Shown: positions 1-64,000 of the stretch, one piece after another | Numbering within the stretch: position 1 is the stretch's first letter | Layout: every line of letters starts with the position of its first letter | Sequence record: PZ495249.1 | DNA length: 64,000 nt | Reading direction: 5' to 3' (one strand) | Origin: a phage | Program-made: the position numbers and the translations under genes | The notes under the pieces: model-generated | The model's database searches: none | What the model saw: only the letters and a program-made list of their open reading frames with translations | Told to the model about the DNA's origin: nothing

Positions 1-404
1 ACTGGTTCAGTCGAATCGGTTGCAGTAGAAATCTTAGGAATGAAGCAAGCCGGATAAAGCCCACACGGTTGAATTAAAGTGCTTCCACTGGAAGAGTCAC
101 CAGATGTTTGGAATGCATTAGATGGATCTCGTTCAGAGAAGATCACCACTCCAATATCCCCCGCTTTAATCGGGAATGAAATGCGTCCAGTACCACCACC
201 ATTTACCATAAAGGGTACATCGTGGAATGTTGGGTAGTCAATTTCATCATCAGTAGAACGTGTGTTCTTTACGATAGATTCCAGTGTAACTGTTTTACCG
301 CCGTAATCAACGCCTGTAACACGTACAGGCAATGATGTATGAACTTCCGCAAGTTGCTCCAGCATTAAACCTCGAAGAGAGGTTACAAAATTAAGAGCGT
401 CCAT
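1..404 (-). CDS. partial CDS, tail/baseplate-associated protein (N-terminus in window, continues past left edge)
   Basis: Minus-strand ATG at 402-404 overlaps the stop of the upstream gene (TAATG); frame stays open to the window edge (MDALNFVTSLRGL...). Confidence 0.4.
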   Translation of the reverse strand, partial: MDALNFVTSLRGLMLEQLAEVHTSLPVRVTGVDYGGKTVTLESIVKNTRSTDDEIDYPTFHDVPFMVNGGGTGRISFPIKAGDIGVVIFSERDPSNAFQTSGDSSSGSTLIQPCGLYPACFIPKISTATDSTEP

Positions 405-1423
405 TATTTACCTTTCTTGATAATTGCGGATACAGATACAGACTCAACTTCTGTTGTCCAATCTTTCCCTTCTTTGTCGCCAGTGTGTGTCACAGACACA
501 ACTTTAAATCCACCATCATAATCATGACTCTTGAGCCAAACTGTTTTCTCTGGTAGAATAGCACCATTCATTTCACATTTGAATTTAACACCATCAGTAG
601 GTTTCTTAGCCTTCTTAGAAGACTTGGTAACTTTCTGGGTTGGTTTAATATCGTTGTGGAAAGGTTCGGGACTTCCTATTAAACCTGTCTCTGGGCTAAT
701 GTACGCACAACGTGCGCTTGACATTTGAGAACGAGGTGTAACATAAACTGAACCATCTTGAATAGACACGTTATGATCGATACTTCGACAAATATGTTCA
801 AGATAGTGCGAAGTGTTTCCGCACATCGCTGTGGCTGATGAAAGTGTTTGGTCTGTGTCAATGTGAATATTACCCTCGGTTGTACCGAGATCTTTCACCA
901 GGTCACTTACTACTTTCTTAACCTTAGTACCTTTTGGATAACTACGACTTGTACGGGCTTCGGCAATGTTAATGCCACCATCAAGGCAATGTAACACTGT
1001 CTTGCGTTCCGTGTTATTGAATGTGTCACTTACCCATTGCACAGTTCCTTTGAAAATCATAACTAAATCTTGACCTTCATATCCAACTGCCAATGCAACT
1101 GCCAAGTTGTTTCGGATAGAACGGTTAATATAGTTTACTGTGTCATCTGATAAGTTATAAATAGTAATCTCTGCCTGATTAGGATCTTTATTATTATCTT
1201 TCTTTACTGTGAAAGATATTTGATGTTCCGTAAGTAGATATAAATTAGCAGACGACTTTGTTGTACTTGAAATCTTTGTGTCCAAATCAACTGTCGATTT
1301 AAATGAAGAGTTCTTAGTACGTTTCTTTGAAGTATCGGTAGCTGTACCGATTAGAAGCTTATAGGCTCTATTTAAGTTAGGAGCCGGAGCTTTCGTATAT
1401 TGTCTTTCTGTTGTATCTGCCAC
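404..1423 (-). CDS. tail/baseplate structural protein, 339 aa
   Basis: Long minus-strand ORF in the tail module, co-directional and tightly packed with neighbours; no recognisable catalytic motif. Confidence 0.45.
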   Translation of the reverse strand: MADTTERQYTKAPAPNLNRAYKLLIGTATDTSKKRTKNSSFKSTVDLDTKISSTTKSSANLYLLTEHQISFTVKKDNNKDPNQAEITIYNLSDDTVNYINRSIRNNLAVALAVGYEGQDLVMIFKGTVQWVSDTFNNTERKTVLHCLDGGINIAEARTSRSYPKGTKVKKVVSDLVKDLGTTEGNIHIDTDQTLSSATAMCGNTSHYLEHICRSIDHNVSIQDGSVYVTPRSQMSSARCAYISPETGLIGSPEPFHNDIKPTQKVTKSSKKAKKPTDGVKFKCEMNGAILPEKTVWLKSHDYDGGFKVVSVTHTGDKEGKDWTTEVESVSVSAIIKKGK

Positions 1424-1434
1424 GTAACCTCCTA

Positions 1435-1854
1435 TTAAGCTTGATCAGATACTGCATCTATGTAGACAAGTGCAAAACGTTTATCTAATCCGGTTGTTGT
1501 GAAACCTGGTCTTCCGTTCATCTTCACTGTGTCTACCAAGAAAAGCTGTCCATCTGGTACTGATTCTAAATGTTTGTACGGCAACAGTAAGTCTAAACCG
1601 TTTGTAATCTTGAAGGTAATACTCGGATCATCCCCAGATAACCCCAACTGACATTGCCAGGATTCATCTCTGGTGTTCCAACGCAGACGAATATCGTAAT
1701 CTACTCCATCCAGTGTTACGGTGTAAGTTTGATCTGGGTATTCTTCTGTCTTGAGATACCATGCGAAATATGTTGAACGGTCGTCAAGGAATACTGCTTT
1801 GTAGCCAGTGTTCGTTGTTGTACGGCTGGCTTGAGAGAATGAAGAAATAGCCAT
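1435..1854 (-). CDS. tail-associated protein, 139 aa
   Basis: ORF in tail module; its start overlaps the stop of the upstream gene at 1854. Confidence 0.4.
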   Translation of the reverse strand: MAISSFSQASRTTTNTGYKAVFLDDRSTYFAWYLKTEEYPDQTYTVTLDGVDYDIRLRWNTRDESWQCQLGLSGDDPSITFKITNGLDLLLPYKHLESVPDGQLFLVDTVKMNGRPGFTTTGLDKRFALVYIDAVSDQA

Positions 1855-2558
1855 TATCTTCCTGTCGGACCTCCGTTGTTAAGATTAGACGTTCCTGTTG
1901 TATCACCAGTACGCTGAGTTAAATCACCCTGTGGTGCAACAACCTTCTGCTTAACTGTGCCACCGACGTTCTTGTTGGCTTTGGTTTTAGTTGCAATTAT
2001 GTTTGTTTCGCCATAGGATACAAGACGAATTTGCTCAAACTCCAATTCAAATTGCATGGCATATTCAGATTGATAGTCGTAAGAAATTCCCTTGAGGATC
2101 ACATTTTCATAAACTCTATGTTCTGTGATAAGAATAATTGGTTGACGCGCATCAAAAATCTGGTCAAGATAGGTGATAGCCTGACTAATACGTGTTCCGT
2201 TAACTCCTGCACTGTAGAGCATGTCCCTCATAAGACGGACAGGCGTTTCAGTTATCATACCCGATAATGTGAATGTGTTGTTCTTAATTTGCACATGGTC
2301 TGATACGTCAGCGCCATTTTCTACAGGATAACTTGTAACGTCTGCTTGACGTTTAATCCCTACACTCGGAACGGCATCGAACACAATGGCTTGAAAGTTC
2401 TGAATGTACTGATCGCTGGAACTGTTGTAGATGCTTGCAAGAATACAAAATCCGTTTTCACTTTTTACCGTAGAACTGGTATTACTATTCTGCGTAGAGT
2501 TAATGGCTCTTTCCATTTCGGACATTTCGCCAGTGTTTTGGCTTGGTTGTGTTGCCAT
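1854..2558 (-). CDS. tail-associated protein, 234 aa
   Basis: ORF immediately downstream of the tape-measure-like gene. Confidence 0.4.
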   Translation of the reverse strand: MATQPSQNTGEMSEMERAINSTQNSNTSSTVKSENGFCILASIYNSSSDQYIQNFQAIVFDAVPSVGIKRQADVTSYPVENGADVSDHVQIKNNTFTLSGMITETPVRLMRDMLYSAGVNGTRISQAITYLDQIFDARQPIILITEHRVYENVILKGISYDYQSEYAMQFELEFEQIRLVSYGETNIIATKTKANKNVGGTVKQKVVAPQGDLTQRTGDTTGTSNLNNGGPTGR

Positions 2559-2639
2559 GTTTTACCTCTTAGTTAGTTTAGGGTGGATCTTCCCATATGA
2601 CTTATTTTAACACATATAGCAAGAGTTTGTCAAGAGAAA

Positions 2640-2666
2640 CGAAAAAACCCCGCCGAAGCGAGGTTT
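2640..2666 (-). terminator. putative intrinsic terminator (minus strand)
   Basis: Minus-strand RNA CCUCGC-UUCG-GCGGGG hairpin followed by UUUUUU, directly after the tape-measure-like gene. Confidence 0.4.
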
Positions 2667-2670
2667 ATCA

Positions 2671-4629
2671 TTATCCGCCAGTTGATGAACCACCACTTGA
2701 CATTTGTAATGTCAGTGACTGAGTGTATGAGTTACTGAATTCATTCATACGAGCATCAAACATGTTCTGGAATCCGTAGCTGTCTGGTGTAATCAGAACT
2801 TGGAACGCCTCTTTAGGGATCGTCAGAGTGTTCTGTACTAATAGTTGAGACTGCGTAGGACGATAAGAGTTAGCACCAAGAGTTGCTTGGTTAGCAGCAA
2901 AACTGTATGGGTCCATACTTGCGTAGCTGTTTGCAAATCCAACCTGGTTCGGACCGAGAGCAGCCTGTCCAGCCATAAGGTTAGGATCTTGTACGCCAGG
3001 GATCATGTTCAGATTGGCTGCGCTATTCATCATACTATTCCAACGAGCTACCAACCAACCAACTGCACTATCTTCATAGTACAAGCCGTTATCGGAAAGT
3101 TTTTCATGCTTATTCTCAGGATTAATACTTACAACCCAACTTGCAAGAGATGCAAGAGCGACAGCAATTTCACCCGCTGATTTACCGATCTCTTTCGCTG
3201 CATTCATGAATAGAGGAACATTCTTCTGGAACTCAGGAGCTTCCTTCATTGCATCCATGAAACCAACCACCATGTTAGCGCTAAAACCGTCACCGAACTG
3301 ATTCATTTTCTCTGAAAGAATAACGTACTGTTGAGCGGCTTTGATTTGTTGATCAGTTAGCGCACCACCAGTTTGAGTTAACTGGCGAACCATGTCCATG
3401 TACTCTTTACCGTTGTCCAGGAACATACGTTGGTAGTGCATTAAGTCATCACCTAAGTTTTCCATTAGACGACCAATCTGCGCAGAGTTCATACCACGAC
3501 GCTGACCTTCATTCACAGTTGCCTGGATAAAGTCAAGAGGTCTGTTCTGGAATTGTTTAAGCTGATCAATGTTCCAACCAAACTGGTTCATGATATCGTT
3601 AATACCGCTATCACCACCTTTCCACTTCCCTGATTTTTGGTCAAAGGTAGAGTTCATCGCAGAGTTACCTAAGCGTTCACGAACGTCTTTGATGTTGTCG
3701 ATTGCTTTGATGATGTTAGCTGAGTCAACACCGTTCACACGTCCCCAGGCTTGCATAGCTAAGATTGCGTTAGGGTTAGTCTGTACGTTCTGAGCACCAC
3801 GAGAAATCATGTTGGTACGTTCAGCACTCTTCGACATTGTTTCCTGAATACGGCGTAGTCCTTCAACCACTCCAGCACCAAGAATAGCCCCTGCAATCAT
3901 GCTTGGGTTAAGTCCTAAACCACCTTCTTTGATTCTATCATAACGACGAGCACGATCTCTTGCTCTTTGATCCTGTTCACGCTTCTGTTCACGTTCACGA
4001 AGTTTACGTTCTCTTTCACGTTGACGAATACGGGCTTTTGCGATAGCCTCTTCTTCACGTTTGACACGGCGACGGCCTCTCACTTCATCTTCGATCTCTG
4101 CGTTCTTAGCGCGGTGAGAACGACGAATGTTATCAAGCTGATGAGCCATTGTTTGGTTTAAACGTTGAAGAGTGATTTGCTCTTGACGATATAAATCTAA
4201 CGTCTGTGAGACAATACGGTTTGCTTGTTGGAGTGTAGCGTTATCGGCTTTTGGAAGCTGTGCTGCTCGGAACGAGAAGTTTTCCATCTTCATGTTCGCG
4301 ATATCATTTCTACGTACAGCCGGATCTACCTTCGGTGGTTTTGGCGGCTTAGGTGGACGTGGAGGAGGTGGCGCGGGTGGTGGATTACCACCGCCAGCAC
4401 CTGGAGGAGGATTGCCCCCTCCGGCTCCGCGCATAGCGTCACGAATACGTTTAGCGTAACGTTCCATCTCTTGCATCTGGCGTCTAATCTTCGTCATGTT
4501 CAATGACGGTTGAATACCTTCCGCAAAATTTTTGATACCTTGGATGGAATCCTTTGCCTCTTTCAGACTCTGTTTATCCACCGTAAAGGTAACGGTGTTT
4601 TTGATTTTCGAAGTGTTAATTTCTAACAA
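2671..4629 (-). CDS. putative tail tape measure protein, 652 aa
   Basis: Position after tube/sheath/chaperone genes; charged coiled-coil stretch (RQRERERKLREREQKREQ...); Pro/Gly-rich repeat GGGNPPPGAGGGNPPPAPPPPRPPKPPKPP. Confidence 0.5.
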   Translation of the reverse strand: MLEINTSKIKNTVTFTVDKQSLKEAKDSIQGIKNFAEGIQPSLNMTKIRRQMQEMERYAKRIRDAMRGAGGGNPPPGAGGGNPPPAPPPPRPPKPPKPPKVDPAVRRNDIANMKMENFSFRAAQLPKADNATLQQANRIVSQTLDLYRQEQITLQRLNQTMAHQLDNIRRSHRAKNAEIEDEVRGRRRVKREEEAIAKARIRQRERERKLREREQKREQDQRARDRARRYDRIKEGGLGLNPSMIAGAILGAGVVEGLRRIQETMSKSAERTNMISRGAQNVQTNPNAILAMQAWGRVNGVDSANIIKAIDNIKDVRERLGNSAMNSTFDQKSGKWKGGDSGINDIMNQFGWNIDQLKQFQNRPLDFIQATVNEGQRRGMNSAQIGRLMENLGDDLMHYQRMFLDNGKEYMDMVRQLTQTGGALTDQQIKAAQQYVILSEKMNQFGDGFSANMVVGFMDAMKEAPEFQKNVPLFMNAAKEIGKSAGEIAVALASLASWVVSINPENKHEKLSDNGLYYEDSAVGWLVARWNSMMNSAANLNMIPGVQDPNLMAGQAALGPNQVGFANSYASMDPYSFAANQATLGANSYRPTQSQLLVQNTLTIPKEAFQVLITPDSYGFQNMFDARMNEFSNSYTQSLTLQMSSGGSSTGG

Positions 4630-4644
4630 GGGATTCCTCCGCTA

Positions 4645-4839
4645 TTACTCGTTAGGGATCATATTCTTGAAGACATTATCCAGTTGTTTAACTGTACGTT
4701 GTTGTCCTCGTTTAATATCATGATCTTTGGCATAAAGCGCCTCAACATATTCTTCGTAAGTCAGATATTCATACAACTTGAGAAGATAGTCCACCCCGTA
4801 GTTATCCAGCGTGTACAATGTTTCAGAGGTGTGTTTCAC
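4645..4839 (-). CDS. small tail-module ORF, 64 aa, possible frameshift extension of the chaperone
   Basis: Short ORF between chaperone-like gene and tape measure, in a different frame. Confidence 0.3.
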   Translation of the reverse strand: MKHTSETLYTLDNYGVDYLLKLYEYLTYEEYVEALYAKDHDIKRGQQRTVKQLDNVFKNMIPNE

Positions 4840-4919
4840 TACTTTACAGAGAATAACTTCATACCATGTTAAGCTAATTGTTTGCGAGGCAATGTCAATT
4901 GCATGTTTAATGGCTGGAT

Positions 4920-5420
4920 TTAGCTCTTCGCCAGGCTCTCTATTCCTTTGAACTGTGTCAACAGTTTTCCGAAACCTCGTTTGAAAAAAGGGGAATAGTT
5001 CACCTCAAGAACTTTCGCAGTTAATTCAATTACGAGTTCAGGGTGAGCAAAGAATAATTCGTCGAAGTTTTCTGATACGTTATGACCAGATTCAGTATAA
5101 ACCTCATCAAGAATTTTCTGGAGGAATAACGCCAGGTTCTTTTCTTCCAATCCTGAGAATAGCTGAATAAGTGCCATCGCAATACGCGCTTCAAGATCCT
5201 CGTCTGCTGACGAAGTAGCCGTGTCATACATGATCATTGGGACAGCTAATACGCTTCCCAGTTCAGGAATCCTTTCAAATACTTTGGTTGGACTCCATTT
5301 TAAAATTCTGAATCGGACAGAACGACCTTCATCAAGTTCAATGTCTACGATTTCTTCTGGACGTGCATACTTTTGGATAGTATTATCTTTCTGTTTTTCC
5401 ATTATATATTCCTCTCTCAA
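4920..5420 (-). CDS. putative tail assembly chaperone, 166 aa
   Basis: Gene between tube and tape-measure genes, acidic; position-based call. Confidence 0.4.
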   Translation of the reverse strand: MREEYIMEKQKDNTIQKYARPEEIVDIELDEGRSVRFRILKWSPTKVFERIPELGSVLAVPMIMYDTATSSADEDLEARIAMALIQLFSGLEEKNLALFLQKILDEVYTESGHNVSENFDELFFAHPELVIELTAKVLEVNYSPFFKRGFGKLLTQFKGIESLAKS

Positions 5421-5449
5421 AAAATAAAGGGCATTGCTGCCCTTTTATA

Positions 5450-5929
5450 TTACTGAATGGTCAGCGCAGAAATTGAGTTCAGCGCGTTAACGCCAACACC
5501 AATTGTTGAGCGAAGCAGAGTCGCATCTTGCAGACCGATTACCCACTGGTTTTCCTGAATAGTGTCACCGATGGTATCGTCTGGTTGACTTTGAATCCAA
5601 CCAATGGTAGTAATGTAGTAACCGCGAGGGTCTTCCAGGTATACGCTGAAAGCTACTGCGCGAGTAGAATACATTTGCTGTGCATAGGCTGAAAGAACTT
5701 CATTAGCCGGAGATGTACGTTGCAAAGACATAGTTAGCGTACCAAGACGGTTACGGCTAAGCGCTAATGAAACATCACCATCAGTACCAGCATATGGGTT
5801 GATGATATCGTTGGTTTTAGATACTACGATCTTAGTATCTGAGGCAAAGCCCCACGGTTCCCAACCACCCAGAGAAAGAATTACCTGAGAAGGGTCGTAG
5901 GCCATCATGCCTGTAAGCATTTTATCCAA
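5450..5929 (-). CDS. putative tail tube protein, 159 aa
   Basis: About 160 aa ORF directly downstream of the sheath-like gene; size and synteny typical of myovirus tube proteins. Confidence 0.5.
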   Translation of the reverse strand: MDKMLTGMMAYDPSQVILSLGGWEPWGFASDTKIVVSKTNDIINPYAGTDGDVSLALSRNRLGTLTMSLQRTSPANEVLSAYAQQMYSTRAVAFSVYLEDPRGYYITTIGWIQSQPDDTIGDTIQENQWVIGLQDATLLRSTIGVGVNALNSISALTIQ

Positions 5930-5979
5930 AGTGGATCTCCTTTACTTGTGTATAAGCGGGGCTTTCACCCCGCCCTCGA

Positions 5980-7386
5980 TTATGAGGATACTGTAGTGCT
6001 GTTAGAGTTCTGTACGTTGGCAGTACGGTTCGTTAGAACGTTCACCTGCACTTTAACGTAGTGGAAGAATCCAGCATATACATACTCAATCACCATACCG
6101 TCTACCAGGCGCTGGTTGATTTGCGCATCGGTCATGTCGGCACGAGATGGGATGTAAACCGTTGGTTTCAGACTCACAAGCAGTCCAGTTTCTTCTGAGG
6201 TAACTACTTCGTTAGAAATAGAACCGTTACGAATACCCACTTGGATTGGGTTTGCCATTACCGCTTGACGAATCAGAGCGATACCAGCAGATGTTGCACG
6301 AACACCGCTTCCAAGCATTGATTGCTGCTTGAACAGAGTGAATAGAGATTCTTCTGTACGAGCTTTGAACCACAGTGAGTGAACAACGTAGTCAACGAAG
6401 AACCCATTAACCATGAAGCCATCACGATAGAACAGTACGCCGTGTTCTTTACGGTAGATGTTACCATTCTGTTGAACAATATAGTTCTCGGAAGTCTGAT
6501 CCAGTTTTTCAATCTCAATACCAACCAGAGTCTTACCGTGAAGGGTAGTCGTACCAGGTTGAGCAGAGCAGATTGAACCTACAACCGCAGCTTCTGGGAA
6601 TACAGTGTCAGCTTTCGTCATCCACAGGGCAAAACAAGTGTTCACATAACCCATGTCGCCAAGGCGTTCAAGGATGTTATCTGTGGCCTTAGTTTTGATG
6701 CCAGGTTCAGAGCTTGAGAAGAAGTACACTTTATCGTGTTCTTCAACATACCCTGCTACGTCAATGATATCCTGATCTACGTGAGAATCAGAAACTACCC
6801 AGAAGTAACTGTTATCTTCGTTAGAGATTGCTGTCAGATCTTCGAGAATAGAGTTCTCATAAGTTGTTACGCTTGTGAAACCTTGGCTTGATACGGAAGC
6901 AAATTTACCTGCTTTCGGTGCGAAGGTCATCTTAGCTCCATCGTTTGCCACGGTGAAGAAAGCGTTATAAGTTGTGTCTGCGTTGATCATTTCGGTTAAA
7001 CCTACTACGATCTCTTGCGCAGTTGCAGTGTCGTCAGAAACGAACTTGAAGTCCTTGCTCTTAGTACCGTTCTTGATAGTTACAATGTAGGTGTAGCTAT
7101 CTGTTACAATCGGTGTTAGAGTGAACTGGTCAACGTCACGTTTACCAACGATTACTTGTTGTGGTGCGAACAGTCCATCAAATAGCAGTTTTGCCATTTT
7201 ATAAGCTGGATCGCTCGTACTGAAACCTGCCGCCAGAAGTGCATCTGACGAAGTGAAGTAGTCAACTAAATTACCTGTTACAGAATGCCCTGTAAGAATT
7301 AGCGGAATGTCGAACTGAACTTCACTAATTGCAGTAGCACCGTAGGTAAGAGTAACGGAAACTACCTTTTCGCGAAAAGTTGCCAT
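5980..7386 (-). CDS. putative contractile tail sheath protein, 468 aa
   Basis: Large ORF upstream of the tube gene; size and position as in sheath-tube pairs. Confidence 0.55.
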   Translation of the reverse strand: MATFREKVVSVTLTYGATAISEVQFDIPLILTGHSVTGNLVDYFTSSDALLAAGFSTSDPAYKMAKLLFDGLFAPQQVIVGKRDVDQFTLTPIVTDSYTYIVTIKNGTKSKDFKFVSDDTATAQEIVVGLTEMINADTTYNAFFTVANDGAKMTFAPKAGKFASVSSQGFTSVTTYENSILEDLTAISNEDNSYFWVVSDSHVDQDIIDVAGYVEEHDKVYFFSSSEPGIKTKATDNILERLGDMGYVNTCFALWMTKADTVFPEAAVVGSICSAQPGTTTLHGKTLVGIEIEKLDQTSENYIVQQNGNIYRKEHGVLFYRDGFMVNGFFVDYVVHSLWFKARTEESLFTLFKQQSMLGSGVRATSAGIALIRQAVMANPIQVGIRNGSISNEVVTSEETGLLVSLKPTVYIPSRADMTDAQINQRLVDGMVIEYVYAGFFHYVKVQVNVLTNRTANVQNSNSTTVSS

Positions 7387-7420
7387 TTATGCTCCTGTTA
7401 GAAACTTTATTCCAATGAAT

Positions 7421-8098
7421 TTATCCGTTAGGATTATTAAATAATGATCCATCACTTGGCACATAAACCCCGTTAGGATTATGAGTGACGTAAACTCTAT
7501 CCAATGTTAAATCCAATGGATAAGGATCATCGTAAGTATCTCTGAATGAAAGAATGTGCATGTTGATTGCTTCAATTGGTGTGGTATCGAGGTCTTCGAT
7601 AATCATCTGCGTATTGAAGGTCATAAACATACGCGCTCTTGGTTCAGTTTTATCTCCATCCAGTACGGTGTTAGCTTGTGCAATATTACTTGCAGATAAG
7701 AAGCCAAGCCCTTTGGAATAAAGATACTGGTATTTTAATTCCTCTGCACCACGAAGAGCAGCCAGAACGTAAGTCATTAACGTCATCGGTCTACCACGAA
7801 CAGCAACAAGTTCTATTTCATACGTGTTGTCCATTGCATAGGATTGAGCCGATTGCGTGAATGAATATCTTTGTGACCACCCGCCTGAGTCATCAGACGA
7901 AACGATCCGTAGTGCCAGGTAGGGTGTTGTTGGTTTGACGAATGGTTTGTCCATTACATAAACCGGAAGCCCCGTTAATCTCTGTAAGAAACTCCCGATA
8001 TTAAGCAGGATGTTATTTTCATACAGTTCAATTTGTTCGTAGATATTAGCCAAAGTTGCCACCTTGTTCCGAATAAGAATATGTGTTGCTTTGGTCAT
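7421..8098 (-). CDS. neck/tail-completion protein, 225 aa
   Basis: ORF in the head-tail joining block; start may be an internal Met because the 5' end overlaps the upstream ORF. Confidence 0.35.
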   Translation of the reverse strand: MTKATHILIRNKVATLANIYEQIELYENNILLNIGSFLQRLTGLPVYVMDKPFVKPTTPYLALRIVSSDDSGGWSQRYSFTQSAQSYAMDNTYEIELVAVRGRPMTLMTYVLAALRGAEELKYQYLYSKGLGFLSASNIAQANTVLDGDKTEPRARMFMTFNTQMIIEDLDTTPIEAINMHILSFRDTYDDPYPLDLTLDRVYVTHNPNGVYVPSDGSLFNNPNG

Positions 8099-8489
8099 CT
8101 AAGATAGCCACACAATGTGTGTGAATCAGGAAGGAAGTTCTTGTCCAATCCTTTAAAGAGTAAATGGAGTACCACAGACCGTCAATTAAGATCATGTCCG
8201 GTAGTTGATTCGTTCCTTGCTGGATGCCTCTGATATCTGTTTTAGTCCAGAAGCTGTATTGAGCCTTAGATCTGTAACCTTCTGGAAGCGCCTGGAGAGT
8301 CTTGCCTGAAATAGGTTGCAAGCTCGCTGCTTCGATGGTAAATTCTTCGTAATCGACAGAGTTACCCATGTTGGCAATTGGCGAATCAGGATCTGAGACA
8401 TAGATTCTTCTACGTCCCTGATATGTTGTAAGATCAAGGAGAGTAAATTGGTCTAATAGCATTAGTATCTCCTTTTTAGTATACATCAA
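8046..8489 (-). CDS. neck/tail-completion protein, 147 aa
   Basis: ORF in the head-tail joining block. Confidence 0.35.
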   Translation of the reverse strand: MMYTKKEILMLLDQFTLLDLTTYQGRRRIYVSDPDSPIANMGNSVDYEEFTIEAASLQPISGKTLQALPEGYRSKAQYSFWTKTDIRGIQQGTNQLPDMILIDGLWYSIYSLKDWTRTSFLIHTHCVAILDDQSNTYSYSEQGGNFG

Positions 8490-8507
8490 AAACAGACTTA
8501 TTGCAAG

Positions 8508-8996
8508 TTATTTTTTCTTGCGACCACGCTTAACGTCTGACTCAATCGAGTTAATCAAGTGAGCAGTGTCGATAAGAATGTGAGTTGACATGTTGCCTCT
8601 GTCTTGACGAATCTTAATTGTCACAGGAGACAGCGGTTTATAACGTTGCAATGCAATTGCTTGCGCAATCCCTTCTCGTGTTGCCTTGGCAATAGGTTCG
8701 AATGCGCCCAATCCTTTACCTCTTAGCAGATAATCTCTGAACACGGATTGCCAGTGTTTAGGTATTTCTTTCGAAGCATGAAGCGCCCCGTCTGTTAAGA
8801 AGGGACGCGCAGGAACATTGTTGCTCTCGTTACCGAATTGTTGAATGGCAGCGATAGTAGGGATTGTGAGATCTGATTCAGGATGCATTTTCGGTTGAAG
8901 GAAACCTGCCTCTATTTCAATATAGTCCAGGGCTTCCATCTTGCGGAAATAATCTTCGAGAGACATATCATCGCCTTTAAGGATCTCACATTTCAT
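8508..8996 (-). CDS. head-tail joining protein, 162 aa
   Basis: ORF in the head-tail joining block. Confidence 0.35.
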   Translation of the reverse strand: MKCEILKGDDMSLEDYFRKMEALDYIEIEAGFLQPKMHPESDLTIPTIAAIQQFGNESNNVPARPFLTDGALHASKEIPKHWQSVFRDYLLRGKGLGAFEPIAKATREGIAQAIALQRYKPLSPVTIKIRQDRGNMSTHILIDTAHLINSIESDVKRGRKKK

Positions 8997-9544
8997 TATT
9001 TGTCTCTTCTGTAATAGCCTATGTTGCCATAATTACGGAGATAATTAATGTTACGTGTTTGTCTATCAACACTTGCAACCCCTCCGAGTCCGTTAACGGA
9101 ATCAGGATCACTGTTGACACGATCAATTTCACGAGCGCTAACGCCACCAACAATCACTTTACTCGTTACGCCACGTCCAGAAGCACAACCAGGAATCATC
9201 ATGTCACCATTGATATATCCATTGTAGATATCTTCCCAAGGTGATTTATATTCTGTTTGTCCGTTACTGAACACAACTTCAACTTGCACCTCTCCGACTT
9301 TTTCTTTGCGAGAGAGAGCACCACCAGATTGACTATTATGATTTAGTATATCGGTGTTCCACAGGTATTCAAGAACAGAGATTAAACTGTTCCACAGTAC
9401 AGCACATTTATTCGAGTCTTCATTCCCAAGAATATCAATCCAAGTTTGGATAATTGGGATTAGCACTTCATCCGGCAATACTTCCTGTGAAGGACTAAAT
9501 ACCAGGATACGAATCATAGGTGCGAGTTCAGTAGCAATAAGCAT
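8996..9544 (-). CDS. head-tail connector/adaptor protein, 182 aa
   Basis: ORF between capsid genes and tail genes; stop/start overlap with the next gene. Confidence 0.35.
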   Translation of the reverse strand: MLIATELAPMIRILVFSPSQEVLPDEVLIPIIQTWIDILGNEDSNKCAVLWNSLISVLEYLWNTDILNHNSQSGGALSRKEKVGEVQVEVVFSNGQTEYKSPWEDIYNGYINGDMMIPGCASGRGVTSKVIVGGVSAREIDRVNSDPDSVNGLGGVASVDRQTRNINYLRNYGNIGYYRRDK

Positions 9545-9554
9545 TACTCACTCC

Positions 9555-9914
9555 TTATTTTTTAAGGGATGTGCGTTGAGATCTTTTCTTAGCTGGAGTA
9601 TCTACGGCTTTAACTTCAATCTTTTCCGCAGGGGCTTGCTCGTCTAATTTGGTATAGTCTTCAAAGCTCACCAGGTAATAACCAACGTGTTCTTCGCTGC
9701 TGAATGGAAGCACTTTAAGACCAGTTTCTTCACGTAGACGCACAAGGAAGTGTACAAAGTTTCCACCAAGTGCTACTCTACCATCAGTTGTGTAGAAGGA
9801 CATTGGCGGCGCAACGCTCAGAGTCTTACCTGCATCGAGAGATGGGGCAAGAGAGGCGAAGTCCATGATCATTTCATGGTATGAAAAATAACGTTTTAGT
9901 TCAGGGCTTGACAT
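9555..9914 (-). CDS. head-associated protein, 119 aa
   Basis: ORF immediately downstream of the major capsid gene and its terminator. Confidence 0.35.
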   Translation of the reverse strand: MSSPELKRYFSYHEMIMDFASLAPSLDAGKTLSVAPPMSFYTTDGRVALGGNFVHFLVRLREETGLKVLPFSSEEHVGYYLVSFEDYTKLDEQAPAEKIEVKAVDTPAKKRSQRTSLKK

Positions 9915-9949
9915 TTGAGTTCTCCTCGTTTATATTCTTCTCATAACAA

Positions 9950-9982
9950 AAAAGCCCACCCGCAAGGGGCAGGCTTTTTAGA
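9950..9982 (-). terminator. intrinsic terminator after major capsid gene (looks bidirectional)
   Basis: GC-rich 8-bp hairpin (GCCCACCC...GGGGCAGGC) flanked by an A-run upstream and T-run downstream on the plus strand. Confidence 0.45.
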
Positions 9983-9993
9983 ATCCGTTAGGA

Positions 9994-10995
9994 TTAAGCA
10001 GTAGTCAGACGAACAACCAGTTCTGGGCGAGTGTTAACTGCCAGAAGAGAGAATTCAGACTGTAGCTGAACTGTACGGTGTTCTGATACCATGAAGGTAT
10101 ACAGTTCACGAGCAACAGTGTTCGCCAGTTCAGGTGTGTCAGCAGGAGCGTAGTGCGCCTGGAACATATCTGGGATACCCATTGGCAGCACGAATGCTTC
10201 ACCAGCAGGGATGTTTCCGTGGATATCTTCGATGTAAGTTACACCGTTCCATTCGAACACTTGAACGTCCATGTTGCCACTCAGACGGTCACGCAGCAGG
10301 TTTGGAGTACCTTGGAAATACTGGTACGCCTGACGCACGAACGGAGAGTTCACCAGAGAGGCGAAGAACTCGCGAGAGCACAGAGCGATGATACGAGTAG
10401 CGGTAGAACCGTCTTGTTTCTCGTCGATGATGTACGCACGAGCTTCCTGTTCTACAGTTGCCGCAGGGGAAACAGTAGTAGAAGTGAAGTCGATTGGTAC
10501 AACTTTCTGTGTTGCGTTCCATTCTGTGTACCAGTTGTACGCAGAGTTAGCTGCACCACCTGGTCCATTGTACGCGAAACCACGTACTGCATCAGCAAAG
10601 ATAGTTTCTTTGGTTTTGGCTACGTCGCGCATGATTTGAGTCATGTAGCGGTTAACAACTTCCGCTTCGGTACGAAGACTATCGTTGATACCAGCCATAG
10701 CGAAGCTACGGAAGGATTGGATATCCTGTGCCTTAATGTTCTTATCCAGAGGGAAGAACGGAATACGGAAGACTTTAACGCTTGGTGCGTCCATAGTCAG
10801 GAAGTTACGTTCACCACCACGTTCACGGGCAGGAATCAGACCATCAGCGTTTTTCTGTTTACCGATTTCGATAGCAGTAGTCGCGTGATAGTGAGTGTCG
10901 AACAGGCCAAGACTTGCGATCAGAGTATCAGGGGTGTCCTGTAACTCGATCATTGGGCTAAAGTCTACAACCTGGTCCAGAATAATAGCTGGCAT
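9994..10995 (-). CDS. major capsid protein, 333 aa
   Basis: Size and position (after decoration/scaffold genes, before a strong terminator) typical of a major capsid gene. Confidence 0.6.
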   Translation of the reverse strand: MPAIILDQVVDFSPMIELQDTPDTLIASLGLFDTHYHATTAIEIGKQKNADGLIPARERGGERNFLTMDAPSVKVFRIPFFPLDKNIKAQDIQSFRSFAMAGINDSLRTEAEVVNRYMTQIMRDVAKTKETIFADAVRGFAYNGPGGAANSAYNWYTEWNATQKVVPIDFTSTTVSPAATVEQEARAYIIDEKQDGSTATRIIALCSREFFASLVNSPFVRQAYQYFQGTPNLLRDRLSGNMDVQVFEWNGVTYIEDIHGNIPAGEAFVLPMGIPDMFQAHYAPADTPELANTVARELYTFMVSEHRTVQLQSEFSLLAVNTRPELVVRLTTA

Positions 10996-11016
10996 GTATT
11001 AATCTCCTATTAATAA

Positions 11017-11409
11017 TTAAGAAGTGAAAACGACTTTTTCAGTCAGTTTCAGATCGTGAGTTTCCAGAGCAGCTACACCAGCGTCGTCGATCAGATTACC
11101 ATTTTTGTAGTAAACTGCGAAACGGTTTAGAGTCAGGTCACGTACACCAACAACTGCGGTGAAAGTGTCACCCACAGCTACATCGTCGATACCGAACAGT
11201 GCATCAGTCCATAGAAGAACTTTAACAGCACCAGAGGCAGCGGTAGCTTCCGTGTTGTCGGCTTGCAGTACAGAACCAATTTTCATGGTTGCAGTTTTAA
11301 CCAGGTTTACTTCGCGAACGCAGTGTCCAAGGTCAGAACTGAATACTCCACCCAGAACAAGGTGTCCGAATTCCTGGCGGTAGTTAGATAATGAAATTCC
11401 AGTTGCCAT
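11017..11409 (-). CDS. putative head decoration protein, 130 aa
   Basis: Small ORF directly upstream of the major capsid gene; Gly/Ala/Val-rich. Confidence 0.4.
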   Translation of the reverse strand: MATGISLSNYRQEFGHLVLGGVFSSDLGHCVREVNLVKTATMKIGSVLQADNTEATAASGAVKVLLWTDALFGIDDVAVGDTFTAVVGVRDLTLNRFAVYYKNGNLIDDAGVAALETHDLKLTEKVVFTS

Positions 11410-11427
11410 TAATTAAATCTCCTGAGA

Positions 11428-12558
11428 TTATTTCTGGGCTTTAGATTTTTTAAGTTCAGCGGCTTTCTGACGAATCAGATCAGAGGCAGATTTAGCAACT
11501 TGTTCTTGGTTGTTAACATCAACACCAACTTCTTTGCCAAATTCTTTCTTCACTGCTTCAACTTCTTCGCGAGCTTTCTCAAATGCAACAACAATAGTTT
11601 CAGCGATATCTTTGTTTTCGATCAGGTATTTAACCAGCGCTTCTACTTTGTCTTCTGCTACGAAATCATAAGATTTGATTACGGTAGCGTATTCGTCTTC
11701 AACACGAGCCAGTTCAGCTTTACGCAGTTCTTCTGCTGCTGCCTGTGCCTTAGCGATTTCTTCCTGAGCAGCGGCTTCGGCTTCTGCTTTCGCTTCGGCT
11801 TTTGCTTTTGCAATTTCTTCTGCTACCTGAGCTTTAATTAGCTCTTGGATTTCCGCAGATTTCAGGATTTCGTCTTTGTCGATATTTTCCAAAGGGATAT
11901 CTCCTTTATTTATGTCGGTTGTGTTTGCAGGGGAATTTGTATTTCCTTCTGCTGGATTATCCTCTGCAATCACAGAGTTCTTATCGGCGCGAGCATCAGA
12001 TGCTTTCACCAGGTAATCTTTTACATGATCAAATTTAATAGCACCTTTAACAAGGTTGCCTAATGCATCGTCGATCAGGTTATCAAAGAAATCCAGAGAG
12101 ACTAAAACATCACCGTCAACTACTTGATAATCTGTTGTCTGCACTACCGGATTAGCCACATCACCAACTTCAACAAGAAGTCCATTCAGTGTAAACTCAG
12201 TAGAGAACATTCCGTAGTCGCTACAGAAAATTACGATACCATTATCAAAGTCGGCATCCACAACATATACCCAATCCCAACCTGATTCGTATTTCTCACG
12301 AACAGCTTCTTGCAGAAGTGACATTAGTTGGTTAAGGTATGATTTACGTAGTTCGGTAACATCTTCACCCATCTTTTCGAGAGCTTCTAATTTCTCAAGA
12401 TTGATTTCAGGGTTGTCACCAGATTTGAAAAGTAAGGGGGTATTAAACCCAGAAGCTGCACCGCCTTGGAAATCGAAGGTATATGCGATGTGCGCTCCGC
12501 ATGAGTCTTCCGTAGCTTTACTTGAAAAGTCTACGTCAGTTAAATAAGTATGTGCCAC
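11428..12558 (-). CDS. putative scaffolding (or protease-scaffold) protein, 376 aa
   Basis: Strongly charged Ala/Glu/Lys-rich coiled-coil C-terminus (AEEIAKAKAEAKAEAEAAAQEEIAKAQAAAEELRKAE); between portal and capsid genes. Confidence 0.4.
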   Translation of the reverse strand: MAHTYLTDVDFSSKATEDSCGAHIAYTFDFQGGAASGFNTPLLFKSGDNPEINLEKLEALEKMGEDVTELRKSYLNQLMSLLQEAVREKYESGWDWVYVVDADFDNGIVIFCSDYGMFSTEFTLNGLLVEVGDVANPVVQTTDYQVVDGDVLVSLDFFDNLIDDALGNLVKGAIKFDHVKDYLVKASDARADKNSVIAEDNPAEGNTNSPANTTDINKGDIPLENIDKDEILKSAEIQELIKAQVAEEIAKAKAEAKAEAEAAAQEEIAKAQAAAEELRKAELARVEDEYATVIKSYDFVAEDKVEALVKYLIENKDIAETIVVAFEKAREEVEAVKKEFGKEVGVDVNNQEQVAKSASDLIRQKAAELKKSKAQK

Positions 12559-12560
12559 GA

Positions 12561-13040
12561 TTAGTCCTTCTTGACTATTCTACCCATAGCGCCAATGCTC
12601 AAGCCTTTAAGAACTCCGTCCTTACGTGCTTGGTATAGCTCTGCGTCGTAGAATTGGATTTTAACGAGAGGTGTACCTTCAACAACGAGTTCGTCACCAA
12701 TATAACAATCAACTTCATTAACCCATGCTTTAACTGGTTTAAATTTGTCAGTGTTTTTCAAGTGACCAAGATTGCCACTTACGTTGGCAATGTTTGCGTT
12801 GAAGTTGTCAACCATCTTTCTGATCTCAAGGTCAGACATACGTTCACCGTGAAGGTCGTCGTATTCTGGTGGACAATACATCACTTCGATAACTTGCATT
12901 TGTTCTTCATCAAACTTATTGTGTTTGATTACTTGCGCAGGTGTATCTTCTGGTGTAGAATCTTGTTGAGATGTGGAATCCTTACCCATAGCTTTAAAGG
13001 TTTCGAATAGATTCCAAAGTGTGTCTTTATTCAGTTCCAT
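12561..13040 (-). CDS. head morphogenesis protein, 159 aa
   Basis: ORF between portal and scaffold-like gene. Confidence 0.35.
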   Translation of the reverse strand: MELNKDTLWNLFETFKAMGKDSTSQQDSTPEDTPAQVIKHNKFDEEQMQVIEVMYCPPEYDDLHGERMSDLEIRKMVDNFNANIANVSGNLGHLKNTDKFKPVKAWVNEVDCYIGDELVVEGTPLVKIQFYDAELYQARKDGVLKGLSIGAMGRIVKKD

Positions 13041-13135
13041 GAGGTTCCTCGTAAAAACAAATATCCCATAAATCTTAGTCTACAGGATATTCGCTTATTT
13101 GTCAATACCTAAATTAAAAATTTTTCAAATTATTT

Positions 13136-14704
13136 TTAATTCGATAAATTTGCTGCTGAGTTGTCGGTTGCTGATGGGCTTGTTGAAGTGCCGTTTCCGG
13201 CTCCTGCTGCGAGTCCATCCCCAGAGCGTGAGGTTTTATCCGGTAAGAACGTAGCTGAGAACTCAGCCCACTTCTCAGGGCTTGTCACAATATCATCAGG
13301 GATACGATAGTTGATTCCACACATTGCGTAGAACTGGTTCATAACTTCTGGTGTCACTGCGATAGCTCCGGCTGCTACCAGTTGCTGGATAGCTTTGGCA
13401 TTTACCTCGATATTAGGATCGCCAATGTCATCACTGACAAACTTAGGCATATCTTCATCAGATAAGAAAATACCGTTAAGGCGAAGCATCTGCGGAATTA
13501 ACTGCGTATTGATGGCTTCTACCACGATATCAACATCACGTTCAATAAAGTGTGATAGTAATGTTTGTTTGTTATCGGATAATGCAAAACTACCTGCATC
13601 TCCGTCACCCATAATCAGAACACCTGCACCGAAACGGTTAAAGATATCCAGCTTACGCTGTTTGATTAGGGCTTGTGTGTCAAACTGTTTACCTGTACCT
13701 TGAACACCCTGGAAAGCAAGATCATATTGACGCATTACCGTTCCTTCGTAAACGTCAGAAGGTAGCACCATGTATGACTGCTCACCTGCGTGTAGGTTGG
13801 CAATATTAGCCTGTAGCACACGTAGAGATTGTGCCTCATCACCTTCTGGGTTCAGAGATGCACGATTAAGAATGTCGCTTGGAACCATCAGCACTGGCAT
13901 ACCGCCAAGGTCTTTTGATACCCCAACAACTTCGTATTCTTGGATCAGAGATTTCTCACGCCATGATCTGTACACTGCTAACAGTGGACTCACACCGAGA
14001 GGGTTATTCTCTGTAATATTGCTCCCGACATAAAGCACCTTATCCATCGGGATTTCTTTACGACCAAGCAGAGATACGTTAGTGCCTGGTGTCACCATAG
14101 ATCCGGTGATATTCTGGTTCACCGTAAGAATTGTGCGACCATCAGCAGAATAAGTGAAAGGCTCTGATAGATCAATTGTATCCTGGGGTCTAAACGCCAA
14201 TTTAGTAATGCGATAGTAACCGAAATACGGACTCTTTGGATCTTCGTCAAGTTCAAATACTTTCTCCGCAAACGCGAAACCAAACTGCTTGTATGTCAGT
14301 AATGAACGAACATACTGGCGAAGTGGAGCGTTCATGTTACGCAGAGCGAAGTCAACAAATTTTGCAGCCTTTCTTGACTTAGCTGATTTAACGTTGTATT
14401 CTATTGTGAAATCAAAGAATGCTCTGTCTACAAAGATATAGGTAGCGTCAAGAGCAGTTGCTACGTCTGGGTCTTCGCCCATCTCTTTGTACGTGCGGAT
14501 ATTCTCTGGGAAGCGAGTTTCATATGGCTGCATGAAATTCGTAAAGGCTTTGATTGAATTAAGCCCGATAGTACCAATTTCAGGCGACAGGAGTAAACTC
14601 TTTTCCTGCTGTGCTGTCTTAGTCGGTGAAAGTGTGGCTTTATTCGTCGTACCTTTGTTCCAGTAATCCGATTTTTTAGTGTACTTACGTTTTTCCGTTG
14701 ACAC
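13136..14704 (-). CDS. putative portal protein, 522 aa
   Basis: About 520 aa ORF directly downstream of the large terminase. Confidence 0.55.
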   Translation of the reverse strand: MSTEKRKYTKKSDYWNKGTTNKATLSPTKTAQQEKSLLLSPEIGTIGLNSIKAFTNFMQPYETRFPENIRTYKEMGEDPDVATALDATYIFVDRAFFDFTIEYNVKSAKSRKAAKFVDFALRNMNAPLRQYVRSLLTYKQFGFAFAEKVFELDEDPKSPYFGYYRITKLAFRPQDTIDLSEPFTYSADGRTILTVNQNITGSMVTPGTNVSLLGRKEIPMDKVLYVGSNITENNPLGVSPLLAVYRSWREKSLIQEYEVVGVSKDLGGMPVLMVPSDILNRASLNPEGDEAQSLRVLQANIANLHAGEQSYMVLPSDVYEGTVMRQYDLAFQGVQGTGKQFDTQALIKQRKLDIFNRFGAGVLIMGDGDAGSFALSDNKQTLLSHFIERDVDIVVEAINTQLIPQMLRLNGIFLSDEDMPKFVSDDIGDPNIEVNAKAIQQLVAAGAIAVTPEVMNQFYAMCGINYRIPDDIVTSPEKWAEFSATFLPDKTSRSGDGLAAGAGNGTSTSPSATDNSAANLSN

Positions 14705-14803
14705 TCCAATCTCCTTAGATTGATGCTGGACAAATAAAACTACCCCAATAAAGGGGTAGACTCTAAAGTTACTTTAACATACTTTGACAACTTTTGTCAA
14801 GCT

Positions 14804-16897
14804 TTATCTGCGACGAGTAGACCAAGGCTGAGCGAAGGAAGCCCTTGAACTGTTTTGCAGTTTTCCGTATCCGGTGGTTGCTCCCATCGGTGTAGGAATG
14901 GCTACAGCTTTGAATACTTGCTCTTTTGACAATGTGTTGAAGCATGATGCCGCAGCATCGGGAATATCGTCTTTAAGCGTTGCGGTAGAACGTTCCCCGT
15001 TGAACGATTCGAGTTCTTTGTAAAAGTGATCCAAAGTCTCTTTGTTCGGGAATGATTCTTCAACGATGTAAACGAAACCATTCTGACATGCACTACTGAA
15101 CGGCATGAAACGCTGGAGCTTCTTCTTGTTACCAGGCATTGCGTCCGGCTTAACAATGAATCCCTCTGCGATCAATTTCTTCGCTGACTCGGTGTATTCA
15201 ATTAAACCTGCACCAGATGGATCTTTCGGTAACACTACCGTCACTTCATCACCATCAATTTTACATTGCTGGAGAATCAGATTATCACGATCACCTGGTA
15301 GGCGACGGAATCGACCAAAGATCTTGCTGTCTTTATCCTTAGCGTCATAATCATAATCACCAAAGATATAAATATTCCCGTCCGAGTCTTTCGCCATCTT
15401 AACAGATGTTGTATAGTCAGGGTAACGATAAGATTCAGTTGGAACAGAAACAGCCTTATCCCATGCTCGCATGTATTTCAGGTTGTTTGGCAGATCTGCA
15501 AACTTGATTACGTTCAGCCATTCGCGCTGGAAGAAACTCTCTTCTTGCGCACGAGCAAACCAGCAACCATCCAGAAGCTGTGCTCTCTTAACCGCAGTCT
15601 GAGATTTCAGAGCAGCAAGATATTTAGGGTTGAGGCGAATCAATTCAGGGTTATCGAAGATTGTACCACCGATGAACACGAAACTCTGTGGTTCAATGTC
15701 AACCATCTCTCCGGTGTTTGGGTTGATGATTTGACAGTTGTCAGGATACTTCTCTTTGAGTTCTTCTGCTGTCTCAGCAAATACTGGTTCATCTTGAACG
15801 ATGATGAAGTAAAGCTGCTTACCGCACATATCTTCACGAGGGAATCCCGCTTCATCCAGATATGGCAACACCCAATTCAATACCCAACTATCTGCATCAG
15901 GGTTACAGGTGCAAAGCATGAATGACGTTTCAGATTCAGAACGAAGACGACCAAGCAGGTATAGGAATTCATACTGTGTGAAGTGTGTCAATTCGTCGAA
16001 ACCAATCATAGAATACTGTGTACCCTGATGGTTAGTCTCTGCTGTTACGTTATCATTCTCTAAGTGGTCAAACTTGAGCGTACCACCTTTCGTTGCTCTG
16101 AATTCCATCTCCATTGCCTGTTCACGAACGTGCGGGCGTAGTGGAGAATATAGTTTCTTAGCCTCAGAGAACAAGCCCCCTGGTTTACGGTGAGCAGTGG
16201 TATTCTTACGGAATAAGATTCCCCCGAAGAGAGGATCTTTGTATGCGTATTTAAGCGCCTTTAAAAGCAGTAGGCGAGACTTACCGCTATTGCCAGTAAC
16301 GAAGATGTGATCGCCACGTCTAAAGACAACATAGCTACTTGGAGTTTCAAAACAGTATTTCTTATCATCGGTTGTCATTACCTCGTGAATTTTCAGGTGA
16401 GTGCTTGGCTTACCTTGAATGTTAAACGGTACACGCTTTCCAAACGGGTTTTCAATATATCCTCTGAGAGGATGCCCTGCTTGTTGTAACGCGATCAGAT
16501 CCCCAACAAGGATCTCGAAATGCTTCTTGGATTTCTTCTTCTTGTAGAATACAAATCGGTGTTCCATACTCAATTCTTGGAATACACCAACACCATTCGT
16601 AATACGATGTAAGTTGTCACTTGTTTCATGTTCTACGAAATACGGTGAAGTTAGTTCAAGACGTTTATTACGAGGATTGTATTGATAAATATCCTCTCCT
16701 GAATATCCGCTGATTGGCTTCCAGCCATCCACTGTCAGATATTCTGTTTCTGCACTGACACATCCCGCAGCCCCACCGTAAATCATTAGCTCCGGCATTA
16801 AATCCATCGCCAGTGTTTGTTTACCTGGTTGTGCTTTTACTTCAATGTCAGCATCTGCCAACGACATATTGGCCTTAGCTTTTGGTGTCCTTGCCAC
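14804..16897 (-). CDS. terminase large subunit, intein-containing precursor, 697 aa
   Basis: Removing residues 46-203 gives GGAAG-SGKS (Walker A GxxxxGKS); Walker-B-like IGFDE downstream; position ahead of portal. Confidence 0.65.
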   Translation of the reverse strand: MARTPKAKANMSLADADIEVKAQPGKQTLAMDLMPELMIYGGAAGCVSAETEYLTVDGWKPISGYSGEDIYQYNPRNKRLELTSPYFVEHETSDNLHRITNGVGVFQELSMEHRFVFYKKKKSKKHFEILVGDLIALQQAGHPLRGYIENPFGKRVPFNIQGKPSTHLKIHEVMTTDDKKYCFETPSSYVVFRRGDHIFVTGNSGKSRLLLLKALKYAYKDPLFGGILFRKNTTAHRKPGGLFSEAKKLYSPLRPHVREQAMEMEFRATKGGTLKFDHLENDNVTAETNHQGTQYSMIGFDELTHFTQYEFLYLLGRLRSESETSFMLCTCNPDADSWVLNWVLPYLDEAGFPREDMCGKQLYFIIVQDEPVFAETAEELKEKYPDNCQIINPNTGEMVDIEPQSFVFIGGTIFDNPELIRLNPKYLAALKSQTAVKRAQLLDGCWFARAQEESFFQREWLNVIKFADLPNNLKYMRAWDKAVSVPTESYRYPDYTTSVKMAKDSDGNIYIFGDYDYDAKDKDSKIFGRFRRLPGDRDNLILQQCKIDGDEVTVVLPKDPSGAGLIEYTESAKKLIAEGFIVKPDAMPGNKKKLQRFMPFSSACQNGFVYIVEESFPNKETLDHFYKELESFNGERSTATLKDDIPDAAASCFNTLSKEQVFKAVAIPTPMGATTGYGKLQNSSRASFAQPWSTRRR
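16289..16762 (-). mobile_element. mini-intein (158 aa) inserted in the terminase P-loop
   Basis: Insert begins with Cys (CVSAETEYLTVDGWKPI) and ends with Asn followed by Ser (HIFVTGN|SGKS), splitting the Walker A motif. Confidence 0.55.
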
Positions 16898-16905
16898 TTA
16901 TCCTC

Positions 16906-17235
16906 CTACTTGGAAATGATACCTTTCTCTTGCAATGTTCTGATATAATTCTGCAAGGATGTTAGTTTAGCTCTATCTTTACTCCACAACACATTGTTTG
17001 AGGCTTGGTTATCAACCACCTCAGAACGGCTCACGCCGCGCTCTATCTGTTTTGTAGTGTAAGGAATAGGGTGAGATGGGTTATCCATGTCTGTAGCGTC
17101 TGGAGCCTTAATCTGCTCCGTTGCTACCGCTTTGCATTGATCAATTAGAATCGGTTGGGAAGCTTTCGTTGATGATGCGCAGCCCGTCATCGCGAGGGGC
17201 AAAGCAAGACATAGAGCCAGCAGAAGTTTTCGCAT
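16906..17235 (-). CDS. putative o-spanin (outer-membrane lipoprotein), 110 aa
   Basis: Internal start MRKLLLALCLALPLAMTGC is a lipoprotein signal with lipobox; gene overlaps the i-spanin 3' end in another frame. Confidence 0.5.
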   Translation of the reverse strand: MRKLLLALCLALPLAMTGCASSTKASQPILIDQCKAVATEQIKAPDATDMDNPSHPIPYTTKQIERGVSRSEVVDNQASNNVLWSKDRAKLTSLQNYIRTLQEKGIISK

Positions 17236-17584
17236 AGTCAGTCTTCTCTTGGTTAGTCTTCCTTTCTTTCTTATCAAGTTGCTCACGAAGATCTTTGTTC
17301 GTTGCTGAAAGAGAGGTGATTTGTTTATTAAGATCAGTTCTGTCCTTGTCGGCTTGTGCCTGGAGAACATCAAACTGTTGTTTAGCTTTTGCCTGATTAT
17401 TCTTATCAACTTGCACTTGATATGCAATACCAGCACCATACCCTTCTTGGTATATGCTGTCTCGGATACTTGCTGCACATAGATATAGAACAATCACAGA
17501 TGCAATGATGAGAATAGCACTTCTCACCCACTTATTCTGAAATATCTTCGCCAGTAGGCTCAGGAATGTCGTCATAATCTGCAA
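17141..17584 (-). CDS. putative i-spanin, 147 aa
   Basis: N-terminal transmembrane helix (SAILIIASVIVLYLCAA) followed by a charged coiled-coil periplasmic region; overlapped by the o-spanin gene. Confidence 0.5.
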   Translation of the reverse strand: MQIMTTFLSLLAKIFQNKWVRSAILIIASVIVLYLCAASIRDSIYQEGYGAGIAYQVQVDKNNQAKAKQQFDVLQAQADKDRTDLNKQITSLSATNKDLREQLDKKERKTNQEKTDYAKTSAGSMSCFAPRDDGLRIINESFPTDSN

Positions 17585-17610
17585 ACCTTATCTTCGGGAG
17601 ACTCGGTGAA

Positions 17611-17787
17611 TTATTCTTGATTTGTTTCACTGCCATTGGCTGAGCTTCTTGAAGAATCTCTTCCCATGTCTTTTCCGTCATCATAATCTAATTCCTCATC
17701 GAGATCCCAGTTACGGGAATAATCATTCTTCTTGTCACGGTGGACAGAAGAACGGTTAAAGTCATTCTTTGCTACATAGTTTCTCAT
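17611..17787 (-). CDS. small ORF, 58 aa, hypothetical
   Basis: Strong SD (AAGGAGGAAAGT) before ATG; acidic product; below the 60-aa cutoff of the supplied track. Confidence 0.3.
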   Translation of the reverse strand: MRNYVAKNDFNRSSVHRDKKNDYSRNWDLDEELDYDDGKDMGRDSSRSSANGSETNQE

Positions 17788-17947
17788 ACTTTCCTCCTTT
17801 TCTTTGATCTTATCACAAAACGCACAGTAATTGCAAGCATTTTAAACGAAAAAATCCCCTAACCTTTCGGAGAGGGGCGTTAAATAACGAGGAGGATGGG
17901 AGCAAGGCTCCCAAGAGAGGAGAGATGTTAATCAAGCAGACACTTGA

Positions 17948-18247
17948 TTAGATTGAGATTTTAAGACGTTCAGTACCAGCAGACTCAGGCGTTTCCTCGT
18001 CGGCTTCTTCCATTGCTTCGTAATGTTCTTCCAGCCATCCTTCGACTTGCTCTTTGACAGTCTTCGCTGCTTGGAAGCGCAGATTCTTGGGTGCTTGATC
18101 GTCCATAACAAGTTCGACGATATATTTCATAGCAGCCAGATATTTATCTGCGAACAGTTCCTTTACTTGTGCCTGGGCAGCGTCCATCGCGTAGATTTGC
18201 TGCATCTCGGCTGTTGGTCTACCACGACCACGTTTTAGTTTTGGCAT
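17948..18247 (-). CDS. hypothetical protein, 99 aa (possible small terminase or DNA-binding protein)
   Basis: Basic N-terminus (MPKLKRGRGRPT), acidic C-terminus; location upstream of packaging genes. Confidence 0.35.
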   Translation of the reverse strand: MPKLKRGRGRPTAEMQQIYAMDAAQAQVKELFADKYLAAMKYIVELVMDDQAPKNLRFQAAKTVKEQVEGWLEEHYEAMEEADEETPESAGTERLKISI

Positions 18248-18311
18248 AATTGCACCTCCTAATAATTCATTTTAACATGAAATTATTAGTTTGTAAAGTA
18301 ATTTGTTTTGG

Positions 18312-18337
18312 ACAAAAGAAAACCCGCCGGAGCGGGT
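18312..18337 (-). terminator. intrinsic terminator at the downstream end of the tRNA array
   Basis: Minus-strand CCCGC-UCCG-GCGGG hairpin followed by a U-run. Confidence 0.45.
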
Positions 18338-18449
18338 TATCAGATTTGCGTTTAGAAGTCGCAACCCTTCACTCTTAGAAGGAACCAGGCAAGGTCTTCG
18401 AAGATACCGCTGGAGCGGAATTTGGTATTCAGACTTGCGTCTTCAATAT

Positions 18450-18524
18450 TGGTTGTAGCAGATGGAATCGAACCATCATCAATCGGTTATCAGCCGAACG
18501 TATTAGCCGTTATACTATGCCACA
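18450..18524 (-). tRNA. tRNA-Ile (anticodon GAU)
   Basis: Encoded CCA, 7-bp acceptor, T-arm GATGG-AATCGAA-CCATC, anticodon loop reads CUGAUAA. Confidence 0.55.
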
Positions 18525-18530
18525 ATTGTT

Positions 18531-18613
18531 TGGCATCCAGGTGAGGAATCTAACCCCTTGAAACTGGTTTTGGAGGCCAGCAACGGGAACACCCATTTTT
18601 AATCTACCCAGAT
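18531..18613 (-). tRNA. degenerate tRNA-like element or pseudo-tRNA
   Basis: Preceded by the ATTGTTTGG boundary motif; acceptor stem possible with two G.U pairs; T-loop degenerate (AATCTAA); no clean anticodon arm. Confidence 0.2.
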
Positions 18614-18619
18614 ATTGTT

Positions 18620-18695
18620 TGGAGGCGGGAGCCGGAATCGAACCGACCTGCGACAAGCATATGAAACTTGTGAGTTCCCAGAACTCTATCCCGCA
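18620..18695 (-). tRNA. tRNA-Met (anticodon CAU)
   Basis: CCA encoded; T-arm GCCGG-AATCGAA-CCGAC; anticodon loop UUCAUAU; position 1-72 appears mismatched. Confidence 0.5.
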
Positions 18696-18699
18696 CTTT

Positions 18700-18775
18700 T
18701 GGTTGATAGTAAGAGAATCAAACTCTTCTCACAACGCCGTATGAAAGCGTCCGAAACATCAGCTTCACACTATCA
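18700..18775 (-). tRNA. tRNA with CAU anticodon (Met, fMet or Ile-lysidine)
   Basis: Perfect acceptor (TGATAGT/ACTATCA), T-arm AAGAG-AATCAAA-CTCTT, anticodon loop UUCAUAC. Confidence 0.5.
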
Positions 18776-18776
18776 A

Positions 18777-19040
18777 TTAAACACGATGGATTATTTTAAC
18801 TGTCTCACCCTTATCATTCATAAGGTAGGCACTTTCATTCCTATGAATAAAGTCCGTAGAGTTGCCACTAATGACACTTGCAATAACACCATCCAGCTTA
18901 TCATAACCTTCAAAATGATATTGGATGTGTATATTTCCATCAAGTTCTATATAATGTTCTTCTTCATCTACCTCGTAAGGTACTGAGTCATAAATTTTTG
19001 TCCCTTTGGGGAACTTGCGAACTATTTTCAATGTATACAT
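18777..19040 (-). CDS. hypothetical protein, 87 aa, inside the tRNA array
   Basis: ORF with good SD (GAAGGAAATACT-ATG); no recognisable motif. Confidence 0.4.
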   Translation of the reverse strand: MYTLKIVRKFPKGTKIYDSVPYEVDEEEHYIELDGNIHIQYHFEGYDKLDGVIASVISGNSTDFIHRNESAYLMNDKGETVKIIHRV

Positions 19041-19124
19041 AGTATTTCCTTCGTAGTGTTTATATTAGTAATATGCCGTCCCAAGCCGAACGGCGATTAG
19101 TGTTTTAGCTTGGCATTGATAATA

Positions 19125-19199
19125 TGGTACTTCCTGGAGGAATCGAACCACCGACGCTCACCTTGTAAGGATGACGTTCTACCATTGAACTAAGGAAGT
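19125..19199 (-). tRNA. tRNA-Val (anticodon UAC)
   Basis: CCA encoded; perfect acceptor ACTTCCT/AGGAAGT; T-loop AATCGAA; anticodon loop CUUACAA. Confidence 0.55.
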
Positions 19200-19272
19200 A
19201 TGGCGGGGATTTTCCGCACTGTCTATCGCGATATGGACTCGGACAGTGTTCTCGGCTAAATACCCCATTGTT

Positions 19273-19359
19273 TGGTACATCAGGTCAGACTCGAACTGAC
19301 ACGCCCTCACGAGCACTGGAACCTAAATCCAGGGCGTCTACCAATTTCGCCACTGATGC
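19273..19359 (-). tRNA. tRNA-Leu (anticodon UAG), type II
   Basis: 87 nt with long variable arm; T-arm GTCAG-ACTCGAA-CTGAC; anticodon stem CTGGA/TCCAG; loop UUUAGGU. Confidence 0.55.
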
Positions 19360-19367
19360 ATTTAATT

Positions 19368-19444
19368 TGGTGGAGAAGTGGAGAATCGAACTCCATACTC
19401 GAAGGTGCAAACCTCGTGTTTTAACCGAATATTACTACATCCCC
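19368..19444 (-). tRNA. tRNA-Ala (anticodon UGC)
   Basis: CCA encoded; T-arm TGGAG-AATCGAA-CTCCA; anticodon loop UUUGCAC. Confidence 0.45.
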
Positions 19445-19506
19445 AATTTGTATACACTACACAGAAGATAGGTCTGATTGCCTCGGCAGTTGCCGTAGTG
19501 TTTATC

Positions 19507-25244: not shown

Positions 25245-26942
25245 CTATTTCACCTCAATCAGATGATTCATAACCTCTTTATCCAGACGCGCACGAATAT
25301 CGTTGAAATCTTCATCTCGACCGTTCACCTGCGGAATCAGCACATCTCCGTTACGGAAGATTGGCTGCAACAGGTTATCTTCATCGTTGATCTCGTTGAA
25401 GGAGATGTTGTCAACCTGACGGATAACACCATCGTCACCACGAACAACTTTGATGAAGCCTTTCGCAGAGCGTTTACCTGGATCAGTTTTCGGCTCTTTG
25501 CTCACCATGATTTCGTAATCGTCAATGAAGCAACCAGTAGCTTTCACAGCAATACCGAAGGTATCACGAGTGTTGAACTGGTAGGTGAAGCTACCAACAC
25601 CGAATACGATGTTTGAGGAAGCAAAACCGTTACGTTTCAGACGAGACAGAATTTCAATCTCACGCTGAACAGTGATTGAATCACCGTAAATCATGCCGAT
25701 ATGAGTATCCAGCACTTTGTAACCTTTGTTGTTCACTTCACCACCGAAGATTTCCCACAGGATCTGGATAGAACCTACCGCCTCATGGCGTGGAATCTCA
25801 CGGTCTTCGTCGATCAGCCAGTAAATATTCTCTTCTTTCAGGAACGCAACTTCTGTCAGGATATGACGAGAAGTGTTAATGAAGTGTTCACGATTCTCGA
25901 ACTCTTCAATATGATAACCAGCAACAACATGTACCGGATTACCTGAGTCAGGGCGAATAACCAGGCGACCATCACGAGCCATAATCTCTTCTTTCAGTTC
26001 GCTCAGGATGCGAGTCAGTACAGTCCAGTAATCGTAGGAGTCAGCAACGTAAGAGCAGAAACCTTTAGGAACCACTTTGGTAATAAAGTGCAGCAGGAAT
26101 TCTTTCTCTGCAAGATAACGGAGGCCATCAACATCACCTGCGAGGTGAGGGAAATGCTCTTCGAGATCTTTTACGATACGACTGATGTTTGTAGTTGCCA
26201 CAGAGTGCTCAGACGCAGGGATACTACCAGCAACGAAATCATCTTCATCAATACCGTAGTATTCGTAAACCGCGTCGATTGCCAGAATGTTATCTGTACC
26301 AGTGAACGCTGCCAGGTGAGCGATACCGCTCTTATAGCCGTCTTCAATACAAGATAAACCGCGCAAACTGAAATCGTGACACTGGAAATTAACGTGATCC
26401 ACATTGTCACAAGTTGCCAGTGCATATGACATTGCCACACGCTTGTACTGGAACGCAGCAGTTGCGTTGGTGATCGCTTTCCAGCTTTCGGTTGACATTA
26501 CGGTTTCAACGTAGTTAGTCACCCAGAAGAATTTCTCAATCGTATTGTGAATGGTATAAACCGGAACACCAATCGGAGACAGAATACCTTCTGGCAGAGC
26601 ACGAATTTCCAGAGGCAGGTAGCCTAAATCGTGCAGTTCACCCCAACATTCAGCGCTTGGCGCAGATTCACCGAGTGATTTTTTAGCCATGCGATCAAAA
26701 CGCTTAACGGCTGCTTCTCGCTTCATCTTGAAGAATTTCTTCCACATGCCTACCATTGAGTCCATCACCATACGGCGGAAGCCGATGACGATAACACCGC
26801 GAGCATTTTTATCTGCGTAATGCGCAAAGTTCTTGTCATTACGTGGAGTCAGGTTAGAGAAGATCAGTTTAGTGTTTGGATTGTACATTGGCTTGTGACC
26901 AGGTTTGTACCAATCGGCAGCAGACGGTGCATAAATTTCCAT
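25245..26942 (-). CDS. nicotinamide phosphoribosyltransferase family protein (NAMPT/NadV-like; candidate Namat of an NAD+ reconstitution pathway), 565 aa
   Basis: Length and motifs typical of NAMPT-family enzymes (GSIPASEHS, IRPDSGNP, GMIYGDSI, FGVGSFTYQ); adjacent to a PRPP-synthetase-like gene. Confidence 0.7.
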   Translation of the reverse strand: MEIYAPSAADWYKPGHKPMYNPNTKLIFSNLTPRNDKNFAHYADKNARGVIVIGFRRMVMDSMVGMWKKFFKMKREAAVKRFDRMAKKSLGESAPSAECWGELHDLGYLPLEIRALPEGILSPIGVPVYTIHNTIEKFFWVTNYVETVMSTESWKAITNATAAFQYKRVAMSYALATCDNVDHVNFQCHDFSLRGLSCIEDGYKSGIAHLAAFTGTDNILAIDAVYEYYGIDEDDFVAGSIPASEHSVATTNISRIVKDLEEHFPHLAGDVDGLRYLAEKEFLLHFITKVVPKGFCSYVADSYDYWTVLTRILSELKEEIMARDGRLVIRPDSGNPVHVVAGYHIEEFENREHFINTSRHILTEVAFLKEENIYWLIDEDREIPRHEAVGSIQILWEIFGGEVNNKGYKVLDTHIGMIYGDSITVQREIEILSRLKRNGFASSNIVFGVGSFTYQFNTRDTFGIAVKATGCFIDDYEIMVSKEPKTDPGKRSAKGFIKVVRGDDGVIRQVDNISFNEINDEDNLLQPIFRNGDVLIPQVNGRDEDFNDIRARLDKEVMNHLIEVK

Positions 26943-27011
26943 TTGTTTCTCCTTTCTCTTGTTTGTTTCGATGAGGAGAAGATTAAGTTATCCTCTCCAC
27001 AAAGTCAACAC

Positions 27012-27911
27012 TTATTTGTAATTTTTACGAAGATTGCCGTTCAGAATGAAATTCTGGAGCGCTTGTTGGTTTAACACCAGTTTACCTGTCTCGTCAACAT
27101 TATTCTCCCACACATTGAAAGAATGGATGCAATCAAAGTGCTCATTTAGTTCTTTCATACCCTTAGAGAAGATACCGTGGGTAACGAACAGTTCAATCTT
27201 ACCAGCGTTACGTTCACGCAATACTTTGGCAAGCTCAATGAAAGTACGACCACCATCGCAGATATCATCCACGATCATCAAATTCTTACCGCAGAAGTCC
27301 TCGACGTTGATGTTGGTCTTGACAATATCTCCGGTCTTCGTATCACGGATTTTCTCTGCACAGTGTACAATGAGTTGCATTGGTTTAGCCAGTTTGAAGA
27401 TTTTCTTCAAGGCTCCACCGTCTGGACTAACCAGATCAAACTCTTCCATACGGAGTTTCCAGTTAATCGCGAACATTGCAATCTCTTCTTGTGGGATAAC
27501 AAACAAGTTATGGATTACAGCCGGAGTTACATCACTGTGCGGATCAGCAACAGTCACACGGTCAAAGTTAAGGTTGTTAAGTGCTTCTGCAAACGCACCG
27601 ATACCATTGGCTTCACCTGGTTCACACACTCGGTCTTGTCGAGCATATGGCACATAGAGCATAACAAGCTCTGTTGTGTGAGGGATGAATTTAAGAATGT
27701 TATCAATTGCATTCTTAGTCATCAGCAACACCATGAAGTCATTACCTGATCTTACTTCGTGATGGATAATCACACGAGAACCTGGTTCAGTTAATGCAAT
27801 CATCGTGTCTGCATCAACACGTACATGTTCTTCTCCGCCAGAGAAGGTGAATGTTTTGATTGGTACAGGATAAACTTCACTGTTGTGTGGGTGCATGATA
27901 TCAATCTTCAT
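27012..27911 (-). CDS. ribose-phosphate pyrophosphokinase family protein (Prs-like; candidate Adps), about 300 aa
   Basis: PRPP-binding-loop-like LMIVDDICDGGRTF; start placed at MKIDIM because the longer track ORF overlaps the upstream gene. Confidence 0.65.
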   Translation of the reverse strand: MKIDIMHPHNSEVYPVPIKTFTFSGGEEHVRVDADTMIALTEPGSRVIIHHEVRSGNDFMVLLMTKNAIDNILKFIPHTTELVMLYVPYARQDRVCEPGEANGIGAFAEALNNLNFDRVTVADPHSDVTPAVIHNLFVIPQEEIAMFAINWKLRMEEFDLVSPDGGALKKIFKLAKPMQLIVHCAEKIRDTKTGDIVKTNINVEDFCGKNLMIVDDICDGGRTFIELAKVLRERNAGKIELFVTHGIFSKGMKELNEHFDCIHSFNVWENNVDETGKLVLNQQALQNFILNGNLRKNYK

Positions 27912-28113
27912 TGTCTTCCTCCTCTTCTTCAATTTCTTCAATTTCACTTAAACGATCAAGAATTGTCTGAGCCTGGTCCCAGAGAGCATCATAGGCTCTA
28001 CGCTCACGAGGAGATAGCTGTGAAGGTCTGAAATCATCTTGGTACATCTTATCAATAATATCTTGCATATCGTTCGATGTATTCTCGAACATACAATAAC
28101 TCATGTTTGACAT
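27901..28113 (-). CDS. small acidic protein, 70 aa
   Basis: ORF upstream of the Prs-like gene; C-terminal EIEEIEEEEEDNED. Confidence 0.35.
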   Translation of the reverse strand: MSNMSYCMFENTSNDMQDIIDKMYQDDFRPSQLSPRERRAYDALWDQAQTILDRLSEIEEIEEEEEDNED

Positions 28114-28129
28114 ATCTTTCTCCTTGGTT

Positions 28130-28380
28130 AGTTGATGGACAGGAGTATAGATATGTAAGATCAGTAAGTCAACTACTTTCTTAGTATGAATTAATTAAGG
28201 AATAGATTGACTCAGGTATGTTAGATCTGATACATTGACAGACATGAAAGATATCTATACAGACAACTCTACTGTCTAAGAGATCTAAGTGAAACAGAAT
28301 GAGAGAATCTCCCCTCGCTTCGCTCGGCAAACTTCGTGTTTAGGGTAGCATGTTTCAAAACAAAAGTCAATACCTCAAAG
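28130..28380. promoter_or_regulatory. divergent control region between minus-strand and plus-strand gene blocks
   Basis: About 250-bp AT-rich ORF-free spacer with several TTGAC(A/T) hexamers (e.g. TTGACTCAGG, TTGACAGACATG) and TATA-like boxes on both strands. Confidence 0.35.
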
Positions 28381-28387
28381 GAGAAAA

Positions 28388-28528
28388 ATGAAAATTAATT
28401 TAGAACAAGTAAAAGACCTCACACCTAAGTATAAGAGAGGCGGTGCATCACGCCGTAGAACGCTGCGTGAGGGCATTGACAAGCCACGGTTAGTGGTTTA
28501 TCATCCAGAGAAAGAAAACGGCTCATAA
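28388..28528 (+). CDS. small basic ORF, 46 aa, first gene of the plus-strand block
   Basis: SD CAAAGGAGAAAA-ATG; MKINLEQVKDLTPKYKRGGASRRRTLREG... Confidence 0.3.
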   Translation: MKINLEQVKDLTPKYKRGGASRRRTLREGIDKPRLVVYHPEKENGS

Positions 28529-28546
28529 CGCGATACAGGAGGTCTG

Positions 28547-28849
28547 ATGGACTTTACGCACACAACTTTGATGGGAGAGCTTCACGGATTCTACAATGGT
28601 GAAGTTTTCTGTGCTGCTTACCACGACGATGATATGTCAGTGGAATGGGAGCAACTTGAATTTATCTCGGAGAAAGCCAGTGTGATGGTTGACTTCGACC
28701 ACATCGAGTGGTACATTGGCAACTCTGTTAAGGTGGTAGGTTTGGATCGTAACCAGATCATTGATCTTGATTGCAAATTAATCAACTTCCAATTTGGGAA
28801 TAAGATTCCCTTGGAGCGACAATTACAACTCGTTTGTGAGGAGGAGTGA
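28547..28849 (+). CDS. hypothetical early protein, 100 aa
   Basis: ORF with SD (ACAGGAGG); acidic. Confidence 0.4.
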   Translation: MDFTHTTLMGELHGFYNGEVFCAAYHDDDMSVEWEQLEFISEKASVMVDFDHIEWYIGNSVKVVGLDRNQIIDLDCKLINFQFGNKIPLERQLQLVCEEE

Positions 28850-29073
28850 TGAGTAAATATCAAAAAGGTATCTGGTATCCTTGGGGAGAAAGCGGGGATA
28901 AGCGTAATGGTTTCCCGCCTGTCCCGCTTGGTACAAAAGTAACTGTTCGTCATCGTGACGGTGACGTGATTCCTGATCAGTTTGTAGGGTATGGTGCTGC
29001 CGAAACATGGGTAGTAATCAATGACCGTTACTGGGACGGTGATATCATGGCTTTTATGGTTGAGGAGGAATGA
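28846..29073 (+). CDS. hypothetical early protein, 75 aa
   Basis: ATGA start/stop overlap with the upstream gene. Confidence 0.4.
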   Translation: MMSKYQKGIWYPWGESGDKRNGFPPVPLGTKVTVRHRDGDVIPDQFVGYGAAETWVVINDRYWDGDIMAFMVEEE

Positions 29074-29285
29074 TGGAGACTATCTACCGTGTAACCCTGG
29101 GTGGTATTCATGATGTTAAATCGACGTACAACTACGCAGAGGCGAAGGAACACTTCCTTATGTGGGTTCAAGAGGAGATTATGGATGAAAAGGTGGCTTA
29201 TAAAAGTGTGACGCTAACTGCCGATCATGAGCCAATCCTGGAGTATATTCGTCAACCCTACCCAGAGGAGTTTGACAATGAGTAA
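29070..29285 (+). CDS. hypothetical early protein, 71 aa
   Basis: ATGA overlap with the upstream gene. Confidence 0.4.
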   Translation: MMETIYRVTLGGIHDVKSTYNYAEAKEHFLMWVQEEIMDEKVAYKSVTLTADHEPILEYIRQPYPEEFDNE

Positions 29286-29517
29286 ACATCCGATCACAGG
29301 TGTTACCTACTCTTGCGTTGGTAAGGGTGGACTGTATTCAGTGCTAAGTTTCCCTACCCCTGCTGGTGTATCGAAGGTATTTGATCCTATTGTGATCTAC
29401 GAAGACCTTCGTACTGGTGCGCAATATTGGCGTTTTCAGGGCGATTTCTTAGATCGTATGGAGGTGGTGAGTGGCGAAAACACCGAAGAAGCAATCCGCT
29501 CGAAAACCCGCTACTAA
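29278..29517 (+). CDS. hypothetical early protein, 79 aa
   Basis: ATG at 29278 overlapping the upstream stop (ATGAGTAA). Confidence 0.35.
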   Translation: MSKHPITGVTYSCVGKGGLYSVLSFPTPAGVSKVFDPIVIYEDLRTGAQYWRFQGDFLDRMEVVSGENTEEAIRSKTRY

Positions 29518-29809
29518 GCGTACAACGCCAGCTAAATCGCAAACTGCACCGAAACCTAAGTTTGACACGGAGGCATTTGTCTTTGACACACCGATTGAGA
29601 AGATTGAAGAGGCGCTCCAACGCCTTGAAGAGCAGGAGGCAGATCCTATGGCTGAACCTCTCACGCAGGATCAACTCTACTGGTGGGGATGGTGGACATT
29701 GCACATGCCTGATGCAAAAAGACGTGGCATGACTACGGTTCCGATTTGTGCGAAAGAGTCTGCGGTGTTGGGGCTTTACGAGAAACCGAAAGGGAGGAAG
29801 AAGAAATGA
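29471..29809 (+). CDS. basic protein, 112 aa, Lys/Pro/Thr-rich N-terminus
   Basis: GTG start preceded by GGAGGTGG; N-terminus AKTPKKQSARKPATKRTTPAKSQTAPKPK; overlaps the previous ORF in another frame. Confidence 0.35.
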   Translation: MAKTPKKQSARKPATKRTTPAKSQTAPKPKFDTEAFVFDTPIEKIEEALQRLEEQEADPMAEPLTQDQLYWWGWWTLHMPDAKRRGMTTVPICAKESAVLGLYEKPKGRKKK

Positions 29810-29961
29810 AACTACGTATCACTGATATCCGAGCGTTTGACAACTATCACATAGCCTTGTCAATTCTTGGCGCACATAATGTAGGTGATGTGTTGGAGTA
29901 TAACGAACATATGCCTATCTTCGATATCTTGATCGAAAAAGGTTGGGTGCAAAAGGTATGA
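29806..29961 (+). CDS. hypothetical protein, 51 aa
   Basis: SD GGGAGGAAGAAGAA-ATG. Confidence 0.35.
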   Translation: MKLRITDIRAFDNYHIALSILGAHNVGDVLEYNEHMPIFDILIEKGWVQKV

Positions 29962-30302
29962 GAATCTGGCTTGATGATTTACGTGATCCAAGAGATTACG
30001 GATACCCTGATGCCATCTGGGTTAAAAACTCCATTGATTTCAAGCTGCAACTTATTGATTGTCTGCTTATGGAAGATGATGGTGATAGCCTGGTAGCGAT
30101 CCACTTTGACAACGATATTGGAGAAAAGACCGAAGGTTATCACCTCTTCTTAAAAGTGGAGGAGATCATTCATGCTGGAAAATTCAAGGGCTTGAAAGAA
30201 ATCTTTGTCCATACGTCGAATTCAGGGGCGGCTCAGAAATTTATGCTTGCAAAAGACGGGTTAGCTCGTTATGATGTGAACATAATTCGTAAATACTATT
30301 GA
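29958..30302 (+). CDS. hypothetical protein, 114 aa
   Basis: ATG overlapping the upstream stop (ATGA). Confidence 0.4.
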   Translation: MRIWLDDLRDPRDYGYPDAIWVKNSIDFKLQLIDCLLMEDDGDSLVAIHFDNDIGEKTEGYHLFLKVEEIIHAGKFKGLKEIFVHTSNSGAAQKFMLAKDGLARYDVNIIRKYY

Positions 30303-30313
30303 GGAGAGATAAC

Positions 30314-30481
30314 ATGTGGAGCACACCATCAAGAGGCCAACTGCCTAACCAAAACGAAGTTGTTGTGGCTGTCAGTCCAGAGGGTAAGGAATTGGAGATG
30401 TACCGAATTGGCAATCTGTGGTTCCCTGTCGGTGACACATGTTATGTCTACTGGACACCTGTAATGTGGAGGAATAAGTAA
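30314..30481 (+). CDS. hypothetical protein, 55 aa
   Basis: SD GAGGAGAGATAAC-ATG. Confidence 0.35.
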   Translation: MWSTPSRGQLPNQNEVVVAVSPEGKELEMYRIGNLWFPVGDTCYVYWTPVMWRNK

Positions 30482-31044
30482 TGTTTGTGACGAGTGATCG
30501 CCACTTCTGGCATGATAAAGTGCTGGATTTTCAGGCGCATACCCGCCCATTCTCTGATTTAGAAGAGATGCATGAGGCATATATTAAAGAGTGGAACGCC
30601 TGTGCAACCAAACCTGGGGTGAAAATGTTCCACTTGGGAGATTTCAGTTTTGGTCTTCAAGACCAGACAGAAGAAATCTGCAAGCGTTTGCAGGGTGATA
30701 TCACCTTCATCGTTGGCAACCATGACCGCAGCTATACCCGTTCCGTAATGGAAAAGTATGGGCGTGTCGTCTGGTATGATGAAGTGAAATATCAGAAACA
30801 CTTCTTTGTATTGAGCCACTACCCTATGCTCACCTGGAACAAATCCCACAAGGGGAGTATCATGTTACATGGTCACGAGCATGGCAACTTGGTGCATCTC
30901 GAAGAGGAGCGTGGTAAAACTATGGATGTGGGCGTAGACGTTCACGGTCGCTTCTTACATTTCGATGAAATCATTGAGATTATGAAAGACCGTCCTATGC
31001 GCATGGATCATCGTAAATTTAGAGGGGAGGATATTATCCGATGA
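30481..31044 (+). CDS. calcineurin-like metallophosphoesterase, 187 aa
   Basis: Motifs SDRHFWH, GDFSFG, GNHD, HGHEHG. Confidence 0.55.
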   Translation: MFVTSDRHFWHDKVLDFQAHTRPFSDLEEMHEAYIKEWNACATKPGVKMFHLGDFSFGLQDQTEEICKRLQGDITFIVGNHDRSYTRSVMEKYGRVVWYDEVKYQKHFFVLSHYPMLTWNKSHKGSIMLHGHEHGNLVHLEEERGKTMDVGVDVHGRFLHFDEIIEIMKDRPMRMDHRKFRGEDIIR

Positions 31045-31199
31045 GTACAATTTATATACTGTTTGCTCTGTTCACCTACGGTGAGAGTAACAGTTCTTTT
31101 GATAAGGAATTCAACTCACAAGGTGCTTGTATCATGGCTATGAATGAAGGTGTCAGTAAGCGGATATTTACCCGCGCAATGTGCGTACCGAAGGGCTGA
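31041..31199 (+). CDS. small hydrophobic ORF, 52 aa
   Basis: SD GGGGAGGATATTATCCG-ATG; N-terminus MSTIYILFALFTYG. Confidence 0.3.
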   Translation: MSTIYILFALFTYGESNSSFDKEFNSQGACIMAMNEGVSKRIFTRAMCVPKG

Positions 31200-31201
31200 T
31201 T

Positions 31202-31444
31202 ATGCGTATACCTGATGATTTTTATACCCACGAAGATACGTGGAGAAAGGCTCTTGAGCGTCTGATCGAACTGGAGCCAGTAACGGGTGAACCTGATGAA
31301 GATAACAGAGGGTTCTGGCAACATGAATTGAATGCGTTCAACCGCGCCTATGCAGAACTTCATGAAGGTTGTCCTCATGATGGCGCTACCTACTATGATA
31401 TGAGTGGGCGTGAACGCTGCGGAATGTGTGGAGGTGACATGTGA
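31202..31444 (+). CDS. hypothetical protein, 80 aa, Cys-containing
   Basis: ATG near the upstream stop; C-terminal RCGMCGGDM. Confidence 0.4.
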   Translation: MRIPDDFYTHEDTWRKALERLIELEPVTGEPDEDNRGFWQHELNAFNRAYAELHEGCPHDGATYYDMSGRERCGMCGGDM

Positions 31445-31632
31445 GTACACTGAAACGTGGAGACACTGTTATGTTGAAATTCCCATTAGGTGGTACTTGG
31501 AGAAAACTTCTTCTGGTAGAACAAACACCGTACTTGGATAATAAAGTCGATGTAATCTACTTTGATACGCAAGAACGTATTTGTCGTGATCGCCTCCACA
31601 TTGATCTTGTAGAGAAAGTAGGAGAAGATTAA
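31441..31632 (+). CDS. hypothetical protein, 63 aa
   Basis: ATGA overlap with the upstream gene. Confidence 0.4.
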   Translation: MSTLKRGDTVMLKFPLGGTWRKLLLVEQTPYLDNKVDVIYFDTQERICRDRLHIDLVEKVGED

Positions 31633-31817
31633 TGAAAAGTTTTGTAGTTCCTTGGTTAGATTGTCCTTGCACATCTCATAATATTGAGGTAAGCTCGGAG
31701 AAAGGTGATGAACTCTATCTTTACTTTGGCGATGAAGTGAAGTGTCTCGATTGTGGTCGAGAGGGTGTCATTGAAACAGATGATTGCTGCGCATACGCAG
31801 TGTGGGAGGATGATTGA
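31632..31817 (+). CDS. zinc-ribbon protein, 61 aa
   Basis: CPC...C and CLDCG...CC cysteine pairs. Confidence 0.4.
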   Translation: MKSFVVPWLDCPCTSHNIEVSSEKGDELYLYFGDEVKCLDCGREGVIETDDCCAYAVWEDD

Positions 31818-31993
31818 TGGCTGATTTCAGCTCGACAAAACGGAATGCTTCTCTTGAGGATTGGGGAGAAGCTCTTGAGTGTATGGTTGAACTTAACGGT
31901 AAATCGTTCGACATTACAGAAATGGAGATCGAGGCAGCTTATGAAGCATATAAGCGTGTAGACGATTTCTATTATGAAGAATGGGAGGACTGA
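31817..31993 (+). CDS. hypothetical acidic protein, 58 aa
   Basis: SD GGAGGATGATTG-ATG; below the supplied track cutoff. Confidence 0.35.
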   Translation: MADFSSTKRNASLEDWGEALECMVELNGKSFDITEMEIEAAYEAYKRVDDFYYEEWED

Positions 31994-32217
31994 TGAGTAC
32001 AGCGATTTATGTGAAAGGTAACGATTTAAATCAAGAAATGCTATTCTCTTTCGGAGATGGTACAGACATTGATGTAATCTACGACGATGTGGTAGCGGGG
32101 CTGTTAAATCAAGGCTTCATCACTGTTACAGACTTCATGGTAACTTCTTCTGAGTATCTCGATGTAGATCTATTAGAGATGATGGAAGCTGTGCAGAAAG
32201 AAGTGTACAACTGGTAA
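31993..32217 (+). CDS. hypothetical protein, 74 aa
   Basis: ATG overlapping the upstream stop (TGATG). Confidence 0.4.
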   Translation: MSTAIYVKGNDLNQEMLFSFGDGTDIDVIYDDVVAGLLNQGFITVTDFMVTSSEYLDVDLLEMMEAVQKEVYNW

Positions 32218-32226
32218 GGAGAAAGA

Positions 32227-33345
32227 ATGCAGCAAACAAATCCTACCCTATACGGGAAAGACTCGAAAGGTAATATCAAAGAGTGGTCTGTTTACACTGA
32301 CGGCGCAACTGTGACGGTAGCTCACGGTCGTCTTGGTGGTAAGATCACCACTAAGTCCTATGAAGCGGAAGCTAAGAACGTTGGACGTTCCAATGAAACA
32401 ACTCCGGCTGAACAAGCCGAATCAGAAGCCTTAGCCAAATGGACTAAGCAACTCAAACGTGGGTACTACCACACCATTGAAGAAGCGAAAGAGCATGAAC
32501 CTTTCACGCCCATGAAATGCCAGGACTATAAAGACTTCTCACACAAAGTGAAGTTCCCTGGTTATGCACAATACAAGTTGAATGGCTTACGCTCCATGAT
32601 CAACGATGATGGTGAATGCCTGTCCAAAGCTGGTGAAGTTTATAAGCTCCCTAACCACTGGTCGCCTATCCCTCAGTTTATTCAAGAAGATTTCGGATAT
32701 CCGTTAGATGGTGAAGTGTTTGCTGGTCTTGGTGTTATGAGCCTACAGGTCATCAATGGTGCATGGAAGAAGTACAAACCAGGTATCACTGAGCAATTAA
32801 GTTACTACGTCTACGACATTCCAGTGCCAGATTTGCCTTTCAAGAAACGTGTTGAATTCCTGAAAGACTTGGCAGAGATGATTGTGGATGCTGGTCTGGA
32901 AAACCTGATCCATGTTGTCCATTCCGAATACATCGAAAACCAAGAGCAGTTAGACGCTTTCTATGAGAAAGCCCTGGCAGATGAGGCCGAAGGTATTGTA
33001 TGGCGTAACGAAGACGGTACTTATGAGTTTGGTAAACGTTCCTATGATGTGATCAAACGTAAACCTCGTGCAACTATGGAAGTCAAGGTAACAGGTATGG
33101 TTATTGATAAAAATGGTGATGGGGTATTGACAGGGATTACAAAAGATGGTAAGATTGTCGAATTCCTGATGAGGAAAGATTCACATCCTACCATCAACTA
33201 CCGCAAAGCAGAAAACGCCGTCAAACTTATCGATCACTTTGTTGAAATTGAATACGAAGAGTTATCTGACGCTGGCGTACCTACAAAACCAGTTGGCATT
33301 CGTCTGAGACAAATGATCGAAGGTACATGGGAACCTGCCGAATAA
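32227..33345 (+). CDS. ATP-dependent DNA ligase, 372 aa
   Basis: Nucleotidyltransferase motifs: I KLNGLR (Asn in place of the usual Asp), III LDGEVF, IV EGIVWR, V DVIKRK. Confidence 0.6.
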   Translation: MQQTNPTLYGKDSKGNIKEWSVYTDGATVTVAHGRLGGKITTKSYEAEAKNVGRSNETTPAEQAESEALAKWTKQLKRGYYHTIEEAKEHEPFTPMKCQDYKDFSHKVKFPGYAQYKLNGLRSMINDDGECLSKAGEVYKLPNHWSPIPQFIQEDFGYPLDGEVFAGLGVMSLQVINGAWKKYKPGITEQLSYYVYDIPVPDLPFKKRVEFLKDLAEMIVDAGLENLIHVVHSEYIENQEQLDAFYEKALADEAEGIVWRNEDGTYEFGKRSYDVIKRKPRATMEVKVTGMVIDKNGDGVLTGITKDGKIVEFLMRKDSHPTINYRKAENAVKLIDHFVEIEYEELSDAGVPTKPVGIRLRQMIEGTWEPAE

Positions 33346-33354
33346 GGAGAAAAC

Positions 33355-33537
33355 ATGTTTTACGCAATTTTATTTGTGTTGTTCCTGATTGTGTGCGCAA
33401 TCTTCATTCTCGCTGAAAGCGAGAATAGAAGCCTCGTTACCGCAGTGGCACGAATCCTCGACTCCCTGTTTGCAGGGATCGGCGCGGCTGTCAGCACTTG
33501 GGCGCTGGCACAATACTTAACCAGTTTATTCAACTAA
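33355..33537 (+). CDS. small membrane protein, 60 aa
   Basis: Two hydrophobic helices (FYAILFVLFLIVCAIFILA; GIGAAVSTWALAQYL). Confidence 0.4.
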   Translation: MFYAILFVLFLIVCAIFILAESENRSLVTAVARILDSLFAGIGAAVSTWALAQYLTSLFN

Positions 33538-33546
33538 GGAGAAAAA

Positions 33547-34275
33547 ATGATCGAAGGATTTTTCAAGGACATTAAAGTAGACAAGCAGTTTTTCATCGAC
33601 GCAGCAAAGCATATCGTTGAGTGGAATGCGAAAGCTCGTGGTGGAGAAACTCCAGAGTTTACCCAAGAGATGTTCATTTCTCAGATCGGATTTGTCCGTG
33701 AAGAACTGAAAGAGTTCCAAGATGCAGCACAACTTAACGATCATGTCGAAATGCTTGACGCAGCGGCTGATGTGTTTGTTGTGGCATCCTATCTGGCATT
33801 TATGTTCTGGGGAGAAGAGCGAGTTAATCTCATGCTGTCTCAGAATGTAGGCGATGTTTTCCCGTCAAACATCTATGATGAGTTCAATCAGATCGATGCA
33901 ACGTTCACTGAGGCTGCTCAGATGGCTATCATGACTCTCGGTATTACCCGTATGGCTCGCGACACTCTGGTGAGATCTGTGTATAACGAGAAGAAAGTGG
34001 TGAAAGAAGTGCTGAAAAGCAATGACTCTAAGTATCCAACACGTAGACAAATTCTTGCAGTGTGGGAAACAAAGGACATTGATTTCGCACTGGAGCAAGA
34101 ATGTGCAGCAATTGAAGATCGTAACAAAGACCGTCCAGAAGGTGCATATACCGGAGTTCATGCTGTCTATAATGAAAAGCAGAAGGTGTATGTATTCTTT
34201 GATGACAAAGGTAAAATTATGAAACCTTCCACCTTCGTTAAACCTGATATTGGGGCTATCGTTGGAAAATCCTAA
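33547..34275 (+). CDS. hypothetical protein, 242 aa (possible MazG-like NTP pyrophosphohydrolase)
   Basis: Acidic helical pattern REELKEFQD...EMLDAAAD resembling the MazG E-x2-E...E-x2-D signature; weak. Confidence 0.3.
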   Translation: MIEGFFKDIKVDKQFFIDAAKHIVEWNAKARGGETPEFTQEMFISQIGFVREELKEFQDAAQLNDHVEMLDAAADVFVVASYLAFMFWGEERVNLMLSQNVGDVFPSNIYDEFNQIDATFTEAAQMAIMTLGITRMARDTLVRSVYNEKKVVKEVLKSNDSKYPTRRQILAVWETKDIDFALEQECAAIEDRNKDRPEGAYTGVHAVYNEKQKVYVFFDDKGKIMKPSTFVKPDIGAIVGKS

Positions 34276-34372
34276 TTCATTAGGGCTGGCTTGCCCCAAC
34301 GCTGTGGGCGAGCCTGGAACTCTTGGAGGAAAGGGTGATACTGGGAGGTTGATTTTGACTAAGGAGGAAATC

Positions 34373-34657
34373 ATGTTTGAACAAAATCAAATCTTCCAAC
34401 AAGGACTCGTTCAGATTATTCGCAATCTCAAGAATGCGGGTATTGAAGATATCACAACCGAGATCGTAGGATTACACAATGGTAACAAAGGTATGAAGTT
34501 CCGCTTCTATACCGAAGACCAATGGGTATCCAATCCAGCTAATCGAGCAAACGAGGCGGTGAAGCTATTCGGTAAAACTTACAAGGGTGAGTTTAAGATG
34601 CCAGATCATATCGTTGCATATGATAAGGTGAAGTATTTTGTTGTTGAAGTAAAATAA
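34373..34657 (+). CDS. hypothetical protein, 94 aa
   Basis: SD AAGGAGGAAATC-ATG. Confidence 0.35.
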   Translation: MFEQNQIFQQGLVQIIRNLKNAGIEDITTEIVGLHNGNKGMKFRFYTEDQWVSNPANRANEAVKLFGKTYKGEFKMPDHIVAYDKVKYFVVEVK

Positions 34658-34666
34658 GGAGAAACT

Positions 34667-35551
34667 ATGTTTGCTAAAAATTTCAAATCTGTTCTGCCTC
34701 TGGCTGCTGGTGAAGGTTTATCTCTCTCTGCGCTGAATAGCATTACAGATCGTCCACTGGATTTCGTTATCGCAGAAGGACAGCAAGCCCACACCATTGG
34801 GCTGGTAAAGTTTGAGGACGACAACTCCTACGTGAAAGAGTTCTCTGGCCTCCAGATGATCAACGTTGGTCAGTCTGTGAAGAAAGTGAACAAGAAGAAA
34901 GTTAAACGTCTTCTGGCAGCAAAAATCAAAACTATGGAAGAAGCTTTCCTGCTGGAAAATCCAGGTAAAGAGTTCTTCTTGGATAAAGAAAGTAAGAAAG
35001 CTGTAGAAGCGGATATCATTTTCTCCCTGCTCCCTGAGACAGAGGCAGATGATTTCTACAACTACGTAGTGGTTGATACGACTACCGATATTGTGTATGT
35101 TATCAATGGTAGCAAGAAAATCAGCGAAGAAATCTCTATCTTCCTGCGTGATGTTCTGGGTAGCTTCCCTGTAATGGGCTTTGGTGTTCATGAAGAAGTA
35201 ATCGTGAAAGGCTTCGGTGACATTCTGGAAACTCACGAACATGAACGCCTGACTCTGGGTAACTACATCAAACTGGAAGATGATGAAGGTGTTGTAGTGT
35301 GGAGCAAAGAATCCCTGTACGAGTCTAAGGCTCTTGAACTGAAAGAAGATGGTAAGTCTGTTGTTGCTATCGGTTTGGAGTTTGACGGTGTAGTGAACTT
35401 TGTTGTTGATAAGGAGTTCCGCCTTAGTGGAGTGAAGTTCCCGAAATACTTCAACGATGAGGAAGGAAGTATCGAAGCGGCAGCACTGCTGTGCTTCAAC
35501 GAGATTCGTGGTGTGCTTGCTGATCTGAAAAGCGCAACTTTCGATAAATAA
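34667..35551 (+). CDS. hypothetical protein, 294 aa
   Basis: SD AAGGAGAAACT-ATG; acidic; no motif recognised (RdgC-like was considered but is unsupported). Confidence 0.35.
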   Translation: MFAKNFKSVLPLAAGEGLSLSALNSITDRPLDFVIAEGQQAHTIGLVKFEDDNSYVKEFSGLQMINVGQSVKKVNKKKVKRLLAAKIKTMEEAFLLENPGKEFFLDKESKKAVEADIIFSLLPETEADDFYNYVVVDTTTDIVYVINGSKKISEEISIFLRDVLGSFPVMGFGVHEEVIVKGFGDILETHEHERLTLGNYIKLEDDEGVVVWSKESLYESKALELKEDGKSVVAIGLEFDGVVNFVVDKEFRLSGVKFPKYFNDEEGSIEAAALLCFNEIRGVLADLKSATFDK

Positions 35552-35554
35552 ATC

Positions 35555-35584
35555 TTGACTTAGGTACTTCGTTTGTGTTAGTAT
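35555..35584 (+). promoter_or_regulatory. sigma70-like promoter
   Basis: TTGACT - 17/18 nt - TAGTAT upstream of the gene at 35626. Confidence 0.35.
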
Positions 35585-35625
35585 GCCCTCCTACTTAGTT
35601 AGGTGGGCTTTTAAAGGAGAACATT

Positions 35626-35835
35626 ATGAATAAGATTCTGATGGCTTTACTGTTAGTGGCAAGTGCTCCTGCAACCGCAGGGCAGATTACTATTCCAAAC
35701 TCTGGTGAGGCTGTGAATGGTGACACAAAAGTTTGCTTCTATTCCAACTCCAATTATGACTTCACCTACGAAGTATCCGCAAATCGTCAGTGTCCTGGGA
35801 CACGCACGTTTAGTACAGACGAGGATGATGAATAG
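35626..35835 (+). CDS. small secreted protein, 69 aa
   Basis: Signal peptide MNKILMALLLVASAPATAGQ; SD AAAGGAGAACATT-ATG. Confidence 0.45.
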   Translation: MNKILMALLLVASAPATAGQITIPNSGEAVNGDTKVCFYSNSNYDFTYEVSANRQCPGTRTFSTDEDDE

Positions 35836-35949
35836 GAGGAGTAAATCGGTTACATATTAATTGAGCCGGAAGACCTACACAAATACGTTGATGAAGATAC
35901 GATTGCAGCAATTGACTACGATCAGATAGCATTCCAAGCAGCATCTGCA

Positions 35950-36981
35950 TTGGAAAAGCGCAGTATCCACGCCGTACACAAGGCTTCCGGTAACGTAAAA
36001 GAGTTTGCGAATAGAACAGAGTTTTGGGGAAATAAGAAGCACGAAATTGAGGGCTGGCTCGGAGCACTAAATGCATCACGAGAACAAGAAGGTAAACGCC
36101 CATTCACCAAAGAAGATTTTGATATCTTAGACGTGCAAGAAGTACCTGAGAAAATAGCTTTCACATTCCAAGCTGCAAAGACAAAAATCGCTGGTATCAT
36201 GGAACATCTCAAACTGAGAAAATACTGTGGTGTTATCGGCGTAGGCAAGACCTTCCGGCATTCCTTCGCGATGCCAACAGAATACAAATCTGAACGATCT
36301 GAAATAAAACCTCTTCAACTATCTGACACGAAAGATTACCTTGTGGAACAACACAATGGTAACGTTGTTACGGGACTTGAAGCAGATGACGCTCTGGAAA
36401 TCTTCGGTTACTCCGGCTGGAAAGCCTATAAAGAAACTGGAAAGTTCTCACACATCGTAGTGTCAATTGATAAAGATAGTCTCTCGACTCCAAGTTTGCT
36501 CTTCAACTTCTACAAAGAAGACGGCGTTTTCAAACAACCTTACATCATTCTTATCGACGATTCGATTGGTGAGATTTGGGTTGTCGAAAAGGGCAAGAAG
36601 AAAGAGATTAAGGGTTGGGGTAGTATGTGGTTGGCTTATCAGATGCTTATGGGCGACAAGACAGACAGTATTCGTCCTTACCAGGACTTCGGTATCAAGT
36701 TCGGAGATATGGCTTGCTTCAATCTGATCTCGGAGTGTAAGACACAAGCTGAATTATTCAACACAGTTAAAGCCCAATATCACAAGTGGTTCCCCGATGG
36801 TGTAAGTTTTACATCGTGGGATGGAACAGATACTTGGATGGAAACTGATGCATGGATAGAAACAATCTTCCAACTGGTCTACATGAAGCGTTGGGAAAAT
36901 GATGAAACAACATTTGAGAGTATGTTAAAAGCATACGAAGCAGAACAGGACGAAGCACTGTCCATTCAGGAGGAAAATTGA
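35950..36981 (+). CDS. FEN-family 5'-3' exonuclease / flap endonuclease (start uncertain)
   Basis: GLEADDALE acidic motif and H3TH-like LMGDKTDSIRPYQDFGIKFGDMA; first in-frame start is TTG at 35950 with no SD; frame is open upstream to 35845. Confidence 0.5.
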   Translation: MEKRSIHAVHKASGNVKEFANRTEFWGNKKHEIEGWLGALNASREQEGKRPFTKEDFDILDVQEVPEKIAFTFQAAKTKIAGIMEHLKLRKYCGVIGVGKTFRHSFAMPTEYKSERSEIKPLQLSDTKDYLVEQHNGNVVTGLEADDALEIFGYSGWKAYKETGKFSHIVVSIDKDSLSTPSLLFNFYKEDGVFKQPYIILIDDSIGEIWVVEKGKKKEIKGWGSMWLAYQMLMGDKTDSIRPYQDFGIKFGDMACFNLISECKTQAELFNTVKAQYHKWFPDGVSFTSWDGTDTWMETDAWIETIFQLVYMKRWENDETTFESMLKAYEAEQDEALSIQEEN

Positions 36982-37943
36982 GTAAATTAACAAACGAGCA
37001 GAAAGTTGCAATCACGTCAATGAAAGCTGCTGGTTATTCTTCACGTCACATCGCCGCTACCGTACTTGGTAGCGCAACTCGTAAAAGTACAGTCAACGAC
37101 TTCCTTGCACGAGAGAATTTTGACGAAGTGTTCGAAGTTGAAGATGCAGTTAAAAAGCCTGTAATAAAGATTATTGACGTTGAGACAGCGCCAGAAATCG
37201 TTTACAGCTTCCGCAGATTCAAGGCTTTCATTTCGCCAGATCAGGTGATCAAACGTGGCTACCTGCTTTCCTACTCCATCTCTGATCTGTACACCGGAGA
37301 AGTAGAAGGTAAGAACCTTAGCGATTATCCGCTGTTCGACATTGATCATACAGATGATTGGGAATTATGTCAAGACCTGTGGCGTATTCTGGACGAAGCC
37401 GATGTTGTTGTAGCACATAACGGTTATAAGTTTGACCGAGCTTACATCAACCAACGTTTCGCATTCCACGGTATGCAACCACCATCTACCTACGTAGTTG
37501 TGGACACATTGAAAGCTGCCAAGAAACAATTTGCATTACCATCCAACTCCCTGAAAGAGATGGGCGCATACTTCGAAACCGAAAGTGAAAAACTGGATAA
37601 CGAAGGATTCCCACTCTGGAAAGCATGTTGCGAAGGTGATCGAGATGCGTTCGGACGTATGCAGACTTACAACGATGGTGATGTTGTGTCACTGCGTGAT
37701 CTGTATATCAAAATCCTTGCGTGGATTCCTCAGCACCCTAACCTGGCAGCATACTACGAAGACGAGCTGCGTCGTTGCCCTCGTTGTGGTAAAGACCATC
37801 TCGTACCAGTGGCTGGTAAGTTCTATAACACCGCTGTCAGTACGTTCCAAGTGTTACGTTGTACTTCATGTCAGAGCCTGTCTCGTGGACGTGTTAACCT
37901 GCGCAGCAAAGAGAAACGTGCCTCAACCGTTATCGGTATTTAA
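36978..37943 (+). CDS. DnaQ-like 3'-5' exonuclease with N-terminal HTH and C-terminal zinc ribbon, 321 aa
   Basis: DEDDh-type motifs IDVETAPE, HNGYKFDRAY, YNDGDVVSLRDL; CPRCG...CTSCQ ribbon. Confidence 0.55.
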   Translation: MSKLTNEQKVAITSMKAAGYSSRHIAATVLGSATRKSTVNDFLARENFDEVFEVEDAVKKPVIKIIDVETAPEIVYSFRRFKAFISPDQVIKRGYLLSYSISDLYTGEVEGKNLSDYPLFDIDHTDDWELCQDLWRILDEADVVVAHNGYKFDRAYINQRFAFHGMQPPSTYVVVDTLKAAKKQFALPSNSLKEMGAYFETESEKLDNEGFPLWKACCEGDRDAFGRMQTYNDGDVVSLRDLYIKILAWIPQHPNLAAYYEDELRRCPRCGKDHLVPVAGKFYNTAVSTFQVLRCTSCQSLSRGRVNLRSKEKRASTVIGI

Positions 37944-37947
37944 TATA

Positions 37948-37972
37948 AACCCGCTTCGGCGGGTTTTTTATT
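37948..37972 (+). terminator. intrinsic terminator
   Basis: CCCGC-TTCG-GCGGG hairpin followed by TTTTTTATT. Confidence 0.5.
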
Positions 37973-37981
37973 GTTAAAGGC

Positions 37982-38011
37982 TTGACACAGAACCACCGAT
38001 TGTAGTAGAAT
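37982..38011 (+). promoter_or_regulatory. sigma70-like promoter
   Basis: TTGACA - 18 nt - TAGAAT directly after the terminator. Confidence 0.4.
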
Positions 38012-38045
38012 TCAATCACTGAGTGGACTATCCAAAGGAGGAAAC

Positions 38046-38474
38046 ATGAACCCAGTTGAATTTACAGATTACGAGTCATTTCGTGAATACTCTGCCGACT
38101 CCGGCAAGAACAACGCTGCGCGAGCACTGTACCGTCAGTTTATTGACCTTAACGGACTTGAACGAAACACACATATCATTGATGACGATGGTGTGATTAT
38201 CGGACGAGATAACCGCCAGCAGGTGATGATAAACGGTAGTATGTACGCCGTATCTGTGGGCGACAATAAAGAATGTCGTCAATATGATGTAGAAGACTAC
38301 AACGGTATTCTTCACATTGATCCTCGCAATGGTTTGGTTAGCATCAGTTACAAGGATGATCTCCAAATCAACACCAAGTCTCCTAACCTAATCAGGAGCA
38401 AAACCAAGACTCCAGCTTGCAATGCGAAGATGAAAAACCACCGCAAGGTGTTTGGTCTTAAAATCTGGCGTTAA
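38046..38474 (+). CDS. hypothetical protein, 142 aa
   Basis: SD AAAGGAGGAAAC-ATG. Confidence 0.4.
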   Translation: MNPVEFTDYESFREYSADSGKNNAARALYRQFIDLNGLERNTHIIDDDGVIIGRDNRQQVMINGSMYAVSVGDNKECRQYDVEDYNGILHIDPRNGLVSISYKDDLQINTKSPNLIRSKTKTPACNAKMKNHRKVFGLKIWR

Positions 38475-38531
38475 GCTGAAACACAACTTATCATTCAAGG
38501 GGCTTCTGCCCCTTTCTGCATTGGAGAAAAT

Positions 38532-38933
38532 ATGTCTGACGCTCTAAAAACTCAGGTCGATGGCGACCATTACAAGAAACAAAAAATCCAACCTATTGAA
38601 TTAGCTTACCTTATCGGTGCAACACCATGCTTCACTAAGCTGGCGAAGTACATGACACGAGACAAGGGTGATCGTAATATTAACCTTGACAAGGCTATTC
38701 ACTGTGTTAATATCGAGAAAGAAATTCATGAAACCGCTATGTACCACATTCTTGATAGCTACCCTTTACTGGCTAACCCTGCAAGGTTAGGTCAGGCTGA
38801 AATGCTCATCAACATCTTCTCAGAAGATCCGTTTGTGCAAGCCGCGCTGAAAGCAATGATCAGACAGGACTACGACGAGGCAATTGCCGAAGTTGAAGCC
38901 CTGAAAAGGTTATTAAATGTCAAGCACGAGTAA
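38532..38933 (+). CDS. hypothetical protein, 133 aa
   Basis: N-terminal VDGDHYKKQKIQPIELAYLIG segment; family not assigned. Confidence 0.4.
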   Translation: MSDALKTQVDGDHYKKQKIQPIELAYLIGATPCFTKLAKYMTRDKGDRNINLDKAIHCVNIEKEIHETAMYHILDSYPLLANPARLGQAEMLINIFSEDPFVQAALKAMIRQDYDEAIAEVEALKRLLNVKHE

Positions 38934-39120
38934 GCAATATGGAGAAGGTGAGGTTTATAAGATCTACAATCGCAAAGGCGACAAGCTCTTACAAACTATC
39001 ACCATGCCGGAGAGTATGTGCAAAGCAGGTCTGGATAGAATGTTGTTCTTCAAGTACAACATTGCCCCAGGCGATTATGTAGCTAAGAAGGTGAGTAACA
39101 TTGGCGAACAAGGAACCTAA
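38917..39120 (+). CDS. hypothetical protein, 67 aa
   Basis: Short ORF overlapping its neighbours. Confidence 0.3.
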   Translation: MSSTSKQYGEGEVYKIYNRKGDKLLQTITMPESMCKAGLDRMLFFKYNIAPGDYVAKKVSNIGEQGT

Positions 39121-39679
39121 GATTGTATGGGGTGAGGGAACCCCCTGGAGAACCCAAGCAGAATTCTACACGTATTTGCGAGGTTGTCTAAGGAGAGCAT
39201 GGATTCGACACCCCAACAAGATTAAACGTATTAACGCACTACGCTACCAAGTTGATCGACTTGACAAAGACGGTAACGTAATGCGAGATAAGAAAACAGG
39301 TAAACCAAAGAAAATCTGGAACTGCAAGTGTGAACTCTGTGGACACACAGGCGGAATGAAAGATTTCCAAGTAGACCACATCCACGCCGCAGGTGCGCTA
39401 ACCTGCTATGAAGACCTTCCAGGTTTTGCTCTAAGACTCCTCTACGTAAACGAAGAAGACCTACGAGTAGTTTGCAAGAAATGCAACTCAATCCTCGCAT
39501 ATGCTGATAAGCACAACTTATCGTTCGTAGAAGCGTCGGCGGAGAAAGAAGCCATTGAAATCTGTCGTACTAAGAAGGACAAACAGTGGCTTGAGAAACG
39601 TGGAGTGAAGCCTGAAAGTACAATAATTAAGCGAAGAAAACAGATAGTGAAAATACTTCTTGATCTTGCGCAACAATAA
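39101..39679 (+). CDS. HNH endonuclease, 192 aa
   Basis: CELCGHTGGMKDFQVDHIHAAG ... CKKCN (Cys pairs flanking catalytic His). Confidence 0.5.
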   Translation: MANKEPKIVWGEGTPWRTQAEFYTYLRGCLRRAWIRHPNKIKRINALRYQVDRLDKDGNVMRDKKTGKPKKIWNCKCELCGHTGGMKDFQVDHIHAAGALTCYEDLPGFALRLLYVNEEDLRVVCKKCNSILAYADKHNLSFVEASAEKEAIEICRTKKDKQWLEKRGVKPESTIIKRRKQIVKILLDLAQQ

Positions 39680-39719
39680 CGTAATATAAGCCCCATCAGA
39701 CGGGGCTTTGAGGAGAACC

Positions 39720-40319
39720 ATGAGAATCGTCTGTGACTGTGATTTAGTAATAGCTCCGGCTGATGTTCCCTGGCTTGCCTGGTTGAATGCTGTGAGTGGT
39801 GACAATGTTGTATTGCCAGCAACTGGCAAAGATGCACATTACGACCTATCTGCATACTTCCCAGACTTCGAGAAGAGGTTTGGTATCGACCCGCATTCCT
39901 TCTGGGATAATCAGCATCTGTACGACACAATGGGTACAGTGCCAGGCAGCGTGAATACTCTTAACTATCTTGGTAAGGCTGGAGATACCCTTCTCATCGC
40001 AAGCCACACCAAAGGTGGACATTTTAGCTCCAAGTACCGCTATATAAAACGCAACCTCCCTGAATTTGATTTCGGACGAGGAACAGGTAATGGCTTCTTT
40101 GCGACGAAGGAGAAATACCTACTCCCCTGCGATATAGCAATTGATGATCGGGCAGAGAATCTCGTCTTATTCCCAGATCATGTAGTGAAGGTGTACTTCA
40201 ACACCATATATCAAGATCCATTCTTGGAAGAATTAAAAACCATGCCGAACGTACTGATAACTTCCATCGAAGATCCTTGGAAGGATGTATTCAATGCGGT
40301 TGACATTTATCATAAATAG
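39720..40319 (+). CDS. HAD-superfamily phosphatase (putative 5'-deoxyribonucleotidase), 199 aa
   Basis: N-terminal MRIVCDCDLV (DxD nucleophile motif); SD GAGGAGAACC-ATG. Confidence 0.4.
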   Translation: MRIVCDCDLVIAPADVPWLAWLNAVSGDNVVLPATGKDAHYDLSAYFPDFEKRFGIDPHSFWDNQHLYDTMGTVPGSVNTLNYLGKAGDTLLIASHTKGGHFSSKYRYIKRNLPEFDFGRGTGNGFFATKEKYLLPCDIAIDDRAENLVLFPDHVVKVYFNTIYQDPFLEELKTMPNVLITSIEDPWKDVFNAVDIYHK

Positions 40320-40327
40320 GAGGAGAC

Positions 40328-40633
40328 ATGGGTAAAGTAGTTATAAATACTTGTTACGGCGGTTTCGGCTTATCTGCTTTCGCCGTAGATAAGATGGAAG
40401 AAAGAGGTTATAAAGTTGATCGATACGAGTTCGGTAGTTTCCTGGATGACAATATTCCTCGACATAATCCAGATTTAATAGCAGTCGTAGAAGAATTAGG
40501 TGAAGATGCGAATGGATTCTGCGCTGAATTAACTATCGTAGAATTTGATGGTAATGTTTATCGCATTGATGAATATGATGGTTATGAAAGTGTAGTTACA
40601 CCAGAAGACCAGAAGTGGATTGTAATTGAGTAA
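40328..40633 (+). CDS. hypothetical protein, 101 aa
   Basis: SD AGGAGACATG. Confidence 0.4.
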   Translation: MGKVVINTCYGGFGLSAFAVDKMEERGYKVDRYEFGSFLDDNIPRHNPDLIAVVEELGEDANGFCAELTIVEFDGNVYRIDEYDGYESVVTPEDQKWIVIE

Positions 40634-40639
40634 GGAGAA

Positions 40640-41611
40640 ATGATGGTAGATATTAGCGCAAAAGTAATTGCACACTCTCACAACGGATGTGGGAATGAAA
40701 TTGTAACCTTCGAGTTGGAATATCCTCGAATTATTCATAGTGAATTGATGACTCACCGTTTATTCAGTCGCAATGCTGCATCGAGTCGAGCTATTCCGGT
40801 GAAGACACTGATCGAAATGGTTCGTCAAGAGCCAGCAATGCCCTATCGCTTTGGTGCAAATCAACCAGGGATGCAAGATAAGGGTGTAGAACACGATGGG
40901 ATCGTAGGTGCAGGATATACTGGTCGTGAGTGGTGGAATCTTGCTGCGCTTAGTGCTGCTCGCTTTGCAGAAGAACTGGCAGAGGCTGGTTATCATAAAC
41001 AAGTTGTTAACCGTCTTCTGGAGCCGTTCCAACGCATGAAGACCGTTCTGACTGCCACAGAGTATGAAAACTTCTGGTGGCTGCGTGTAGACGCTGACGC
41101 TGATCCAACTATCGAAGCCCTTGCGAAAGCGATGCATAAAGAATATGAAGCATCTGAACCAGAACTCCTACAACCTGGTCAATGGCACACGCCATATGTT
41201 GATCACATCTATGTGCTTGCAGCAGGTAGTGGAGATTTAGATCCTCCTGTATTTGATGGTTATTGTGTCTATGATGAAGACAATCATCCGGTACGTTTAA
41301 CTACCGAAGAGGCGAAATCTATTTCATCCTCGTGTTGTGCTCAGGTGAGTTATCGCCGTCTTAACTCGACTAAAGATAAAGCCCTTGATATTTATGGACG
41401 TTTACTTACAGGGCGTAAGGTACATGCTTCTCCATTCGAACATCAGGCAACACCAATGCAAGAAACGGATGGATATAAGAATATGGAACCGTATAAGTGT
41501 AATTGGGAAGAAGGTGTCACACACATGGATCGAGATGGTGATCTGTGGTCAGGCAACTTCAAAGGCTTCATTCAACATCGTCAGCTTTTGGACAATCACA
41601 CCAAGTGGTGA
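40640..41611 (+). CDS. thyX: ThyX-like flavin-dependent thymidylate synthase, 323 aa
   Basis: ThyX-type signature THRLFSRNAASSRAIP (RHR-x7-S-like) and HASPFEH; longer than typical ThyX. Confidence 0.5.
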   Translation: MMVDISAKVIAHSHNGCGNEIVTFELEYPRIIHSELMTHRLFSRNAASSRAIPVKTLIEMVRQEPAMPYRFGANQPGMQDKGVEHDGIVGAGYTGREWWNLAALSAARFAEELAEAGYHKQVVNRLLEPFQRMKTVLTATEYENFWWLRVDADADPTIEALAKAMHKEYEASEPELLQPGQWHTPYVDHIYVLAAGSGDLDPPVFDGYCVYDEDNHPVRLTTEEAKSISSSCCAQVSYRRLNSTKDKALDIYGRLLTGRKVHASPFEHQATPMQETDGYKNMEPYKCNWEEGVTHMDRDGDLWSGNFKGFIQHRQLLDNHTKW

Positions 41612-41628
41612 TTTAGTTCAAAATCCTA

Positions 41629-41657
41629 TTGACTTTTAGTTGAGATTCATGTAAGAT
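41629..41657 (+). promoter_or_regulatory. sigma70-like promoter
   Basis: TTGACT - 17 nt - TAAGAT, followed by a GGGAGAG/CTCTCCC hairpin before the next start. Confidence 0.35.
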
Positions 41658-41709
41658 AGCATAACGTTGGGAGAGCTATGTCTCTCCCTTGAGAAGAGAA
41701 GGAGAATTT

Positions 41710-42120
41710 ATGTCATTAATCAATACAACCGTTTGGGCGACCGTAAGCATGTCTACCATTGAAGCAACCCCTATCTGGCAAGAAAAATTAGCACAACACA
41801 ACGGCTATATCCCTAAACAAGAGTACGGTACTGTTCTTAAACAAGCACTCGTAACATTAGGCATGGCTAACGATGGTTCATACACCGTCGAACGAAACGT
41901 CAATATTCGAAGTAATAATGACCTTCGTACTGTATATGCAAATACCACCTTGTACACTTTCCCTGTACGATCTAATTATCCATACAAACGTGTATATCAG
42001 AATCGTGATATTCTACATTTCGGAGAAGAAGGTTTTACTGGTTGGGGCGTATCTCACATCAAAATGGAAGACTTCGGAAATGAACATGATCCATCAAGAG
42101 AAGATGGTTCAGATTTCTAA
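41710..42120 (+). CDS. hypothetical protein, 136 aa
   Basis: ATG with SD GAAGGAGAATTT; the track ORF starts earlier at a non-ATG codon. Confidence 0.4.
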   Translation: MSLINTTVWATVSMSTIEATPIWQEKLAQHNGYIPKQEYGTVLKQALVTLGMANDGSYTVERNVNIRSNNDLRTVYANTTLYTFPVRSNYPYKRVYQNRDILHFGEEGFTGWGVSHIKMEDFGNEHDPSREDGSDF

Positions 42121-42132
42121 TTGAGAGGCCAA

Positions 42133-42381
42133 ATGACCGATAGCAATAAATATCAAGGCTGTGAAATTGAAGTCTATTACGATGAAACGGTAGGTTGCAA
42201 TGTTACAGTTATTAAAGACACATCAAAACGATTATCCCCGAAAAGACAAGAAGCAGACAGGAAAGCAAAAGAGAAAGGGTTTGAAGATATAAACCATTTC
42301 GAAGGATTCTTATATGCCAACGGCTTATTTAATGAAATGCGCGGTGGATATGATGTTGATGTATTAAACATGCACAATTAA
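42133..42381 (+). CDS. hypothetical protein, 82 aa
   Basis: ATG with SD GAGAGG. Confidence 0.4.
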   Translation: MTDSNKYQGCEIEVYYDETVGCNVTVIKDTSKRLSPKRQEADRKAKEKGFEDINHFEGFLYANGLFNEMRGGYDVDVLNMHN

Positions 42382-42396
42382 GGTTAGGGAGTAGAA

Positions 42397-44646
42397 GTGA
42401 TTCGATATGTAACTAAATCCAACGGCAAGAAAGAAGAGTTTAATCCAGAGAAACTTCGTAAATGGTCGGAGTTTGCTGCGGGTAAACTTAACTGGTCGGA
42501 AATTGAGTTAGAAGCTGTTAAACGTTGTTACGATGGTGTGTCCACTCGTGATCTGCATAAAGCAATGATCTCTGCGTGTATTGACAAGAAAACCCAAGCG
42601 TACAGCGATATGGCTGGTCGATTACTTCTCGGTATGATTTACAAACAGGCGCATGGGGGATACCACAGTATCCCTTCCCTGAATGAGTTCTATAAAGATA
42701 TGGTGAGCCGAGGCCACTGGATCAAGATGGACTATACCGACGAAGAAATCAAAGAGATCGGCAAGATCGTTAAACACGATAAGAACCTTGGGTACGGTTA
42801 TTCTGTACTTCGTCAAATGTCAGATAAATACCTGGTGAAAGATGCCGTGAACGATATTGTTCACGAATCTCCTCAGTTCCTGTTTATTGGTGTTGCGATG
42901 AAGGTAATGGAGATTCAGCCGAAGGAACGACGCATTGAAGATATTAAGCGACTGTATACCTATGTCAGTGATCTTAAAATCAACCTGCCGTCACCTTATC
43001 TGACGACACTGCGTACTCCGATCCCTGGTAGTGCTTCCTGCTGTCTGTTCCGCGCAGACGACACAGCAGAATCACTGGCAATTGCAAACTACTTGGCACA
43101 CGAGTATACTCTGAATAACGCTGGTATTGGTGTTAACCTCCAGACTCGTGCAACGGGGCAGGGCGTTAAGAACAACCGTATTATCCACGGTGGACTACTT
43201 CCTTACCTGAAATGGATGGAAGATAGCGTAGGTGCATCGAAACAGGCAAGTCGTGGTGGTAGTGCTACCGTCACATACACAATCTTGGAACCAGACTTCG
43301 AAGACTTGATCCGAATCAAGAACCCGACAACTCCGGTTGACAAGCGTGTAGATAAATTAGATTATTCAGTCGTGGTTAACCGTTCCTTCTTACGCCGAGC
43401 AGCAAAAGGTGAAGAATGGATGCTGGTAAGCTGTGATGATGCTCCAGAACTCTACGAAGCACTCTACAAAAGTGAAGAAGAGTTTGATGAGGTTTATGAT
43501 CGTGTTAGTCGTAAGCGTATCAAGAAAAAATTCGTTAAGGCGCGTGACCTGCTGACCGAGATTATTGTTCAACGTGCAGAGACAGGACGTATTTATATGT
43601 TCTTCGCTGATAACGTAAACAATCACACACCGTTTACTGATACTGTATATCAGTCAAATCTGTGTCAGGAAATCTTCCTGCCGACGAAAGCATTCCATAA
43701 GATGACGGATCTTTTCACTGGGGAAAATACCGAGGATCAGGAATTAGCTCTGTGCTTCCTATCTTCTATCGTGGCTGGTCGAGTTAAACCAGAAGAATAC
43801 GAAGATGTAGCCTACTACACCGTATTGACAATCGACAACGTTATTGAGACAATGGTTTACCCATTCAAACACAATGAGATCACAGCGAAAGCTCGTCGCT
43901 CCATCGGTGTTGGGATTACAAACCTCGCTCATTACCTCGCAAGTAACTTCGCGACATACTCTGATCCTTATGGTAAGAAACTGATTCACGAGTTAGCTGA
44001 ACGCCACTATTTCTGGTTGGCAAGTGCATCTCTTCGCCTGGCGAAAGAGAAAGGTAATGCTGAGTGGATTGACAAAACCAAATGGCCTCAAGGTTGGCTA
44101 CCAATTGATACCTATTCAAAAGCGGTAGATGATATTGGCAACTTCGAGTTGAAAAACGATTGGGAAGGATTACGCCAAGAGATTATCGCTCAGGGTGGTA
44201 TCCGCAACAGCGTATTAACCGCTATTGCACCAAATGAATCAAGTAGCCTGGTGAGTAACACTACCAACTCTGTATATCCAGTACGTGACACAATCATGTA
44301 CAAGCAGAGCCAGAAAGGTAACGTGTTGTTTATTGTGCCGGATTACGAAAAGCTGAAAACCGTTTATCAGAGCGCATGGGATACCCCTGCGAAAGATATT
44401 GCTGAAATGTACGGATTGTTAACCAAATTCATGGATCAGGGTATTTCCTGTGACGAATGGGCTGACTATTCTAAAATGGAGGGTGGTCGTCTGTCTATTA
44501 AAGCTCAGATGCAATTCATCTTCACGTTTGCCAAATTAGGCGGTAAGTCTCTGTACTACTTGAATAGTAGAACCAAATCAGCCGAATCTCTCGCCCAAGA
44601 GGATTCCGGTTTTGGTGAAGATGGTTGCGAAGCGTGTAAGATGTAA
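42397..44646 (+). CDS. nrdA: ribonucleotide reductase large subunit (class Ia NrdA-like), 749 aa
   Basis: N-terminal ATP-cone (RYVTKSNGKKEEFNPEKL); typical length; C-terminal Cys pair (CEACKM); nrdB follows. Confidence 0.8.
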   Translation: MIRYVTKSNGKKEEFNPEKLRKWSEFAAGKLNWSEIELEAVKRCYDGVSTRDLHKAMISACIDKKTQAYSDMAGRLLLGMIYKQAHGGYHSIPSLNEFYKDMVSRGHWIKMDYTDEEIKEIGKIVKHDKNLGYGYSVLRQMSDKYLVKDAVNDIVHESPQFLFIGVAMKVMEIQPKERRIEDIKRLYTYVSDLKINLPSPYLTTLRTPIPGSASCCLFRADDTAESLAIANYLAHEYTLNNAGIGVNLQTRATGQGVKNNRIIHGGLLPYLKWMEDSVGASKQASRGGSATVTYTILEPDFEDLIRIKNPTTPVDKRVDKLDYSVVVNRSFLRRAAKGEEWMLVSCDDAPELYEALYKSEEEFDEVYDRVSRKRIKKKFVKARDLLTEIIVQRAETGRIYMFFADNVNNHTPFTDTVYQSNLCQEIFLPTKAFHKMTDLFTGENTEDQELALCFLSSIVAGRVKPEEYEDVAYYTVLTIDNVIETMVYPFKHNEITAKARRSIGVGITNLAHYLASNFATYSDPYGKKLIHELAERHYFWLASASLRLAKEKGNAEWIDKTKWPQGWLPIDTYSKAVDDIGNFELKNDWEGLRQEIIAQGGIRNSVLTAIAPNESSSLVSNTTNSVYPVRDTIMYKQSQKGNVLFIVPDYEKLKTVYQSAWDTPAKDIAEMYGLLTKFMDQGISCDEWADYSKMEGGRLSIKAQMQFIFTFAKLGGKSLYYLNSRTKSAESLAQEDSGFGEDGCEACKM

Positions 44647-44649
44647 TAT

Positions 44650-44676
44650 CAAGGGGCGAAAGCCCCTTTATTTTTC
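44650..44676 (+). terminator. intrinsic terminator after nrdA
   Basis: AGGGGC-GAAA-GCCCCT hairpin followed by TTATTTTTC. Confidence 0.45.
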
Positions 44677-44687
44677 TAAGGAGGATT

Positions 44688-45026
44688 ATGAATTCTATAA
44701 TCGTATTGTCTGGAGTAACAAAGCTATTACCACTCAAGAATTATGTCCTGGTTGATCCAAAAGATTTCACATTAGATTGGTGTTGTCAGTTTATCGGGGG
44801 AATGAATTTTACGAATGCGGAGATCTGGGAGTCTTCTGACTCTAAGGCAACTGCATATACACTCTCCAGAGTAAGAACTTATGGTTCAGAATTTAGTGTG
44901 CTACTGACACAAAGCGTGTGGAATGGTCTGGAAGAATACTATCGAGAACATGGTGTGGAAGAGAGTGAGATAGAAGTGTTAAAATCATGGTGTGATATTG
45001 TGGAGGATTTAAATGGCAGCAATTAA
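44688..45026 (+). CDS. hypothetical protein, 112 aa, between nrdA and nrdB
   Basis: SD TAAGGAGGATT-ATG. Confidence 0.4.
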   Translation: MNSIIVLSGVTKLLPLKNYVLVDPKDFTLDWCCQFIGGMNFTNAEIWESSDSKATAYTLSRVRTYGSEFSVLLTQSVWNGLEEYYREHGVEESEIEVLKSWCDIVEDLNGSN

Positions 45027-46098
45027 TTTACATAACGAAACTTACAAAGAGGGTAAATACCCTGTCTTCTTAGGTGAACAACTGGGGATCTTTGATTCTA
45101 TTAACGTCACCTATCCTGAAATGCATCGTCTTTATAAGCTCCAGAAAGCCCAAGATTGGGATGAAAACGAGGTGAATCTGGATCAGACACGTAAAGACTT
45201 CGTAGCATGTTCTGCAAATAACTACGATGTGATGATCAAAAACCTTTCGTTCCAGTGGGAGAATGATTCCCTGGCGAAATCTATTATCACGTTGTTCGCT
45301 CCTTTCCTGAGTAACAATGAAGCCTGTGCAATGATGATGAAGCAGTCTGAAATTGAAGTGCTTCACGCTCTAACTTACTCTGAAATTATCCGTCAGTGTA
45401 TTCCAAATCCGAACGAAGTGATCGAACAGATTATGGAAAATGACCGTATCTTCCAGCGAATGGGTATTGTGGAAGAAGTCATGTCCGAACTGTACGAAGC
45501 TGGTCACAAGTATGCACTTGGTGAACTGGAAGCAAATGACGATCTGCGTCTACTGATCCTGAAAGGTATGATCGCTCTGATTGGTCTGGAAGGTATTCAG
45601 TTTATCTCTTCCTTCTCTGCAACATTCGCCCTGGCAGAACAGCAACTGTTCGTCGGTGCATGTAAGCTGATTCAGAAAATTATGTTGGATGAGATCTTGC
45701 ATGTTAAGATGGATTATGCTATTATTGACGCACTGATGAAGGAACCAGAGTGGAAGAAAGTTTACGATGAGAACATTGATGAACTGACTGCTATTCTGGA
45801 TACCATTATCGCCCAAGAAGAAGATTGGTGCGACTACCTGTTCAGTGAAGGTCGTGTAATTGTCGGTCTGAATGCTGAACTGTCCAAACAGTGGGTTTAC
45901 TTCAACGCCGCCCCTATCTATCGTCGTCTGAAAATGAAACACAAATTCCGTTCTCCGAAACAAACGCCTCTGGCGTGGATGGATGTGTGGCTCAACCCAG
46001 ACCAGATTCAAGCGGCTGCTCAGGAAATCCAACGTACTGACTACAAACTCAACTCTGCCAATAAAGATGTGGCAGACGATGAAGAATTTGAGTGGTAA
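45013..46098 (+). CDS. nrdB: ribonucleotide reductase small subunit (NrdB-like), 361 aa
   Basis: Ferritin-like helical protein of the right size directly after nrdA; acidic C-terminal tail (DDEEFEW). Confidence 0.75.
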   Translation: MAAINLHNETYKEGKYPVFLGEQLGIFDSINVTYPEMHRLYKLQKAQDWDENEVNLDQTRKDFVACSANNYDVMIKNLSFQWENDSLAKSIITLFAPFLSNNEACAMMMKQSEIEVLHALTYSEIIRQCIPNPNEVIEQIMENDRIFQRMGIVEEVMSELYEAGHKYALGELEANDDLRLLILKGMIALIGLEGIQFISSFSATFALAEQQLFVGACKLIQKIMLDEILHVKMDYAIIDALMKEPEWKKVYDENIDELTAILDTIIAQEEDWCDYLFSEGRVIVGLNAELSKQWVYFNAAPIYRRLKMKHKFRSPKQTPLAWMDVWLNPDQIQAAAQEIQRTDYKLNSANKDVADDEEFEW

Positions 46099-46107
46099 GG
46101 AGCAATA

Positions 46108-46245
46108 ATGTTAGATGGTGATGTGTGCCAGGTTTGTGGTGGCACTGGTCAAGTTTATGTCGGCGGGGGCTTTAGCCCTTGCTGGACTTGTAACGGCTTC
46201 GGAGTAATTCCGAAACAAGAGGAGGAAGAAAAGGATGGGGATTGA
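46108..46245 (+). CDS. small zinc-ribbon ORF, 45 aa
   Basis: SD TAAGGAGCAATA-ATG; CQVCGG...CWTCNG. Confidence 0.3.
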   Translation: MLDGDVCQVCGGTGQVYVGGGFSPCWTCNGFGVIPKQEEEEKDGD

Positions 46246-46561
46246 TATTGGCTGGAGAATGGTACAGGGTGCTACACTGGATGTGTGGGAAGAGGCTTTC
46301 GGAGAAGATGAAACATTTCTGGAAGATTATGACGGAGACATGGCAGGTTTCTTGGAAGATCACTTGAATGTTGTAAGGGTATCGCCGTGGTTTGATGCAG
46401 ATAGCTCAGATTGTATCTTCGGTGTTAAACTTGCAGGTGGTGATTACTCCAAGGATATAGATCTTGCTGAACTTGCTGTTAAGGCAAAAGAAATAGCACA
46501 CGATCTCAAGAGTAAGTATGGTATTGATACCACTACCATTTGTAGTCAGAACGTCTACTAA
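46235..46561 (+). CDS. hypothetical acidic protein, 108 aa
   Basis: ATG with SD GAGGAGGAAGAAAAGG. Confidence 0.4.
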   Translation: MGIDIGWRMVQGATLDVWEEAFGEDETFLEDYDGDMAGFLEDHLNVVRVSPWFDADSSDCIFGVKLAGGDYSKDIDLAELAVKAKEIAHDLKSKYGIDTTTICSQNVY

Positions 46562-46570
46562 GGAGAAAGA

Positions 46571-47566
46571 ATGCGATACCTGGTGACAGGTGGGCTTGGA
46601 TTTATTGGGAGCGCGGTAGTGCGCTCTCTGCATAAAAACCCACTTAACGAAATCTATGTTGTTGACAAATGGGGCTATGCCTCCGATCCACGTAATCTTA
46701 CACTCACCCCAGATGTAAGATTCTGTAAGTTAGACTTGACAGACCTCGTGTTAACTGTTAAGATGCTGGCTGACATTAATCCAGATTACATTATCCACTT
46801 GGCGGCTGAAAGCCATGTTGACAATTCAATCTCTGCTCCAAAAGCATTCATTGAGTCAAATGTAATCGGTACGTTCAATCTGCTTGAAGCAGTGCGGTAC
46901 ATGGGTAACAGATCAAAGCTCAAGAAGTTCCTACATGTCTCCACAGACGAAGTGTACGGCGATTTGAGCGTAGAAGATGTTCCGTTTACCGAAGACACAC
47001 CTTATGCCCCAAGTAGCCCGTACAGCGCGTCTAAGGCAGCGAGTGACCATCTGGTACAAGCTTGGCATCGTACCTACGGAATTCCAACCGTAATTACCAA
47101 TTGCTCGAACAACTTTGGTGCATATCAGCATCCAGAAAAGTTGATTCCCCGTGTAATTACGAGTATCATGATCGGTAAACAGATTCCTGTCTATGGGAAC
47201 GGTTTACAAGTAAGGGATTGGTTGTTTGTCGATGACCATGTAGATGCCTTGCTTCTGGCACTCACCGAAGGTAAGGTGGGAGAAACATATAATATCGGTA
47301 GTCGCAACCCTCGTACCAATATGGAAGTAATTTATATGATCTGTGATTATATGGATGCTGTCCATGCAGACAAGGGTTTCTATCCTGCATCAAATCTTAT
47401 TAAATTCGTTAGTGATCGCCCTGGTCATGACACTCGTTATGAGATTGATCCTACGAAGTTGGAGACAGAGTTAGGATGGGCTACTGAGGGTACATTCGAA
47501 GAGAAACTTTATCAAACCATTGAGTGGTATATTGCTCACGACTTATGGTGGCAGAATAAAGTTTAA
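46571..47566 (+). CDS. rmlB: dTDP-glucose 4,6-dehydratase
   Basis: N-terminal Rossmann GGLGFIGS; short-chain dehydrogenase catalytic YxxxK (YSASKAA); 331 aa. Confidence 0.8.
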
Positions 47567-47574
47567 GGAGGAGC

Positions 47575-48501
47575 ATGAAAGGTATTATCCTTGCGGGTGG
47601 CAGTGGCACTCGTTTGTATCCGGTGACTAAAGGGGTAAGCAAGCAATTGCTCCCCATTTACGATAAACCGATGATCTACTATCCACTATCTGTATTAATG
47701 CTGGCAGGGATAAACGATATCTTAATTATCACAACACCCGAAGATCAGCGTAATTTCCAACAGCTTCTTGATGACGGAGAAGACTTAGGAATCAGCATCA
47801 CCTATGCAACTCAGGATCAACCAAGAGGGTTGGCAGAAGCCTTTATTATCGGTGAAGATTTCATTGGTGATGATTCTGTAGCCCTTGTCCTCGGAGATAA
47901 TTTATTCTTTGGACAAAGTTTCGGTACTCTCTTACATTGTGCAAAAGAGCATGTGGAATTCTATGGCGGAGCCGGAGTATTTGGTTATCGAGTGAACGAT
48001 CCTGAACGATTCGGTGTTGTAGAGTTCGATGACTCAGGTAAGGTTGTGAGTATTGAAGAGAAACCTGTTAATCCTCGCAGCAATTATGCAGTTACTGGAC
48101 TTTATTTCTACGACAATTCTGTGATTCAGAAAGCCAAAGAAGTGCAACCTTCTGCTCGTGGTGAATTGGAGATTACAGACATTAACGAAATGTACCTTAA
48201 AGAACGTGCGCTCCAAGTGTGGAAACTGGGAAGAGGTTTCACTTGGCTTGACACAGGTACACATGCAAGTTTAATGGAGGCATCTCAGTTTGTGCATACA
48301 ATTGAGAAACAGCAAGGAATGAAACTCGCTTGCCTTGAAGAAATTGCATTTATGAATGGGTGGATTACAGCAGAGCAACTTATTCTGACAGGAACTGCCC
48401 TGGCTAAAACAGAATATGGACAATATCTGCTTTCATTAGGAGGGGTTAGATGGAAAGCACAATTAACGTCAGAGAAACCAGCATTGAAGGTCTTGTCGTA
48501 A
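47575..48501 (+). CDS. rmlA: glucose-1-phosphate thymidylyltransferase
   Basis: Signature N-terminus [39 protein letters not shown]. Confidence 0.85.
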
Positions 48502-49019
48502 TAACACCGAGGGTGTTCGGTGATGACCGAGGATTTTTCCTTGAGTCTTTCAACCAAGCCCGATATGATAACCTTATTGGTGAACACACGTTTGTTCAAG
48601 ATAACCACTCCCGTTCTACGAAAGGAGTCCTCCGTGGACTCCACTACCAAGAAACAAATCCCCAGGGGAAATTAGTGAGATGCACAAGCGGCATGGTATT
48701 TGATGTGGCTGTGGACTTACGTGAAGGTAGTCCGACCTTCGGAGAATGGGAAGGTGTTGTACTTAGTGAACAAAACAAAACGCAATTCTGGATTCCACCA
48801 GGATTCGCTCATGGCTTTGTCGTTATCTCAGACGTAGCCGATTTCGAATACAAATGCACTGAATATTACGATCCAACCTCGGAACGCAGTTTACTCTGGA
48901 ATGATCCTGATGTAGCTGTCGATTGGGGATTTGACTTAATCTTTGGTGATGAAAATTATCAGCCTATTCTATCTCAGAAAGATCGAGAGGCCAAAACCCT
49001 ACGGGAGATTTTTGGATGA
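48450..49019 (+). CDS. rmlC: dTDP-4-dehydrorhamnose 3,5-epimerase
   Basis: Cupin epimerase motifs ([17 protein letters not shown]); SD TAGGAGGGGTTAG-ATG; overlaps rmlA 3' end. Confidence 0.75.
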
Positions 49020-49852
49020 AACGATATTTAGTATTGGGTGGTAATGGTCAATTAGGCCAAGCACTCAATAAAGTGAAGCCGGAAGATGTAGATTTAATTT
49101 ATCCTGAACGTTGTGATATTACCGATTTCAAACAGGTGAAGGATCTAATCGTACAAACTATGCCGGAAGCAGTTATCAACTGCGCAGCATATACAGCCGT
49201 CGATAAAGCCGAAGAGGATATGCAGACTGCAATTAGTGTTAATGCATACGGTGCTGCAAATATTGCGAAAATCTGTGGTGAACTTTACATTGACTTAATT
49301 CACATTTCGACGGATTATGTCTTTGATGGTTCATTCCCTGGTATTGAGGGTGCTGAAACAAATCCGTTAAATGTCTACGGTTACTCCAAGCGTTTCGGTG
49401 AAGAATTAGTTCACGCGGTTCATCCTGGGGCATTAATTATCCGTACAGCTTCTGTGTATAGCGAATTCGGTAACAACTTCCTGAAAACTATGTTAAGCCG
49501 CTACAACGGCGGTCAACGTGAGTTTGATGTTGTCTGCGATCATTACTCCTGTCCAACATATGCTCCAGATCTTGCTGAAATGATTTTCACAATGTTGGAA
49601 TATGGTGTTGGTGGTCGTATTCTTCATTACGCAGGTAAAGAATATTTAAGCTGGTATGACTTTGCGACACGTATCTTCTGGGAAATAGATATGACGGTTA
49701 AAGTAAACCCAGTATCTGCTGCTCAGTATAACTCCAAGGCAGTACGACCTGCCAAATCCTATCTTGAAACCAAAGGGTTCCTGACTCCAAAACCAGTAGC
49801 CCACGGTATTAACGAATCACTGAAAGTTCTATTAAATAAGGAGAGAGAATGA
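49016..49852 (+). CDS. rmlD: dTDP-4-dehydrorhamnose reductase
   Basis: N-terminal Rossmann LVLGGNGQLG; 278 aa; position after rmlC. Confidence 0.75.
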   Translation: MKRYLVLGGNGQLGQALNKVKPEDVDLIYPERCDITDFKQVKDLIVQTMPEAVINCAAYTAVDKAEEDMQTAISVNAYGAANIAKICGELYIDLIHISTDYVFDGSFPGIEGAETNPLNVYGYSKRFGEELVHAVHPGALIIRTASVYSEFGNNFLKTMLSRYNGGQREFDVVCDHYSCPTYAPDLAEMIFTMLEYGVGGRILHYAGKEYLSWYDFATRIFWEIDMTVKVNPVSAAQYNSKAVRPAKSYLETKGFLTPKPVAHGINESLKVLLNKERE

Positions 49853-50115
49853 ATTTTGTAATCTATGGTAAACCTGACTGTCAATTCTGCACTATGGCTA
49901 AGCAGCTATTAGAGATGCGAGGTCAGGAGTTTAATTACCTCACCCTGGATGTAGATTACACTCTTGATCACATGCAAGCAGTGGTCGTAGAGAAAACAGG
50001 AATTCCACCACGTACATTCCCACAAATTTTAGTGCAGGAATCGGACGTTGCGGAGTACAAGCACGTAGGAGGTTTCACCGAACTACGTGATTTCATGGCT
50101 CAGATTGCGGAGTAA
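49849..50115 (+). CDS. glutaredoxin/NrdH-like thiol-disulfide redox protein, 88 aa
   Basis: N-terminal YGKPDCQFC (CxxC) thioredoxin-fold pattern. Confidence 0.6.
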   Translation: MNFVIYGKPDCQFCTMAKQLLEMRGQEFNYLTLDVDYTLDHMQAVVVEKTGIPPRTFPQILVQESDVAEYKHVGGFTELRDFMAQIAE

Positions 50116-50119
50116 CAAT

Positions 50120-50266
50120 ATGAAAGGTAAACAGAAACGTAAGATCTTTTCTCGTGCTTTGGCAGCGGAGCTAAAGTCCAACATCAAGAAAACGAAACCA
50201 AAACGTGAACCATCTCCAGAACACGCAATGTTCGACGAACTGGATCACGGCGAGGTTGACGCATAA
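50120..50266 (+). CDS. small basic ORF, 48 aa
   Basis: ATG at 50120; MKGKQKRKIFSRALAAELKSNIKKTKPKREP... Confidence 0.25.
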   Translation: MKGKQKRKIFSRALAAELKSNIKKTKPKREPSPEHAMFDELDHGEVDA

Positions 50267-50273
50267 GGAAAAC

Positions 50274-50774
50274 ATGGCTAAAGTAGTAGATGAGTTTGAT
50301 ATGCTACGCCTTGACGAGGGACTAAAGCTCACCGTCTATACAGATACCGAAGGGTATTGGACAGTGGGTATTGGTCATCTCTTAACGAAAGTCAAAGATA
50401 AAGCGGTTGCTATCGCTGAACTGGATAAGCTGGTAGGTCGTAAGACCAATGGTGTTATCACAGAAGACGAAGCACGTACAATCTTCAAGAAAGACGTTGA
50501 AAAGGCTATCAAGCAGGTTAAACAGAGTAAGATTCTATCTCCGATTTACGATAAGGTGAGTCCTACTCGTAAAATGGCAATTGTCAATATGGTATTCCAA
50601 ATGGGGATTGCCGGAGCAGAATCTTTCCAAAATAGCTTGACATTAGTGAGCAATTCGTACTATACTCAGGCTGGTATCAATTTACGTAAAAGTAAGTGGT
50701 ACAAACAAACGCCTAATCGTGCAGAGCGAGTTATCAAGGTTCTTACATCTGGAACACTTGATGCTTATAACTAA
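50274..50774 (+). CDS. T4-type lysozyme (GH24 endolysin), 166 aa
   Basis: Near-colinear with T4 lysozyme: EMLRLDEGLKLTVYTDTEGYWTVGIGHLLTK (catalytic Glu/Asp/Thr context), SKWYKQTPNRAERVI; SD AAGGAAAAC-ATG. Confidence 0.85.
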   Translation: MAKVVDEFDMLRLDEGLKLTVYTDTEGYWTVGIGHLLTKVKDKAVAIAELDKLVGRKTNGVITEDEARTIFKKDVEKAIKQVKQSKILSPIYDKVSPTRKMAIVNMVFQMGIAGAESFQNSLTLVSNSYYTQAGINLRKSKWYKQTPNRAERVIKVLTSGTLDAYN

Positions 50775-50775
50775 C

Positions 50776-50800
50776 AGAGGGGCGTAAGCCCCTTATTCAA
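50776..50800 (+). terminator. hairpin (terminator or RNA-processing element)
   Basis: AGGGGC-GTAA-GCCCCT hairpin followed by a weak T-tract. Confidence 0.3.
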
Positions 50801-50811
50801 GGAGTGCTACT

Positions 50812-51564
50812 ATGGGAAATAAACCAGCAAAGTCTCCACGTCAGAAGCTGGCTGCTAATGACCAGAGACAAAGCCGTTATGCGGCGAAAGCTGTGGGGAA
50901 CGATGACTACCGTCTTGACGAATTCTATCCAACCGAGGCTCAGGAAGAGATTGTGCATAGCATGGTCTGGAATGACCTTACGATTGTGAATGGACGTGCA
51001 GGTACTGGTAAGACAACAACCGCTCTGTGGAAAGCGTTACAAATGCTGAAAGCAGGTGATGTACGAAAACTGCTCTTCCTGAAAAACCCAACTGAGGTGG
51101 GTGACGATCAGATTGGTTTCTTATCTGGTGACAAGTCAGAAAAACTGACTGCGCACTACGAGTCTACCAAACGAATTTTCCAGCAATTCATGACCGCAAA
51201 CAAACTGGAAACAGATATTGCTAACGGTAAAATCGAACTAAACATTCCTAACTACGCACTGGGCGCTACCTGGGATAACACAATCATCCTGATTGACGAA
51301 TCTCAGTTAATGTCTCCCGATACCATCAAGCTCCTTCTGGAACGTACTGGTATCAACTCTCGTGTTGTCGTTATCGGTGACGTGAAACAAACTTATGCTA
51401 TCAAACATCGTAAAAACGGACTCGCAGATCTTGTAGATCGTGTAGCTCCGGCTGATGAAGACGGCTATCACACACCTGTAACCGACTTTATCGGATACGT
51501 TGAACTGTCAAGCGATGAGAACCAGCGTTCACGTCTGTCTCAGTTCATCACGGAAATTTATTAA
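50812..51564 (+). CDS. phoH: PhoH-like ATPase, 250 aa
   Basis: Walker A GRAGTGKTT; Walker B IILIDESQ; typical PhoH size. Confidence 0.7.
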   Translation: MGNKPAKSPRQKLAANDQRQSRYAAKAVGNDDYRLDEFYPTEAQEEIVHSMVWNDLTIVNGRAGTGKTTTALWKALQMLKAGDVRKLLFLKNPTEVGDDQIGFLSGDKSEKLTAHYESTKRIFQQFMTANKLETDIANGKIELNIPNYALGATWDNTIILIDESQLMSPDTIKLLLERTGINSRVVVIGDVKQTYAIKHRKNGLADLVDRVAPADEDGYHTPVTDFIGYVELSSDENQRSRLSQFITEIY

Positions 51565-51601
51565 TTTAACAAGGCAGGGAAGCCACTTTTATGGAGGATA
51601 A

Positions 51602-52093
51602 ATGGCATTTGTTGAAATAGGTAGAAGCGGTATTGACGAGTGTTACCAAGCGGGTTTAGTAAAGCCGAACGAGTTCCGGCAGATTTATGTAAACAAGATT
51701 GAACAAGAGATCGCTCTCTTACTTGAAAACCTAACACTTAAACAAAAGTGGGGAATGTTCAAATCTTGGTTAAAGAATGAGGATTGGATTTTATCCCATT
51801 ACCAGGAACTTTCTGATAGTAAAGACGGACTGTTTGAGTGTATAATAGAGATAGCCGCCTCAAATCCACAACTTCTTCATATTGATGAAGAAGATTCCAA
51901 ACTACTTTTCCTAAGCAGTATTTTCCACAAGAAATCCTTACTCGTTCGAGAGTGCAGTGATTTATTTAATCACCCGCTCACCCGTACCGAGAAGATTCTG
52001 GTGGACAAAGAAACGTTACGCGCAATTGACTATCTACGAAAATACGTGAACGGTGGAAAAGCAGTTCTTAAAACATTGCAGGAGGAAGAATAA
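51602..52093 (+). CDS. hypothetical protein, 163 aa
   Basis: ORF with SD (ATGGAGGATAA). Confidence 0.4.
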   Translation: MAFVEIGRSGIDECYQAGLVKPNEFRQIYVNKIEQEIALLLENLTLKQKWGMFKSWLKNEDWILSHYQELSDSKDGLFECIIEIAASNPQLLHIDEEDSKLLFLSSIFHKKSLLVRECSDLFNHPLTRTEKILVDKETLRAIDYLRKYVNGGKAVLKTLQEEE

Positions 52094-52782
52094 TGACAAC
52101 GATTATTGCAACAAAGACTAAGATTCTAAGCGACGGTAAAACTACCGTAGGCAATCGTGTAGACGATTACGACTTTAAGAAAGTACGTAAGATTGGGGAT
52201 TATCTGGTCGGTGGCGCTGGTCGTCTAACCTCCATCCTCACATTCTTCGCCTGGTTTGAGCAGAATCTGCAATGTCAAGCGGCACAAGAATCTATCCCAG
52301 GGTTGATGATTCAATCAGATCCTGACAAGGACGACGAAGACTTCATTGCGTTAGTTGTCCATCCTGACGGTAAAATTTTCATCCACGAAGGTGCTGATCC
52401 TCGTCGAGCATTCCCAATCGAGCGTGAATACTACGCTGTTGGTAGTGGTGCAGACTTCGCATTAGCGGCGCTTGATGCCGGAGCCACTCCAGAACAAGCA
52501 ATGGAAGTTGCAAAACTCCGTGATGCTTTCTCGGGTGGTGAAACTTTCGTAGAAGAACGCGAAGAAATTGTTGACATTACTGATGAAGATCTGAGAAACT
52601 TCTCAAGAGAGCAGCTTCTGAATCTGCTTCTTACTGGTTCTCCAGAAGGTGATGCAGCACAACAGTTGCTGGCTACGCCGGAAGAAGAACATCCTAAAGG
52701 TGATACTGGTGAAATGGGAGTTTCTTGTGGTATTCCTGGTGTTGCAGGTGCTACTTTTACAACTCCTTCACTGGGCGCTTAA
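52093..52782 (+). CDS. HslV-like N-terminal-nucleophile peptidase with acidic C-terminal extension, 229 aa
   Basis: MTTIIATKTKIL...GNRV...KKVRKIGDYLVGGAGRLTSILTFF and AVGSGADFALAA parallel HslV (Thr at position 2). Confidence 0.55.
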   Translation: MTTIIATKTKILSDGKTTVGNRVDDYDFKKVRKIGDYLVGGAGRLTSILTFFAWFEQNLQCQAAQESIPGLMIQSDPDKDDEDFIALVVHPDGKIFIHEGADPRRAFPIEREYYAVGSGADFALAALDAGATPEQAMEVAKLRDAFSGGETFVEEREEIVDITDEDLRNFSREQLLNLLLTGSPEGDAAQQLLATPEEEHPKGDTGEMGVSCGIPGVAGATFTTPSLGA

Positions 52783-52786
52783 TACT

Positions 52787-52806
52787 ATGCCCCTTCGGGG
52801 GCTTTT
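52787..52806 (+). terminator. intrinsic terminator
   Basis: GCCCC-TTCG-GGGGC hairpin followed by TTTT. Confidence 0.4.
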
Positions 52807-52817
52807 AAGGAGGAGAT

Positions 52818-53258
52818 ATGTTAGAAATTCCAGCTTCATTCATGGATAAGAACGTCCATGCATACCAGCAAATCTGTAAGCGAGCAAAGAATACACTGGA
52901 TGCTATTGTCAGCAAACGTTATGTCATTTCTGAAAAGAAATGGTTCCGTACTATTCACTACGAAGTGAACGTTTTCGGTGAATGCAAACACAGAACAGGA
53001 TCTACCGAGAGAATTCTGGAATGGATGCTTGAAAACGACCATATTTCCTCTCAAGACTATCAACTGCTCAAGTTCTACGACATGTCCAACATGGTAGATA
53101 TTGTCATCGACAATCTCCAGGAACGCCGTAACGAGAGCGATAAGGTGTCTGTGAATATGGATGAAATGCAACTCCTGTATTACATTGGAACGTTCACAGA
53201 AGACCCCACTTTAACGAAAGAGGAACTTCTTTTTGGCGAACAAGTACGACCGACCTGA
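52818..53258 (+). CDS. hypothetical protein, 146 aa
   Basis: SD TAAGGAGGAGAT-ATG. Confidence 0.4.
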   Translation: MLEIPASFMDKNVHAYQQICKRAKNTLDAIVSKRYVISEKKWFRTIHYEVNVFGECKHRTGSTERILEWMLENDHISSQDYQLLKFYDMSNMVDIVIDNLQERRNESDKVSVNMDEMQLLYYIGTFTEDPTLTKEELLFGEQVRPT

Positions 53259-53742
53259 GTCGGATTATTACCCAACACCACAAAAGTGTATTGAAGCACT
53301 GTTCAGTGTTATTGATTTTAAAAATTTGAGAGAAGAGGGTTGGCACTTTGCCGAGCCATGCCGAGGGGAAGCATCTGCGATTTATCAGCACTTCCCCGAA
53401 GGTTCAGAATATTGCGAGTTAGAAGAGGGTAAAGATTACTTTGCCAGTGTATGGGAAACCAAACCGGACATTATAATCACAAACCCTCCATTCAAACTGG
53501 CATTAGAGTTCTTGCAAAAGAGCTTACAAGAAGCAGACGTATCTATCTACCTGTTACGTTTGGGATTTCTGGAATCTAAGAAACGTCGAGATTTCCATAA
53601 AGCCAACCCTCCAACCAACTTGATTATTCTCTCTGAGCGACCATCGTTTGTTGCGGGTGGCACAGACAAGACAGCGTATGCCTGGTACGTCTATGATCCA
53701 AAACAAAGGCTTGGGCTTACCCAACCTTTCTATTTTGTATAA
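53233..53742 (+). CDS. small putative DNA N6-adenine methyltransferase-like protein, 169 aa
   Basis: DYYPTP, EPCRGEAS (SAM-binding-like) and IITNPPF (motif IV NPPF); start codon uncertain. Confidence 0.4.
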   Translation: MANKYDRPESDYYPTPQKCIEALFSVIDFKNLREEGWHFAEPCRGEASAIYQHFPEGSEYCELEEGKDYFASVWETKPDIIITNPPFKLALEFLQKSLQEADVSIYLLRLGFLESKKRRDFHKANPPTNLIILSERPSFVAGGTDKTAYAWYVYDPKQRLGLTQPFYFV

Positions 53743-53751
53743 GGATGATTA

Positions 53752-53955
53752 ATGGCCTACAACTACTATCTTGTGTATGTTCACGAGAACACGAAAGAAG
53801 ACACTGGAACGAACGTCTACGCTGAGTCGGAAGACCATGCAAAGGCTATCGGGGCAGTTCTTCTTACACGCATGACAGGGGAAGAATTTACATCGGCTGA
53901 TGTTTACGCAGAAGTAGATCCTGATATGCAAGAAGATGATATCACAACCACTTGA
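53752..53955 (+). CDS. hypothetical acidic protein, 67 aa
   Basis: ORF with SD (AAGGATGATTA). Confidence 0.35.
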   Translation: MAYNYYLVYVHENTKEDTGTNVYAESEDHAKAIGAVLLTRMTGEEFTSADVYAEVDPDMQEDDITTT

Positions 53956-53980
53956 CAATAGTTTTGTGTTAGTGCATACT
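53952..53980 (+). promoter_or_regulatory. sigma70-like promoter
   Basis: TTGACA - 17 nt - CATACT upstream of the recombinase gene. Confidence 0.3.
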
Positions 53981-54005
53981 CATTGAAACAGCATAGGAGG
54001 GTGTC

Positions 54006-54668
54006 ATGAAATTCGTACTTTACCATCGTCTTTCCAAAAAGAAACAGCAAGGCAACCAATACGGTATTGAATCACAGGAAGTTGATATTCAACGTTTCCT
54101 GGACTCGCAAGAGAACTATACCGTGATCGGGACTTTCGCTGAATACTACTCTGGTAAAGGTGACTGGAAGCAACGTAGAGAACTGGTGAAAGCCGTGGAA
54201 CTCTGCAAAGCAACTGGTGCAACACTTGTGGTTGCAAAGGTTGACCGTTTAGGTCGTAACACTGCCTCAGTTGCAACGCTTCTCGAAATGGTGAATGTTC
54301 GTATTGCTACGATGCCCTCCGCTGAGAATATGGTGATTAATATCCTCGCCGTTCTCGCAGAAGAAGAAGCACGAGCGATCTCTGATCGTGTGAGAAAAAG
54401 TTTGAAAGTTGCCAAAGAGAAAGGTATACTCCTTGGTGCTGCAAATGAAAAATACAATCGTACAGATTACTCTAAGAGAGAGGAATCAAAGCGCTCTATG
54501 GAATTTGCCATGAGCATGAAAGATTCCCTTGTTGCTTTCCGTTCAATGAACACACCGTTCATGACAATTGCAAAGCATCTTAACGAAAGCGGTAAAACTA
54601 CTATCCGAGGCAGCAAGTTTGATGCGAAAGCTGTCCAGCGCTTATGTTCTAAGTTAGAAATCAACTGA
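54006..54668 (+). CDS. serine recombinase (resolvase/invertase family), 220 aa
   Basis: Catalytic-domain motifs YHRLSKKKQ (Ser nucleophile), LVVAKVDRLGRN, and the E-rich helix EEEARAISDRVRKSL. Confidence 0.5.
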   Translation: MKFVLYHRLSKKKQQGNQYGIESQEVDIQRFLDSQENYTVIGTFAEYYSGKGDWKQRRELVKAVELCKATGATLVVAKVDRLGRNTASVATLLEMVNVRIATMPSAENMVINILAVLAEEEARAISDRVRKSLKVAKEKGILLGAANEKYNRTDYSKREESKRSMEFAMSMKDSLVAFRSMNTPFMTIAKHLNESGKTTIRGSKFDAKAVQRLCSKLEIN

Positions 54669-54679
54669 GGAGGTTTGGT

Positions 54680-54874
54680 GTGATTACCCATGAGGAGACA
54701 ATCGTCAAGAATTTTCCGTCAAAACGTCAGATGGTGGAGTTTGTCCATTTTCTGGAGGCTGACGAAATACTTATCCAACGTCAAGGGGAAACCTGGAACG
54801 TTTTATACAATGCCAACAAAACCACTGTAACTCTGTCCGAAGATGATTTCTCCGAGGTAGACGTTATGAGTTGA
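54680..54874 (+). CDS. hypothetical protein, 64 aa
   Basis: Short ORF after the recombinase gene. Confidence 0.35.
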   Translation: MITHEETIVKNFPSKRQMVEFVHFLEADEILIQRQGETWNVLYNANKTTVTLSEDDFSEVDVMS

Positions 54875-54892
54875 GTTTTAAGGAGTACAACT

Positions 54893-55465
54893 ATGCGTTT
54901 AGCTTCAACAGGTAAAATCAACACGACCAATGTCCTAACGGCTGTTGGTCTATTAAGCAAACATTTTGTACCCGCAAATTTACCAGTTTGCGTAGACTTC
55001 GATCATGTCTTTGATATTGCAAGTCCTTCACGCTGCTTTGCCCGTAGTAACATCGAGAATCCCAGTGAGAATCTATTTTACATCGTTAAACCATCTCAGG
55101 CGATCCTGAATCAAGTGGAAGCGGGTATTATTCTCCCAGGTAAATACTTCTCACTACTTCCGTGTAAATCAATTGCTATCGAAGATAGCGTAAATTATGC
55201 CAACAACTTAGTTGTTGCTGCCTACATTGTGTCAGAACAAGAATCTACCGCAGAATTAGCGAACGTAGTCAAAAGTGTTTACGATGCAATGGGTGTTGCT
55301 TACACAACCTTTATCTGTGAGGATAAACCTCATTGCGTAGAGTTTGTGGTTAACGGTGTAACAGTGTGTAGAGTAGAAACATTCTTAGTATATGATTATT
55401 ATGTTTCAGTAGCCAGTGTAGTATCTGAACCTGTGTTCAGTATTGCATGTTCACTAACTTATTGA
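54893..55465 (+). CDS. hypothetical protein, 190 aa
   Basis: ORF with SD. Confidence 0.4.
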   Translation: MRLASTGKINTTNVLTAVGLLSKHFVPANLPVCVDFDHVFDIASPSRCFARSNIENPSENLFYIVKPSQAILNQVEAGIILPGKYFSLLPCKSIAIEDSVNYANNLVVAAYIVSEQESTAELANVVKSVYDAMGVAYTTFICEDKPHCVEFVVNGVTVCRVETFLVYDYYVSVASVVSEPVFSIACSLTY

Positions 55466-55475
55466 GGAGGAGGGA

Positions 55476-55787
55476 ATGAGAATCACAACAGAAGGTGCTT
55501 TAGTCAACAAAGGTAGGGAGATCTTGGAAAGCCATTTCCCAGACATTGAGAAAACTCCTGGTTATCTTGGCTGGCGTATGCAAGAAACTGTGGATTTTCT
55601 CCCTCATCAAACTTCAATATTTCTTCTCGTCAAAGTAGAAGGTGACACGCCATACAAAGATGTAGCGGAGCACATCGAAAGAGTAGAAGACGTGGCTTAC
55701 GCCGAATTTGCCTACCTGGATATCGCACCAGAATTAGAAGGGAAGGTGAATATATTTATTCTAATGGATTTTGAGGAGGAGACATGA
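55476..55787 (+). CDS. hypothetical protein, 103 aa
   Basis: SD GAGGAGGAGGG-ATG. Confidence 0.4.
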   Translation: MRITTEGALVNKGREILESHFPDIEKTPGYLGWRMQETVDFLPHQTSIFLLVKVEGDTPYKDVAEHIERVEDVAYAEFAYLDIAPELEGKVNIFILMDFEEET

Positions 55788-56521
55788 TCTTATATAAACA
55801 CATCGATCTGAATGATGATCAAGAGTTGTTCATTGTTGGTGATTTGCATGGTTCATATGACCTGTACACCAAGGGTGCTCACATACTTGGTATTCGTGAA
55901 GAAGATGTGGTGATTTCCCTTGGTGATTTAACAGATCGTGGGGAACAGAACTTGCGTTGTGTACTGGAGTTCACCAGAAAGAAAAACCACTATGCTATTC
56001 GTGGTAATCACGAGGACATGATGATCCGTGGTATGCTGGAAGGTAGCAGAGACTACTACCAGTGCTGGTATCAAAATGGTGGCTGGACTGTCTGGAACGA
56101 AATGGGTGAAGAAGGTGTAACTCTTCTTGCCACAATGGTAGAAGAACTGCCTGTGGTGTTGACAGCCTCACATCGTGGGAAAACATATGGCTTCATTCAT
56201 GGTGGATATCCTTCTGTTTTTGAACACTTACCACTTACCGATATTCCAAAACTTAATCTTGAAGGTGAGCGCCTCCAGGCTTTTGCTGAAAGTTTAATGT
56301 GGGATCGCGATATGGTAACTTGTGCTCAGGAAGGTCTAAGTCTGCCGAAAGTTCTTGGTGTGGATTATGTCTTTCATGGACATTCTTACGTACCGGAGCC
56401 GTTGATCAACGCCAACCGTGTTTATATGGACACTGGCGGTGTATTTAACAACAATCTCACCTTTGCATACTTTGATGTGGATGGTGAACTTAAATTTTAT
56501 TCAACTCTTGAGGAGGATTGA
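55784..56521 (+). CDS. PPP-family serine/threonine protein phosphatase (lambda-phosphatase-like), 245 aa
   Basis: Metallophosphatase motifs GDLHG, GDLTDRG, GNHE. Confidence 0.6.
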   Translation: MILYKHIDLNDDQELFIVGDLHGSYDLYTKGAHILGIREEDVVISLGDLTDRGEQNLRCVLEFTRKKNHYAIRGNHEDMMIRGMLEGSRDYYQCWYQNGGWTVWNEMGEEGVTLLATMVEELPVVLTASHRGKTYGFIHGGYPSVFEHLPLTDIPKLNLEGERLQAFAESLMWDRDMVTCAQEGLSLPKVLGVDYVFHGHSYVPEPLINANRVYMDTGGVFNNNLTFAYFDVDGELKFYSTLEED

Positions 56522-56787
56522 TGTATAAAATTACAATCAAGCGAACTGTTGGAGATATCGTTACAGAAACGACTATTGAGACAGATGACCTTGAATTAGC
56601 CAAAGAAATTTTGGTGTCAGAAGAGATTATCAAAGTTGAAACTGATGTTCCGAATGAGAGTATTGATCCTGGTATGGAATCTCTGAAAGAACTATGGAGA
56701 AAACATCTGGACGATATATGGAAAAACCCGCGCACAGGCGTTCCATATGAAACAGGAACTCCCTGGCCTTTCACAGTAACTTGTTAA
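56518..56787 (+). CDS. hypothetical protein, 89 aa
   Basis: ATGA overlap with the upstream gene. Confidence 0.4.
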   Translation: MMYKITIKRTVGDIVTETTIETDDLELAKEILVSEEIIKVETDVPNESIDPGMESLKELWRKHLDDIWKNPRTGVPYETGTPWPFTVTC

Positions 56788-56796
56788 GGTGACGAT

Positions 56797-57369
56797 ATGA
56801 GCGACTTATTTTATACGGGCGTTGGAAGTCGTGATATCACAGATGAAGAATGGGATGTAATGGTAGCTGTTGCCAAATGGTTGGCACAGTGGTGTAAACT
56901 TCGATCAGGTAAAGCCGGAGGTTCGGACTCTGCATTTGAATATGGGGTGTCCTTATCGGACTTCCCTGACAACAAGGAGATCTATATTCCTTGGCCTAAA
57001 TTTGAAGGGAATGAAATTCCAGGTGAAAAGATTTCTCTTGATCGTCCAGACAGCGTAAACTATGCTCTGACTTTGCAGTATGCGAAAGAGATTCATCCGG
57101 CTTGGGATAAACTTTCTCAGGGTGCTAAGAAATTACATCAGAGAAACATACACCAAGTGTTGGGACGAGATCTGGAAAACCCTGCACCATCCATATTCTT
57201 GCTGGCGTGTTCAGACGAGGATAAGAACGGAGATGTGAAAGGCGGTACTCGAACTGCTTGGCTGCTGGCTAAGAAGTTTAATGTTCCGTGTTTCAATATT
57301 CGAGGAAAAACGAAAAGAGAGATCTTCGAATTTATTCAACCTATCTTGAAGGAGAAACTTAATGCTTGA
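56797..57369 (+). CDS. DprA/Smf-like (SLOG-superfamily) Rossmann-fold protein, 190 aa
   Basis: YTGVGSRDIT ... LRSGKAGGSDSAFEYG parallels the DprA core (GSR...SGxAxGxD). Confidence 0.35.
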   Translation: MSDLFYTGVGSRDITDEEWDVMVAVAKWLAQWCKLRSGKAGGSDSAFEYGVSLSDFPDNKEIYIPWPKFEGNEIPGEKISLDRPDSVNYALTLQYAKEIHPAWDKLSQGAKKLHQRNIHQVLGRDLENPAPSIFLLACSDEDKNGDVKGGTRTAWLLAKKFNVPCFNIRGKTKREIFEFIQPILKEKLNA

Positions 57370-57898
57370 TGCATATCAAAGGGGCGGTGCTCGCCCCAAT
57401 ATCAGTGAGATGTATAGTCCGGTTGTCGATTTAACACCAATGATCACTAAACGTGTTATGGATACTATCGAGAAAGGTACATGGGTGGTGAGTGATAAGA
57501 TTGAGTTTCGTTATCACAAGACGATTGTTGCTGTTAGTGACAATGGCGCGGCAATGAATGTTCCATTCTATCCCTTGGATAAGACTCTCACTCAAGAAGA
57601 GATTGAGGAAATTAACCTCCACGTCCTGGGTTATGTCCCATTTGAGAATACGGTCATCCAGACCTACACCACTCTAATGGTAAATGAGATCCTACGCGCA
57701 ATTACCCGTGTCTTGGATGAGGGTGTAAGAAAAATCATCGTACATTTCTGTCCCGCTGATACACCGGAATATGCTAACACTGTGGCTTATCCGCTGTATG
57801 GTTTTATTGCTAATGGTGTTCTTCAAATGGAAACTTCTTTCCTGATTGAAGAAATAAAAAATGACTTTTCTGTTGACATAGATCAAGGTGGTTGGTAA
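57362..57898 (+). CDS. hypothetical protein, 178 aa
   Basis: ORF overlapping the end of the SLOG-like gene. Confidence 0.4.
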   Translation: MLDAYQRGGARPNISEMYSPVVDLTPMITKRVMDTIEKGTWVVSDKIEFRYHKTIVAVSDNGAAMNVPFYPLDKTLTQEEIEEINLHVLGYVPFENTVIQTYTTLMVNEILRAITRVLDEGVRKIIVHFCPADTPEYANTVAYPLYGFIANGVLQMETSFLIEEIKNDFSVDIDQGGW

Positions 57899-57936
57899 AC
57901 TCTTCGGAAATTGTCAATAACAACTGGAGGTAAGAG

Positions 57937-58095
57937 ATGAAAACGACAGAACAACTGATCGCGCAGAAACTGGAAGAAGCAATTGTGATGGCTCGTGCTG
58001 AGGGCTTAGGTCAAAACTATTTCAACATCACCCTCGAAGATGGTGAAAATGTTGAAGTGAACGTTCAATGGCGATCTTCTTCCTATGACTGCTAA
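57937..58095 (+). CDS. small protein, 52 aa, member of the C-terminal WxSSSxxC family
   Basis: SD GGAGGTAAGAG-ATG; ends ...NVQWRSSSYDC-stop; below the supplied track cutoff. Confidence 0.4.
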   Translation: MKTTEQLIAQKLEEAIVMARAEGLGQNYFNITLEDGENVEVNVQWRSSSYDC

Positions 58096-58378
58096 TGTGG
58101 GATTAGAACACTCCTTCCTTGCCTCTTGGCAAGGATGGGATGAAGTGGGAAGTGCAGGTGATCTTTGCTTCTATGGTTGCACTTTAGCGAACCACCTGAA
58201 AGGGATGGAGCCAGAGGGAACCAAGGAGATTATTACAATCTTCCTGATGAGTGAGTCAACTGTGCAATTTGACTTCTACGGTGAGAGCGCGTTTTCTGAC
58301 CCTCGTGATGCTTACTTGGGAAGCAAAGCATTTAAAATTAAAGCAGTATTAGAAGAGGAGATTCCTTGCGATGAGTAA
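58085..58378 (+). CDS. hypothetical protein, 97 aa
   Basis: Track ORF; start uncertain; no tail motif. Confidence 0.3.
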   Translation: MTANVGLEHSFLASWQGWDEVGSAGDLCFYGCTLANHLKGMEPEGTKEIITIFLMSESTVQFDFYGESAFSDPRDAYLGSKAFKIKAVLEEEIPCDE

Positions 58379-58790
58379 ATATGTAACTGGTCAAATTTTT
58401 GAAGACAACTGGGATGACGAAGTGGGGCGTATTGTATACGCTAACGGCATCTGGTCTAACGATGAAGACCGCGCTGCCTTTGAAGATTCGTATGGCGGAA
58501 TGCCGGACGATATGCCAGAGGTGATCCTGTACGAATTCATGTACCATGATGAATTTGTCGAGGGCGAAGCAGCGATCAAAGATTTTGTTCGTGAGCATGG
58601 CCTTATCGACGTTGCAGAGCGTGAGTGTAAAGATCGAGAACGCCAAGTGATTGTTGATACCCTGAATGCAATGGGCGTAGATACCGCCGATCTGATTGTT
58701 TCAGAAGGTCGTGTTTACATGGGGAGCGACGAGTGTGAAGCCTATATTCAAGGCAGTCATGCTTGGTGTTCAAGTAGCATGATTTGCTAA
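58371..58790 (+). CDS. acidic protein, 139 aa, WxSSSxxC family
   Basis: Ends ...GSHAWCSSSMIC-stop. Confidence 0.45.
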   Translation: MSKYVTGQIFEDNWDDEVGRIVYANGIWSNDEDRAAFEDSYGGMPDDMPEVILYEFMYHDEFVEGEAAIKDFVREHGLIDVAERECKDRERQVIVDTLNAMGVDTADLIVSEGRVYMGSDECEAYIQGSHAWCSSSMIC

Positions 58791-58799
58791 GGAGAGTGG

Positions 58800-59234
58800 A
58801 TGTATAATAACACTGATAATCTCGAAGTCGGAAAAGACTTCTACGATCTGAATACTGGTGAGTATGTCTTTACCGTTATTTATGATGGTGACGACGACAC
58901 CCGCATCCTGGTAGAAGGTATCCCAACAAAGGTGCAGAGTCAGTATAGTGATTACATGTATGATATCGTGGCATACAATAAGGACACTATGCACCCTTTA
59001 GACGAAGATGATGTGAACGATATTTGTTACAACAATTTGATTGTCACAAAGGAATATCTGGACGCCATCAATGCCACGAAACAAGTATTGATTAATATCT
59101 GGGAACAATCTGGTATTCAAGAACCATTCGTGTATGAAGATGGGAATTTCTATGTTGGTAAAGAACAAGTTCTTTCAGCCCACATTAATTCCGGCTACGA
59201 ACACGGTTGGATTTCGAGTAGTATCTGCTGGTGA
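58800..59234 (+). CDS. acidic protein, 144 aa, WxSSSxxC family
   Basis: Ends ...YEHGWISSSICW-stop; SD AAGGAGAGTGG-ATG. Confidence 0.45.
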   Translation: MYNNTDNLEVGKDFYDLNTGEYVFTVIYDGDDDTRILVEGIPTKVQSQYSDYMYDIVAYNKDTMHPLDEDDVNDICYNNLIVTKEYLDAINATKQVLINIWEQSGIQEPFVYEDGNFYVGKEQVLSAHINSGYEHGWISSSICW

Positions 59235-59458
59235 GTGTTGGAACTGTAGCGGTATGGATAAAGTCTGAATCTGGTGATGATTATCTGTACTGCTTTGAGA
59301 ACCAATCCTTAGAGCAAATTTCCAACAATCTGACAGAGAACCTGGAAATGTTTTGCCCTATTTGTGATTGGAAAACTACCGGAGACAATAAAGACTTCGT
59401 TAGTGATGTTAAGATGTTTATGTCGGATTTATATGATAAATCATGGGAGAGAGAATGA
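59231..59458 (+). CDS. hypothetical protein, 75 aa
   Basis: ATGA overlap with the upstream gene; no tail motif. Confidence 0.4.
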   Translation: MSVGTVAVWIKSESGDDYLYCFENQSLEQISNNLTENLEMFCPICDWKTTGDNKDFVSDVKMFMSDLYDKSWERE

Positions 59459-59649
59459 GTGAATTTAAAACAGTAAGTGAAGCAGTGGCAGCGGCAAATG
59501 CTGCCCTCGCTGAGGCAGAACGCCTATCTCTGGAAACAGGTGAAGGGTTTGGTTTCCATCCGTGTTATGGTATGGGCGGTTACTTCGATCCAGAAGAAGA
59601 AAACGAGTACACTGGGGATCACTGGTTCCCATCTTCACTGGGTTGCTAA
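59455..59649 (+). CDS. small protein, 64 aa, WxSSSxxC family
   Basis: Start at ATG with SD GGGAGAGAGA; ends ...GDHWFPSSLGC-stop. Confidence 0.45.
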   Translation: MSEFKTVSEAVAAANAALAEAERLSLETGEGFGFHPCYGMGGYFDPEEENEYTGDHWFPSSLGC

Positions 59650-60005
59650 TGCAGCCATTTGAGTGTAAAGTGTTTATTGCAGGGCATGAAGTTATGCCCT
59701 TTGATGAAAACGTGAGTATTGAGATAAGGAGAACACCTGTGGACAAGAAAGAAATTGAAAACCTGATCCGTGAAAAAACTGCTGCTGCCGAAGCCTACAT
59801 GCAGTCTGTGAAAGACGAAGTGGCTGAACTGGCAGATAAAGCTGGCGTTCAGGCTTATTGGGGCGAATATGGTAGCGGTGAAACCTACTACCCTGTTGGT
59901 ACAGATGTAAATGCCGAATACATCGGTTGGGAAGCGAGTGAGTATGCAGATGAGAACGGTATCCTGACTCAAGGTATGTGGATCTCTTCAAGCTCTATGT
60001 GCTAA
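59649..60005 (+). CDS. acidic protein, 118 aa, WxSSSxxC family
   Basis: ATG overlaps the upstream stop (TAATG); ends ...TQGMWISSSSMC-stop. Confidence 0.45.
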   Translation: MQPFECKVFIAGHEVMPFDENVSIEIRRTPVDKKEIENLIREKTAAAEAYMQSVKDEVAELADKAGVQAYWGEYGSGETYYPVGTDVNAEYIGWEASEYADENGILTQGMWISSSSMC

Positions 60006-60018
60006 GAGTGTAACTATT

Positions 60019-60045
60019 AACCCGCTTCGGCGGGTTTTTTATTGC
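60019..60045 (+). terminator. intrinsic terminator
   Basis: CCCGC-TTCG-GCGGG hairpin followed by TTTTTTATT. Confidence 0.5.
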
Positions 60046-60052
60046 CTGAGTA

Positions 60053-60081
60053 TTGACACGTTAATCAAAACCTGGTAAACT
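60053..60081 (+). promoter_or_regulatory. sigma70-like promoter
   Basis: TTGACA - 17 nt - TAAACT directly after the terminator. Confidence 0.4.
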
Positions 60082-60111
60082 CTGGGAATCATTTAAGAGA
60101 GGAGAAACATT

Positions 60112-61041
60112 ATGATTATGGTTGGTAGCCGTGGTTTAGAGATTCAATTAGAACGGGAGGCTAAGAAATTTTATCGCCCTTGTCTTGATCTTGACTTTCT
60201 TTGCACAGAGAAGGAGTGGAGTATAGCATTCATCCGTTACACCCACGAAGAAGGCGTTGAGCTTGTGGAACGTACTGGCAACAAAGGTCATGTCAAACTG
60301 ACAGATGGGACACATATCGAGTTTGATATTGCTCAACCTGGCGATAGCACAGATATTCTGATCCAATATTGCAAGGCAAACCCACAGAGTATGTTCCTTA
60401 ACAACGGTGATTTCGTGGCTCCGGTGGATGTTCTGTATCTGCTGAAAATGAGTCATCGTTATAAGAAGAATAGCCCTCATTTCTTCAAGACCATGAATGA
60501 TATCCATTTCATGCGTTCTCTTGGGGCTAAGATCCCAGTGGAATTAGAAGAAGTGTTTAAGCTGCGTGAGAAAGAGACTTACGATTACTCACACCCAAAT
60601 CTGGATGTGAAGAGCAAAGACTTCTTCAAAGGTGATGAAGTGCCGTATGTTTACGATCACGACACGATTCATGAAGCAGTGGCGGTGTTGGGTGTACCTG
60701 CATACAAATCTTACATGAAAGATGACAGCGAAGTGATGACTTCCAAAGAGAAGTTCTTTGAACAGGAAAATCATATCCGTCTTCTCGGTGTGTACGAAGA
60801 GAGCTGCGTACTGGCACTGGAACGTTCGCAGATTCCGTTCAATTTCGAGGTTCCGGCTCGTCAGAGTTTTGTTATGGCACTTAGTAAAGTTTGCACATCG
60901 ATCACTTCCGGCTGGTTCCGTGAGTACGCCTGGGAGAACTTCGGGGTTGTCATGAAGTTCTATGAAAGCATGGGTGAAACTGATTACATTGAGCGATTCA
61001 AAGCTAATCAACACCTGGTTAAACCATTCGAGGGGGAATAA
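60112..61041 (+). CDS. hypothetical protein, 309 aa
   Basis: SD GAGAGGAGAAACATT-ATG; no motif recognised. Confidence 0.4.
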   Translation: MIMVGSRGLEIQLEREAKKFYRPCLDLDFLCTEKEWSIAFIRYTHEEGVELVERTGNKGHVKLTDGTHIEFDIAQPGDSTDILIQYCKANPQSMFLNNGDFVAPVDVLYLLKMSHRYKKNSPHFFKTMNDIHFMRSLGAKIPVELEEVFKLREKETYDYSHPNLDVKSKDFFKGDEVPYVYDHDTIHEAVAVLGVPAYKSYMKDDSEVMTSKEKFFEQENHIRLLGVYEESCVLALERSQIPFNFEVPARQSFVMALSKVCTSITSGWFREYAWENFGVVMKFYESMGETDYIERFKANQHLVKPFEGE

Positions 61042-61431
61042 ATGGGTTATTTAAATGATACATACATCACACCTACTAAGGATCAATTAAGTATGGCTCT
61101 TATTAAGGTGAAACGTGTGCGCGAACTCTACAAACCAATTAATGAGCGTTTGGAGAAGGAGACAGTAGAGGTTAAAAGTTGGTGGGGTTTACGCCGTAAG
61201 GTGATGACTAAAGATCAGCACATCCGTAAAGCTAACGAAAATTCTTTCATGCCGTTTTATGGTCGTGCATTTCTGCTCGGATACATAACAGCAGAAGAAT
61301 ACCAAATCTGCCGTTTCCTGATGGAGGCTCCAGGAGTGAAGACACTCCAAAAATGGGAAACAGCGGAGAGAGTATATCTTTGTGAAGATGACCACAGACA
61401 GTTGATGTTTGCTTTAACTGAGGAGATTTAA
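61042..61431 (+). CDS. hypothetical protein, 129 aa
   Basis: ATG immediately after the upstream stop. Confidence 0.4.
   Translation: MGYLNDTYITPTKDQLSMALIKVKRVRELYKPINERLEKETVEVKSWWGLRRKVMTKDQHIRKANENSFMPFYGRAFLLGYITAEEYQICRFLMEAPGVKTLQKWETAERVYLCEDDHRQLMFALTEEI

Positions 61432-64000: not shown

What the first reader, a model, noticed from the sequence alone, without database searches (positions are those of the whole stretch)
4645..5420. Possible programmed frameshift joining the tail chaperone ORFs
Between the tube and tape-measure genes are a 166-aa ORF and a 64-aa ORF in different frames, separated by about 80 nt. This is the position where many tailed phages make a chaperone and a frameshift-extended chaperone.
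Basis: inference. Interest (0 to 1): 0.2.

Follow-up and report, generated by a model that had tools for sequence, protein, structure and literature searches.

The report
Tail chaperone programmed -1 frameshift site
The two small reading frames between the tail-tube and tape-measure genes of this phi92/phAPEC8-like phage are almost certainly one tail-assembly-chaperone gene read in two ways by a -1 ribosomal slip on CCCUUUUUUC, an ordinary, well-known phage device that public records of this phage group do not annotate.

Summary
All genes are on the minus strand, in the order tube (5929..5450), a 160-aa chaperone ORF (ATG 5402, TAA 4922..4920; 166 aa if counted from TTG 5420), an 80-nt gap, a 64-aa ORF (4839..4645), then the tape-measure gene (4629..2671).

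The 64-aa ORF is only the tail of a 119-codon open -1 frame (5004..4645) that overlaps the chaperone's 3' end by 82 nt. Inside the overlap lies CCCTTTTTTC (4992..4983), which holds two overlapping X_XXY_YYZ heptamers in the chaperone frame.

- The run is invariant in 27 related loci, and T_TTT_TTC also persists in relatives with only about 30% protein identity (rV5 group).
- In every case the -1 frame stays open for 109-131 codons, up to the tape-measure gene.
- The 80-nt gap shows -1-frame codon periodicity and no stops.
- The downstream ORF has no conserved start codon and no Shine-Dalgarno sequence.
- No conserved downstream RNA structure was found. An upstream GAGG is a possible stimulator.

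This is a new member of the lambda G/GT-type tail chaperone frameshift. It is biologically ordinary and useful mainly as an annotation correction. No protein evidence is available.

The parts
5450..5929 (-). Tail tube gene (159 aa). Upstream neighbour, context only.
   Evidence: Pfam PF11681 KPP10_Orf10 E=7e-7 and phrog_280 E=3e-37. Relatives annotate it as tail tube.
5426..5445 (-). Terminator-like hairpin (AAAGGGCA-GCAA-TGCCCTTT followed by ATTTTTT) between the tube and chaperone genes.
   Evidence: Pattern scan. Phage Paula's record annotates a terminator at the same position. Its function was not tested.
5411..5414 (-). Shine-Dalgarno GAGG of the chaperone gene, 8 nt before ATG 5402.
   Evidence: Read directly from the sequence.
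4920..5402 (-). Tail assembly chaperone, short (standard-frame) product: 160 aa plus TAA stop at 4922..4920.
5003..5006 (-). Internal Shine-Dalgarno-like GAGG, 13 nt 5' of T_TTT_TTC and 10 nt 5' of C_CCT_TTT. Possible frameshift stimulator (inferred).
   Evidence: GAGG or GGAGG is present in 12 of 13 distinct close relatives and in rV5 and L031, but is absent in L008, L030, SSE121 (GGAG only), VLCpiM5a and CB7. The Glu codon here is GAG although GAA makes up 71% of Glu codons in this window.
4983..4992 (-). Slippery run CCCTTTTTTC, made of overlapping heptamers C_CCT_TTT (4992..4986) and T_TTT_TTC (4989..4983) in the chaperone frame (codons Pro138-Phe139-Phe140).
   Evidence: It is invariant in the window and all 26 relatives examined at that stage, 22 distinct sequences in all, with zero column entropy. 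T_TTT_TTC is also present in L030, L031 and four Vequintavirinae. No other in-frame T_TTT_TTC occurs in 11,893 codons of long ORFs in the window.
4645..5004 (-). Open -1 frame (119 codons plus TAA at 4647..4645). After the slip it encodes the 112-aa C-terminal extension, giving a predicted 252-aa long product (residues 1-140 of the chaperone followed by QTRFRK...MIPNE).
   Evidence: In relatives the frame is open for 109-131 codons, always starting before the slip site and ending just before the tape-measure gene.
4840..4919 (-). The apparent 80-nt intergenic gap. It is actually coding in the -1 frame and forms the variable linker and the start of the conserved C-terminal domain.
   Evidence: Codon-position entropy in the -1 frame is 0.65/0.50/1.34. 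40% of differing codons are synonymous in the -1 frame against 9% in each other frame. There are 0 stops in 22 sequences against 40 and 64 in the other frames.
4645..4839 (-). The 64-aa ORF of the finding. It is the C-terminal part of the -1 extension, not an independent gene.
   Evidence: There is no SD before GTG 4839 (upstream sequence gttattctctgtaaa), and first possible starts are not conserved in position among relatives. It matches phrog_16039, phrog_10409 and phrog_8811, all of unknown function. It is homologous to the rV5 -1 extension (29% identity, E=2e-11).
2671..4629 (-). Tape measure gene (652 aa, TTG start, SD GGAGGA at 4640..4635). It starts 15 nt after the stop of the -1 frame.
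   Evidence: phrog_16051 'tail length tape measure protein' E=1.6e-240. Sequence read.

Best explanation
The region is one tail-assembly-chaperone gene that yields two proteins by programmed -1 ribosomal frameshifting.

Most ribosomes read 5402..4920 and make the 160-aa chaperone, the analogue of lambda gpG. A minority slip back one nucleotide on CCC-UUU-UUU-C. This happens with tRNA-Phe in the P and A sites on U_UUU_UUC, or with tRNA-Pro and tRNA-Phe on C_CCU_UUU. These ribosomes then continue in the -1 frame through the apparent gap and the 64-aa ORF to the TAA at 4647..4645. The result is a 252-aa long form, the analogue of gpGT.

By analogy with lambda, the shared N-terminal part would coat the tape-measure protein. 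The C-terminal extension would recruit tube subunits to start polymerisation. Neither protein would remain in the virion.

What is shown here: the gene order, the chaperone family membership, the slippery run, the open -1 frame, its coding signature and its conservation. What is inferred: that slipping actually occurs, how efficient it is, which of the two heptamers is used, any role of the upstream GAGG, and the protein functions.

For: 2. Slip site. C_CCT_TTT and T_TTT_TTC lie in frame, 23-24 codons before the stop. H_HH.U_UU.Y heptamers are among the most efficient -1 motifs measured in E. coli, and both motifs shift by more than 0.1% without stimulators (PMC4066793).

3. Open frame. The -1 frame is open for 119 codons (P about 2e-5 by chance), whereas the +1 frame is open for only 10.

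4. Conservation.
 - CCCTTTTTTC is identical in the window and all 26 relatives (56-99% protein identity), including at three synonymous positions. Codon usage alone would give CCT-TTT-TTC about 7.5% of the time.
 - T_TTT_TTC and an open -1 frame of 124-131 codons with a homologous C-terminal domain persist in rV5, SSE121, VLCpiM5a and CB7, at about 30% identity.
 - T_TTT_TTC also persists in the metagenomic relatives L030 and L031.

5. Coding signature. It crosses the gap in the -1 frame. The chaperone-frame tail and its TAA are also conserved, so both products are under selection.

6. No independent start. No start codon or SD is conserved for the downstream frame.

7. No alternative gene layout. 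In two very large protein collections the two parts are never fused in frame, and the extension never appears as a gene with a consistent start.

8. Precedent. The same argument has been published for related Pakpunavirus/Vandenendeviridae and Andersonviridae chaperone loci, which carry a GTTTTT motif (PMC12846349).
Against: - There is no protein or RNA evidence for the long product. All support is comparative.
- No conserved stimulatory RNA structure follows the slip site (RNAalifold -0.99 kcal/mol, no covariation).
- The upstream GAGG is missing in several relatives, so efficiency may be low.
- Strong nucleotide conservation from about -14 to +29 around the site is partly explained by dual coding alone.
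- None of the 16 annotated public records inspected marks a frameshift.
- In one distant relative (L031) an ATG preceded by GGAGGAG sits in the -1 frame exactly at the slip site, so independent initiation cannot be excluded there.
Confidence: 0.85

Rival explanations
1. Transcriptional slippage. RNA polymerase occasionally adds one extra U while copying the T6 run, and the resulting mRNA encodes the same 252-aa fusion in a single frame. The protein outcome would be identical to a -1 ribosomal frameshift.
For: The site is a homopolymer run of six T, and inserting one U gives exactly the same fusion sequence (sequence logic). PMC4066793 notes that U7 and A7 runs are avoided in E. coli genes in all frames, possibly because of transcriptional slippage. 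[quoted passage not shown]
Against: Six T is shorter than the runs known to give efficient bacterial RNA polymerase slippage (about 9 or more; from my own knowledge). The run sits in exact X_XXY_YYZ register with the chaperone frame in every relative and is flanked by C, which is what a ribosomal mechanism requires but a transcriptional one does not.
Confidence: 0.07
2. Two separate genes. The downstream frame is translated on its own, from GTG 4839 or another internal start or by reinitiation after the chaperone stop, and gives a small independent protein, as public records of relatives annotate it (for example Phi92_gp133).
For: Gene callers list a separate small CDS in many relatives. The small ORFs form their own PHROG families. 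In distant relative L031 an ATG with a good SD lies in the -1 frame at the slip site.
Against: - The annotated starts differ from phage to phage. The first possible start lies 93-207 nt after the slip site, in some relatives well inside the conserved domain, and none has a convincing SD.
- The 80 nt upstream of GTG 4839 show -1-frame codon periodicity and never contain a stop.
- The -1 frame always opens just before the slippery run.
- Several records annotate nothing there at all.
Confidence: 0.05
3. Artefact or pseudogene. A single chaperone gene is broken by a homopolymer sequencing error or a recent indel in the T run.
For: Homopolymer runs are error-prone. One noisy Logan contig (L037) shows T5 instead of T6, along with other indels.
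Against: T6 is identical in more than 30 sequences from independent isolates and metagenomes. The chaperone-frame C-terminal tail after the run (KRGFGKLLTQF...) and its TAA stop are conserved with chaperone-frame periodicity. No in-frame fused version exists in billions of database proteins.
Confidence: 0.02

Closest known systems
Phage lambda gpG / gpGT tail assembly chaperones (-1 frameshift at G_GGA_AAG)
   Same: The gene pair sits immediately upstream of the tape-measure gene and downstream of the major tail/tube gene. The short product comes from standard decoding and the long product from a -1 slip near the 3' end. The arrangement is conserved despite sequence divergence (PMC5009743).
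   Different: No detectable sequence similarity. The heptamer is different (U/C-rich rather than G_GGA_AAG, so tRNA-Phe rather than tRNA-Lys slips). The phage has a contractile tail. Efficiency and protein interactions are unknown here.
Phage P2 E / E+E' (myovirus tail chaperone frameshift; T_TTT_TTG as I recall from Christie et al. 2002)
   Same: A contractile-tailed phage with a U-rich heptamer and a -1 frameshift between the tube and tape-measure genes. PMC5009743 states that P2-type efficiency is 2-3 fold higher than lambda's.
   Different: A different protein family (the hit here is Phage_TAC_15; no P2 family came up). The last base of the heptamer is C, not G. The P2 heptamer sequence is from memory and was not checked here.
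TAC-N / TAC-NC locus of Pakpunavirus Adele, Vandenendeviridae and Andersonviridae (PMC12846349)
   Same: An evolutionarily related virion module. The downstream ORF is routinely mis-annotated as a hypothetical protein. The -1 frame is open throughout, with an invariant T-run motif (GTTTTT) near the 3' end of TAC-N.
   Different: That paper did not examine the Stephanstirmvirinae or Vequintavirinae chaperone loci. In this window's clade the T run is preceded by CCC, which creates a second overlapping heptamer, rather than by G.
rV5 gp051/gp050 and other Vequintavirinae chaperone loci
   Same: Homologous N- and C-terminal parts (about 30% identity). The same tgT_TTT_TTC heptamer occupies the same position (NYGCFF against NYSPFF), and the -1 frame is open for 124-131 codons up to the tape-measure gene.
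   Different: A Cys codon (TGT) replaces the Pro codon (CCT) before the run, so only one heptamer is present. The linker is longer and Gly/Ser-rich. RefSeq annotates gp050 as a separate overlapping gene.
E. coli dnaX frameshift signal (upstream Shine-Dalgarno-like stimulator plus downstream hairpin)
   Same: A GAGG lies 10-13 nt 5' of the heptamer, within the spacing range I recall as stimulatory for -1 shifts (Larsen et al. 1994, from memory).
   Different: No conserved downstream hairpin. The GAGG is not universal among relatives. The heptamer differs (A_AAA_AAG in dnaX).

Membership tests
G/GT-type tail assembly chaperone with programmed -1 frameshift | Gene pair located between the major tail/tube gene and the tape-measure gene. 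| tested here: met
   Tube 5929..5450, chaperone 5402..4920, -1 frame to 4645, tape measure 4629..2671.
G/GT-type tail assembly chaperone with programmed -1 frameshift | The downstream frame is -1 relative to the upstream ORF, overlaps its 3' end and lacks its own conserved start and RBS. | tested here: met
   82-nt overlap and 119 open codons. Start positions vary from 93 to 207 nt after the slip site, with no SD.
G/GT-type tail assembly chaperone with programmed -1 frameshift | An X_XXY_YYZ slippery heptamer in the overlap, conserved among relatives. | tested here: met
   C_CCT_TTT and T_TTT_TTC at 4992..4983. They are invariant in the window and 26 relatives, and T_TTT_TTC also occurs in 6 more distant relatives.
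G/GT-type tail assembly chaperone with programmed -1 frameshift | Purifying selection on the -1 frame from the slip site onward, and on the 0-frame tail. | tested here: met
   Codon-position entropy and synonymous fraction: 40% in the -1 frame against 9% in the other frames, with 0 stops in the gap. The overlap region keeps chaperone-frame periodicity.
G/GT-type tail assembly chaperone with programmed -1 frameshift | Two proteins (short and frameshift-extended) are actually produced in a fixed ratio. | not testable with these tools
   Needs proteomics or reporter assays. No published data were found for this clade.
G/GT-type tail assembly chaperone with programmed -1 frameshift | Both products are required for tail assembly, bind the tape measure (N part) and tube (C part), and are absent from virions. 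| not testable with these tools
   Inferred from lambda (PMC5009743).
G/GT-type tail assembly chaperone with programmed -1 frameshift | The N-terminal part has the helical 'spiral' chaperone fold. | tested here: inconclusive
Pfam PF21822 Phage_TAC_15 | Whole-protein score above the curated gathering threshold. | tested here: met
   81.4 bits against a cutoff of 22, E=1e-22, profile positions 3-123 of 127. All 40 database homologues carry PF21822.
dnaX-like stimulated -1 frameshift signal | Conserved downstream stem-loop or pseudoknot 5-9 nt after the heptamer. | tested here: not met
   RNAalifold consensus is -0.99 kcal/mol with 0 covarying pairs, and single-sequence folds differ from one another.
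dnaX-like stimulated -1 frameshift signal | Upstream Shine-Dalgarno-like element about 10-14 nt 5' of the heptamer. | tested here: inconclusive
   GAGG lies at 5006..5003 and is present in 12 of 13 distinct close relatives and in rV5 and L031. It is absent in L008, L030, SSE121 (GGAG only), VLCpiM5a and CB7. It coincides with a conserved Glu-Val dipeptide.

The most novel reading that the evidence does not exclude
In the Stephanstirmvirinae clade the site has become a tandem double heptamer (C_CCU_UUU_UUC) with an upstream Shine-Dalgarno-like GAGG and no downstream structure. The phage also carries its own adjacent tRNA-Phe(GAA) and tRNA-Pro(UGG) genes (19589..19745). The most novel reading is that the phage tunes the short:long chaperone ratio itself. 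It would do so through two consecutive slip opportunities and phage-supplied slip-site tRNAs, giving a much higher or infection-stage-dependent frameshift efficiency than the lambda paradigm.
Probability: 0.08. Interest if true: 0.45.

Novelty: new member of a known kind. Interest (0 to 1): 0.2.

Why it matters
The main value is annotation.

- In this window and in all 16 annotated public records of phi92-, phAPEC8- and rV5-like phages I inspected, the long chaperone is missing. Its C-terminal half is listed as a "hypothetical protein" with an arbitrary start, or is not listed at all.
- Three PHROG families of unknown function (16039, 10409, 8811) are fragments of this extension.
- Recognising the frameshift restores an essential tail-assembly protein to these genomes, several of which belong to therapeutic candidate phages.
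- It extends the evidence that the tail-chaperone frameshift is conserved across a large group of related myoviruses (Vandenendeviridae, Andersonviridae, Vequintavirinae, Stephanstirmvirinae), with a U-run slip site kept down to about 30% protein identity.

It does not change the understanding of recoding or of tail assembly.

Tried and rejected
- **Downstream stimulatory RNA structure.** Single-sequence folds and RNAalifold on 11 distinct sequences showed nothing conserved. A 6-bp hairpin in the window (AACTGT-TGAC-ACAGTT, about 4966..4951) is broken in relatives.
- **Natural in-frame fusions of the two parts.** None appeared among the 40 hits to the fusion query (lengths 158-175 aa). None appeared among the 15 hits to the -1 frame in 1.84 billion representatives, which were all 33-107 aa apart from two long, weak, unrelated-looking hits.
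- **Structure of the 252-aa fusion without an alignment.** pLDDT was 38.8, so the model is unusable and was not searched.
- **Foldseek of the N-domain model against the PDB.** No hit with E below 1.
- **Sequence searches.** The fusion found nothing in the PDB and nothing meaningful in NCBIfam. Pfam had nothing for the extension.
- **Literature on a frameshift in phi92, phAPEC8, Stephanstirmvirinae or rV5.** No paper in the held library describes it. The word "frameshift" in those papers refers to host mutations.
- **The T5 variant behind protein P0041.** It traces to a short, noisy Logan contig with other indels and was rejected as biology.
- **+1 frame.** Open for only 10 codons, so rejected.
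- **Tandem repeats in the region.** None.

Full report
**What is at the coordinates**

All relevant genes are on the minus strand. Reading 5' to 3' on that strand:

| Feature | Coordinates | Note |
|---|---|---|
| Sheath gene | 7386..5980 | 468 aa |
| Tube gene | 5929..5450 | 159 aa |
| Terminator-like hairpin | 5445..5426 | |
| Finding's 166-aa ORF | 5420..4920 | counted from TTG |
| Apparent non-coding gap | 4919..4840 | 80 nt |
| Finding's 64-aa ORF | 4839..4645 | GTG start |
| Tape-measure gene | 4629..2671 | 652 aa, TTG start, SD GGAGGA at 4640..4635 |

Family searches confirm these identities:
- Sheath: DUF3383 and phrog_205.
- Tube: KPP10_Orf10 and phrog_280.
- Tape measure: phrog_16051, E=1.6e-240.
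- Upstream ORF: Pfam Phage_TAC_15 (E=1e-22, 81.4 bits against a cutoff of 22) and phrog_3840 "tail assembly chaperone" (E=5e-50).

Two refinements apply.
- The real start of the chaperone is most likely ATG 5402, 8 nt after GAGG. This gives 160 aa, the length of nearly all 40 database homologues.
- The 64-aa ORF is only the part of a longer open frame that lies after its first GTG.

**The anatomy of the junction**

Translating all three frames shows that the frame of the 64-aa ORF is the -1 frame relative to the chaperone. It is open for 119 codons, from 5004 to the TAA at 4647..4645, and so overlaps the last 82 nt of the chaperone ORF.

The same -1 frame has 15 stops in the first 132 codons of the gene. 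Across the long ORFs of the window, 8.8% of -1-frame codons are stops. An open run of 119 codons is therefore expected with P of about 2e-5. The +1 frame is open for only 10 codons.

Inside the overlap, 23-24 codons before the chaperone stop, lies CCCTTTTTTC (4992..4983). In the chaperone frame it reads tcC-CCT-TTT-TTC (Ser-Pro-Phe-Phe). It therefore holds two overlapping X_XXY_YYZ heptamers, C_CCT_TTT and T_TTT_TTC.

A -1 slip at either heptamer gives the same protein: residues 1-140 of the chaperone followed by QTRFRKTVDTVQRNREPGEELNPAIKHAIDIASQTISLTWYEVILCKVVKHTSETLYTLDNYGVDYLLKLYEYLTYEEYVEALYAKDHDIKRGQQRTVKQLDNVFKNMIPNE. The total is 252 aa.

Systematic measurements in E. coli place H_HH.U_UU.Y heptamers (H = U, C or A) among the most efficient -1 motifs. 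Both C_CC.U_UU.U and U_UU.U_UU.C are listed among motifs that shift by more than 0.1% even without stimulators (PMC4066793). No other in-frame T_TTT_TTC occurs in 11,893 codons of long ORFs in this window.

**What the window is, and comparative evidence**

The region is about 77-79% identical in DNA to phi92- and phAPEC8-like phages (Stephanstirmvirinae: Justusliebigvirus, Phapecoctavirus and unclassified Klebsiella phages).

I collected the locus from 9 GenBank phages and 17 IMG/VR contigs. Together with the window these give 22 distinct sequences, with chaperone identity down to 56%.

- In every one the run CCCTTTTTTC is identical.
- The -1 frame opens shortly before the run.
- It stays open for 109-127 codons and ends just before the tape-measure gene.
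- Column entropy is zero across the run, including three synonymous positions, and is very low from about -14 to +29 around it.
- From the window's codon usage (CCT 34% of Pro, TTT 33% and TTC 67% of Phe), Pro-Phe-Phe would be spelled CCT-TTT-TTC only about 7.5% of the time.

More distant relatives tell the same story. A tblastn search with the fusion protein finds its two halves in two frames in Vequintavirinae. In rV5, SSE121, VLCpiM5a and CB7 (about 30% identity):
- the chaperone ends ...NYGCFF...;
- the DNA reads tgT_TTT_TTC;
- the -1 frame is open for 124-131 codons up to the tape-measure gene;
- the extension is homologous to the one here (29% identity, E=2e-11, and shared PHROGs 10409, 16039 and 8811).

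Two metagenomic relatives (L030, L031) also carry T_TTT_TTC without the CCC. T_TTT_TTC is therefore the ancestral, universally kept heptamer. C_CCT_TTT is an extra heptamer specific to the window's clade.

**Is the gap coding, and does the small ORF have its own start?**

Codon-position entropies, taken over the 22 distinct sequences:

| Region | Frame used | Position 1 | Position 2 | Position 3 |
|---|---|---|---|---|
| Chaperone body | chaperone frame | 0.61 | 0.39 | 1.16 |
| 80-nt gap | -1 frame | 0.65 | 0.50 | 1.34 |
| 64-aa ORF | -1 frame | 0.92 | 0.56 | 1.35 |

- The gap thus shows the same -1-frame periodicity as the 64-aa ORF.
- In the gap, 40% of differing codons are synonymous in the -1 frame, against 9% in each of the other two frames.
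- No sequence has a -1-frame stop in the gap, while the other frames have 40 and 64 stops.
- Between the slip site and the chaperone stop the periodicity is still that of the chaperone frame. The TAA is invariant in position in all but one sequence. The short product's own C-terminus is therefore also under selection.
- The first ATG, GTG or TTG in the -1 frame after the slip site lies anywhere from 93 to 207 nt downstream, depending on the phage. In some relatives this is well inside the conserved domain.
- None of these candidate starts is preceded by more than a 3-4-nt purine match, whereas the chaperone and tape-measure genes have clear GAGG and GGAGGA sites.

**Stimulators**

I found no conserved RNA structure after the site. 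Single-sequence folds differ from one another, and RNAalifold gives -0.99 kcal/mol with no covarying pair.

Upstream, GAGG (5006..5003) lies 13 nt before T_TTT_TTC and 10 nt before C_CCT_TTT.
- GAGG or GGAGG is present in 12 of 13 distinct close relatives, in rV5 and in L031.
- It is absent in L008, L030, SSE121 (GGAG only), VLCpiM5a and CB7.
- The Glu codon involved is GAG although GAA makes up 71% of Glu codons here.
- It also encodes a conserved Glu-Val dipeptide.

A dnaX-like Shine-Dalgarno stimulator is possible but not established.

**Other checks**

- In a 5.8-billion-protein collection, all 40 homologues of the fusion query are 158-175 aa and cover only the N-terminal part.
- In 1.84 billion cluster representatives, the -1 frame finds only 15 hits. 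All are short (33-107 aa) with inconsistent N-termini, apart from two long, weak hits that look unrelated. No lineage has fused the two parts or given the extension a stable start of its own.
- An AF2 model of the N-terminal part built from 29 sequences reaches pLDDT 67.8.
- Foldseek finds nothing significant in the PDB.
- The single-sequence model of the whole fusion was unusable.

**Comparison with what is known**

The tail-chaperone -1 frameshift is a classic. In lambda, gpG and gpGT are made at about 30:1. The shared part binds the tape-measure protein and the T part binds the tube protein. The arrangement is conserved in long-tailed phages, with 2-3-fold higher efficiency in P2-like myoviruses (PMC5009743).

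A December 2025 paper made the same comparative argument for related myovirus families. In Vandenendeviridae (including Pakpunavirus) and Andersonviridae, the downstream "hypothetical protein" is the C-terminal part of a frameshifted TAC-NC, the -1 frame is open in all genomes, and a GTTTTT motif is invariant (PMC12846349). That paper names Stephanstirmvirinae and Vequintavirinae as related clades but does not examine their chaperone loci.

I found no paper in the held library describing the frameshift in phi92-, phAPEC8- or rV5-like phages. None of the 16 annotated records I inspected carries a joined CDS.

The window's site is therefore a new, unannotated member of a known kind. Its small peculiarity is a second overlapping heptamer.

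**Rivals**

- Transcriptional slippage on the T6 run would give the same protein and cannot be excluded from sequence alone. However, the run is short for that mechanism, and its strict X_XXY_YYZ register is what a ribosomal mechanism needs (about 7%).
- Independent translation of the small ORF is contradicted by the start-codon, SD and periodicity data (about 5%).
- A sequencing error or pseudogene is contradicted by more than 30 identical independent sequences and by the conserved short-form tail (about 2%).

**Verdict**

Interest is low (0.2). The feature is expected biology, and its value lies mainly in correcting annotation across a large group of phages.

Noticed in passing
window 18450..23838 (minus strand): A cluster of 23 tRNA genes. 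It includes adjacent tRNA-Phe(GAA) 19589..19663 and tRNA-Pro(UGG) 19670..19745, the tRNAs that would decode the slippery codons. It also includes a tRNA with anticodon CUA at 22066..22140, which ARAGORN labels 'Pyl' and which looks like an amber suppressor.
   Followed up: no
window 5426..5445 (minus strand): A terminator-like hairpin followed by a T run lies between the tube gene and the chaperone gene. Phage Paula's record annotates a terminator at the same place. It could lower chaperone and tape-measure transcription relative to sheath and tube.
   Followed up: partly
window about 4330..4430 (minus strand, tape-measure residues about 68-100): The tape-measure protein carries a duplicated Gly/Pro-rich motif, GAGGGNPPP-GAGGGNPPP, followed by APPPPRPPKPPKPPK. 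Tandem Repeats Finder did not report it at the DNA level.
   Followed up: no
PHROG families 16039, 10409, 8811; window 4645..4900: These three PHROG families, all labelled 'unknown function', match the -1 extension of this chaperone family in both the window and rV5. They appear to be fragments of a frameshift product rather than independent genes.
   Followed up: partly
L034 (rV5 NC_011041.1) 1018..1386; L032, L033, L035: Vequintavirinae (rV5, SSE121, VLCpiM5a, CB7) have the same unannotated T_TTT_TTC site and an open -1 frame of 124-131 codons. RefSeq lists rV5 gp050 as a separate overlapping hypothetical gene.
   Followed up: yes
L031 60..110 (Logan SRR33215005 contig): In this distant relative the -1 frame has an ATG exactly at the slip site (ATG-TTT-TTT-C), preceded 10 nt upstream by GGAGGAG. 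Independent initiation of the extension is conceivable there, or the element may be an SD-like frameshift stimulator.
   Followed up: no
L037 600..620 (Logan SRR14312191 contig): This contig has T5 instead of T6 in the slippery run, plus other frame-breaking differences upstream. It is most likely a noisy assembly. It explains why a 107-aa 'protein' (P0041) starting at the slip site exists in the database.
   Followed up: yes
L027 (EmilieFrey MZ501063.1) 255..737: In this record the chaperone homologue is annotated as a second 'tail tube protein', which is probably a mis-annotation.
   Followed up: no

Follow-up and report, generated by a model that had tools for sequence, protein, structure and literature searches.

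The closest described counterpart of the element reported here is the AceL NrdHF intein (PDB 6zgq; Hoffmann et al. 2021, PMC7891396), a class 3 split intein whose halves of 98 and 48 amino acids are encoded by a fractured nrdHF gene, with a GIY-YIG gene located between them. This intein splices within minutes without a penultimate or a block-F His, the Gly at its penultimate position being offset by Arg69, and its activity is abolished by the substitutions C124A and C124S, the modelled thiol lying 3.0 Å from the scissile carbonyl (PMC7891396). Inteins residing in the large terminase (TerL) are known from mycobacteriophages (Kelley et al. 2016, PMC5050341), including those at the TerL6-f site in a terminase_6-type TerL. 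They comprise class 1 and class 3 as well as mini and endonuclease-bearing inteins, representatives have been shown to splice, and TerL was the commonest intein host in that survey (PMC5050341). A third point of reference is provided by the canonical WCT class 3 inteins (MP-Be DnaB, Msm DnaBi1 and Mch DnaB1), for which a phage origin has been proposed. Inteins in the P-loops of phage terminases are already well documented, and finding another one is unsurprising as biology.

The window analysed here, a 64,000-nucleotide stretch of DNA from a phi92-like phage (sequence record PZ495249.1), carries a terL gene that starts with GTG, with AGGAGG 4 nt upstream, ends with a stop codon at 14804-14806 and is about 80% identical in nucleotide sequence to the terL genes of other phages of this type. 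The 158 residues located between Gly45 and Ser204 in the Walker A motif of its product very probably constitute a self-splicing mini-intein, i.e. a HINT domain that carries no homing endonuclease. The relevant features, all on the minus strand, are as follows.

14804..16897 (-): ORF of the TerL precursor, 697 aa, 79.3 kDa
16763..16897 (-): N-extein, TerL residues 1-45, ending MIYGGAAG (from alignment with intein-free TerLs)
16289..16762 (-): predicted mini-intein, 158 aa, 18.3 kDa, HINT fold, TerL residues 46-203 (profile and model)
16760..16762 (-): intein Cys1 (TerL residue 46), block A (family conservation)
16553..16570 (-): block B / N3 core, Ser65-Met-Glu-His68-Arg69-Phe70 (alignment with the AceL NrdHF intein)
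16421..16519 (-): 33-residue linker, intein residues 82-114 (profile and model)
16349..16357 (-): block F / C2, Tyr136-Cys137-Phe138 (family conservation)
16289..16297 (-): block G / C1, Thr156-Gly157-Asn158, TerL residues 201-203 (family conservation)
14807..16288 (-): C-extein, TerL residues 204-697, rest of the ATPase plus the nuclease domain (profile matches)

A sequence-only reading of the window had proposed that TerL residues 46-203 begin with Cys, end with Asn followed by Ser, and upon excision leave a canonical P-loop. The sequence indeed has Cys at the start and Thr-Gly-Asn at the end of this segment, followed by Ser, and the P-loop is rebuilt from two halves, GAAG in the N-extein (16763-16774) and the +1 nucleophile Ser204 with the following Gly-Lys-Ser (16277-16288). 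Deletion of the segment in silico yields ...MIYGGAAG-SGKSRLLLL, in which G-A-A-G-S-G-K-S fits the pattern GxxxxGK[ST]. In the spliced sequence, the match to Pfam Terminase_6N starts at profile position 1 and runs across the junction (positions 1-214, 75.6 bits, E=5.5e-21), whereas the match of the unspliced precursor starts at residue 204, corresponding to profile position 8, and scores 68.7 bits. The combination of Walker A and a C-terminal nuclease, as in a host protein of the Terminase_6N type, thus emerges only after splicing in silico; the C-terminal part is matched by TIGR01630 (NCBIfam), and the match to Terminase_6C is weak.

Comparison with intein-free terminase alleles, suggested by the same reading as a check, places the edges of the insert exactly. 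In our alignment the loop GG(S/A)AG(S/A)GK(S/T) is contiguous in the TerLs of Vibrio phage K354 (intein-free and 57% identical), Felixounavirus Si3 and Certrevirus CR3, and the insert sits precisely between G and S of this loop in the TerLs of the window, phi92 and Av-05. The element is, therefore, an in-frame insert at a conserved site that is uninterrupted in intein-free alleles. Every close TerL homologue found among the collected phages (133/133) has the insert, with 82-90% amino-acid identity, so that intein-free alleles occur only at a greater distance. The sequence-only reading had also considered that homologous terminases might carry the same 158 residues as a conserved, non-spliced domain; their presence throughout the close relatives bears this out only on the face of it, as in more distant terminases the same site is either empty or occupied by a 323-325-aa, endonuclease-bearing version. 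The mini versions in related TerLs, 158-160 aa long, co-diverge with their exteins. Judging from these sequences, the occurrence of empty, long and mini versions of TerL is the pattern of a homing cycle, which would be expected if an intein, rather than a structural domain, had become fixed in this clade.

The insert displays most of the hallmarks of an intein. It contains two cysteines only: Cys1, a suitable first-residue nucleophile in block A, and Cys137 at position F:4, where ordinary class 1 inteins have Asp and class 3 inteins have their branch-point Cys. Block B has the SxxH variant of TxxH, a variant working in AceL NrdHF. Block G has Thr at G:5 and the cyclizing Asn158, followed by the +1 residue Ser204, while Gly157 stands at G:6 in place of the penultimate His, which is common but not obligatory in inteins. 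The lack of this His and the combination of a block-F Cys with a block-G Thr as in class 3 inteins were features not mentioned in the sequence-only reading. An AlphaFold2 model of the intein (mean pLDDT 95.2, pTM 0.87) has the HINT fold, and the 50 best listed Foldseek matches in PDB are exclusively inteins, BIL domains or Hedgehog domains, the best one being 6zgq (TM 0.70-0.74); the WCT class 3 structures 6rix and 6bs8 are weaker matches (TM 0.53-0.57). We also considered that the insert is a BIL domain, a type of HINT domain that has no +1 nucleophile, lies at variable sites outside catalytic regions and chiefly brings about cleavage, and rejected this on account of the conserved Ser+1, the position within the Walker A loop and the BIL structures being weaker matches than 6zgq.

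Against a profile of 170 full-length members of its family (see below), built with the window sequence left out, the N-terminal 81 residues of the insert match with E=3e-20 and the C-terminal 44 residues with E=1.6e-14, a similarity that, as a sequence match, is far beyond chance. Profile positions 82-271, which correspond to the LAGLIDADG domain, are skipped, and Pfam detects no endonuclease domain in the insert, in keeping with the earlier statement that no LAGLIDADG or HNH block is visible. As blocks B and F are not separated by a LAGLIDADG, HNH or GIY-YIG domain, the 158-aa element has the layout of a mini-intein, the ~190-residue LAGLIDADG endonuclease of its full-length relatives being replaced by the 33-residue linker, folded in the AlphaFold2 model as strand-helix-strand-strand. 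MAFFT aligned this linker (FEILVGDLIAL...HPLRGYIENPFGKR) under the region of the second LAGLIDADG helix of the long relatives, and an endonuclease remnant was thus considered; it was rejected, as the best domain score of the linker against the 170-member profile is -2.4 bits and not significant.

By both structure and sequence, the nearest match of the window intein is AceL NrdHF, which is the only significant match of the family profile in PDB (E=1.5e-8). Ser65, His68 and Arg69 agree in identity and even in numbering, and the two inteins further share the Cys at C2/F:4, a Pro four residues beyond it, and the Thr-Gly-Asn↓Ser end (the arrow denoting the splice junction). Neither has a penultimate His (in AceL NrdHF the block-F His is missing as well), both have a residue other than Trp at B:12 (Met70 in AceL NrdHF, Phe70 in the window intein), and a phage origin is probable for both. 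However, their overall identity is only about 18%, AceL NrdHF, a proven class 3 intein, has Ala1 where the window intein and its 185 analysed relatives (185/185) have Cys1, and the window intein is contiguous and resides in TerL, unlike the split AceL NrdHF. The mycobacteriophage TerL inteins resemble the window intein in being located in the TerL ATPase domain at or near the P-loop, but their hosts are actinobacteriophages as opposed to enterobacterial myoviruses. With the WCT class 3 inteins the window intein has in common Cys at F:4, Thr at G:5 and preferred insertion sites in the ATPase P-loops of phage proteins or helicases.

The wider family was reached by tblastn against phage genomes and then by profiles. 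A word-indexed protein search with the 158 residues alone returned five near-identical fragments, and an alignment-based repeat reached the family. The insert is found in 133 phage records, most of them from coliphages (phi92-like and phAPEC8-like) and from Klebsiella phages. The family as a whole amounts to 14,305 cluster representatives when the cutoff is E<=1e-3, falling to 2,615 when it is E<=1e-30, both counts being upper estimates because the query profile held some columns from flanking host proteins. The same element, with the edges C...(T/S)GN↓(C/S/T), occurs in catalytic loops of at least eight unrelated enzyme families, its hosts including RtcB (in phages of Corynebacterium, Pseudomonas and Bacillus), the P-loop of a RecD-like helicase, PhoH, Rad51-like proteins, a metallophosphatase, IstB/DnaA-like ATPases, Terminase_3 and Terminase_6N; homologous elements in unrelated host proteins are what is expected of a mobile element. 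Full-length members are represented by the RtcB inteins of Corynebacterium phage Lederberg (gp59), Pseudomonas phage PS119XW (gp279) and Bacillus phage JBP901 (gp028), the TerL intein of Escherichia phage Av-05 and the RecD-like helicase intein of Enterocloster phage CB473P2. They are 27-30% identical to the window intein over the splicing domain and share with it an N-terminal signature, CV[SD]xxTE[YF]L..GWK.I, and a C-terminal one, YCF....G..V.RR....[IV]TGN↓[CS]; the Av-05 intein, moreover, occupies the identical site, GGAAG↓SGKS. They differ in being 241-331 aa long, with a central LAGLIDADG domain (degenerate in Av-05) where the window intein has its linker, and most of them reside in host proteins other than TerL and are followed by Cys, in contrast to the Ser+1 of the window intein. 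Consistently, LAGLIDADG_3 matches in a Pfam scan of 36 family members are confined to the long ones.

Among these 36 members C1, H68, C137, G157 and N158 are invariant. In a set of 185 members, Cys1 is universal and the Cys at F:4 is present in 184, the element ends with TGN or SGN in 179, Thr occupies G:5 in 174 (TGN in 169, the others being TKN, TSN, TMN and THN), B:12 is V, F, M, I or L, and the +1 residue is C, S or T in all 185, with Cys accounting for half of the family. This catalytic make-up is unusual.

Empty sites, occurrence in unrelated hosts, the HINT-fold model, conserved catalytic residues, purifying selection and the absence of an endonuclease all support the mini-intein interpretation put forward in the sequence-only reading, and both the sequence and the model indicate that the intein is real and probably functional. 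TerL would be made as a 79-kDa precursor with a broken ATP-binding loop; the intein would then fold and join the exteins, giving a 61-kDa active terminase with the loop GAAGSGKS and an 18-kDa by-product. The computed masses are 79.3 kDa for the precursor, 61.0 kDa for TerL and 18.3 kDa for the intein, and the tryptic peptide spanning the spliced junction, QTLAMDLMPELMIYGGAAGSGK, has a computed mass of 2254.65 Da. We infer the following order of acyl transfers. His68 and Ser65 would strain the Gly45-Cys1 bond, allowing Cys1 to form a thioester through an N-S acyl shift; the acyl group would be passed to the hydroxyl of Ser+1, with Cys137 at F:4 assisting or possibly relaying it; cyclization of Asn158, helped by Arg69 in place of the penultimate His, would free the intein; and an O-N shift would form the peptide bond. 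As for its origin, the intein is probably an endonuclease-free descendant, passed on vertically, of a very large intein family that is borne by phages and targets nucleotide-binding loops. It would have become fixed in Stephanstirmvirinae and be maintained by purifying selection, since a terminase whose intein no longer spliced would be inactive. Compared with phi92, dN/dS is 0.037 for the intein (dS 1.8) and 0.025 for the C-extein.

Two alternatives dispense with splicing altogether. The insert might be a permanent, non-spliced domain of the terminase conserved in this phage subfamily, a view with which its presence in each of the 133 close homologues and the failure of curated intein models to recognize it would agree. 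We consider this very improbable, since the insert breaks an eight-residue Walker A loop that is contiguous in intein-free homologues, combines the HINT fold with a full set of splice-junction residues and recurs in at least eight unrelated enzyme families, always within catalytic loops; a structural domain would have no need of an invariant Cys1, Asn158 and +1 nucleophile. Even harder to believe is that the intein has decayed and is splicing-dead, with this terL copy being a pseudogene or working by another route. The loss of the penultimate His and of the homing endonuclease, together with a GC content of 0.405 in the insert, below the 0.451 of the exteins, could be taken as signs of decay, but all catalytic residues are intact, the low dN/dS over a dS of about 1.8 reflects selection on the intein sequence itself, and AceL NrdHF splices rapidly without either His. 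Furthermore, relatives with the same arrangement, such as phi92 and the BASEL phages, have E. coli hosts, on which they were isolated and propagated, and no second terL came to light among window ORFs of at least 250 aa, none of the ten scanned being a terminase.

If the element is indeed a functional mini-intein, its mechanistic class deserves a separate consideration. In a route of the class 3 type, Cys137 would attack the Gly45-Cys1 bond directly, forming an internal branched thioester from which the N-extein is handed to Ser+1, and Cys1 would not be the initiating nucleophile. The nearest characterized relative, AceL NrdHF, is experimentally class 3 in spite of its Met at B:12 and has the same Cys at F:4, Thr at G:5, Gly at G:6, Arg at B:11, Ser at B:7 and Ser+1; the F:4 Cys, as noted above, is missing from a single family member, and class 3 inteins that do have an N-terminal nucleophile do not need it. 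Nevertheless, we regard this route as unlikely: Cys1 is retained in every member, although position 1 varies where it is dispensable (34 of the 37 original WCT inteins have no nucleophile there), Phe70 replaces the Trp of the WCT triplet at B:12, and Cys+1, found in half of the family, is rare in class 3 inteins. Thus, Cys137 and Thr156 conform to class 3, whereas Cys1 and Phe70 do not. It is somewhat easier to envisage, if only tentatively, that the mechanism of the family is a hybrid, with both invariant cysteines acting covalently: either the Cys1 thioester would be relayed via Cys137 to the +1 residue, or the class 1 and class 3 entries would be redundant. Were this so, the family would represent an extant sister or ancestor, still bearing Cys1, of the AceL-type class 3 inteins, the block-F-nucleophile mechanism would have arisen on a pre-adapted scaffold simply because Cys1 was lost, and the AceL-type mechanism would be independent of the canonical WCT class 3 lineage. 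The same two cysteines, the only ones in the intein, essentially invariant and adjoining in the active site by homology to 6zgq, might alternatively form a disulfide that keeps TerL inactive until reducing conditions allow splicing; disulfide control by a block-F Cys is reported for Mycobacterium smegmatis DnaBi1 (PMC6195587). DNA packaging would then be timed or tuned by the redox state, but such gating appears improbable, as the E. coli cytoplasm is reducing and catalysis explains the conservation of both cysteines equally well.

The intein has escaped routine annotation. The intein models of Pfam and NCBIfam, such as Intein_splicing, Hint_2 and TIGR01445/TIGR01443, give no match to the insert at E<=1 in either library, both searched in full, and with the 36 family members, too, no Pfam intein model reaches E<=1e-3. 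When the insert was used as a single query sequence, Pfam, NCBIfam and PDB sequences returned noise only. Curated HMM libraries thus overlook a family of thousands of sequence clusters. The inspected GenBank records of phi92, BASEL and KMB37 contain no intein feature, the gene being given as a plain 695-aa terminase. We found no earlier description in the literature of an intein in phi92, rV5, phAPEC8, Justusliebigvirus or Stephanstirmvirinae, and according to a 2024 paper characterizing a phi92-like phage, inteins have yet to be reported from coliphages. Terminase trees, size comparisons and structure predictions of these therapeutic-candidate phages consequently take in 158 foreign residues. 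Being compact (18 kDa), equipped with two cysteines only, borne by an enterobacterial phage and related to AceL NrdHF, the window intein offers an accessible system for studying the evolution from class 1 to class 3 and, judged by its relationship to the fast-splicing AceL NrdHF, might also serve as a protein-ligation tool. A six-frame search of the window with the family profile revealed no further copies of the intein. NrdA and NrdB are common intein hosts, and those encoded in the window match their Pfam domains uninterrupted.

The gene at issue is a single ORF:

14804-16897, minus strand: large terminase (terL), 697 aa, with a GTG start after AGGAGG

NCBIfam recognises a terminase C-terminal domain in this ORF, and the Pfam profile Terminase_6N matches the precursor protein from residue 204 only, corresponding to profile position 8 (68.7 bits). 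The sequence-only reading had proposed that residues 46-203, beginning with Cys and ending with Asn followed by Ser, are a mini-intein splitting the Walker A P-loop, and the boundaries prove exact: the 158-aa insert occupies positions 16289-16762, starts with CVSAETEYLTVDGWKPI and ends with HIFVTGN, followed by SGKS. Deleting it in silico gives MIYGGAAG-SGKSRLLLL, in which the loop GAAGSGKS fits GxxxxGK[ST], and Terminase_6N then matches across the junction (profile positions 1-214) with 75.6 bits, so the predicted restoration of a canonical P-loop by excision is borne out. Intein-free terminases, to which the same reading had pointed for comparison, have a contiguous loop, GG(S/A)AG(S/A)GK(S/T), in Vibrio phage K354 (its TerL being 57% identical to that of the window), Felixounavirus Si3 and Certrevirus CR3, which places the insertion point exactly between Gly45 and Ser204.

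Single-sequence searches of Pfam, NCBIfam and PDB sequences with the 158 aa returned no intein match, and none of the intein models that the Pfam and NCBIfam libraries include matched the family to which the insert belongs. Its relatives were first reached by tblastn against phage genomes, where the insert is present in 133 phage records at 82-90% identity, a number equal to that of close TerL homologues; the insert is thus fixed in the subfamily. Five of the 133 records bear 'Campylobacter phage' names, four of them also matching terL DNA, and look like mislabelled or contaminant coliphage sequence. Similarity to the N-terminal half of the insert extends to insertions in TerL of Av-05 and in RtcB from phages of Corynebacterium, Bacillus and Pseudomonas; the C-terminal end has a counterpart inserted in a RecD-like helicase from an Enterocloster phage. 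The respective genes, in the loci fetched for comparison (L001-L005; arrows mark junctions), are:

L001 2285-4396: RtcB, Corynebacterium phage Lederberg gp59, LAGLIDADG intein at VDIG↓CGM
L003 2258-4462: RtcB, Pseudomonas phage PS119XW gp279, LAGLIDADG intein at VDIG↓CGM
L005 2279-4402: RtcB, Bacillus phage JBP901 gp028, LAGLIDADG intein at VDIG↓CGM
L004 548-3850: RecD-like helicase, Enterocloster phage CB473P2, CB473P2_00058, 1100 aa, annotated 'hypothetical protein'
L002 2911-4307: Av-05 terminase large subunit Av05_001, annotated TerL just 376 aa

Their translation revealed one element with identical termini throughout, inserted in RtcB (DIG↓CVDADTEYLTPTGWK...YCFTVTTGFLVLRRSGNVFITGN↓CGM), in the P-loop of the RecD-like helicase (AGAG↓CVDSETEY...YCFEVESGMLILRRKNNIFITGN↓CGKT) and in Av-05 TerL (GGAAG↓CLSKDHEV...YCFVTQTGFFVTRLEDCVVVTGN↓SGKS). 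A LAGLIDADG intein of the family, 311-317 aa long, accounts for the 703-734-aa length of each of the three RtcB proteins and is absent from the annotation of all three genes; a 331-aa family intein divides the P-loop of CB473P2_00058 (AGAG↓CGKT). When 5.8 billion proteins were searched with a profile, family members turned up in TerL hosts of two Pfam types and in RtcB, PhoH, Rad51-like, metallophosphatase and IstB/DnaA-like proteins. In three metagenomic proteins (P0006, P0008 and P0013), whose exteins, i.e. the host-protein parts flanking the intein, have no Pfam annotation on record, the insertion site is ...LEVG↓CGIG..., with flanks resembling motif I of SAM-dependent methyltransferases, and the family thus appears to target also nucleotide-binding glycine loops other than P-loops. 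Of 1.84 billion representatives searched exhaustively with HMMER, 14,305 matched at E<=1e-3 and, more strictly, 2,615 at E<=1e-30; both numbers are upper estimates of family size, as the query profile held some flanking extein columns.

Among the 185 family members with both ends delimitable, position 1 is invariably Cys, and 184 also have Cys at block F:4; TGN (169) and SGN (10) are the usual C-termini, a Cys (95), Ser (78) or Thr (12) always follows at +1, and the junctions are mostly P-loops of the form GxxG↓[CST]GK[ST]. The presence of the element in catalytic loops of unrelated enzymes, its invariant Cys...Asn↓Cys/Ser/Thr frame and the empty-site alleles speak against a structural domain and support the mini-intein interpretation; we predict with considerable confidence that the window insert is a functional self-splicing intein. 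An AlphaFold2 model of it, based on a 36-sequence alignment with the window sequence first, is nearly all beta-strand (mean pLDDT 95.2, pTM 0.87), and the 50 best Foldseek matches listed for it from the PDB are all inteins, bacterial intein-like domains or Hedgehog autoprocessing domains. The top match, the AceL NrdHF class 3 split intein (6zgq; TM 0.70-0.74), is also the sole significant PDB sequence match of the family profile (E=1.5e-8).

A profile of 170 full-length members (299-345 aa, window sequence left out) aligns with two parts of the window intein, residues 1-81 (E=3e-20) and residues 115-158 (E=1.6e-14), and skips profile positions 82-271, the LAGLIDADG endonuclease, in agreement with the earlier claim that no such block is present; Pfam LAGLIDADG_3 matches are confined to long family members. 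The 33-residue stretch between the matched parts is confidently folded in the AlphaFold2 model. Its origin as an endonuclease remnant, suggested by MAFFT, was dropped, since the 170-member profile revealed no endonuclease similarity in it. TerL proteins with 60-76% extein identity carry 158-160-aa mini-inteins that have 55-61% identity to that of the window and the same linker start, KKKKSKKHF; those with about 56-61% extein identity have endonuclease-bearing inteins of 323-325 aa at the same site, and in K354 TerL the site is empty. These three states at one TerL site represent the classical picture of the homing cycle, the mini form having since been passed on vertically. At the GGAAG↓SGKS site of Av-05 TerL sits an intein of 241 aa whose central domain is reduced: in the MAFFT alignment, gaps take up most of the stretch that corresponds to the first LAGLIDADG motif region in longer relatives. 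The Av-05 terL frame meets multiple stops after ...GFDEGRTVCSL, so that downstream of its intein the gene seems to be cut short or broken up (by a frameshift, an intron or an assembly problem).

Compared with phi92, at a dS of ~1.8 that is near saturation, the intein has a dN/dS of 0.037, comparable to the values for the C-extein (0.025) and the ATPase domain (0.033), and its junction and block residues are all intact. Its GC content is 0.405 versus 0.451 in the rest of terL (window average 0.435), and its GC3 0.367 versus 0.433; this AT-richness still hints faintly at a foreign origin, long residence notwithstanding. According to the host fields of their records, phages with an intein-split TerL come from isolations on E. 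coli hosts, in which they also propagate. It is not plausible that an eight-residue phosphate-binding loop would function with 158 extra residues in it, and splicing of TerL is therefore almost certainly both required and efficient.

The catalytic inventory of the window intein is unusual.

Table. Catalytic positions of the window intein and the AceL NrdHF intein (Hoffmann et al. 2021, PMC7891396).
Position: window intein; AceL NrdHF
1: Cys1; Ala1
B:7: Ser65; Ser65
B:10: His68; His68
B:11: Arg69; Arg69
B:12: Phe70; Met70
F:4: Cys137; Cys124
G:5: Thr156; Thr144
G:6: Gly157 (no penultimate His); Gly145
G:7: Asn158; Asn146
+1: Ser; Ser

In AceL NrdHF, a class 3 intein, Cys124 is the obligate first nucleophile, the missing penultimate His is partly compensated by Arg69, and His68 is positioned by Thr144 (PMC7891396); the window intein has the same residues at these positions. 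A difference lies in position 1, which is Ala in AceL NrdHF and Cys in all 185 members of the window family, whereas in bona fide class 3 inteins it is mostly a non-nucleophile, or a nucleophile that is dispensable. This retention favours initiation at Cys1 and makes a true class 3 route quite unlikely; any scheme with Cys137 covalently acylated is rather doubtful. Under Cys1 initiation, Cys1 would start splicing as in class 1, and Cys137 would have an essential assisting or relay role. As these two are the sole cysteines of the intein, a regulatory disulfide between them is conceivable but unsupported.

Phage TerL inteins at or near the P-loop of the ATPase domain are well documented, have been shown to splice, and comprise mini and endonuclease-bearing forms of class 1 and class 3 (Kelley et al. 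2016, PMC5050341); the window intein therefore belongs to a known type of element. We found no mention of the phi92-like TerL intein in the literature, and no TerL intein is annotated in the GenBank records of KMB37 (OR525700.1), phi92 (NC_023693.1), EmilieFrey (MZ501063.1) and FKP3 (PP895363.1), nor any intein in the BASEL phage records inspected. The KMB37 record labels terL 'large terminase with endonuclease', and that of Klebsiella phage FKP3 has two 'terminase large subunit' features beneath the match. The main value of the finding lies in this annotation gap, the family size and the odd catalytic signature, and the family may serve to probe the transition from class 1 to class 3 chemistry.

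With a terL ~80% identical in nucleotide sequence to phi92-like (Justusliebigvirus) phages and a left 25 kb sharing 78-79% identity with Klebsiella and Escherichia members of Stephanstirmvirinae, the window phage is a distinct member of the latter. The surroundings of terL are ordinary for Stephanstirmvirinae, with portal, capsid and sheath-like genes downstream and spanin-like ORFs upstream; a DNA ligase is also encoded in the window, along with:

18450-23838, minus strand: 23-gene tRNA array, just upstream of the spanin/terL block
25245-27947, minus strand, and 42397-46098, plus strand: NAD-salvage-type genes (NAPRTase family, PRPP-synthetase-like) and ribonucleotide reductase genes (NrdA, NrdB)

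Ribonucleotide reductase subunits are frequent intein hosts in related phages; in both NrdA and NrdB of the window, the Pfam domain matches are continuous. The tRNA array holds three tRNA-Met(CAT) genes, small ORFs among the tRNA genes (e.g. 18777-19040), and, at 22066-22140, a tRNA labelled 'Pyl' by ARAGORN, whose CTA anticodon is of the amber-suppressor type.

Follow-up and report, generated by a model that had tools for sequence, protein, structure and literature searches.

Adjacent adps- and namat-type genes point to a NARP1 pathway for NAD+ reconstitution in a metagenomic myovirus related to the Stephanstirmvirinae

Gene organization of the locus

The locus lies in a 64-kb stretch of DNA (hereafter the window, meaning the whole stretch that was analyzed) from a ~150-kb myovirus that is related to the Stephanstirmvirinae and comes from metagenomes only. 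Two intact, co-oriented reading frames, one for a Prs-like protein of 299 aa and the other for a Nampt-like protein of 565 aa, are separated by 69 nt, with a small ORF (orf70) ahead of them and three further ORFs behind (Table 1). A first-pass annotation had described adjacent, co-oriented genes of the NAMPT and Prs families, and both the arrangement and the family assignments hold: the 565-aa protein matches Pfam NAPRTase (1.9e-35) and PHROG 448, "nicotinamide phosphoribosyl transferase" (4.3e-181), and the 299-aa protein matches Pfam Pribosyl_synth (5.1e-09) and Pribosyltran (1.1e-07) as well as PHROG 619, "ribose-phosphate pyrophosphokinase" (9.3e-84). The adps frame can be read from a GTG (27012..27947, minus strand), and the ATG at 27911, which is preceded by GAGGAGG and coincides with the end coordinate given in that annotation, yields the 299-aa form; the same form has been called independently in public metagenome assemblies.

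Table 1. Features of the adps-namat locus (window coordinates)
Feature	Position	Strand	Description
Terminator-like hairpin	23865-23844	-	After the three downstream ORFs (region 23844..25166)
Laminin_G_3 ORF	23897-24553	-	218 aa; downstream of namat
89-aa ORF	24571-24840	-	Downstream of namat
Cys-rich ORF	24948-25166	-	72 aa; downstream of namat
namat	25245..26942	-	565 aa, Nampt-like; predicted nicotinamide ADP-ribose transferase with clamp helix G450-S-F-T-Y-Q-F-N-T-R-D460, a clamp loop around K37-N38-F39, and catalytic residues D10, Y12, F191, R194, D217, H246, R330, D332
adps/namat spacer	26943..27011	-	69 nt; namat ribosome-binding site AAGGAG and a 9-bp hairpin
adps	27012..27911	-	299 aa, Prs-like; predicted ADP-ribose pyrophosphate synthetase with catalytic K187, an acceptor site of R91, H125, D164, D215, D216, D219, PP loop C218-T223, and lid F224
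orf70	27901..28113	-	70-aa acidic protein, first gene of the leftward unit; ribosome-binding site AAGGAG
Divergent intergenic region	28114-28546		Contains the promoter candidate
Promoter candidate	28144..28172	-	Sigma-70-like, TTGACT-17-TATACT, 10/12
Metallophos-like gene	30481-31044	+	Weak Metallophos / PHROG 547 phosphoesterase match

With a Namat homologue sought within ten genes of adps, namat is the very next gene, and the same pair in the same order was found again in the loci of relatives. Since the pair and its order recur in this way, and since a Namat homologue adjoins 97% of Adps-clade genes in the original study (Osterman et al. 2024), the adjacency is not attributable to chance. 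Gene order, the short spacer, and the ribosome-binding sites fit a single operon. The hairpin in the spacer was considered as a terminator and rejected, because its stability is not significant (z = -1.66) and it has no T-run. Relative to its homologue in Klebsiella phage phi1_175008, Namat has an omega of 0.10 and is under purifying selection.

At the upstream end, the stop codon of orf70 overlaps the adps ATG by 11 nt (ATGAAGATTGA), an overlap that points to translational coupling of the two genes; orf70 is retained and coupled to adps in the same manner in phi1_175008, L022, and L024. The promoter candidate sits ~30 nt ahead of orf70, with which the leftward unit begins, in the divergent intergenic region at which GC skew changes sign, and its position is the only suggestive aspect, given that the scan returned 10 sites against 9.5 expected in shuffles. 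The genes stand at the head of a leftward unit in a divergent region of early type, an arrangement compatible with early expression. The three ORFs downstream of namat are probably part of the same transcription unit, and no link to NAD metabolism was found for any of them.

The Nampt-like protein

In a phmmer search of the PDB, the top matches of the 565-aa protein are the two structures of SPbetaL1 Namat, 9W5X/9W5W (387 bits, E = 1.5e-114), and human NAMPT reaches 180 bits (~1e-51). The protein is 45% identical to the Namat of SPbetaL1 and 44% identical to that of Bas63, versus 32% for a NARP2-type Nampt and 31% for human NAMPT. The segment GSFTYQFNTRD matches the published clamp-helix consensus of Namats, GS-X-phi1-X-phi2-X-phi3-TRD, with F452 and F456 occupying the two adenine-stacking positions (F392 and Y396 in SPbetaL1), whereas the same site reads GGGLLQQLDRD in the NARP2-type Nampt nt-1 and GGGLLQKLTRD in human NAMPT; full-length loci were used for this comparison, as the sequences in Table S2 of Osterman et al. 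stop at about 400 residues. The catalytic core (D13', Y15', F189, R192, D215, the catalytic His, R306, D308, and G360-D361 in SPbetaL1 numbering) is kept in its entirety (Table 1, together with G420-D421), and this includes R330, the equivalent of R306, whose mutation abolishes NARP1.

For the clamp loop, the published rule places Arg, Lys, or Tyr at the third position and, where this residue is Lys or Tyr, assigns stacking to the fourth; the window protein has K37 at the third position (K42 in Bas63) and the non-aromatic N38 at the fourth, where Bas63 uses W43, followed by F39, which is perhaps the stacking residue here. The loop is also longer than that of SPbetaL1. Relative to the SPbetaL1 enzyme, which it exceeds by ~74 residues in total length, the protein carries two insertions of ~24 and ~45 residues that are common to the Namats of muut and phi1_175008 and occur in a variant form in Bas63 Namat, an enzyme that works in vivo. 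Clamp helix, catalytic core, structure ranking, and identity all support reading the 565-aa protein as a Namat.

The Prs-like protein

The 299-aa protein misses the curated NCBIfam cut-offs for Prs (TIGR01251, 104 < 113; PRK00934, 94.6 < 296; PRK01259, 80.8 < 297) and scores far under the cut-off of every other NCBIfam Prs model. Matches to the Prs HMMs stop at around position 260 of the 309 profile positions, leaving the C-terminal region of canonical Prs unmatched. Adps are expected to lack the C-terminal alpha11-alpha12 module of Prs; here, the tail after the conserved His measures 54 residues, an intermediate length (38 to 51 in characterized Adps and 65 to 66 in Prs itself). Identity is 27 to 36% to the biochemically characterized Adps and 20% to E. 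coli Prs.

We built a neighbor-joining tree of 29 sequences, comprising 7 canonical Prs and 22 others: 20 Adps associated with a Namat, a phage homologue that has no Namat nearby, and the window protein itself. These two groups are split with 100% bootstrap support, equal support places the window protein as sister of the phi92/muut type, and the Adps paralogue and the Prs of a single bacterium separate correctly. On its sequence, the 299-aa protein is therefore a member of the Adps clade.

The catalytic lysine on the beta-hairpin, K187, aligns with SPbetaL1 K162 and ICP1 K185, both of which are essential; because this Lys is conserved in Prs as well, it is necessary but not discriminating. 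The acceptor groove corresponds, in the order given in Table 1, to ICP1 R87, H121, D161, D212, D213, and D216. These groove residues occur in Prs too. The PP loop and lid, C218-D219-G220-G221-R222-T223-F224 (C215-S220 and F221 in ICP1), do separate the two groups: the lid position holds Phe in 22/22 Adps-clade sequences and I, L, or V in 7/7 Prs, and the first residue of the PP loop is C, T, S, or A in Adps but I in Prs, such that the lid Phe and PP-loop Cys of the window protein stand where Prs has aliphatic residues. Among the contacts to the adenine of ADP-ribose in ICP1 (F18', R87, and F92), the first two are retained as F23 and R91 and the third is replaced by C96, at a position that is C, M, E, or F across the Adps clade, validated members included; the equivalent of ICP1 F223 is E226, at a position that is likewise variable across the clade. 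A search for strict signature columns (at least 85% conserved within each group) between Adps and Prs was abandoned, having returned only V128 versus Prs Q134; diversity within the Adps clade is too great for simple signatures that hold throughout, and structure-guided positions are thus more useful.

Relatives of the locus and known NAD+ reconstitution pathways

The nearest relatives at the DNA level are Klebsiella phages phi1_175008, KP2025, KP13-26, and FKP3 (~83% nucleotide identity), which share the orf70-adps-namat order and the same 11-nt overlap. Their Namat and orf70 proteins are 86% and 83% identical to those of the window, whereas their Adps is only 65% identical. In these phages, moreover, adps and namat are separated by a 67-aa ORF (in FKP3, by an HNH endonuclease) instead of the spacer seen in the window; across the relatives, this position is taken by an ORF of 67 to 69 aa or by an HNH endonuclease.

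Coliphages of the Stephanstirmvirinae (phi92, muut, ECGD1, ESCO8, and the BASEL phages EmilieFrey, JohannJBalmer, and PaulScherrer), which are catalogued in Tables S1 and S2 of Osterman et al. 2024, have the same two genes in the same order, with Adps 65% and Namat 73% identical to the window proteins. The clamp loop (NDKNFAHYAD) and clamp helix, the PP loop (DDICDGGRTF), and both Namat insertions are common to them and the window, and, as in the window, a tRNA array lies downstream and a divergent early region upstream; unlike the window, muut has no orf70 ahead of adps. Of these, muut, ECGD1, phi92, and the three BASEL phages are listed in the two tables as NARP1, and the muut Namat homologue is entered there as "Adps-associated." The NARP1 assignment of the Stephanstirmvirinae is itself a prediction from homology only.

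Characterized NARP1 pathways are those of SPbetaL1 (enzymology and the two structures named above), Bas63 and FADO (deletion phenotypes), and ICP1 (Adps structures). The window pair resembles them in the catalytic Lys, acceptor site, PP loop, and lid Phe of Adps, in the catalytic core and clamp-helix motif of Namat, and in the order of adps followed by namat. The same core pair occurs in NARP1-AP operons, which add the Macro-domain ADPR-1''-phosphatase Adpp, and in RyDEP operons, although no Macro or RyR domain is encoded within two genes on either side of the pair in the window. NARP2 (KVP40-type Nampt plus Nmnat) and NARP3 (PnuC plus NadR) serve the same purpose, the restoration of NAD+ during infection. 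The Nampt of NARP2 is homologous to Namat, yet it uses PRPP, forms NMN, needs Nmnat, and carries GGGLLQ.L.RD where Namat has its clamp helix; the proteins of NARP3 are unrelated to those of NARP1.

Canonical Prs (E. coli Prs and human PRPS1) and human NAMPT have the same folds and the same catalytic chemistry as the pair. In both cases, pyrophosphoryl transfer from ATP is followed by displacement of pyrophosphate by nicotinamide.

NARP1 and its alternatives

Taken together, these comparisons make it very probable that the pair is a NARP1 module that rebuilds NAD+ from ADP-ribose and nicotinamide. By analogy with the SPbetaL1, Bas63, FADO, and ICP1 homologues, from which we infer substrates, products, and the anti-defense role, a host defense of the SIR2, TIR, or SEFIR type would split NAD+ into ADP-ribose and nicotinamide. 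Adps would move the beta,gamma-pyrophosphate of ATP onto the 1'' hydroxyl of the terminal ribose of ADP-ribose to give ADPR-PP, and Namat would let nicotinamide displace the pyrophosphate of ADPR-PP, so that NAD+ would form directly and a single ATP would be spent. The clamp, made up of helix and loop, would stack on the adenine, which would explain a preference of Namat for ADPR-PP over PRPP. The use of ADP-ribose rather than ribose-5-phosphate as the acceptor has been demonstrated for the Adps of SPbetaL1 and ICP1, and the preference for ADPR-PP with direct formation of NAD+ for SPbetaL1 Namat only.

The first-pass annotation had already proposed Adps plus Namat, and this proposal gains support from the clamp-helix motif, the Adps clade, the structural determinants of Adps, the missed Prs cut-offs, the ranking against solved structures, and the presence of relatives in the original tables. 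The alignment that it had suggested as a check, against characterized Adps and Namat on one side and canonical Prs and NAMPT on the other, favors the former. Its caveat that sequence cannot distinguish NARP1 from a plain NAMPT-plus-Prs route no longer stands, since these sequence discriminators favor NARP1 and two structural papers from 2026 (PMC12774641 and PMC13586617) supply sequence rules that put the caveat out of date.

In such a plain salvage route, the Prs-like enzyme would make PRPP out of ribose-5-phosphate, the Nampt-like enzyme would join PRPP and nicotinamide to NMN, and host NadR- or PncC-dependent routes would complete NAD+. Both proteins do match generic families, the 565-aa protein even passes NCBIfam PRK09198 (446 > 405), and Namats keep some PRPP-to-NMN activity in vitro, so that a minor contribution of this kind is conceivable. 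We nevertheless consider salvage very improbable as the function of the pair: the Namat clamp helix is present and the GGG motif of Nampts absent, the Adps-clade position, lid Phe, PP-loop Cys, and missed cut-offs all set the 299-aa protein apart from Prs, no product formed when SPbetaL1 Adps was given ribose-5-phosphate plus ATP as a control for canonical Prs activity, and Bas63 still countered defense in a pncC nadR double mutant.

Less credible still is a NARP2-type pathway, in which NMN formed from PRPP would be adenylated by a phage Nmnat encoded elsewhere. The window covers 64 kb of a ~154-kb genome and leaves room for a distant Nmnat, but the 565-aa protein has a Namat-type clamp helix, its identity is lower to a NARP2-type Nampt than to Namats, no CTP_transf_like or NadR match appeared among the scanned ORFs, and NARP2 Nampts sit in phages without Adps, the original study having found none that combines the two pathways (Osterman et al. 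2024). Equally slim is the chance that the pair has decayed or been repurposed away from NAD metabolites, for example, toward another nucleotide-sugar acceptor. The departures from ICP1 at some adenine-contact positions (F92 to C, F223 to E), like the pair of insertions in Namat, could be taken in this sense; against it, neither enzyme has lost a catalytic residue, purifying selection acts on Namat, the insertions recur in muut, phi1_175008, and, in variant form, the functional Bas63 enzyme, and the differing Adps positions vary across the whole clade.

NARP1 ranks among the main means that phages have to evade immunity based on NAD+ depletion (Thoeris type I, DSR1/2, SIR2-HerA, SEFIR, Kongming, and SPARSA). 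It is already a well-described anti-defense pathway, catalogued in 859 phage genomes, and the copy in the window is an ordinary, slightly rearranged one that brings no new biology. Its recognition corrects a routine misannotation as "ribose-phosphate pyrophosphokinase" and "nicotinamide phosphoribosyltransferase"; the 2026 structural rules (the GS-aromatic clamp helix of Namat, and the lid Phe and PP-loop Cys of Adps) allow the call to be made from sequence, and a correct call helps to predict which defenses are overcome, for instance, when therapeutic phages are chosen against Klebsiella or Escherichia.

Accessory genes and orf70

We scanned the three downstream ORFs, orf70, six plus-strand neighbors, and 40 further ORFs of the window, excluding minus-strand ORFs at 404-17493 and ORFs of <100 aa outside 23.9-31.0 kb. 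None of the scanned ORFs encodes a Macro domain (PF14519, PF01661, or PF20016) or an RyR domain (PF02026), and no gene for Nmnat, NadR, PnuC, or a Nudix protein was found among them, with ~90 kb of the genome lying outside the window. The metallophosphatase-like gene on the strand opposite to the pair was considered as the "phage phosphatase" that extends NARP1 and was rejected, because that enzyme is a Macro-domain protein. As no Adpp phosphatase was found, the phage is by inference predicted to be sensitive to aRES-type defense, whose product is ADPR-1''-phosphate.

The orf70 protein belongs to PHROG 26791/8760, for which no function is annotated; it evolves with an omega of 0.18, and its predicted structure is a helical hairpin (pLDDT 88). 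Fold searches of the PDB and BFVD returned nothing apart from its own homologue, and its motif gave no match in the literature either. Among family members with at least 64% identity whose neighborhoods were examined, all but that of GAP32 adjoin either adps or an ADP-ribosylglycohydrolase gene: in phages of ~140 to 154 kb the homologue directly precedes adps, and in jumbo phages of ~350 kb it lies directly behind the glycohydrolase gene, which is missing upstream of the GAP32 homologue. A family-wide role as partner of ADPR enzymes is not supported, given the GAP32 exception and the fact that members with 41 to 60% identity are surrounded by small early genes, without any NAD gene close by. 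That orf70 is an undescribed accessory factor of NAD+/ADP-ribose counter-defense, for example as regulator or partner of an ADPR enzyme or as an inhibitor of a host NADase, is an unlikely, tentative suggestion. Serratia phage BF encodes a NARP3-like NadR/PnuC pair ~3.5 kb beyond its orf70 homologue, and the N terminus of the protein is invariant (M-x-N-M-S-Y-C-M-F-E-N-T-S-N-D).

Gene pair and family assignment

The window carries two co-oriented genes, one for a NAMPT-like protein (namat) and one for a Prs-like protein (adps), the latter ending 69 nt upstream of the former (see table). Although the longest form of the Prs-like ORF begins with a GTG at 27947, the ATG at 27911, which was also the end coordinate in the first-pass annotation, has a GAGGAGG at the right distance 5' and is the start chosen by independent gene callers for the identical 299-aa protein in public metagenome assemblies. 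The adjacent pair is real: the ORF list agrees with Pfam (NAPRTase, 1.9e-35, for the 565-aa protein; Pribosyl_synth, 5e-09, and Pribosyltran, 1e-07, for the Prs-like protein) and with PHROGs (families 448, 4e-181, and 619, 9e-84, respectively).

Coordinates of the gene pair, its transcription unit, and other features of the window
Feature	Coordinates	Strand	Remarks
23-tRNA array	18450-23838	-	directly downstream of the NARP1 unit
tRNA, CTA anticodon	22066-22140		ARAGORN label tRNA-Pyl
Terminator-like hairpin	23865-23844	-	after the three ORFs 3' of namat; tRNA array next
Laminin_G_3/concanavalin-like ORF	23897-24553	-	218 aa; 3' of namat, closes the unit
89-aa ORF		-	3' of namat
Cys-rich ORF		-	72 aa; 3' of namat
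namat	25245-26942	-	565 aa
adps-namat spacer	26943-27011	-	69 nt; carries AAGGAG, then namat
adps	27012-27911	-	299 aa
orf70	28113-27901	-	70 aa; AAGGAG in front
Promoter-like site	28172-28144	-	TTGACT-17-TATACT; promoter scan
cREC_REC protein	29943-30302	+	"cyclic-phosphate processing receiver domain," PF20274, 4.9e-10
Phosphoesterase	30481-31044	+	PHROG 547
rmlB-like dehydratase	46571-47566	+
rmlA	47575-48501	+
rmlC	48450-49019	+
rmlD	49016-49852	+
Serine recombinase	54006-54668	+	Resolvase N-terminal domain, 1.3e-20

The NAMPT-like protein carries a Namat clamp helix

A 2026 structural study of SPbetaL1 Namat described how the adenine of ADPR-PP is bound by a "selectivity clamp" of two elements: a helix with the consensus GS-X-phi-X-phi-X-phi-TRD, whose stacking aromatics, F392 and Y396, occupy the first and third X, and a variable loop that contributes one further stacking residue (PMC12774641). 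We aligned the window protein with the full-length Namat of SPbetaL1, Bas63, muut, and the Klebsiella phage phi1_175008 and, on the Nampt side, with the NARP2-type Nampt of the KVP40-like phage nt-1 and human NAMPT (checked to be identical to PDB 2GVG). The window helix reads G450-S-F-T-Y-Q-F-N-T-R-D460, as against GSFTYQYNTRD in SPbetaL1 and GSYTYQYMTRD in Bas63, whereas the same position is GGGLLQQLDRD in nt-1 and GGGLLQKLTRD in human NAMPT. In the clamp loop, K37 lies at the position of SPbetaL1 R40 and Bas63 K42 and is followed by an Asn, where Bas63 has a stacking Trp, and then by a Phe. The catalytic core is complete in this alignment (D10, Y12, F191, R194, D217, H246, R330, D332, and G420-D421); mutation of R306, the equivalent of R330, abolishes NARP1.

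In a phmmer search of the PDB, the SPbetaL1 Namat structures 9W5X and 9W5W rank highest (387 bits), and the human and rodent NAMPT entries all score near 180 bits. Entries 9KE8 and 9KEO, labeled "nicotinamide phosphoribosyltransferase," score 339 bits, well above canonical NAMPT, and their clamp helix reads GAQTYQRNTRD. Two insertions, at about 253-276 and 343-385, account for the roughly 74 extra residues of the window protein relative to SPbetaL1 Namat. Both are common to muut (73% identity) and phi1_175008, and a variant form of them occurs in Bas63 Namat (593 aa), a protein that works in vivo.

The Prs-like protein groups with Adps

A neighbor-joining tree was built from the window protein, 21 sequences of the Adps table (Osterman et al. 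Table S1), among them the validated enzymes of SPbetaL1, Bas63, and FADO and one bacterial Adps paralogue, and seven canonical Prs, including that of E. coli and the own Prs of the bacterium with the paralogue. Bootstrap support is 100% for the split that sets the seven Prs apart from everything else in the tree, including the window protein, and equally high for the placement of the window protein as sister to the phi92/muut type (65% identity to the Adps of muut, ECGD1, and ESCO8).

K187 aligns with SPbetaL1 K162 and ICP1 K185, whose replacement by Ala inactivates the respective enzymes (PMC13586617 for ICP1). Among determinants mapped from the ICP1 Adps structures (PMC13586617), the window protein keeps the neighboring-protomer Phe (F23), the acceptor groove (R91, H125, D164, D215, D216, and D219), and the start of the PP loop (C218-D219-G220). 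The most informative position is the ATP lid (ICP1 F221; F224 in the window), which is Phe in 22/22 Adps-clade sequences and I, L, or V in all seven Prs; similarly, the first PP-loop residue is C, T, S, or A in Adps (Cys in the window) and Ile in every Prs. The window protein has C96 in place of ICP1 F92 and E226 in place of ICP1 F223, at positions that vary throughout the clade, validated members included. No NCBIfam Prs cutoff is reached (TIGR01251 scores 104 versus 113, and others fall short by hundreds of bits). The Prs profile matches end near position 260 of 309. Adps is reported to lack the C-terminal module of Prs, and this early end fits such a loss, which the 54-residue C-terminal tail nonetheless makes tentative here.

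Assignment to NARP1 and alternative readings

Set against characterized Adps and Namat and canonical Prs and NAMPT, both proteins fall on the Adps/Namat side, and the pair is very probably a NARP1 module. The first-pass annotation had proposed this reading, which is borne out by the Namat clamp helix, the Adps clade, the lid Phe, and the missed Prs cutoffs, but had considered it inseparable by sequence from a plain NAMPT and Prs pair; the clamp helix, the clade, and the lid and PP-loop residues separate the two, and the call is far more secure than was then expected. Since Namat makes some NMN from PRPP in vitro, plain Prs and Nampt salvage is conceivable as a minor side activity, and solely as such; the clamp helix, clade, lid and PP loop, and cutoffs each contradict it, making it very improbable. 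Several independent tests also tell against NARP2, in which Nampt is paired with Nmnat; this reading, likewise limited to a minor side activity, is slightly less probable still.

Other literature variants add or substitute components: NARP1-AP adds a Macro-domain ADPR-1''-phosphatase, RyDEP is a RyR-domain cADPR glycosidase, and NARP3 pairs PnuC with NadR. In a Pfam scan, no Macro, RyR, CTP_transf_like/NadR, PnuC, or Nudix domain was detected in orf70, in any of the three ORFs 3' of namat, in six plus-strand neighbors, or in 40 further plus-strand ORFs of at least 100 aa, so the module appears to be plain two-enzyme NARP1. No NAD+ rescue would be expected after aRES-type cleavage, the product of which is ADPR-1''-phosphate.

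The layout of the genes, their clade membership, and the retained functional residues are observed here; the following steps are modeled on the SPbetaL1, Bas63, FADO, and ICP1 systems. In Adps, the interdomain groove would accommodate ADP-ribose, and ATP would sit beneath the remodeled PP loop and Phe lid, with K187 helping to move the beta,gamma-pyrophosphate onto O1'' of the terminal ribose, yielding ADPR-PP and AMP. The Namat dimer would hold nicotinamide between F191 and Y12', clamp the adenine of ADPR-PP with F452, F456, and a loop residue, and exchange pyrophosphate for nicotinamide to give NAD+, thereby countering NAD+ depletion by SIR2, TIR, and SEFIR defenses.

Transcription unit and the small protein orf70

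The coding strand switches and GC skew flips at about 28.1 to 28.5 kb, where the leftward unit begins. Promoter-like sites are no more numerous than in shuffled sequences, and it is position alone that makes the one upstream of orf70 suggestive. The orf70 stop and the adps ATG overlap by 11 nt, which couples the two genes translationally; the hairpin in the adps-namat spacer is not significant and has no T-run. Unlike the window, with its 69-nt spacer, FKP3 has an HNH endonuclease between the two genes, and other relatives have a conserved 67- to 69-aa ORF there (MKVKVQYVGPG...; L002:11031-11234, L022:4604-4807, and L024:4604-4813, relatives' loci), for which the 67-aa form has no PHROG match. 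Relative to phi1_175008, Namat (omega, 0.10) and orf70 (omega, 0.18) are under clear purifying selection; for Adps, synonymous sites are saturated. For the 218-aa ORF, the PHROG matches fall on internal stretches of very large families associated with virions; its annotation in KP2025 reads "baseplate wedge protein."

The acidic orf70 protein has tblastn matches in only 26 phage records. Five are Klebsiella phages, in which it is coupled to adps, and 21 are jumbo phages of ~350 kb (71 to 77% identity, except EJP2, 49%); the same orf70-adps overlap also occurs in two further lineages from metagenomes (75% and 66% identity). An ADP-ribosylglycohydrolase gene lies directly in front of the homologue in Serratia BF, Salmonella 7t3, and Xanthomonas XbC2, its stop codon meeting or overlapping the homologue's start; in Serratia BF, NadR-like and PnuC genes lie about 3.5 kb farther along. 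The N terminus is almost invariant in all 26 members aligned (M-x-N-M-S-Y-C-M-F-E-N-T-S-N-D), and behind it come a divergent helix and an acidic tail; because synonymous codons vary, the constraint acts on the protein. AlphaFold2 predicts a two-helix hairpin (pLDDT, 88), fold searches gave no informative match, and the family comprises only 27 clusters, with no Pfam domain, in a 5.8-billion-protein collection. The link to ADPR enzymes does not hold across the family: members at 41 to 60% identity have small early genes as neighbors and no NAD genes close by, and the GAP32 homologue lacks the glycohydrolase gene, so an ADPR-related role is a lead rather than a finding.

Relatives and prior cataloguing

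The gene content is that of a phage, with 23 tRNAs, ribonucleotide reductase, ThyX, DNA ligase, PhoH, and lysozyme in the window. The nearest DNA records, all from Klebsiella phages of the Stephanstirmvirinae, are phi1_175008, KP2025, KP13-26, and FKP3; they align with 69 to 78% of the region at about 83% identity. The phage is known from metagenomes only, because exact matches of both proteins occur in JGI and Logan contigs (up to 153,725 bp) and none in NCBI, but its lineage is already known. In the phage collection, the two proteins are closest to those of muut, ECGD1, and ESCO8 (65% identity for Adps and 73% for Namat). The tables of the original NARP1 study (Osterman et al.) include these phages as well as phi92 and the BASEL phages EmilieFrey, JohannJBalmer, and PaulScherrer, listing their Prs/Adps homologues as having a Namat at most 10 genes away and their Namat as "Adps-associated." The window pair therefore belongs to a subclade already counted among that study's 859 NARP1 phages, and its intrinsic novelty is low, as a further copy of a known system.

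In Table S1 of the same study, FJ373894_00125 (Shigella phage Ag3) is one ORF with Adps N-terminal and Namat C-terminal parts, which may represent a natural fusion or else have arisen through a deletion or frameshift; PHROG 12872 (547 positions) matches both window proteins.

Other genes in the window

Divergent from the NARP1 unit and kept in relatives, where the former is annotated "nudix hydrolase," are the cREC_REC and phosphoesterase genes. An RNA ligase nearby in muut suggests an RNA-repair-type module. The decay product of ADPR-PP is a cyclic phosphate, through which a link of this pair to NARP1 is conceivable. The CTA-anticodon tRNA could be an amber suppressor. The window encodes a complete dTDP-L-rhamnose pathway (46571-49852; Pfam E values, 1e-72 to 1e-81). 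It also encodes a serine recombinase, in a genome that otherwise looks like that of a virulent myovirus.

Follow-up and report, generated by a model that had tools for sequence, protein, structure and literature searches.

A lineage-typical asparagine in motif I of an ASFV-type phage ATP-dependent DNA ligase

Background

The window analysed here, a 64,000-nucleotide stretch of phage DNA (sequence record PZ495249.1), encodes a DNA ligase with an asparagine in motif I. Residues 117-122 (nucleotides 32575-32592) read KLNGLR: the aspartate that is a consensus feature of the third position is absent, and N119, encoded by the AAT codon at 32581-32583, stands in its place. The first-pass annotation recorded this substitution correctly and left two explanations side by side, a tolerated variant or altered nucleotide handling. 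The locus thus raises the question of which explanation applies, and of whether the protein is a working DNA ligase at all. The protein is a phage ATP-dependent DNA ligase of an ordinary kind, strongly conserved and with the architecture of the ASFV ligase type, and KLNG is the normal, lineage-typical active site in this group rather than a defect or new chemistry.

Gene structure and conserved motifs

The ligase gene occupies positions 32227..33345 of the plus strand, as do all gene parts described below, and runs from an ATG start through 372 codons to a stop codon. A Shine-Dalgarno sequence, AAGGAG, can be read 5 nt before the ATG (32216..32221, plus strand), and the upstream ORF ends at 32217. 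The encoded protein has three domains. The N-terminal DNA-binding domain (aa 1-95; 32227..32511) consists of four beta-strands and a long helix in a WGR-like fold, the helix carrying the conserved pattern K50-N-x-G-x-x-N56-x-T-x-x-x-x-Q63-A64. The nucleotidyltransferase (NTase, or adenylation) domain (aa 96-281; 32512..33069) is matched over residues 95-279 by the whole of Pfam profile PF01068 (positions 1-204 of 204; 52.3 bits against a cutoff of 26.2). The OB-fold domain (aa 282-372; 33070..33342) aligns by profile to the ASFV and Chlorella virus ligases up to residue 361. Its match to the Pfam OB profile PF14743 is weak and below the cutoff (E=0.18); the structure model has beta-strands at 282-361, and an OB domain with the motif VI arginine is present, the profile alignment running through R361 and the structural superposition agreeing with it.

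Motif I (K117-L-N119-G-L-R122; 32575..32592) aligns to K151-R-N153-G-V-R of the ASFV ligase and K27-I-D29-G-I-R32 of the Chlorella virus ligase. The catalytic lysine named in the first-pass annotation is in place: K117 aligns to Chlorella virus K27 and ASFV K151 and is the predicted AMP acceptor, while Q115, two residues before it, is the predicted adenine-N6 contact. K117, L118, G120 and R122 are invariant in an alignment of 37 relatives (A1). A search for K-x-[DNEH]-G over the whole 372-aa protein matches K117 only; therefore, there is no other lysine with a canonical aspartate that could serve as motif I.

The remaining nucleotidyltransferase motifs are intact, and those described as canonical on first reading (III, IV and V; LDGE at 160-163, EGIVWRN at 255-261 and VIKRK at 275-279) are indeed so. 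Motif III (L160-D-G-E163-V-F-A-G; 32704..32727) contains the invariant D161 and E163, aligned to PBCV-1 D65/E67. Motif IIIa (Y193-Y-V-Y196-D197-I; 32803..32820) aligns to the ASFV and Chlorella virus ligases. Motif IV (E255-G256-I-V-W-R-N; 32989..33009), with invariant E255 and G256, corresponds to Chlorella virus EGVMIRK, and motif V (D274-V-I-K277-R-K279-P-R; 33046..33069), with invariant K277 and K279, to Chlorella virus LLKMK. D161, E163, Y196, D197, E255, G256, K277 and K279 vary little or not at all.

Two further segments contribute residues to the nick site. The segment S172-L173-Q174-V-I-N-G (32740..32760) was placed by HMMER alignment to 6imj; L173 and Q174 are invariant in A1, and L173 is by alignment the equivalent of the nick-site residue ASFV Leu211 or human LIG1 Phe635. 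The OB nick-site loop with motif VI (P352-T353-K354-P-V-G-I-R-L-R361-Q; 33280..33312) was located by alignments and residue counts. Here T353-K354 stand in place of the Arg-Phe pair found as R871-F872 in LIG1 and within PRFP in the Chlorella virus ligase; L402-Q403 occupy the same place in ASFV. K354 is invariant in A1, and the motif VI arginine, R361, is conserved to at least 90%.

Family identity and structural model

PHROG 114 (phage ATP-dependent DNA ligase) matches residues 7-364 of the protein with E=4.9e-75. When the family profile is compared with the PDB, the ASFV ligase ranks first (E=5.9e-22 over residues 38-361), and a profile of the N-terminal 95 residues alone matches the ASFV ligase N-terminal domain (E=4.5e-7). 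AlphaFold2, run on 37 relatives, gave a confident model (mean pLDDT 92.3, pTM 0.79). With this model as query, Foldseek ranks the closed, DNA-bound ASFV ligase structures 6IML, 6IMN and 6IMK at the top of the PDB (full-length TMq 0.77-0.78), whereas ligases other than that of ASFV reach TMq values of 0.61 at most. The ASFV ligase thus leads both the Foldseek and the profile searches, the latter with the family and with the N-terminal domain alone, and the protein therefore has the ASFV-type three-domain layout of a mixed alpha/beta N-terminal DNA-binding domain, an NTase domain and an OB domain.

The family is large. In the searched library, 18,034 proteins match the family profile at E<=0.001 and 3,290 at E<=1e-30, and 1,045 phage records match the query ligase.

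Genome context

The window derives from a phAPEC8-like (Stephanstirmvirinae-type) myovirus of about 150 kb that resembles Klebsiella and Escherichia phages, with nucleotide identity of about 83% over matching segments to phages phi1_175008, FKP3 and KP2025; its genome is distinct from theirs. The KP2025 ligase (XCO36255.1) is 90% identical to the query in amino-acid sequence and that of Escherichia phage ESCO13 about 74%. The phAPEC8-like orthologues, which belong to PHROG 114, share the query's length, KLNGLR motif and gene neighbourhood, with no functional difference. The neighbours of the ligase gene encode a phosphoesterase, a MazG-like pyrophosphohydrolase, an RdgC-like protein, an exonuclease, a DNA polymerase exonuclease subunit, an HNH endonuclease, ThyX and RNR; the ligase sits in a replication and nucleotide-metabolism module.

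KP2025 carries genes for an RNA ligase and an 'ATP-binding protein' (L001, 5646-7173) about 1-2 kb upstream of its DNA ligase gene. A tblastn search for this gene pair found no counterpart anywhere in the 64,000-nt window, where the corresponding place (29943-31044) is taken by a phrog_1479 protein and the phosphoesterase. This suggests that related phages differ locally by a gene cassette.

Several other features of the region were recorded. An array of 23 tRNA genes lies on the minus strand at 18450-23838; it includes three tRNA-Met(CAT) genes and, at 22066-22140, a tRNA with a CUA (amber-reading) anticodon that ARAGORN labels tRNA-Pyl. The GC skew switches sign near 26-28 kb, from negative upstream to positive downstream, and the switch falls where minus-strand genes (the tRNA array) give way to the replication module on the plus strand; this site is a divergent transcription boundary. 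Further downstream, the 'DNA polymerase exonuclease subunit' (phrog_403; 321 aa) occupies an ORF of its own at 36978-37943, and an HNH endonuclease gene (phrog_1985) follows at 39101-39679, about 1.2 kb beyond it. The KP2025 equivalent of the phrog_403 ORF is annotated 'DNA polymerase B'. The arrangement at 36978-39679 suggests a split or fragmented polymerase gene.

Distribution of the motif I asparagine

Among the 120 closest homologues (45-94% identity), 114 have KxNGxR and six have KxDGxR. A further 148 representatives, taken from 50%-identity clusters of an exhaustive profile search, comprise 51 with Asn, 90 with Asp, two with Glu and five that are interrupted or incomplete at the motif; Asn is thus present in 51 of 143 representatives. 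Family members with Asp occur in Ounavirinae (Sf17), Pakpunavirus (vB_PA45_GUMS), Vequintavirus (ime) and Vibrio phage F100. On a neighbour-joining tree of 264 sequences, the Asp/Asn state requires about 32 changes, against about 80 for shuffled labels, a count that is itself rough because such a tree is noisy at these divergences. The state is therefore heritable, yet has switched many times.

The ligase gene is under strong purifying selection, with dN/dS of 0.046 (dS 1.24) relative to the orthologue of Klebsiella phage KP2025. A sequencing error (AAT for GAT) was considered and rejected, given that Asn is found in 114 of 120 homologues and in the 90%-identical KP2025 orthologue. As regards the first explanation offered for the substitution, that of a tolerated variant, it is borne out by this prevalence among close homologues, by the dN/dS value and by the active ASFV enzyme with N153.

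Six relatives of about 706-785 aa (P0124, P0143, P0162, P0178, P0182 and P0188) contain an intein with a LAGLIDADG homing endonuclease, matched by the Pfam families Intein_splicing and LAGLIDADG_2. The insertion lies directly after motif I K-L-D-G, between KLDG and the following CF, a point that corresponds to about 32586/32587 of the window, after G120. Inteins target essential active sites.

Association with loss of the OB-loop arginine

In ligases of known structure, a water bound to the catalytic metal is held by the motif I Asp or Asn (PMC6698739, PMC6379707); in Pmar-Lig, for example, motif I D169 binds W1, a water on the catalytic Mn (PMC6698739). When the DNA complex is closed, the Asp also pairs with an Arg of the OB domain (PMC6035275, PMC6344480). 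LIG1 D570 forms a salt bridge with R871, which precedes F872 (PMC6344480), and LigIV D275 one with R577, which precedes F578 (PMC6035275).

The state of motif I in the family is associated with this OB residue. Asp, and never Asn, is found in all 28 sequences with Arg at the position equivalent to LIG1 R871 (Fisher p=9e-7, in a test that takes sequences as independent; like the other covariation statistics given here, it ignores phylogeny). Among well-populated alignment columns, that of the OB Arg has the highest mutual information with the Asp/Asn state, followed by two columns of the OB strand before it and, after these, by the Phe/Lys column. Asp is also present in 62 of 113 sequences with non-Arg OB loops; therefore, loss of the Arg permits Asn but does not dictate it.

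The combinations of residues at the nick site were tabulated in 140 representatives as tetrads made up of motif I position 3 and the positions of L173, T353 and K354. A small number of combinations recur, among them DLQF (27 of 140), the fully canonical DFRF (23), NLTK (18), which is the query's own type and that of 110 of the 120 close relatives, NFIF (6) and NLLQ (2), the type of ASFV. Within the subgroup with Phe at the second position, the counts are 23 DFRF, six NFIF and one DFIF, and for 12 of the 28 Arg-type sequences the closest relative without the Arg has Asn. The association is therefore not merely that of one Asp-only clade. The finding of Asn only where the OB Arg is missing provides comparative support for the view that the Asp matters partly through the interdomain salt bridge.

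Comparison with known ligases

The Chlorella virus (PBCV-1) ligase and human LIG1 and LIG4 have the query's NTase and OB core with motifs I, III, IIIa, IV, V and VI, and presumably work by its three-step mechanism as well. These canonical ligases differ from it in combining motif I Asp with an OB Arg-Phe pair (PRFP in PBCV-1, D570 with R871/F872 in LIG1, D275 with R577/F578 in LigIV). They also lack the WGR-like N-terminal domain, in place of which PBCV-1 has a latch and LIG1/LIG4 a helical DBD.

The closest parallel is the ASFV ligase (AsfvLIG, NP419L; PDB 6IMJ/6IMK/6IML/6IMN), the N-terminal domain of which is homologous to that of the query. With its K151-R-N153-G-V-R motif, this enzyme is active and has been crystallised, and Asn153 is among four nick-site residues described as 'unique' (PMC6344480). 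Multi-site mutants that include N153D have activity much below that of the wild type (PMC6344480). Identity between the two ligases is only about 20%, however, and the ASFV N-terminal domain is about 35 residues longer at its N-terminus. Two of the four nick-site residues, the Asn (N119) and the Leu (L173), are common to both, whereas T353 and K354 of the query replace Leu402 and Gln403; the exact OB partner of the Asn thus differs, Leu-Gln in ASFV and Thr-Lys in the phage. The ASFV ligase is a base-excision-repair enzyme of a eukaryotic virus and the query is the product of a gene in a phage replication module. Low fidelity is a measured feature of the ASFV ligase.

A natural Asn at the third position of motif I is also found in two groups of RNA ligases, the fungal tRNA ligase Trl1-LIG and the archaeal Rnl3 (MthRnl). 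In Trl1, N150 contacts the catalytic Mn2+ through a water molecule (PMC6379707). Asn99 of MthRnl is non-essential, the N99A mutant keeping 22% activity and being affected mainly in step 3 (PMC4797309).

Proposed mechanism

The gene very probably encodes a functional ATP-dependent DNA ligase of the ASFV type in which N119 is tolerated after loss of the Arg-Phe pair. We infer catalytic activity from conservation and from the ASFV precedent at about 20% identity, and the contacts of N119 to water, metal, T353 and K354 from the structures of other ligases. The enzyme would seal nicks in the replication, recombination and repair of the ~150 kb enterobacterial myovirus, its beta-rich N-terminal domain, NTase domain and OB domain jointly encircling nicked duplex DNA. 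In step 1, K117 would attack ATP to form ligase-AMP, with the nucleotide held by Q115, E163, R122, K277, K279 and motif VI R361. The AMP would then be transferred to the 5'-phosphate at the nick (step 2), and attack by the 3'-OH would seal the strand (step 3).

In this lineage, T353-K354 have taken the place of the Arg-Phe pair, and L173 that of the neighbouring Phe. With its cationic partner gone, the carboxylate of the Asp may no longer be needed for domain closure, and a carboxamide may be neutral or even favoured. The carboxamide of N119 could still form a hydrogen bond to the metal-bound water, like Asn150 of the fungal tRNA ligase.

Alternative explanations

A bolder reading concerns the whole group of enzymes. 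The coupled exchange of the Asp and Arg-Phe nick-site clamp for Asn and Thr-Lys, with Leu in place of Phe, might define a widespread phage/ASFV class of relaxed-fidelity or lesion-tolerant ligases built on a WGR-like, break-sensing N-terminal domain. We regard this as unlikely. If it were true, the 'unique', drug-targetable features of the ASFV ligase would be an inherited phage design and not an invention of ASFV.

A narrower version attributes relaxed specificity to the set N119/L173/T353/K354 itself, which would let the enzyme tolerate mismatched, damaged or non-standard 3' ends as the ASFV ligase does; such tolerance would suit a fast-replicating phage or unusual DNA. The ASFV ligase is the closest solved-structure relative of the query over its whole length, the query has the N and L at both adenylation-domain positions, and its OB loop is without Arg-Phe. 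In LIG1, the rigid Asp-Arg salt bridge and the Phe pair are described as aiding fidelity, and N153, L211, L402 and Q403 of the ASFV enzyme are reported to have a role in catalytic efficiency (PMC6344480). However, swapping these ASFV residues lowered activity and left mismatch discrimination unchanged, and the authors assign them to assembly of the complex and not to discrimination (PMC6344480). Moreover, the OB residues differ (T-K in the query, L-Q in ASFV) at an identity of only about 20%, and the window contains no sign of modified DNA. This narrower version is quite improbable.

Altered nucleotide handling, the second explanation of the first-pass annotation, would mean that the Asn changes cofactor use or the adenylation step, for instance through use of another NTP or NAD+ or through slow or regulated self-adenylation. 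Motif I does belong to the nucleotide-binding pocket, and the N99A mutation of MthRnl lowers the apparent ATP affinity about 10-fold (PMC4797309). The third position of motif I, however, plays no part in reading the nucleotide and makes no contact with the base. The adenine-N6 reader of the ASFV ligase, Q149 (PMC6344480), is Q115 here and is at least 90% conserved in the family, while the ribose and phosphate ligands E163, R122, K277, K279 and R361 are all conserved and the domain Ia of NAD+-dependent ligases is absent from the query protein. In addition, the D29A data for the Chlorella virus ligase, as summarised in PMC6035275, point to post-adenylation steps; a literature search for the corresponding D29N mutant found nothing. 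This part of the earlier interpretation is thus very unlikely to hold.

That the protein is an inactive, ligase-like pseudoenzyme, binding nicks without sealing them, is scarcely credible. Replacement of the motif I Asp by Ala does abolish nick sealing in LigIV (PMC6035275) and, as summarised in the same paper, in the Chlorella virus ligase, and the KP2025 orthologue is annotated 'adenylation DNA ligase-like protein'. Against this, all other catalytic residues are invariant, dN/dS is 0.046, the ASFV ligase with the same Asn is active (PMC6344480), and no second DNA ligase was noticed among the window neighbours examined or is annotated in a 17 kb stretch of KP2025. The inteins of the relatives, furthermore, sit in this very motif I.

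An RNA ligase or RNA-repair enzyme is equally hard to credit: KxNG is the native motif I of the fungal tRNA ligase (Trl1-LIG) and of Rnl3-type MthRnl, and RNA-repair functions exist in this phage group, with an RNA ligase encoded nearby in KP2025, but KxNG RNA ligases are marked by a family-specific C-terminal domain and by the lack of an OB domain with motif VI, and the query has neither trait.

Implications for the ligase family

A 2009 paper (PMC2806865) already proposed that the ASFV ligase nests among the ligases of bacteria and phages. The N-terminal domain of this ligase was nevertheless still called unique in the 2019 structure paper (PMC6344480) and in a 2020 review (PMC7470946), both of which place the enzyme as a single node in a sequence network. 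Phages commonly have the ASFV-type N-terminal domain and the counterparts of Asn153 and Leu211, and this prevalence bears on the origin of the ASFV enzyme. The many phage homologues may also serve as easily expressed models, or be candidates for reagents whose nick-site properties differ. For the phages themselves, a large ligase clade has KxNGxR as its normal, selected version of motif I, which gives no ground for naming these proteins defective or 'ligase-like'.
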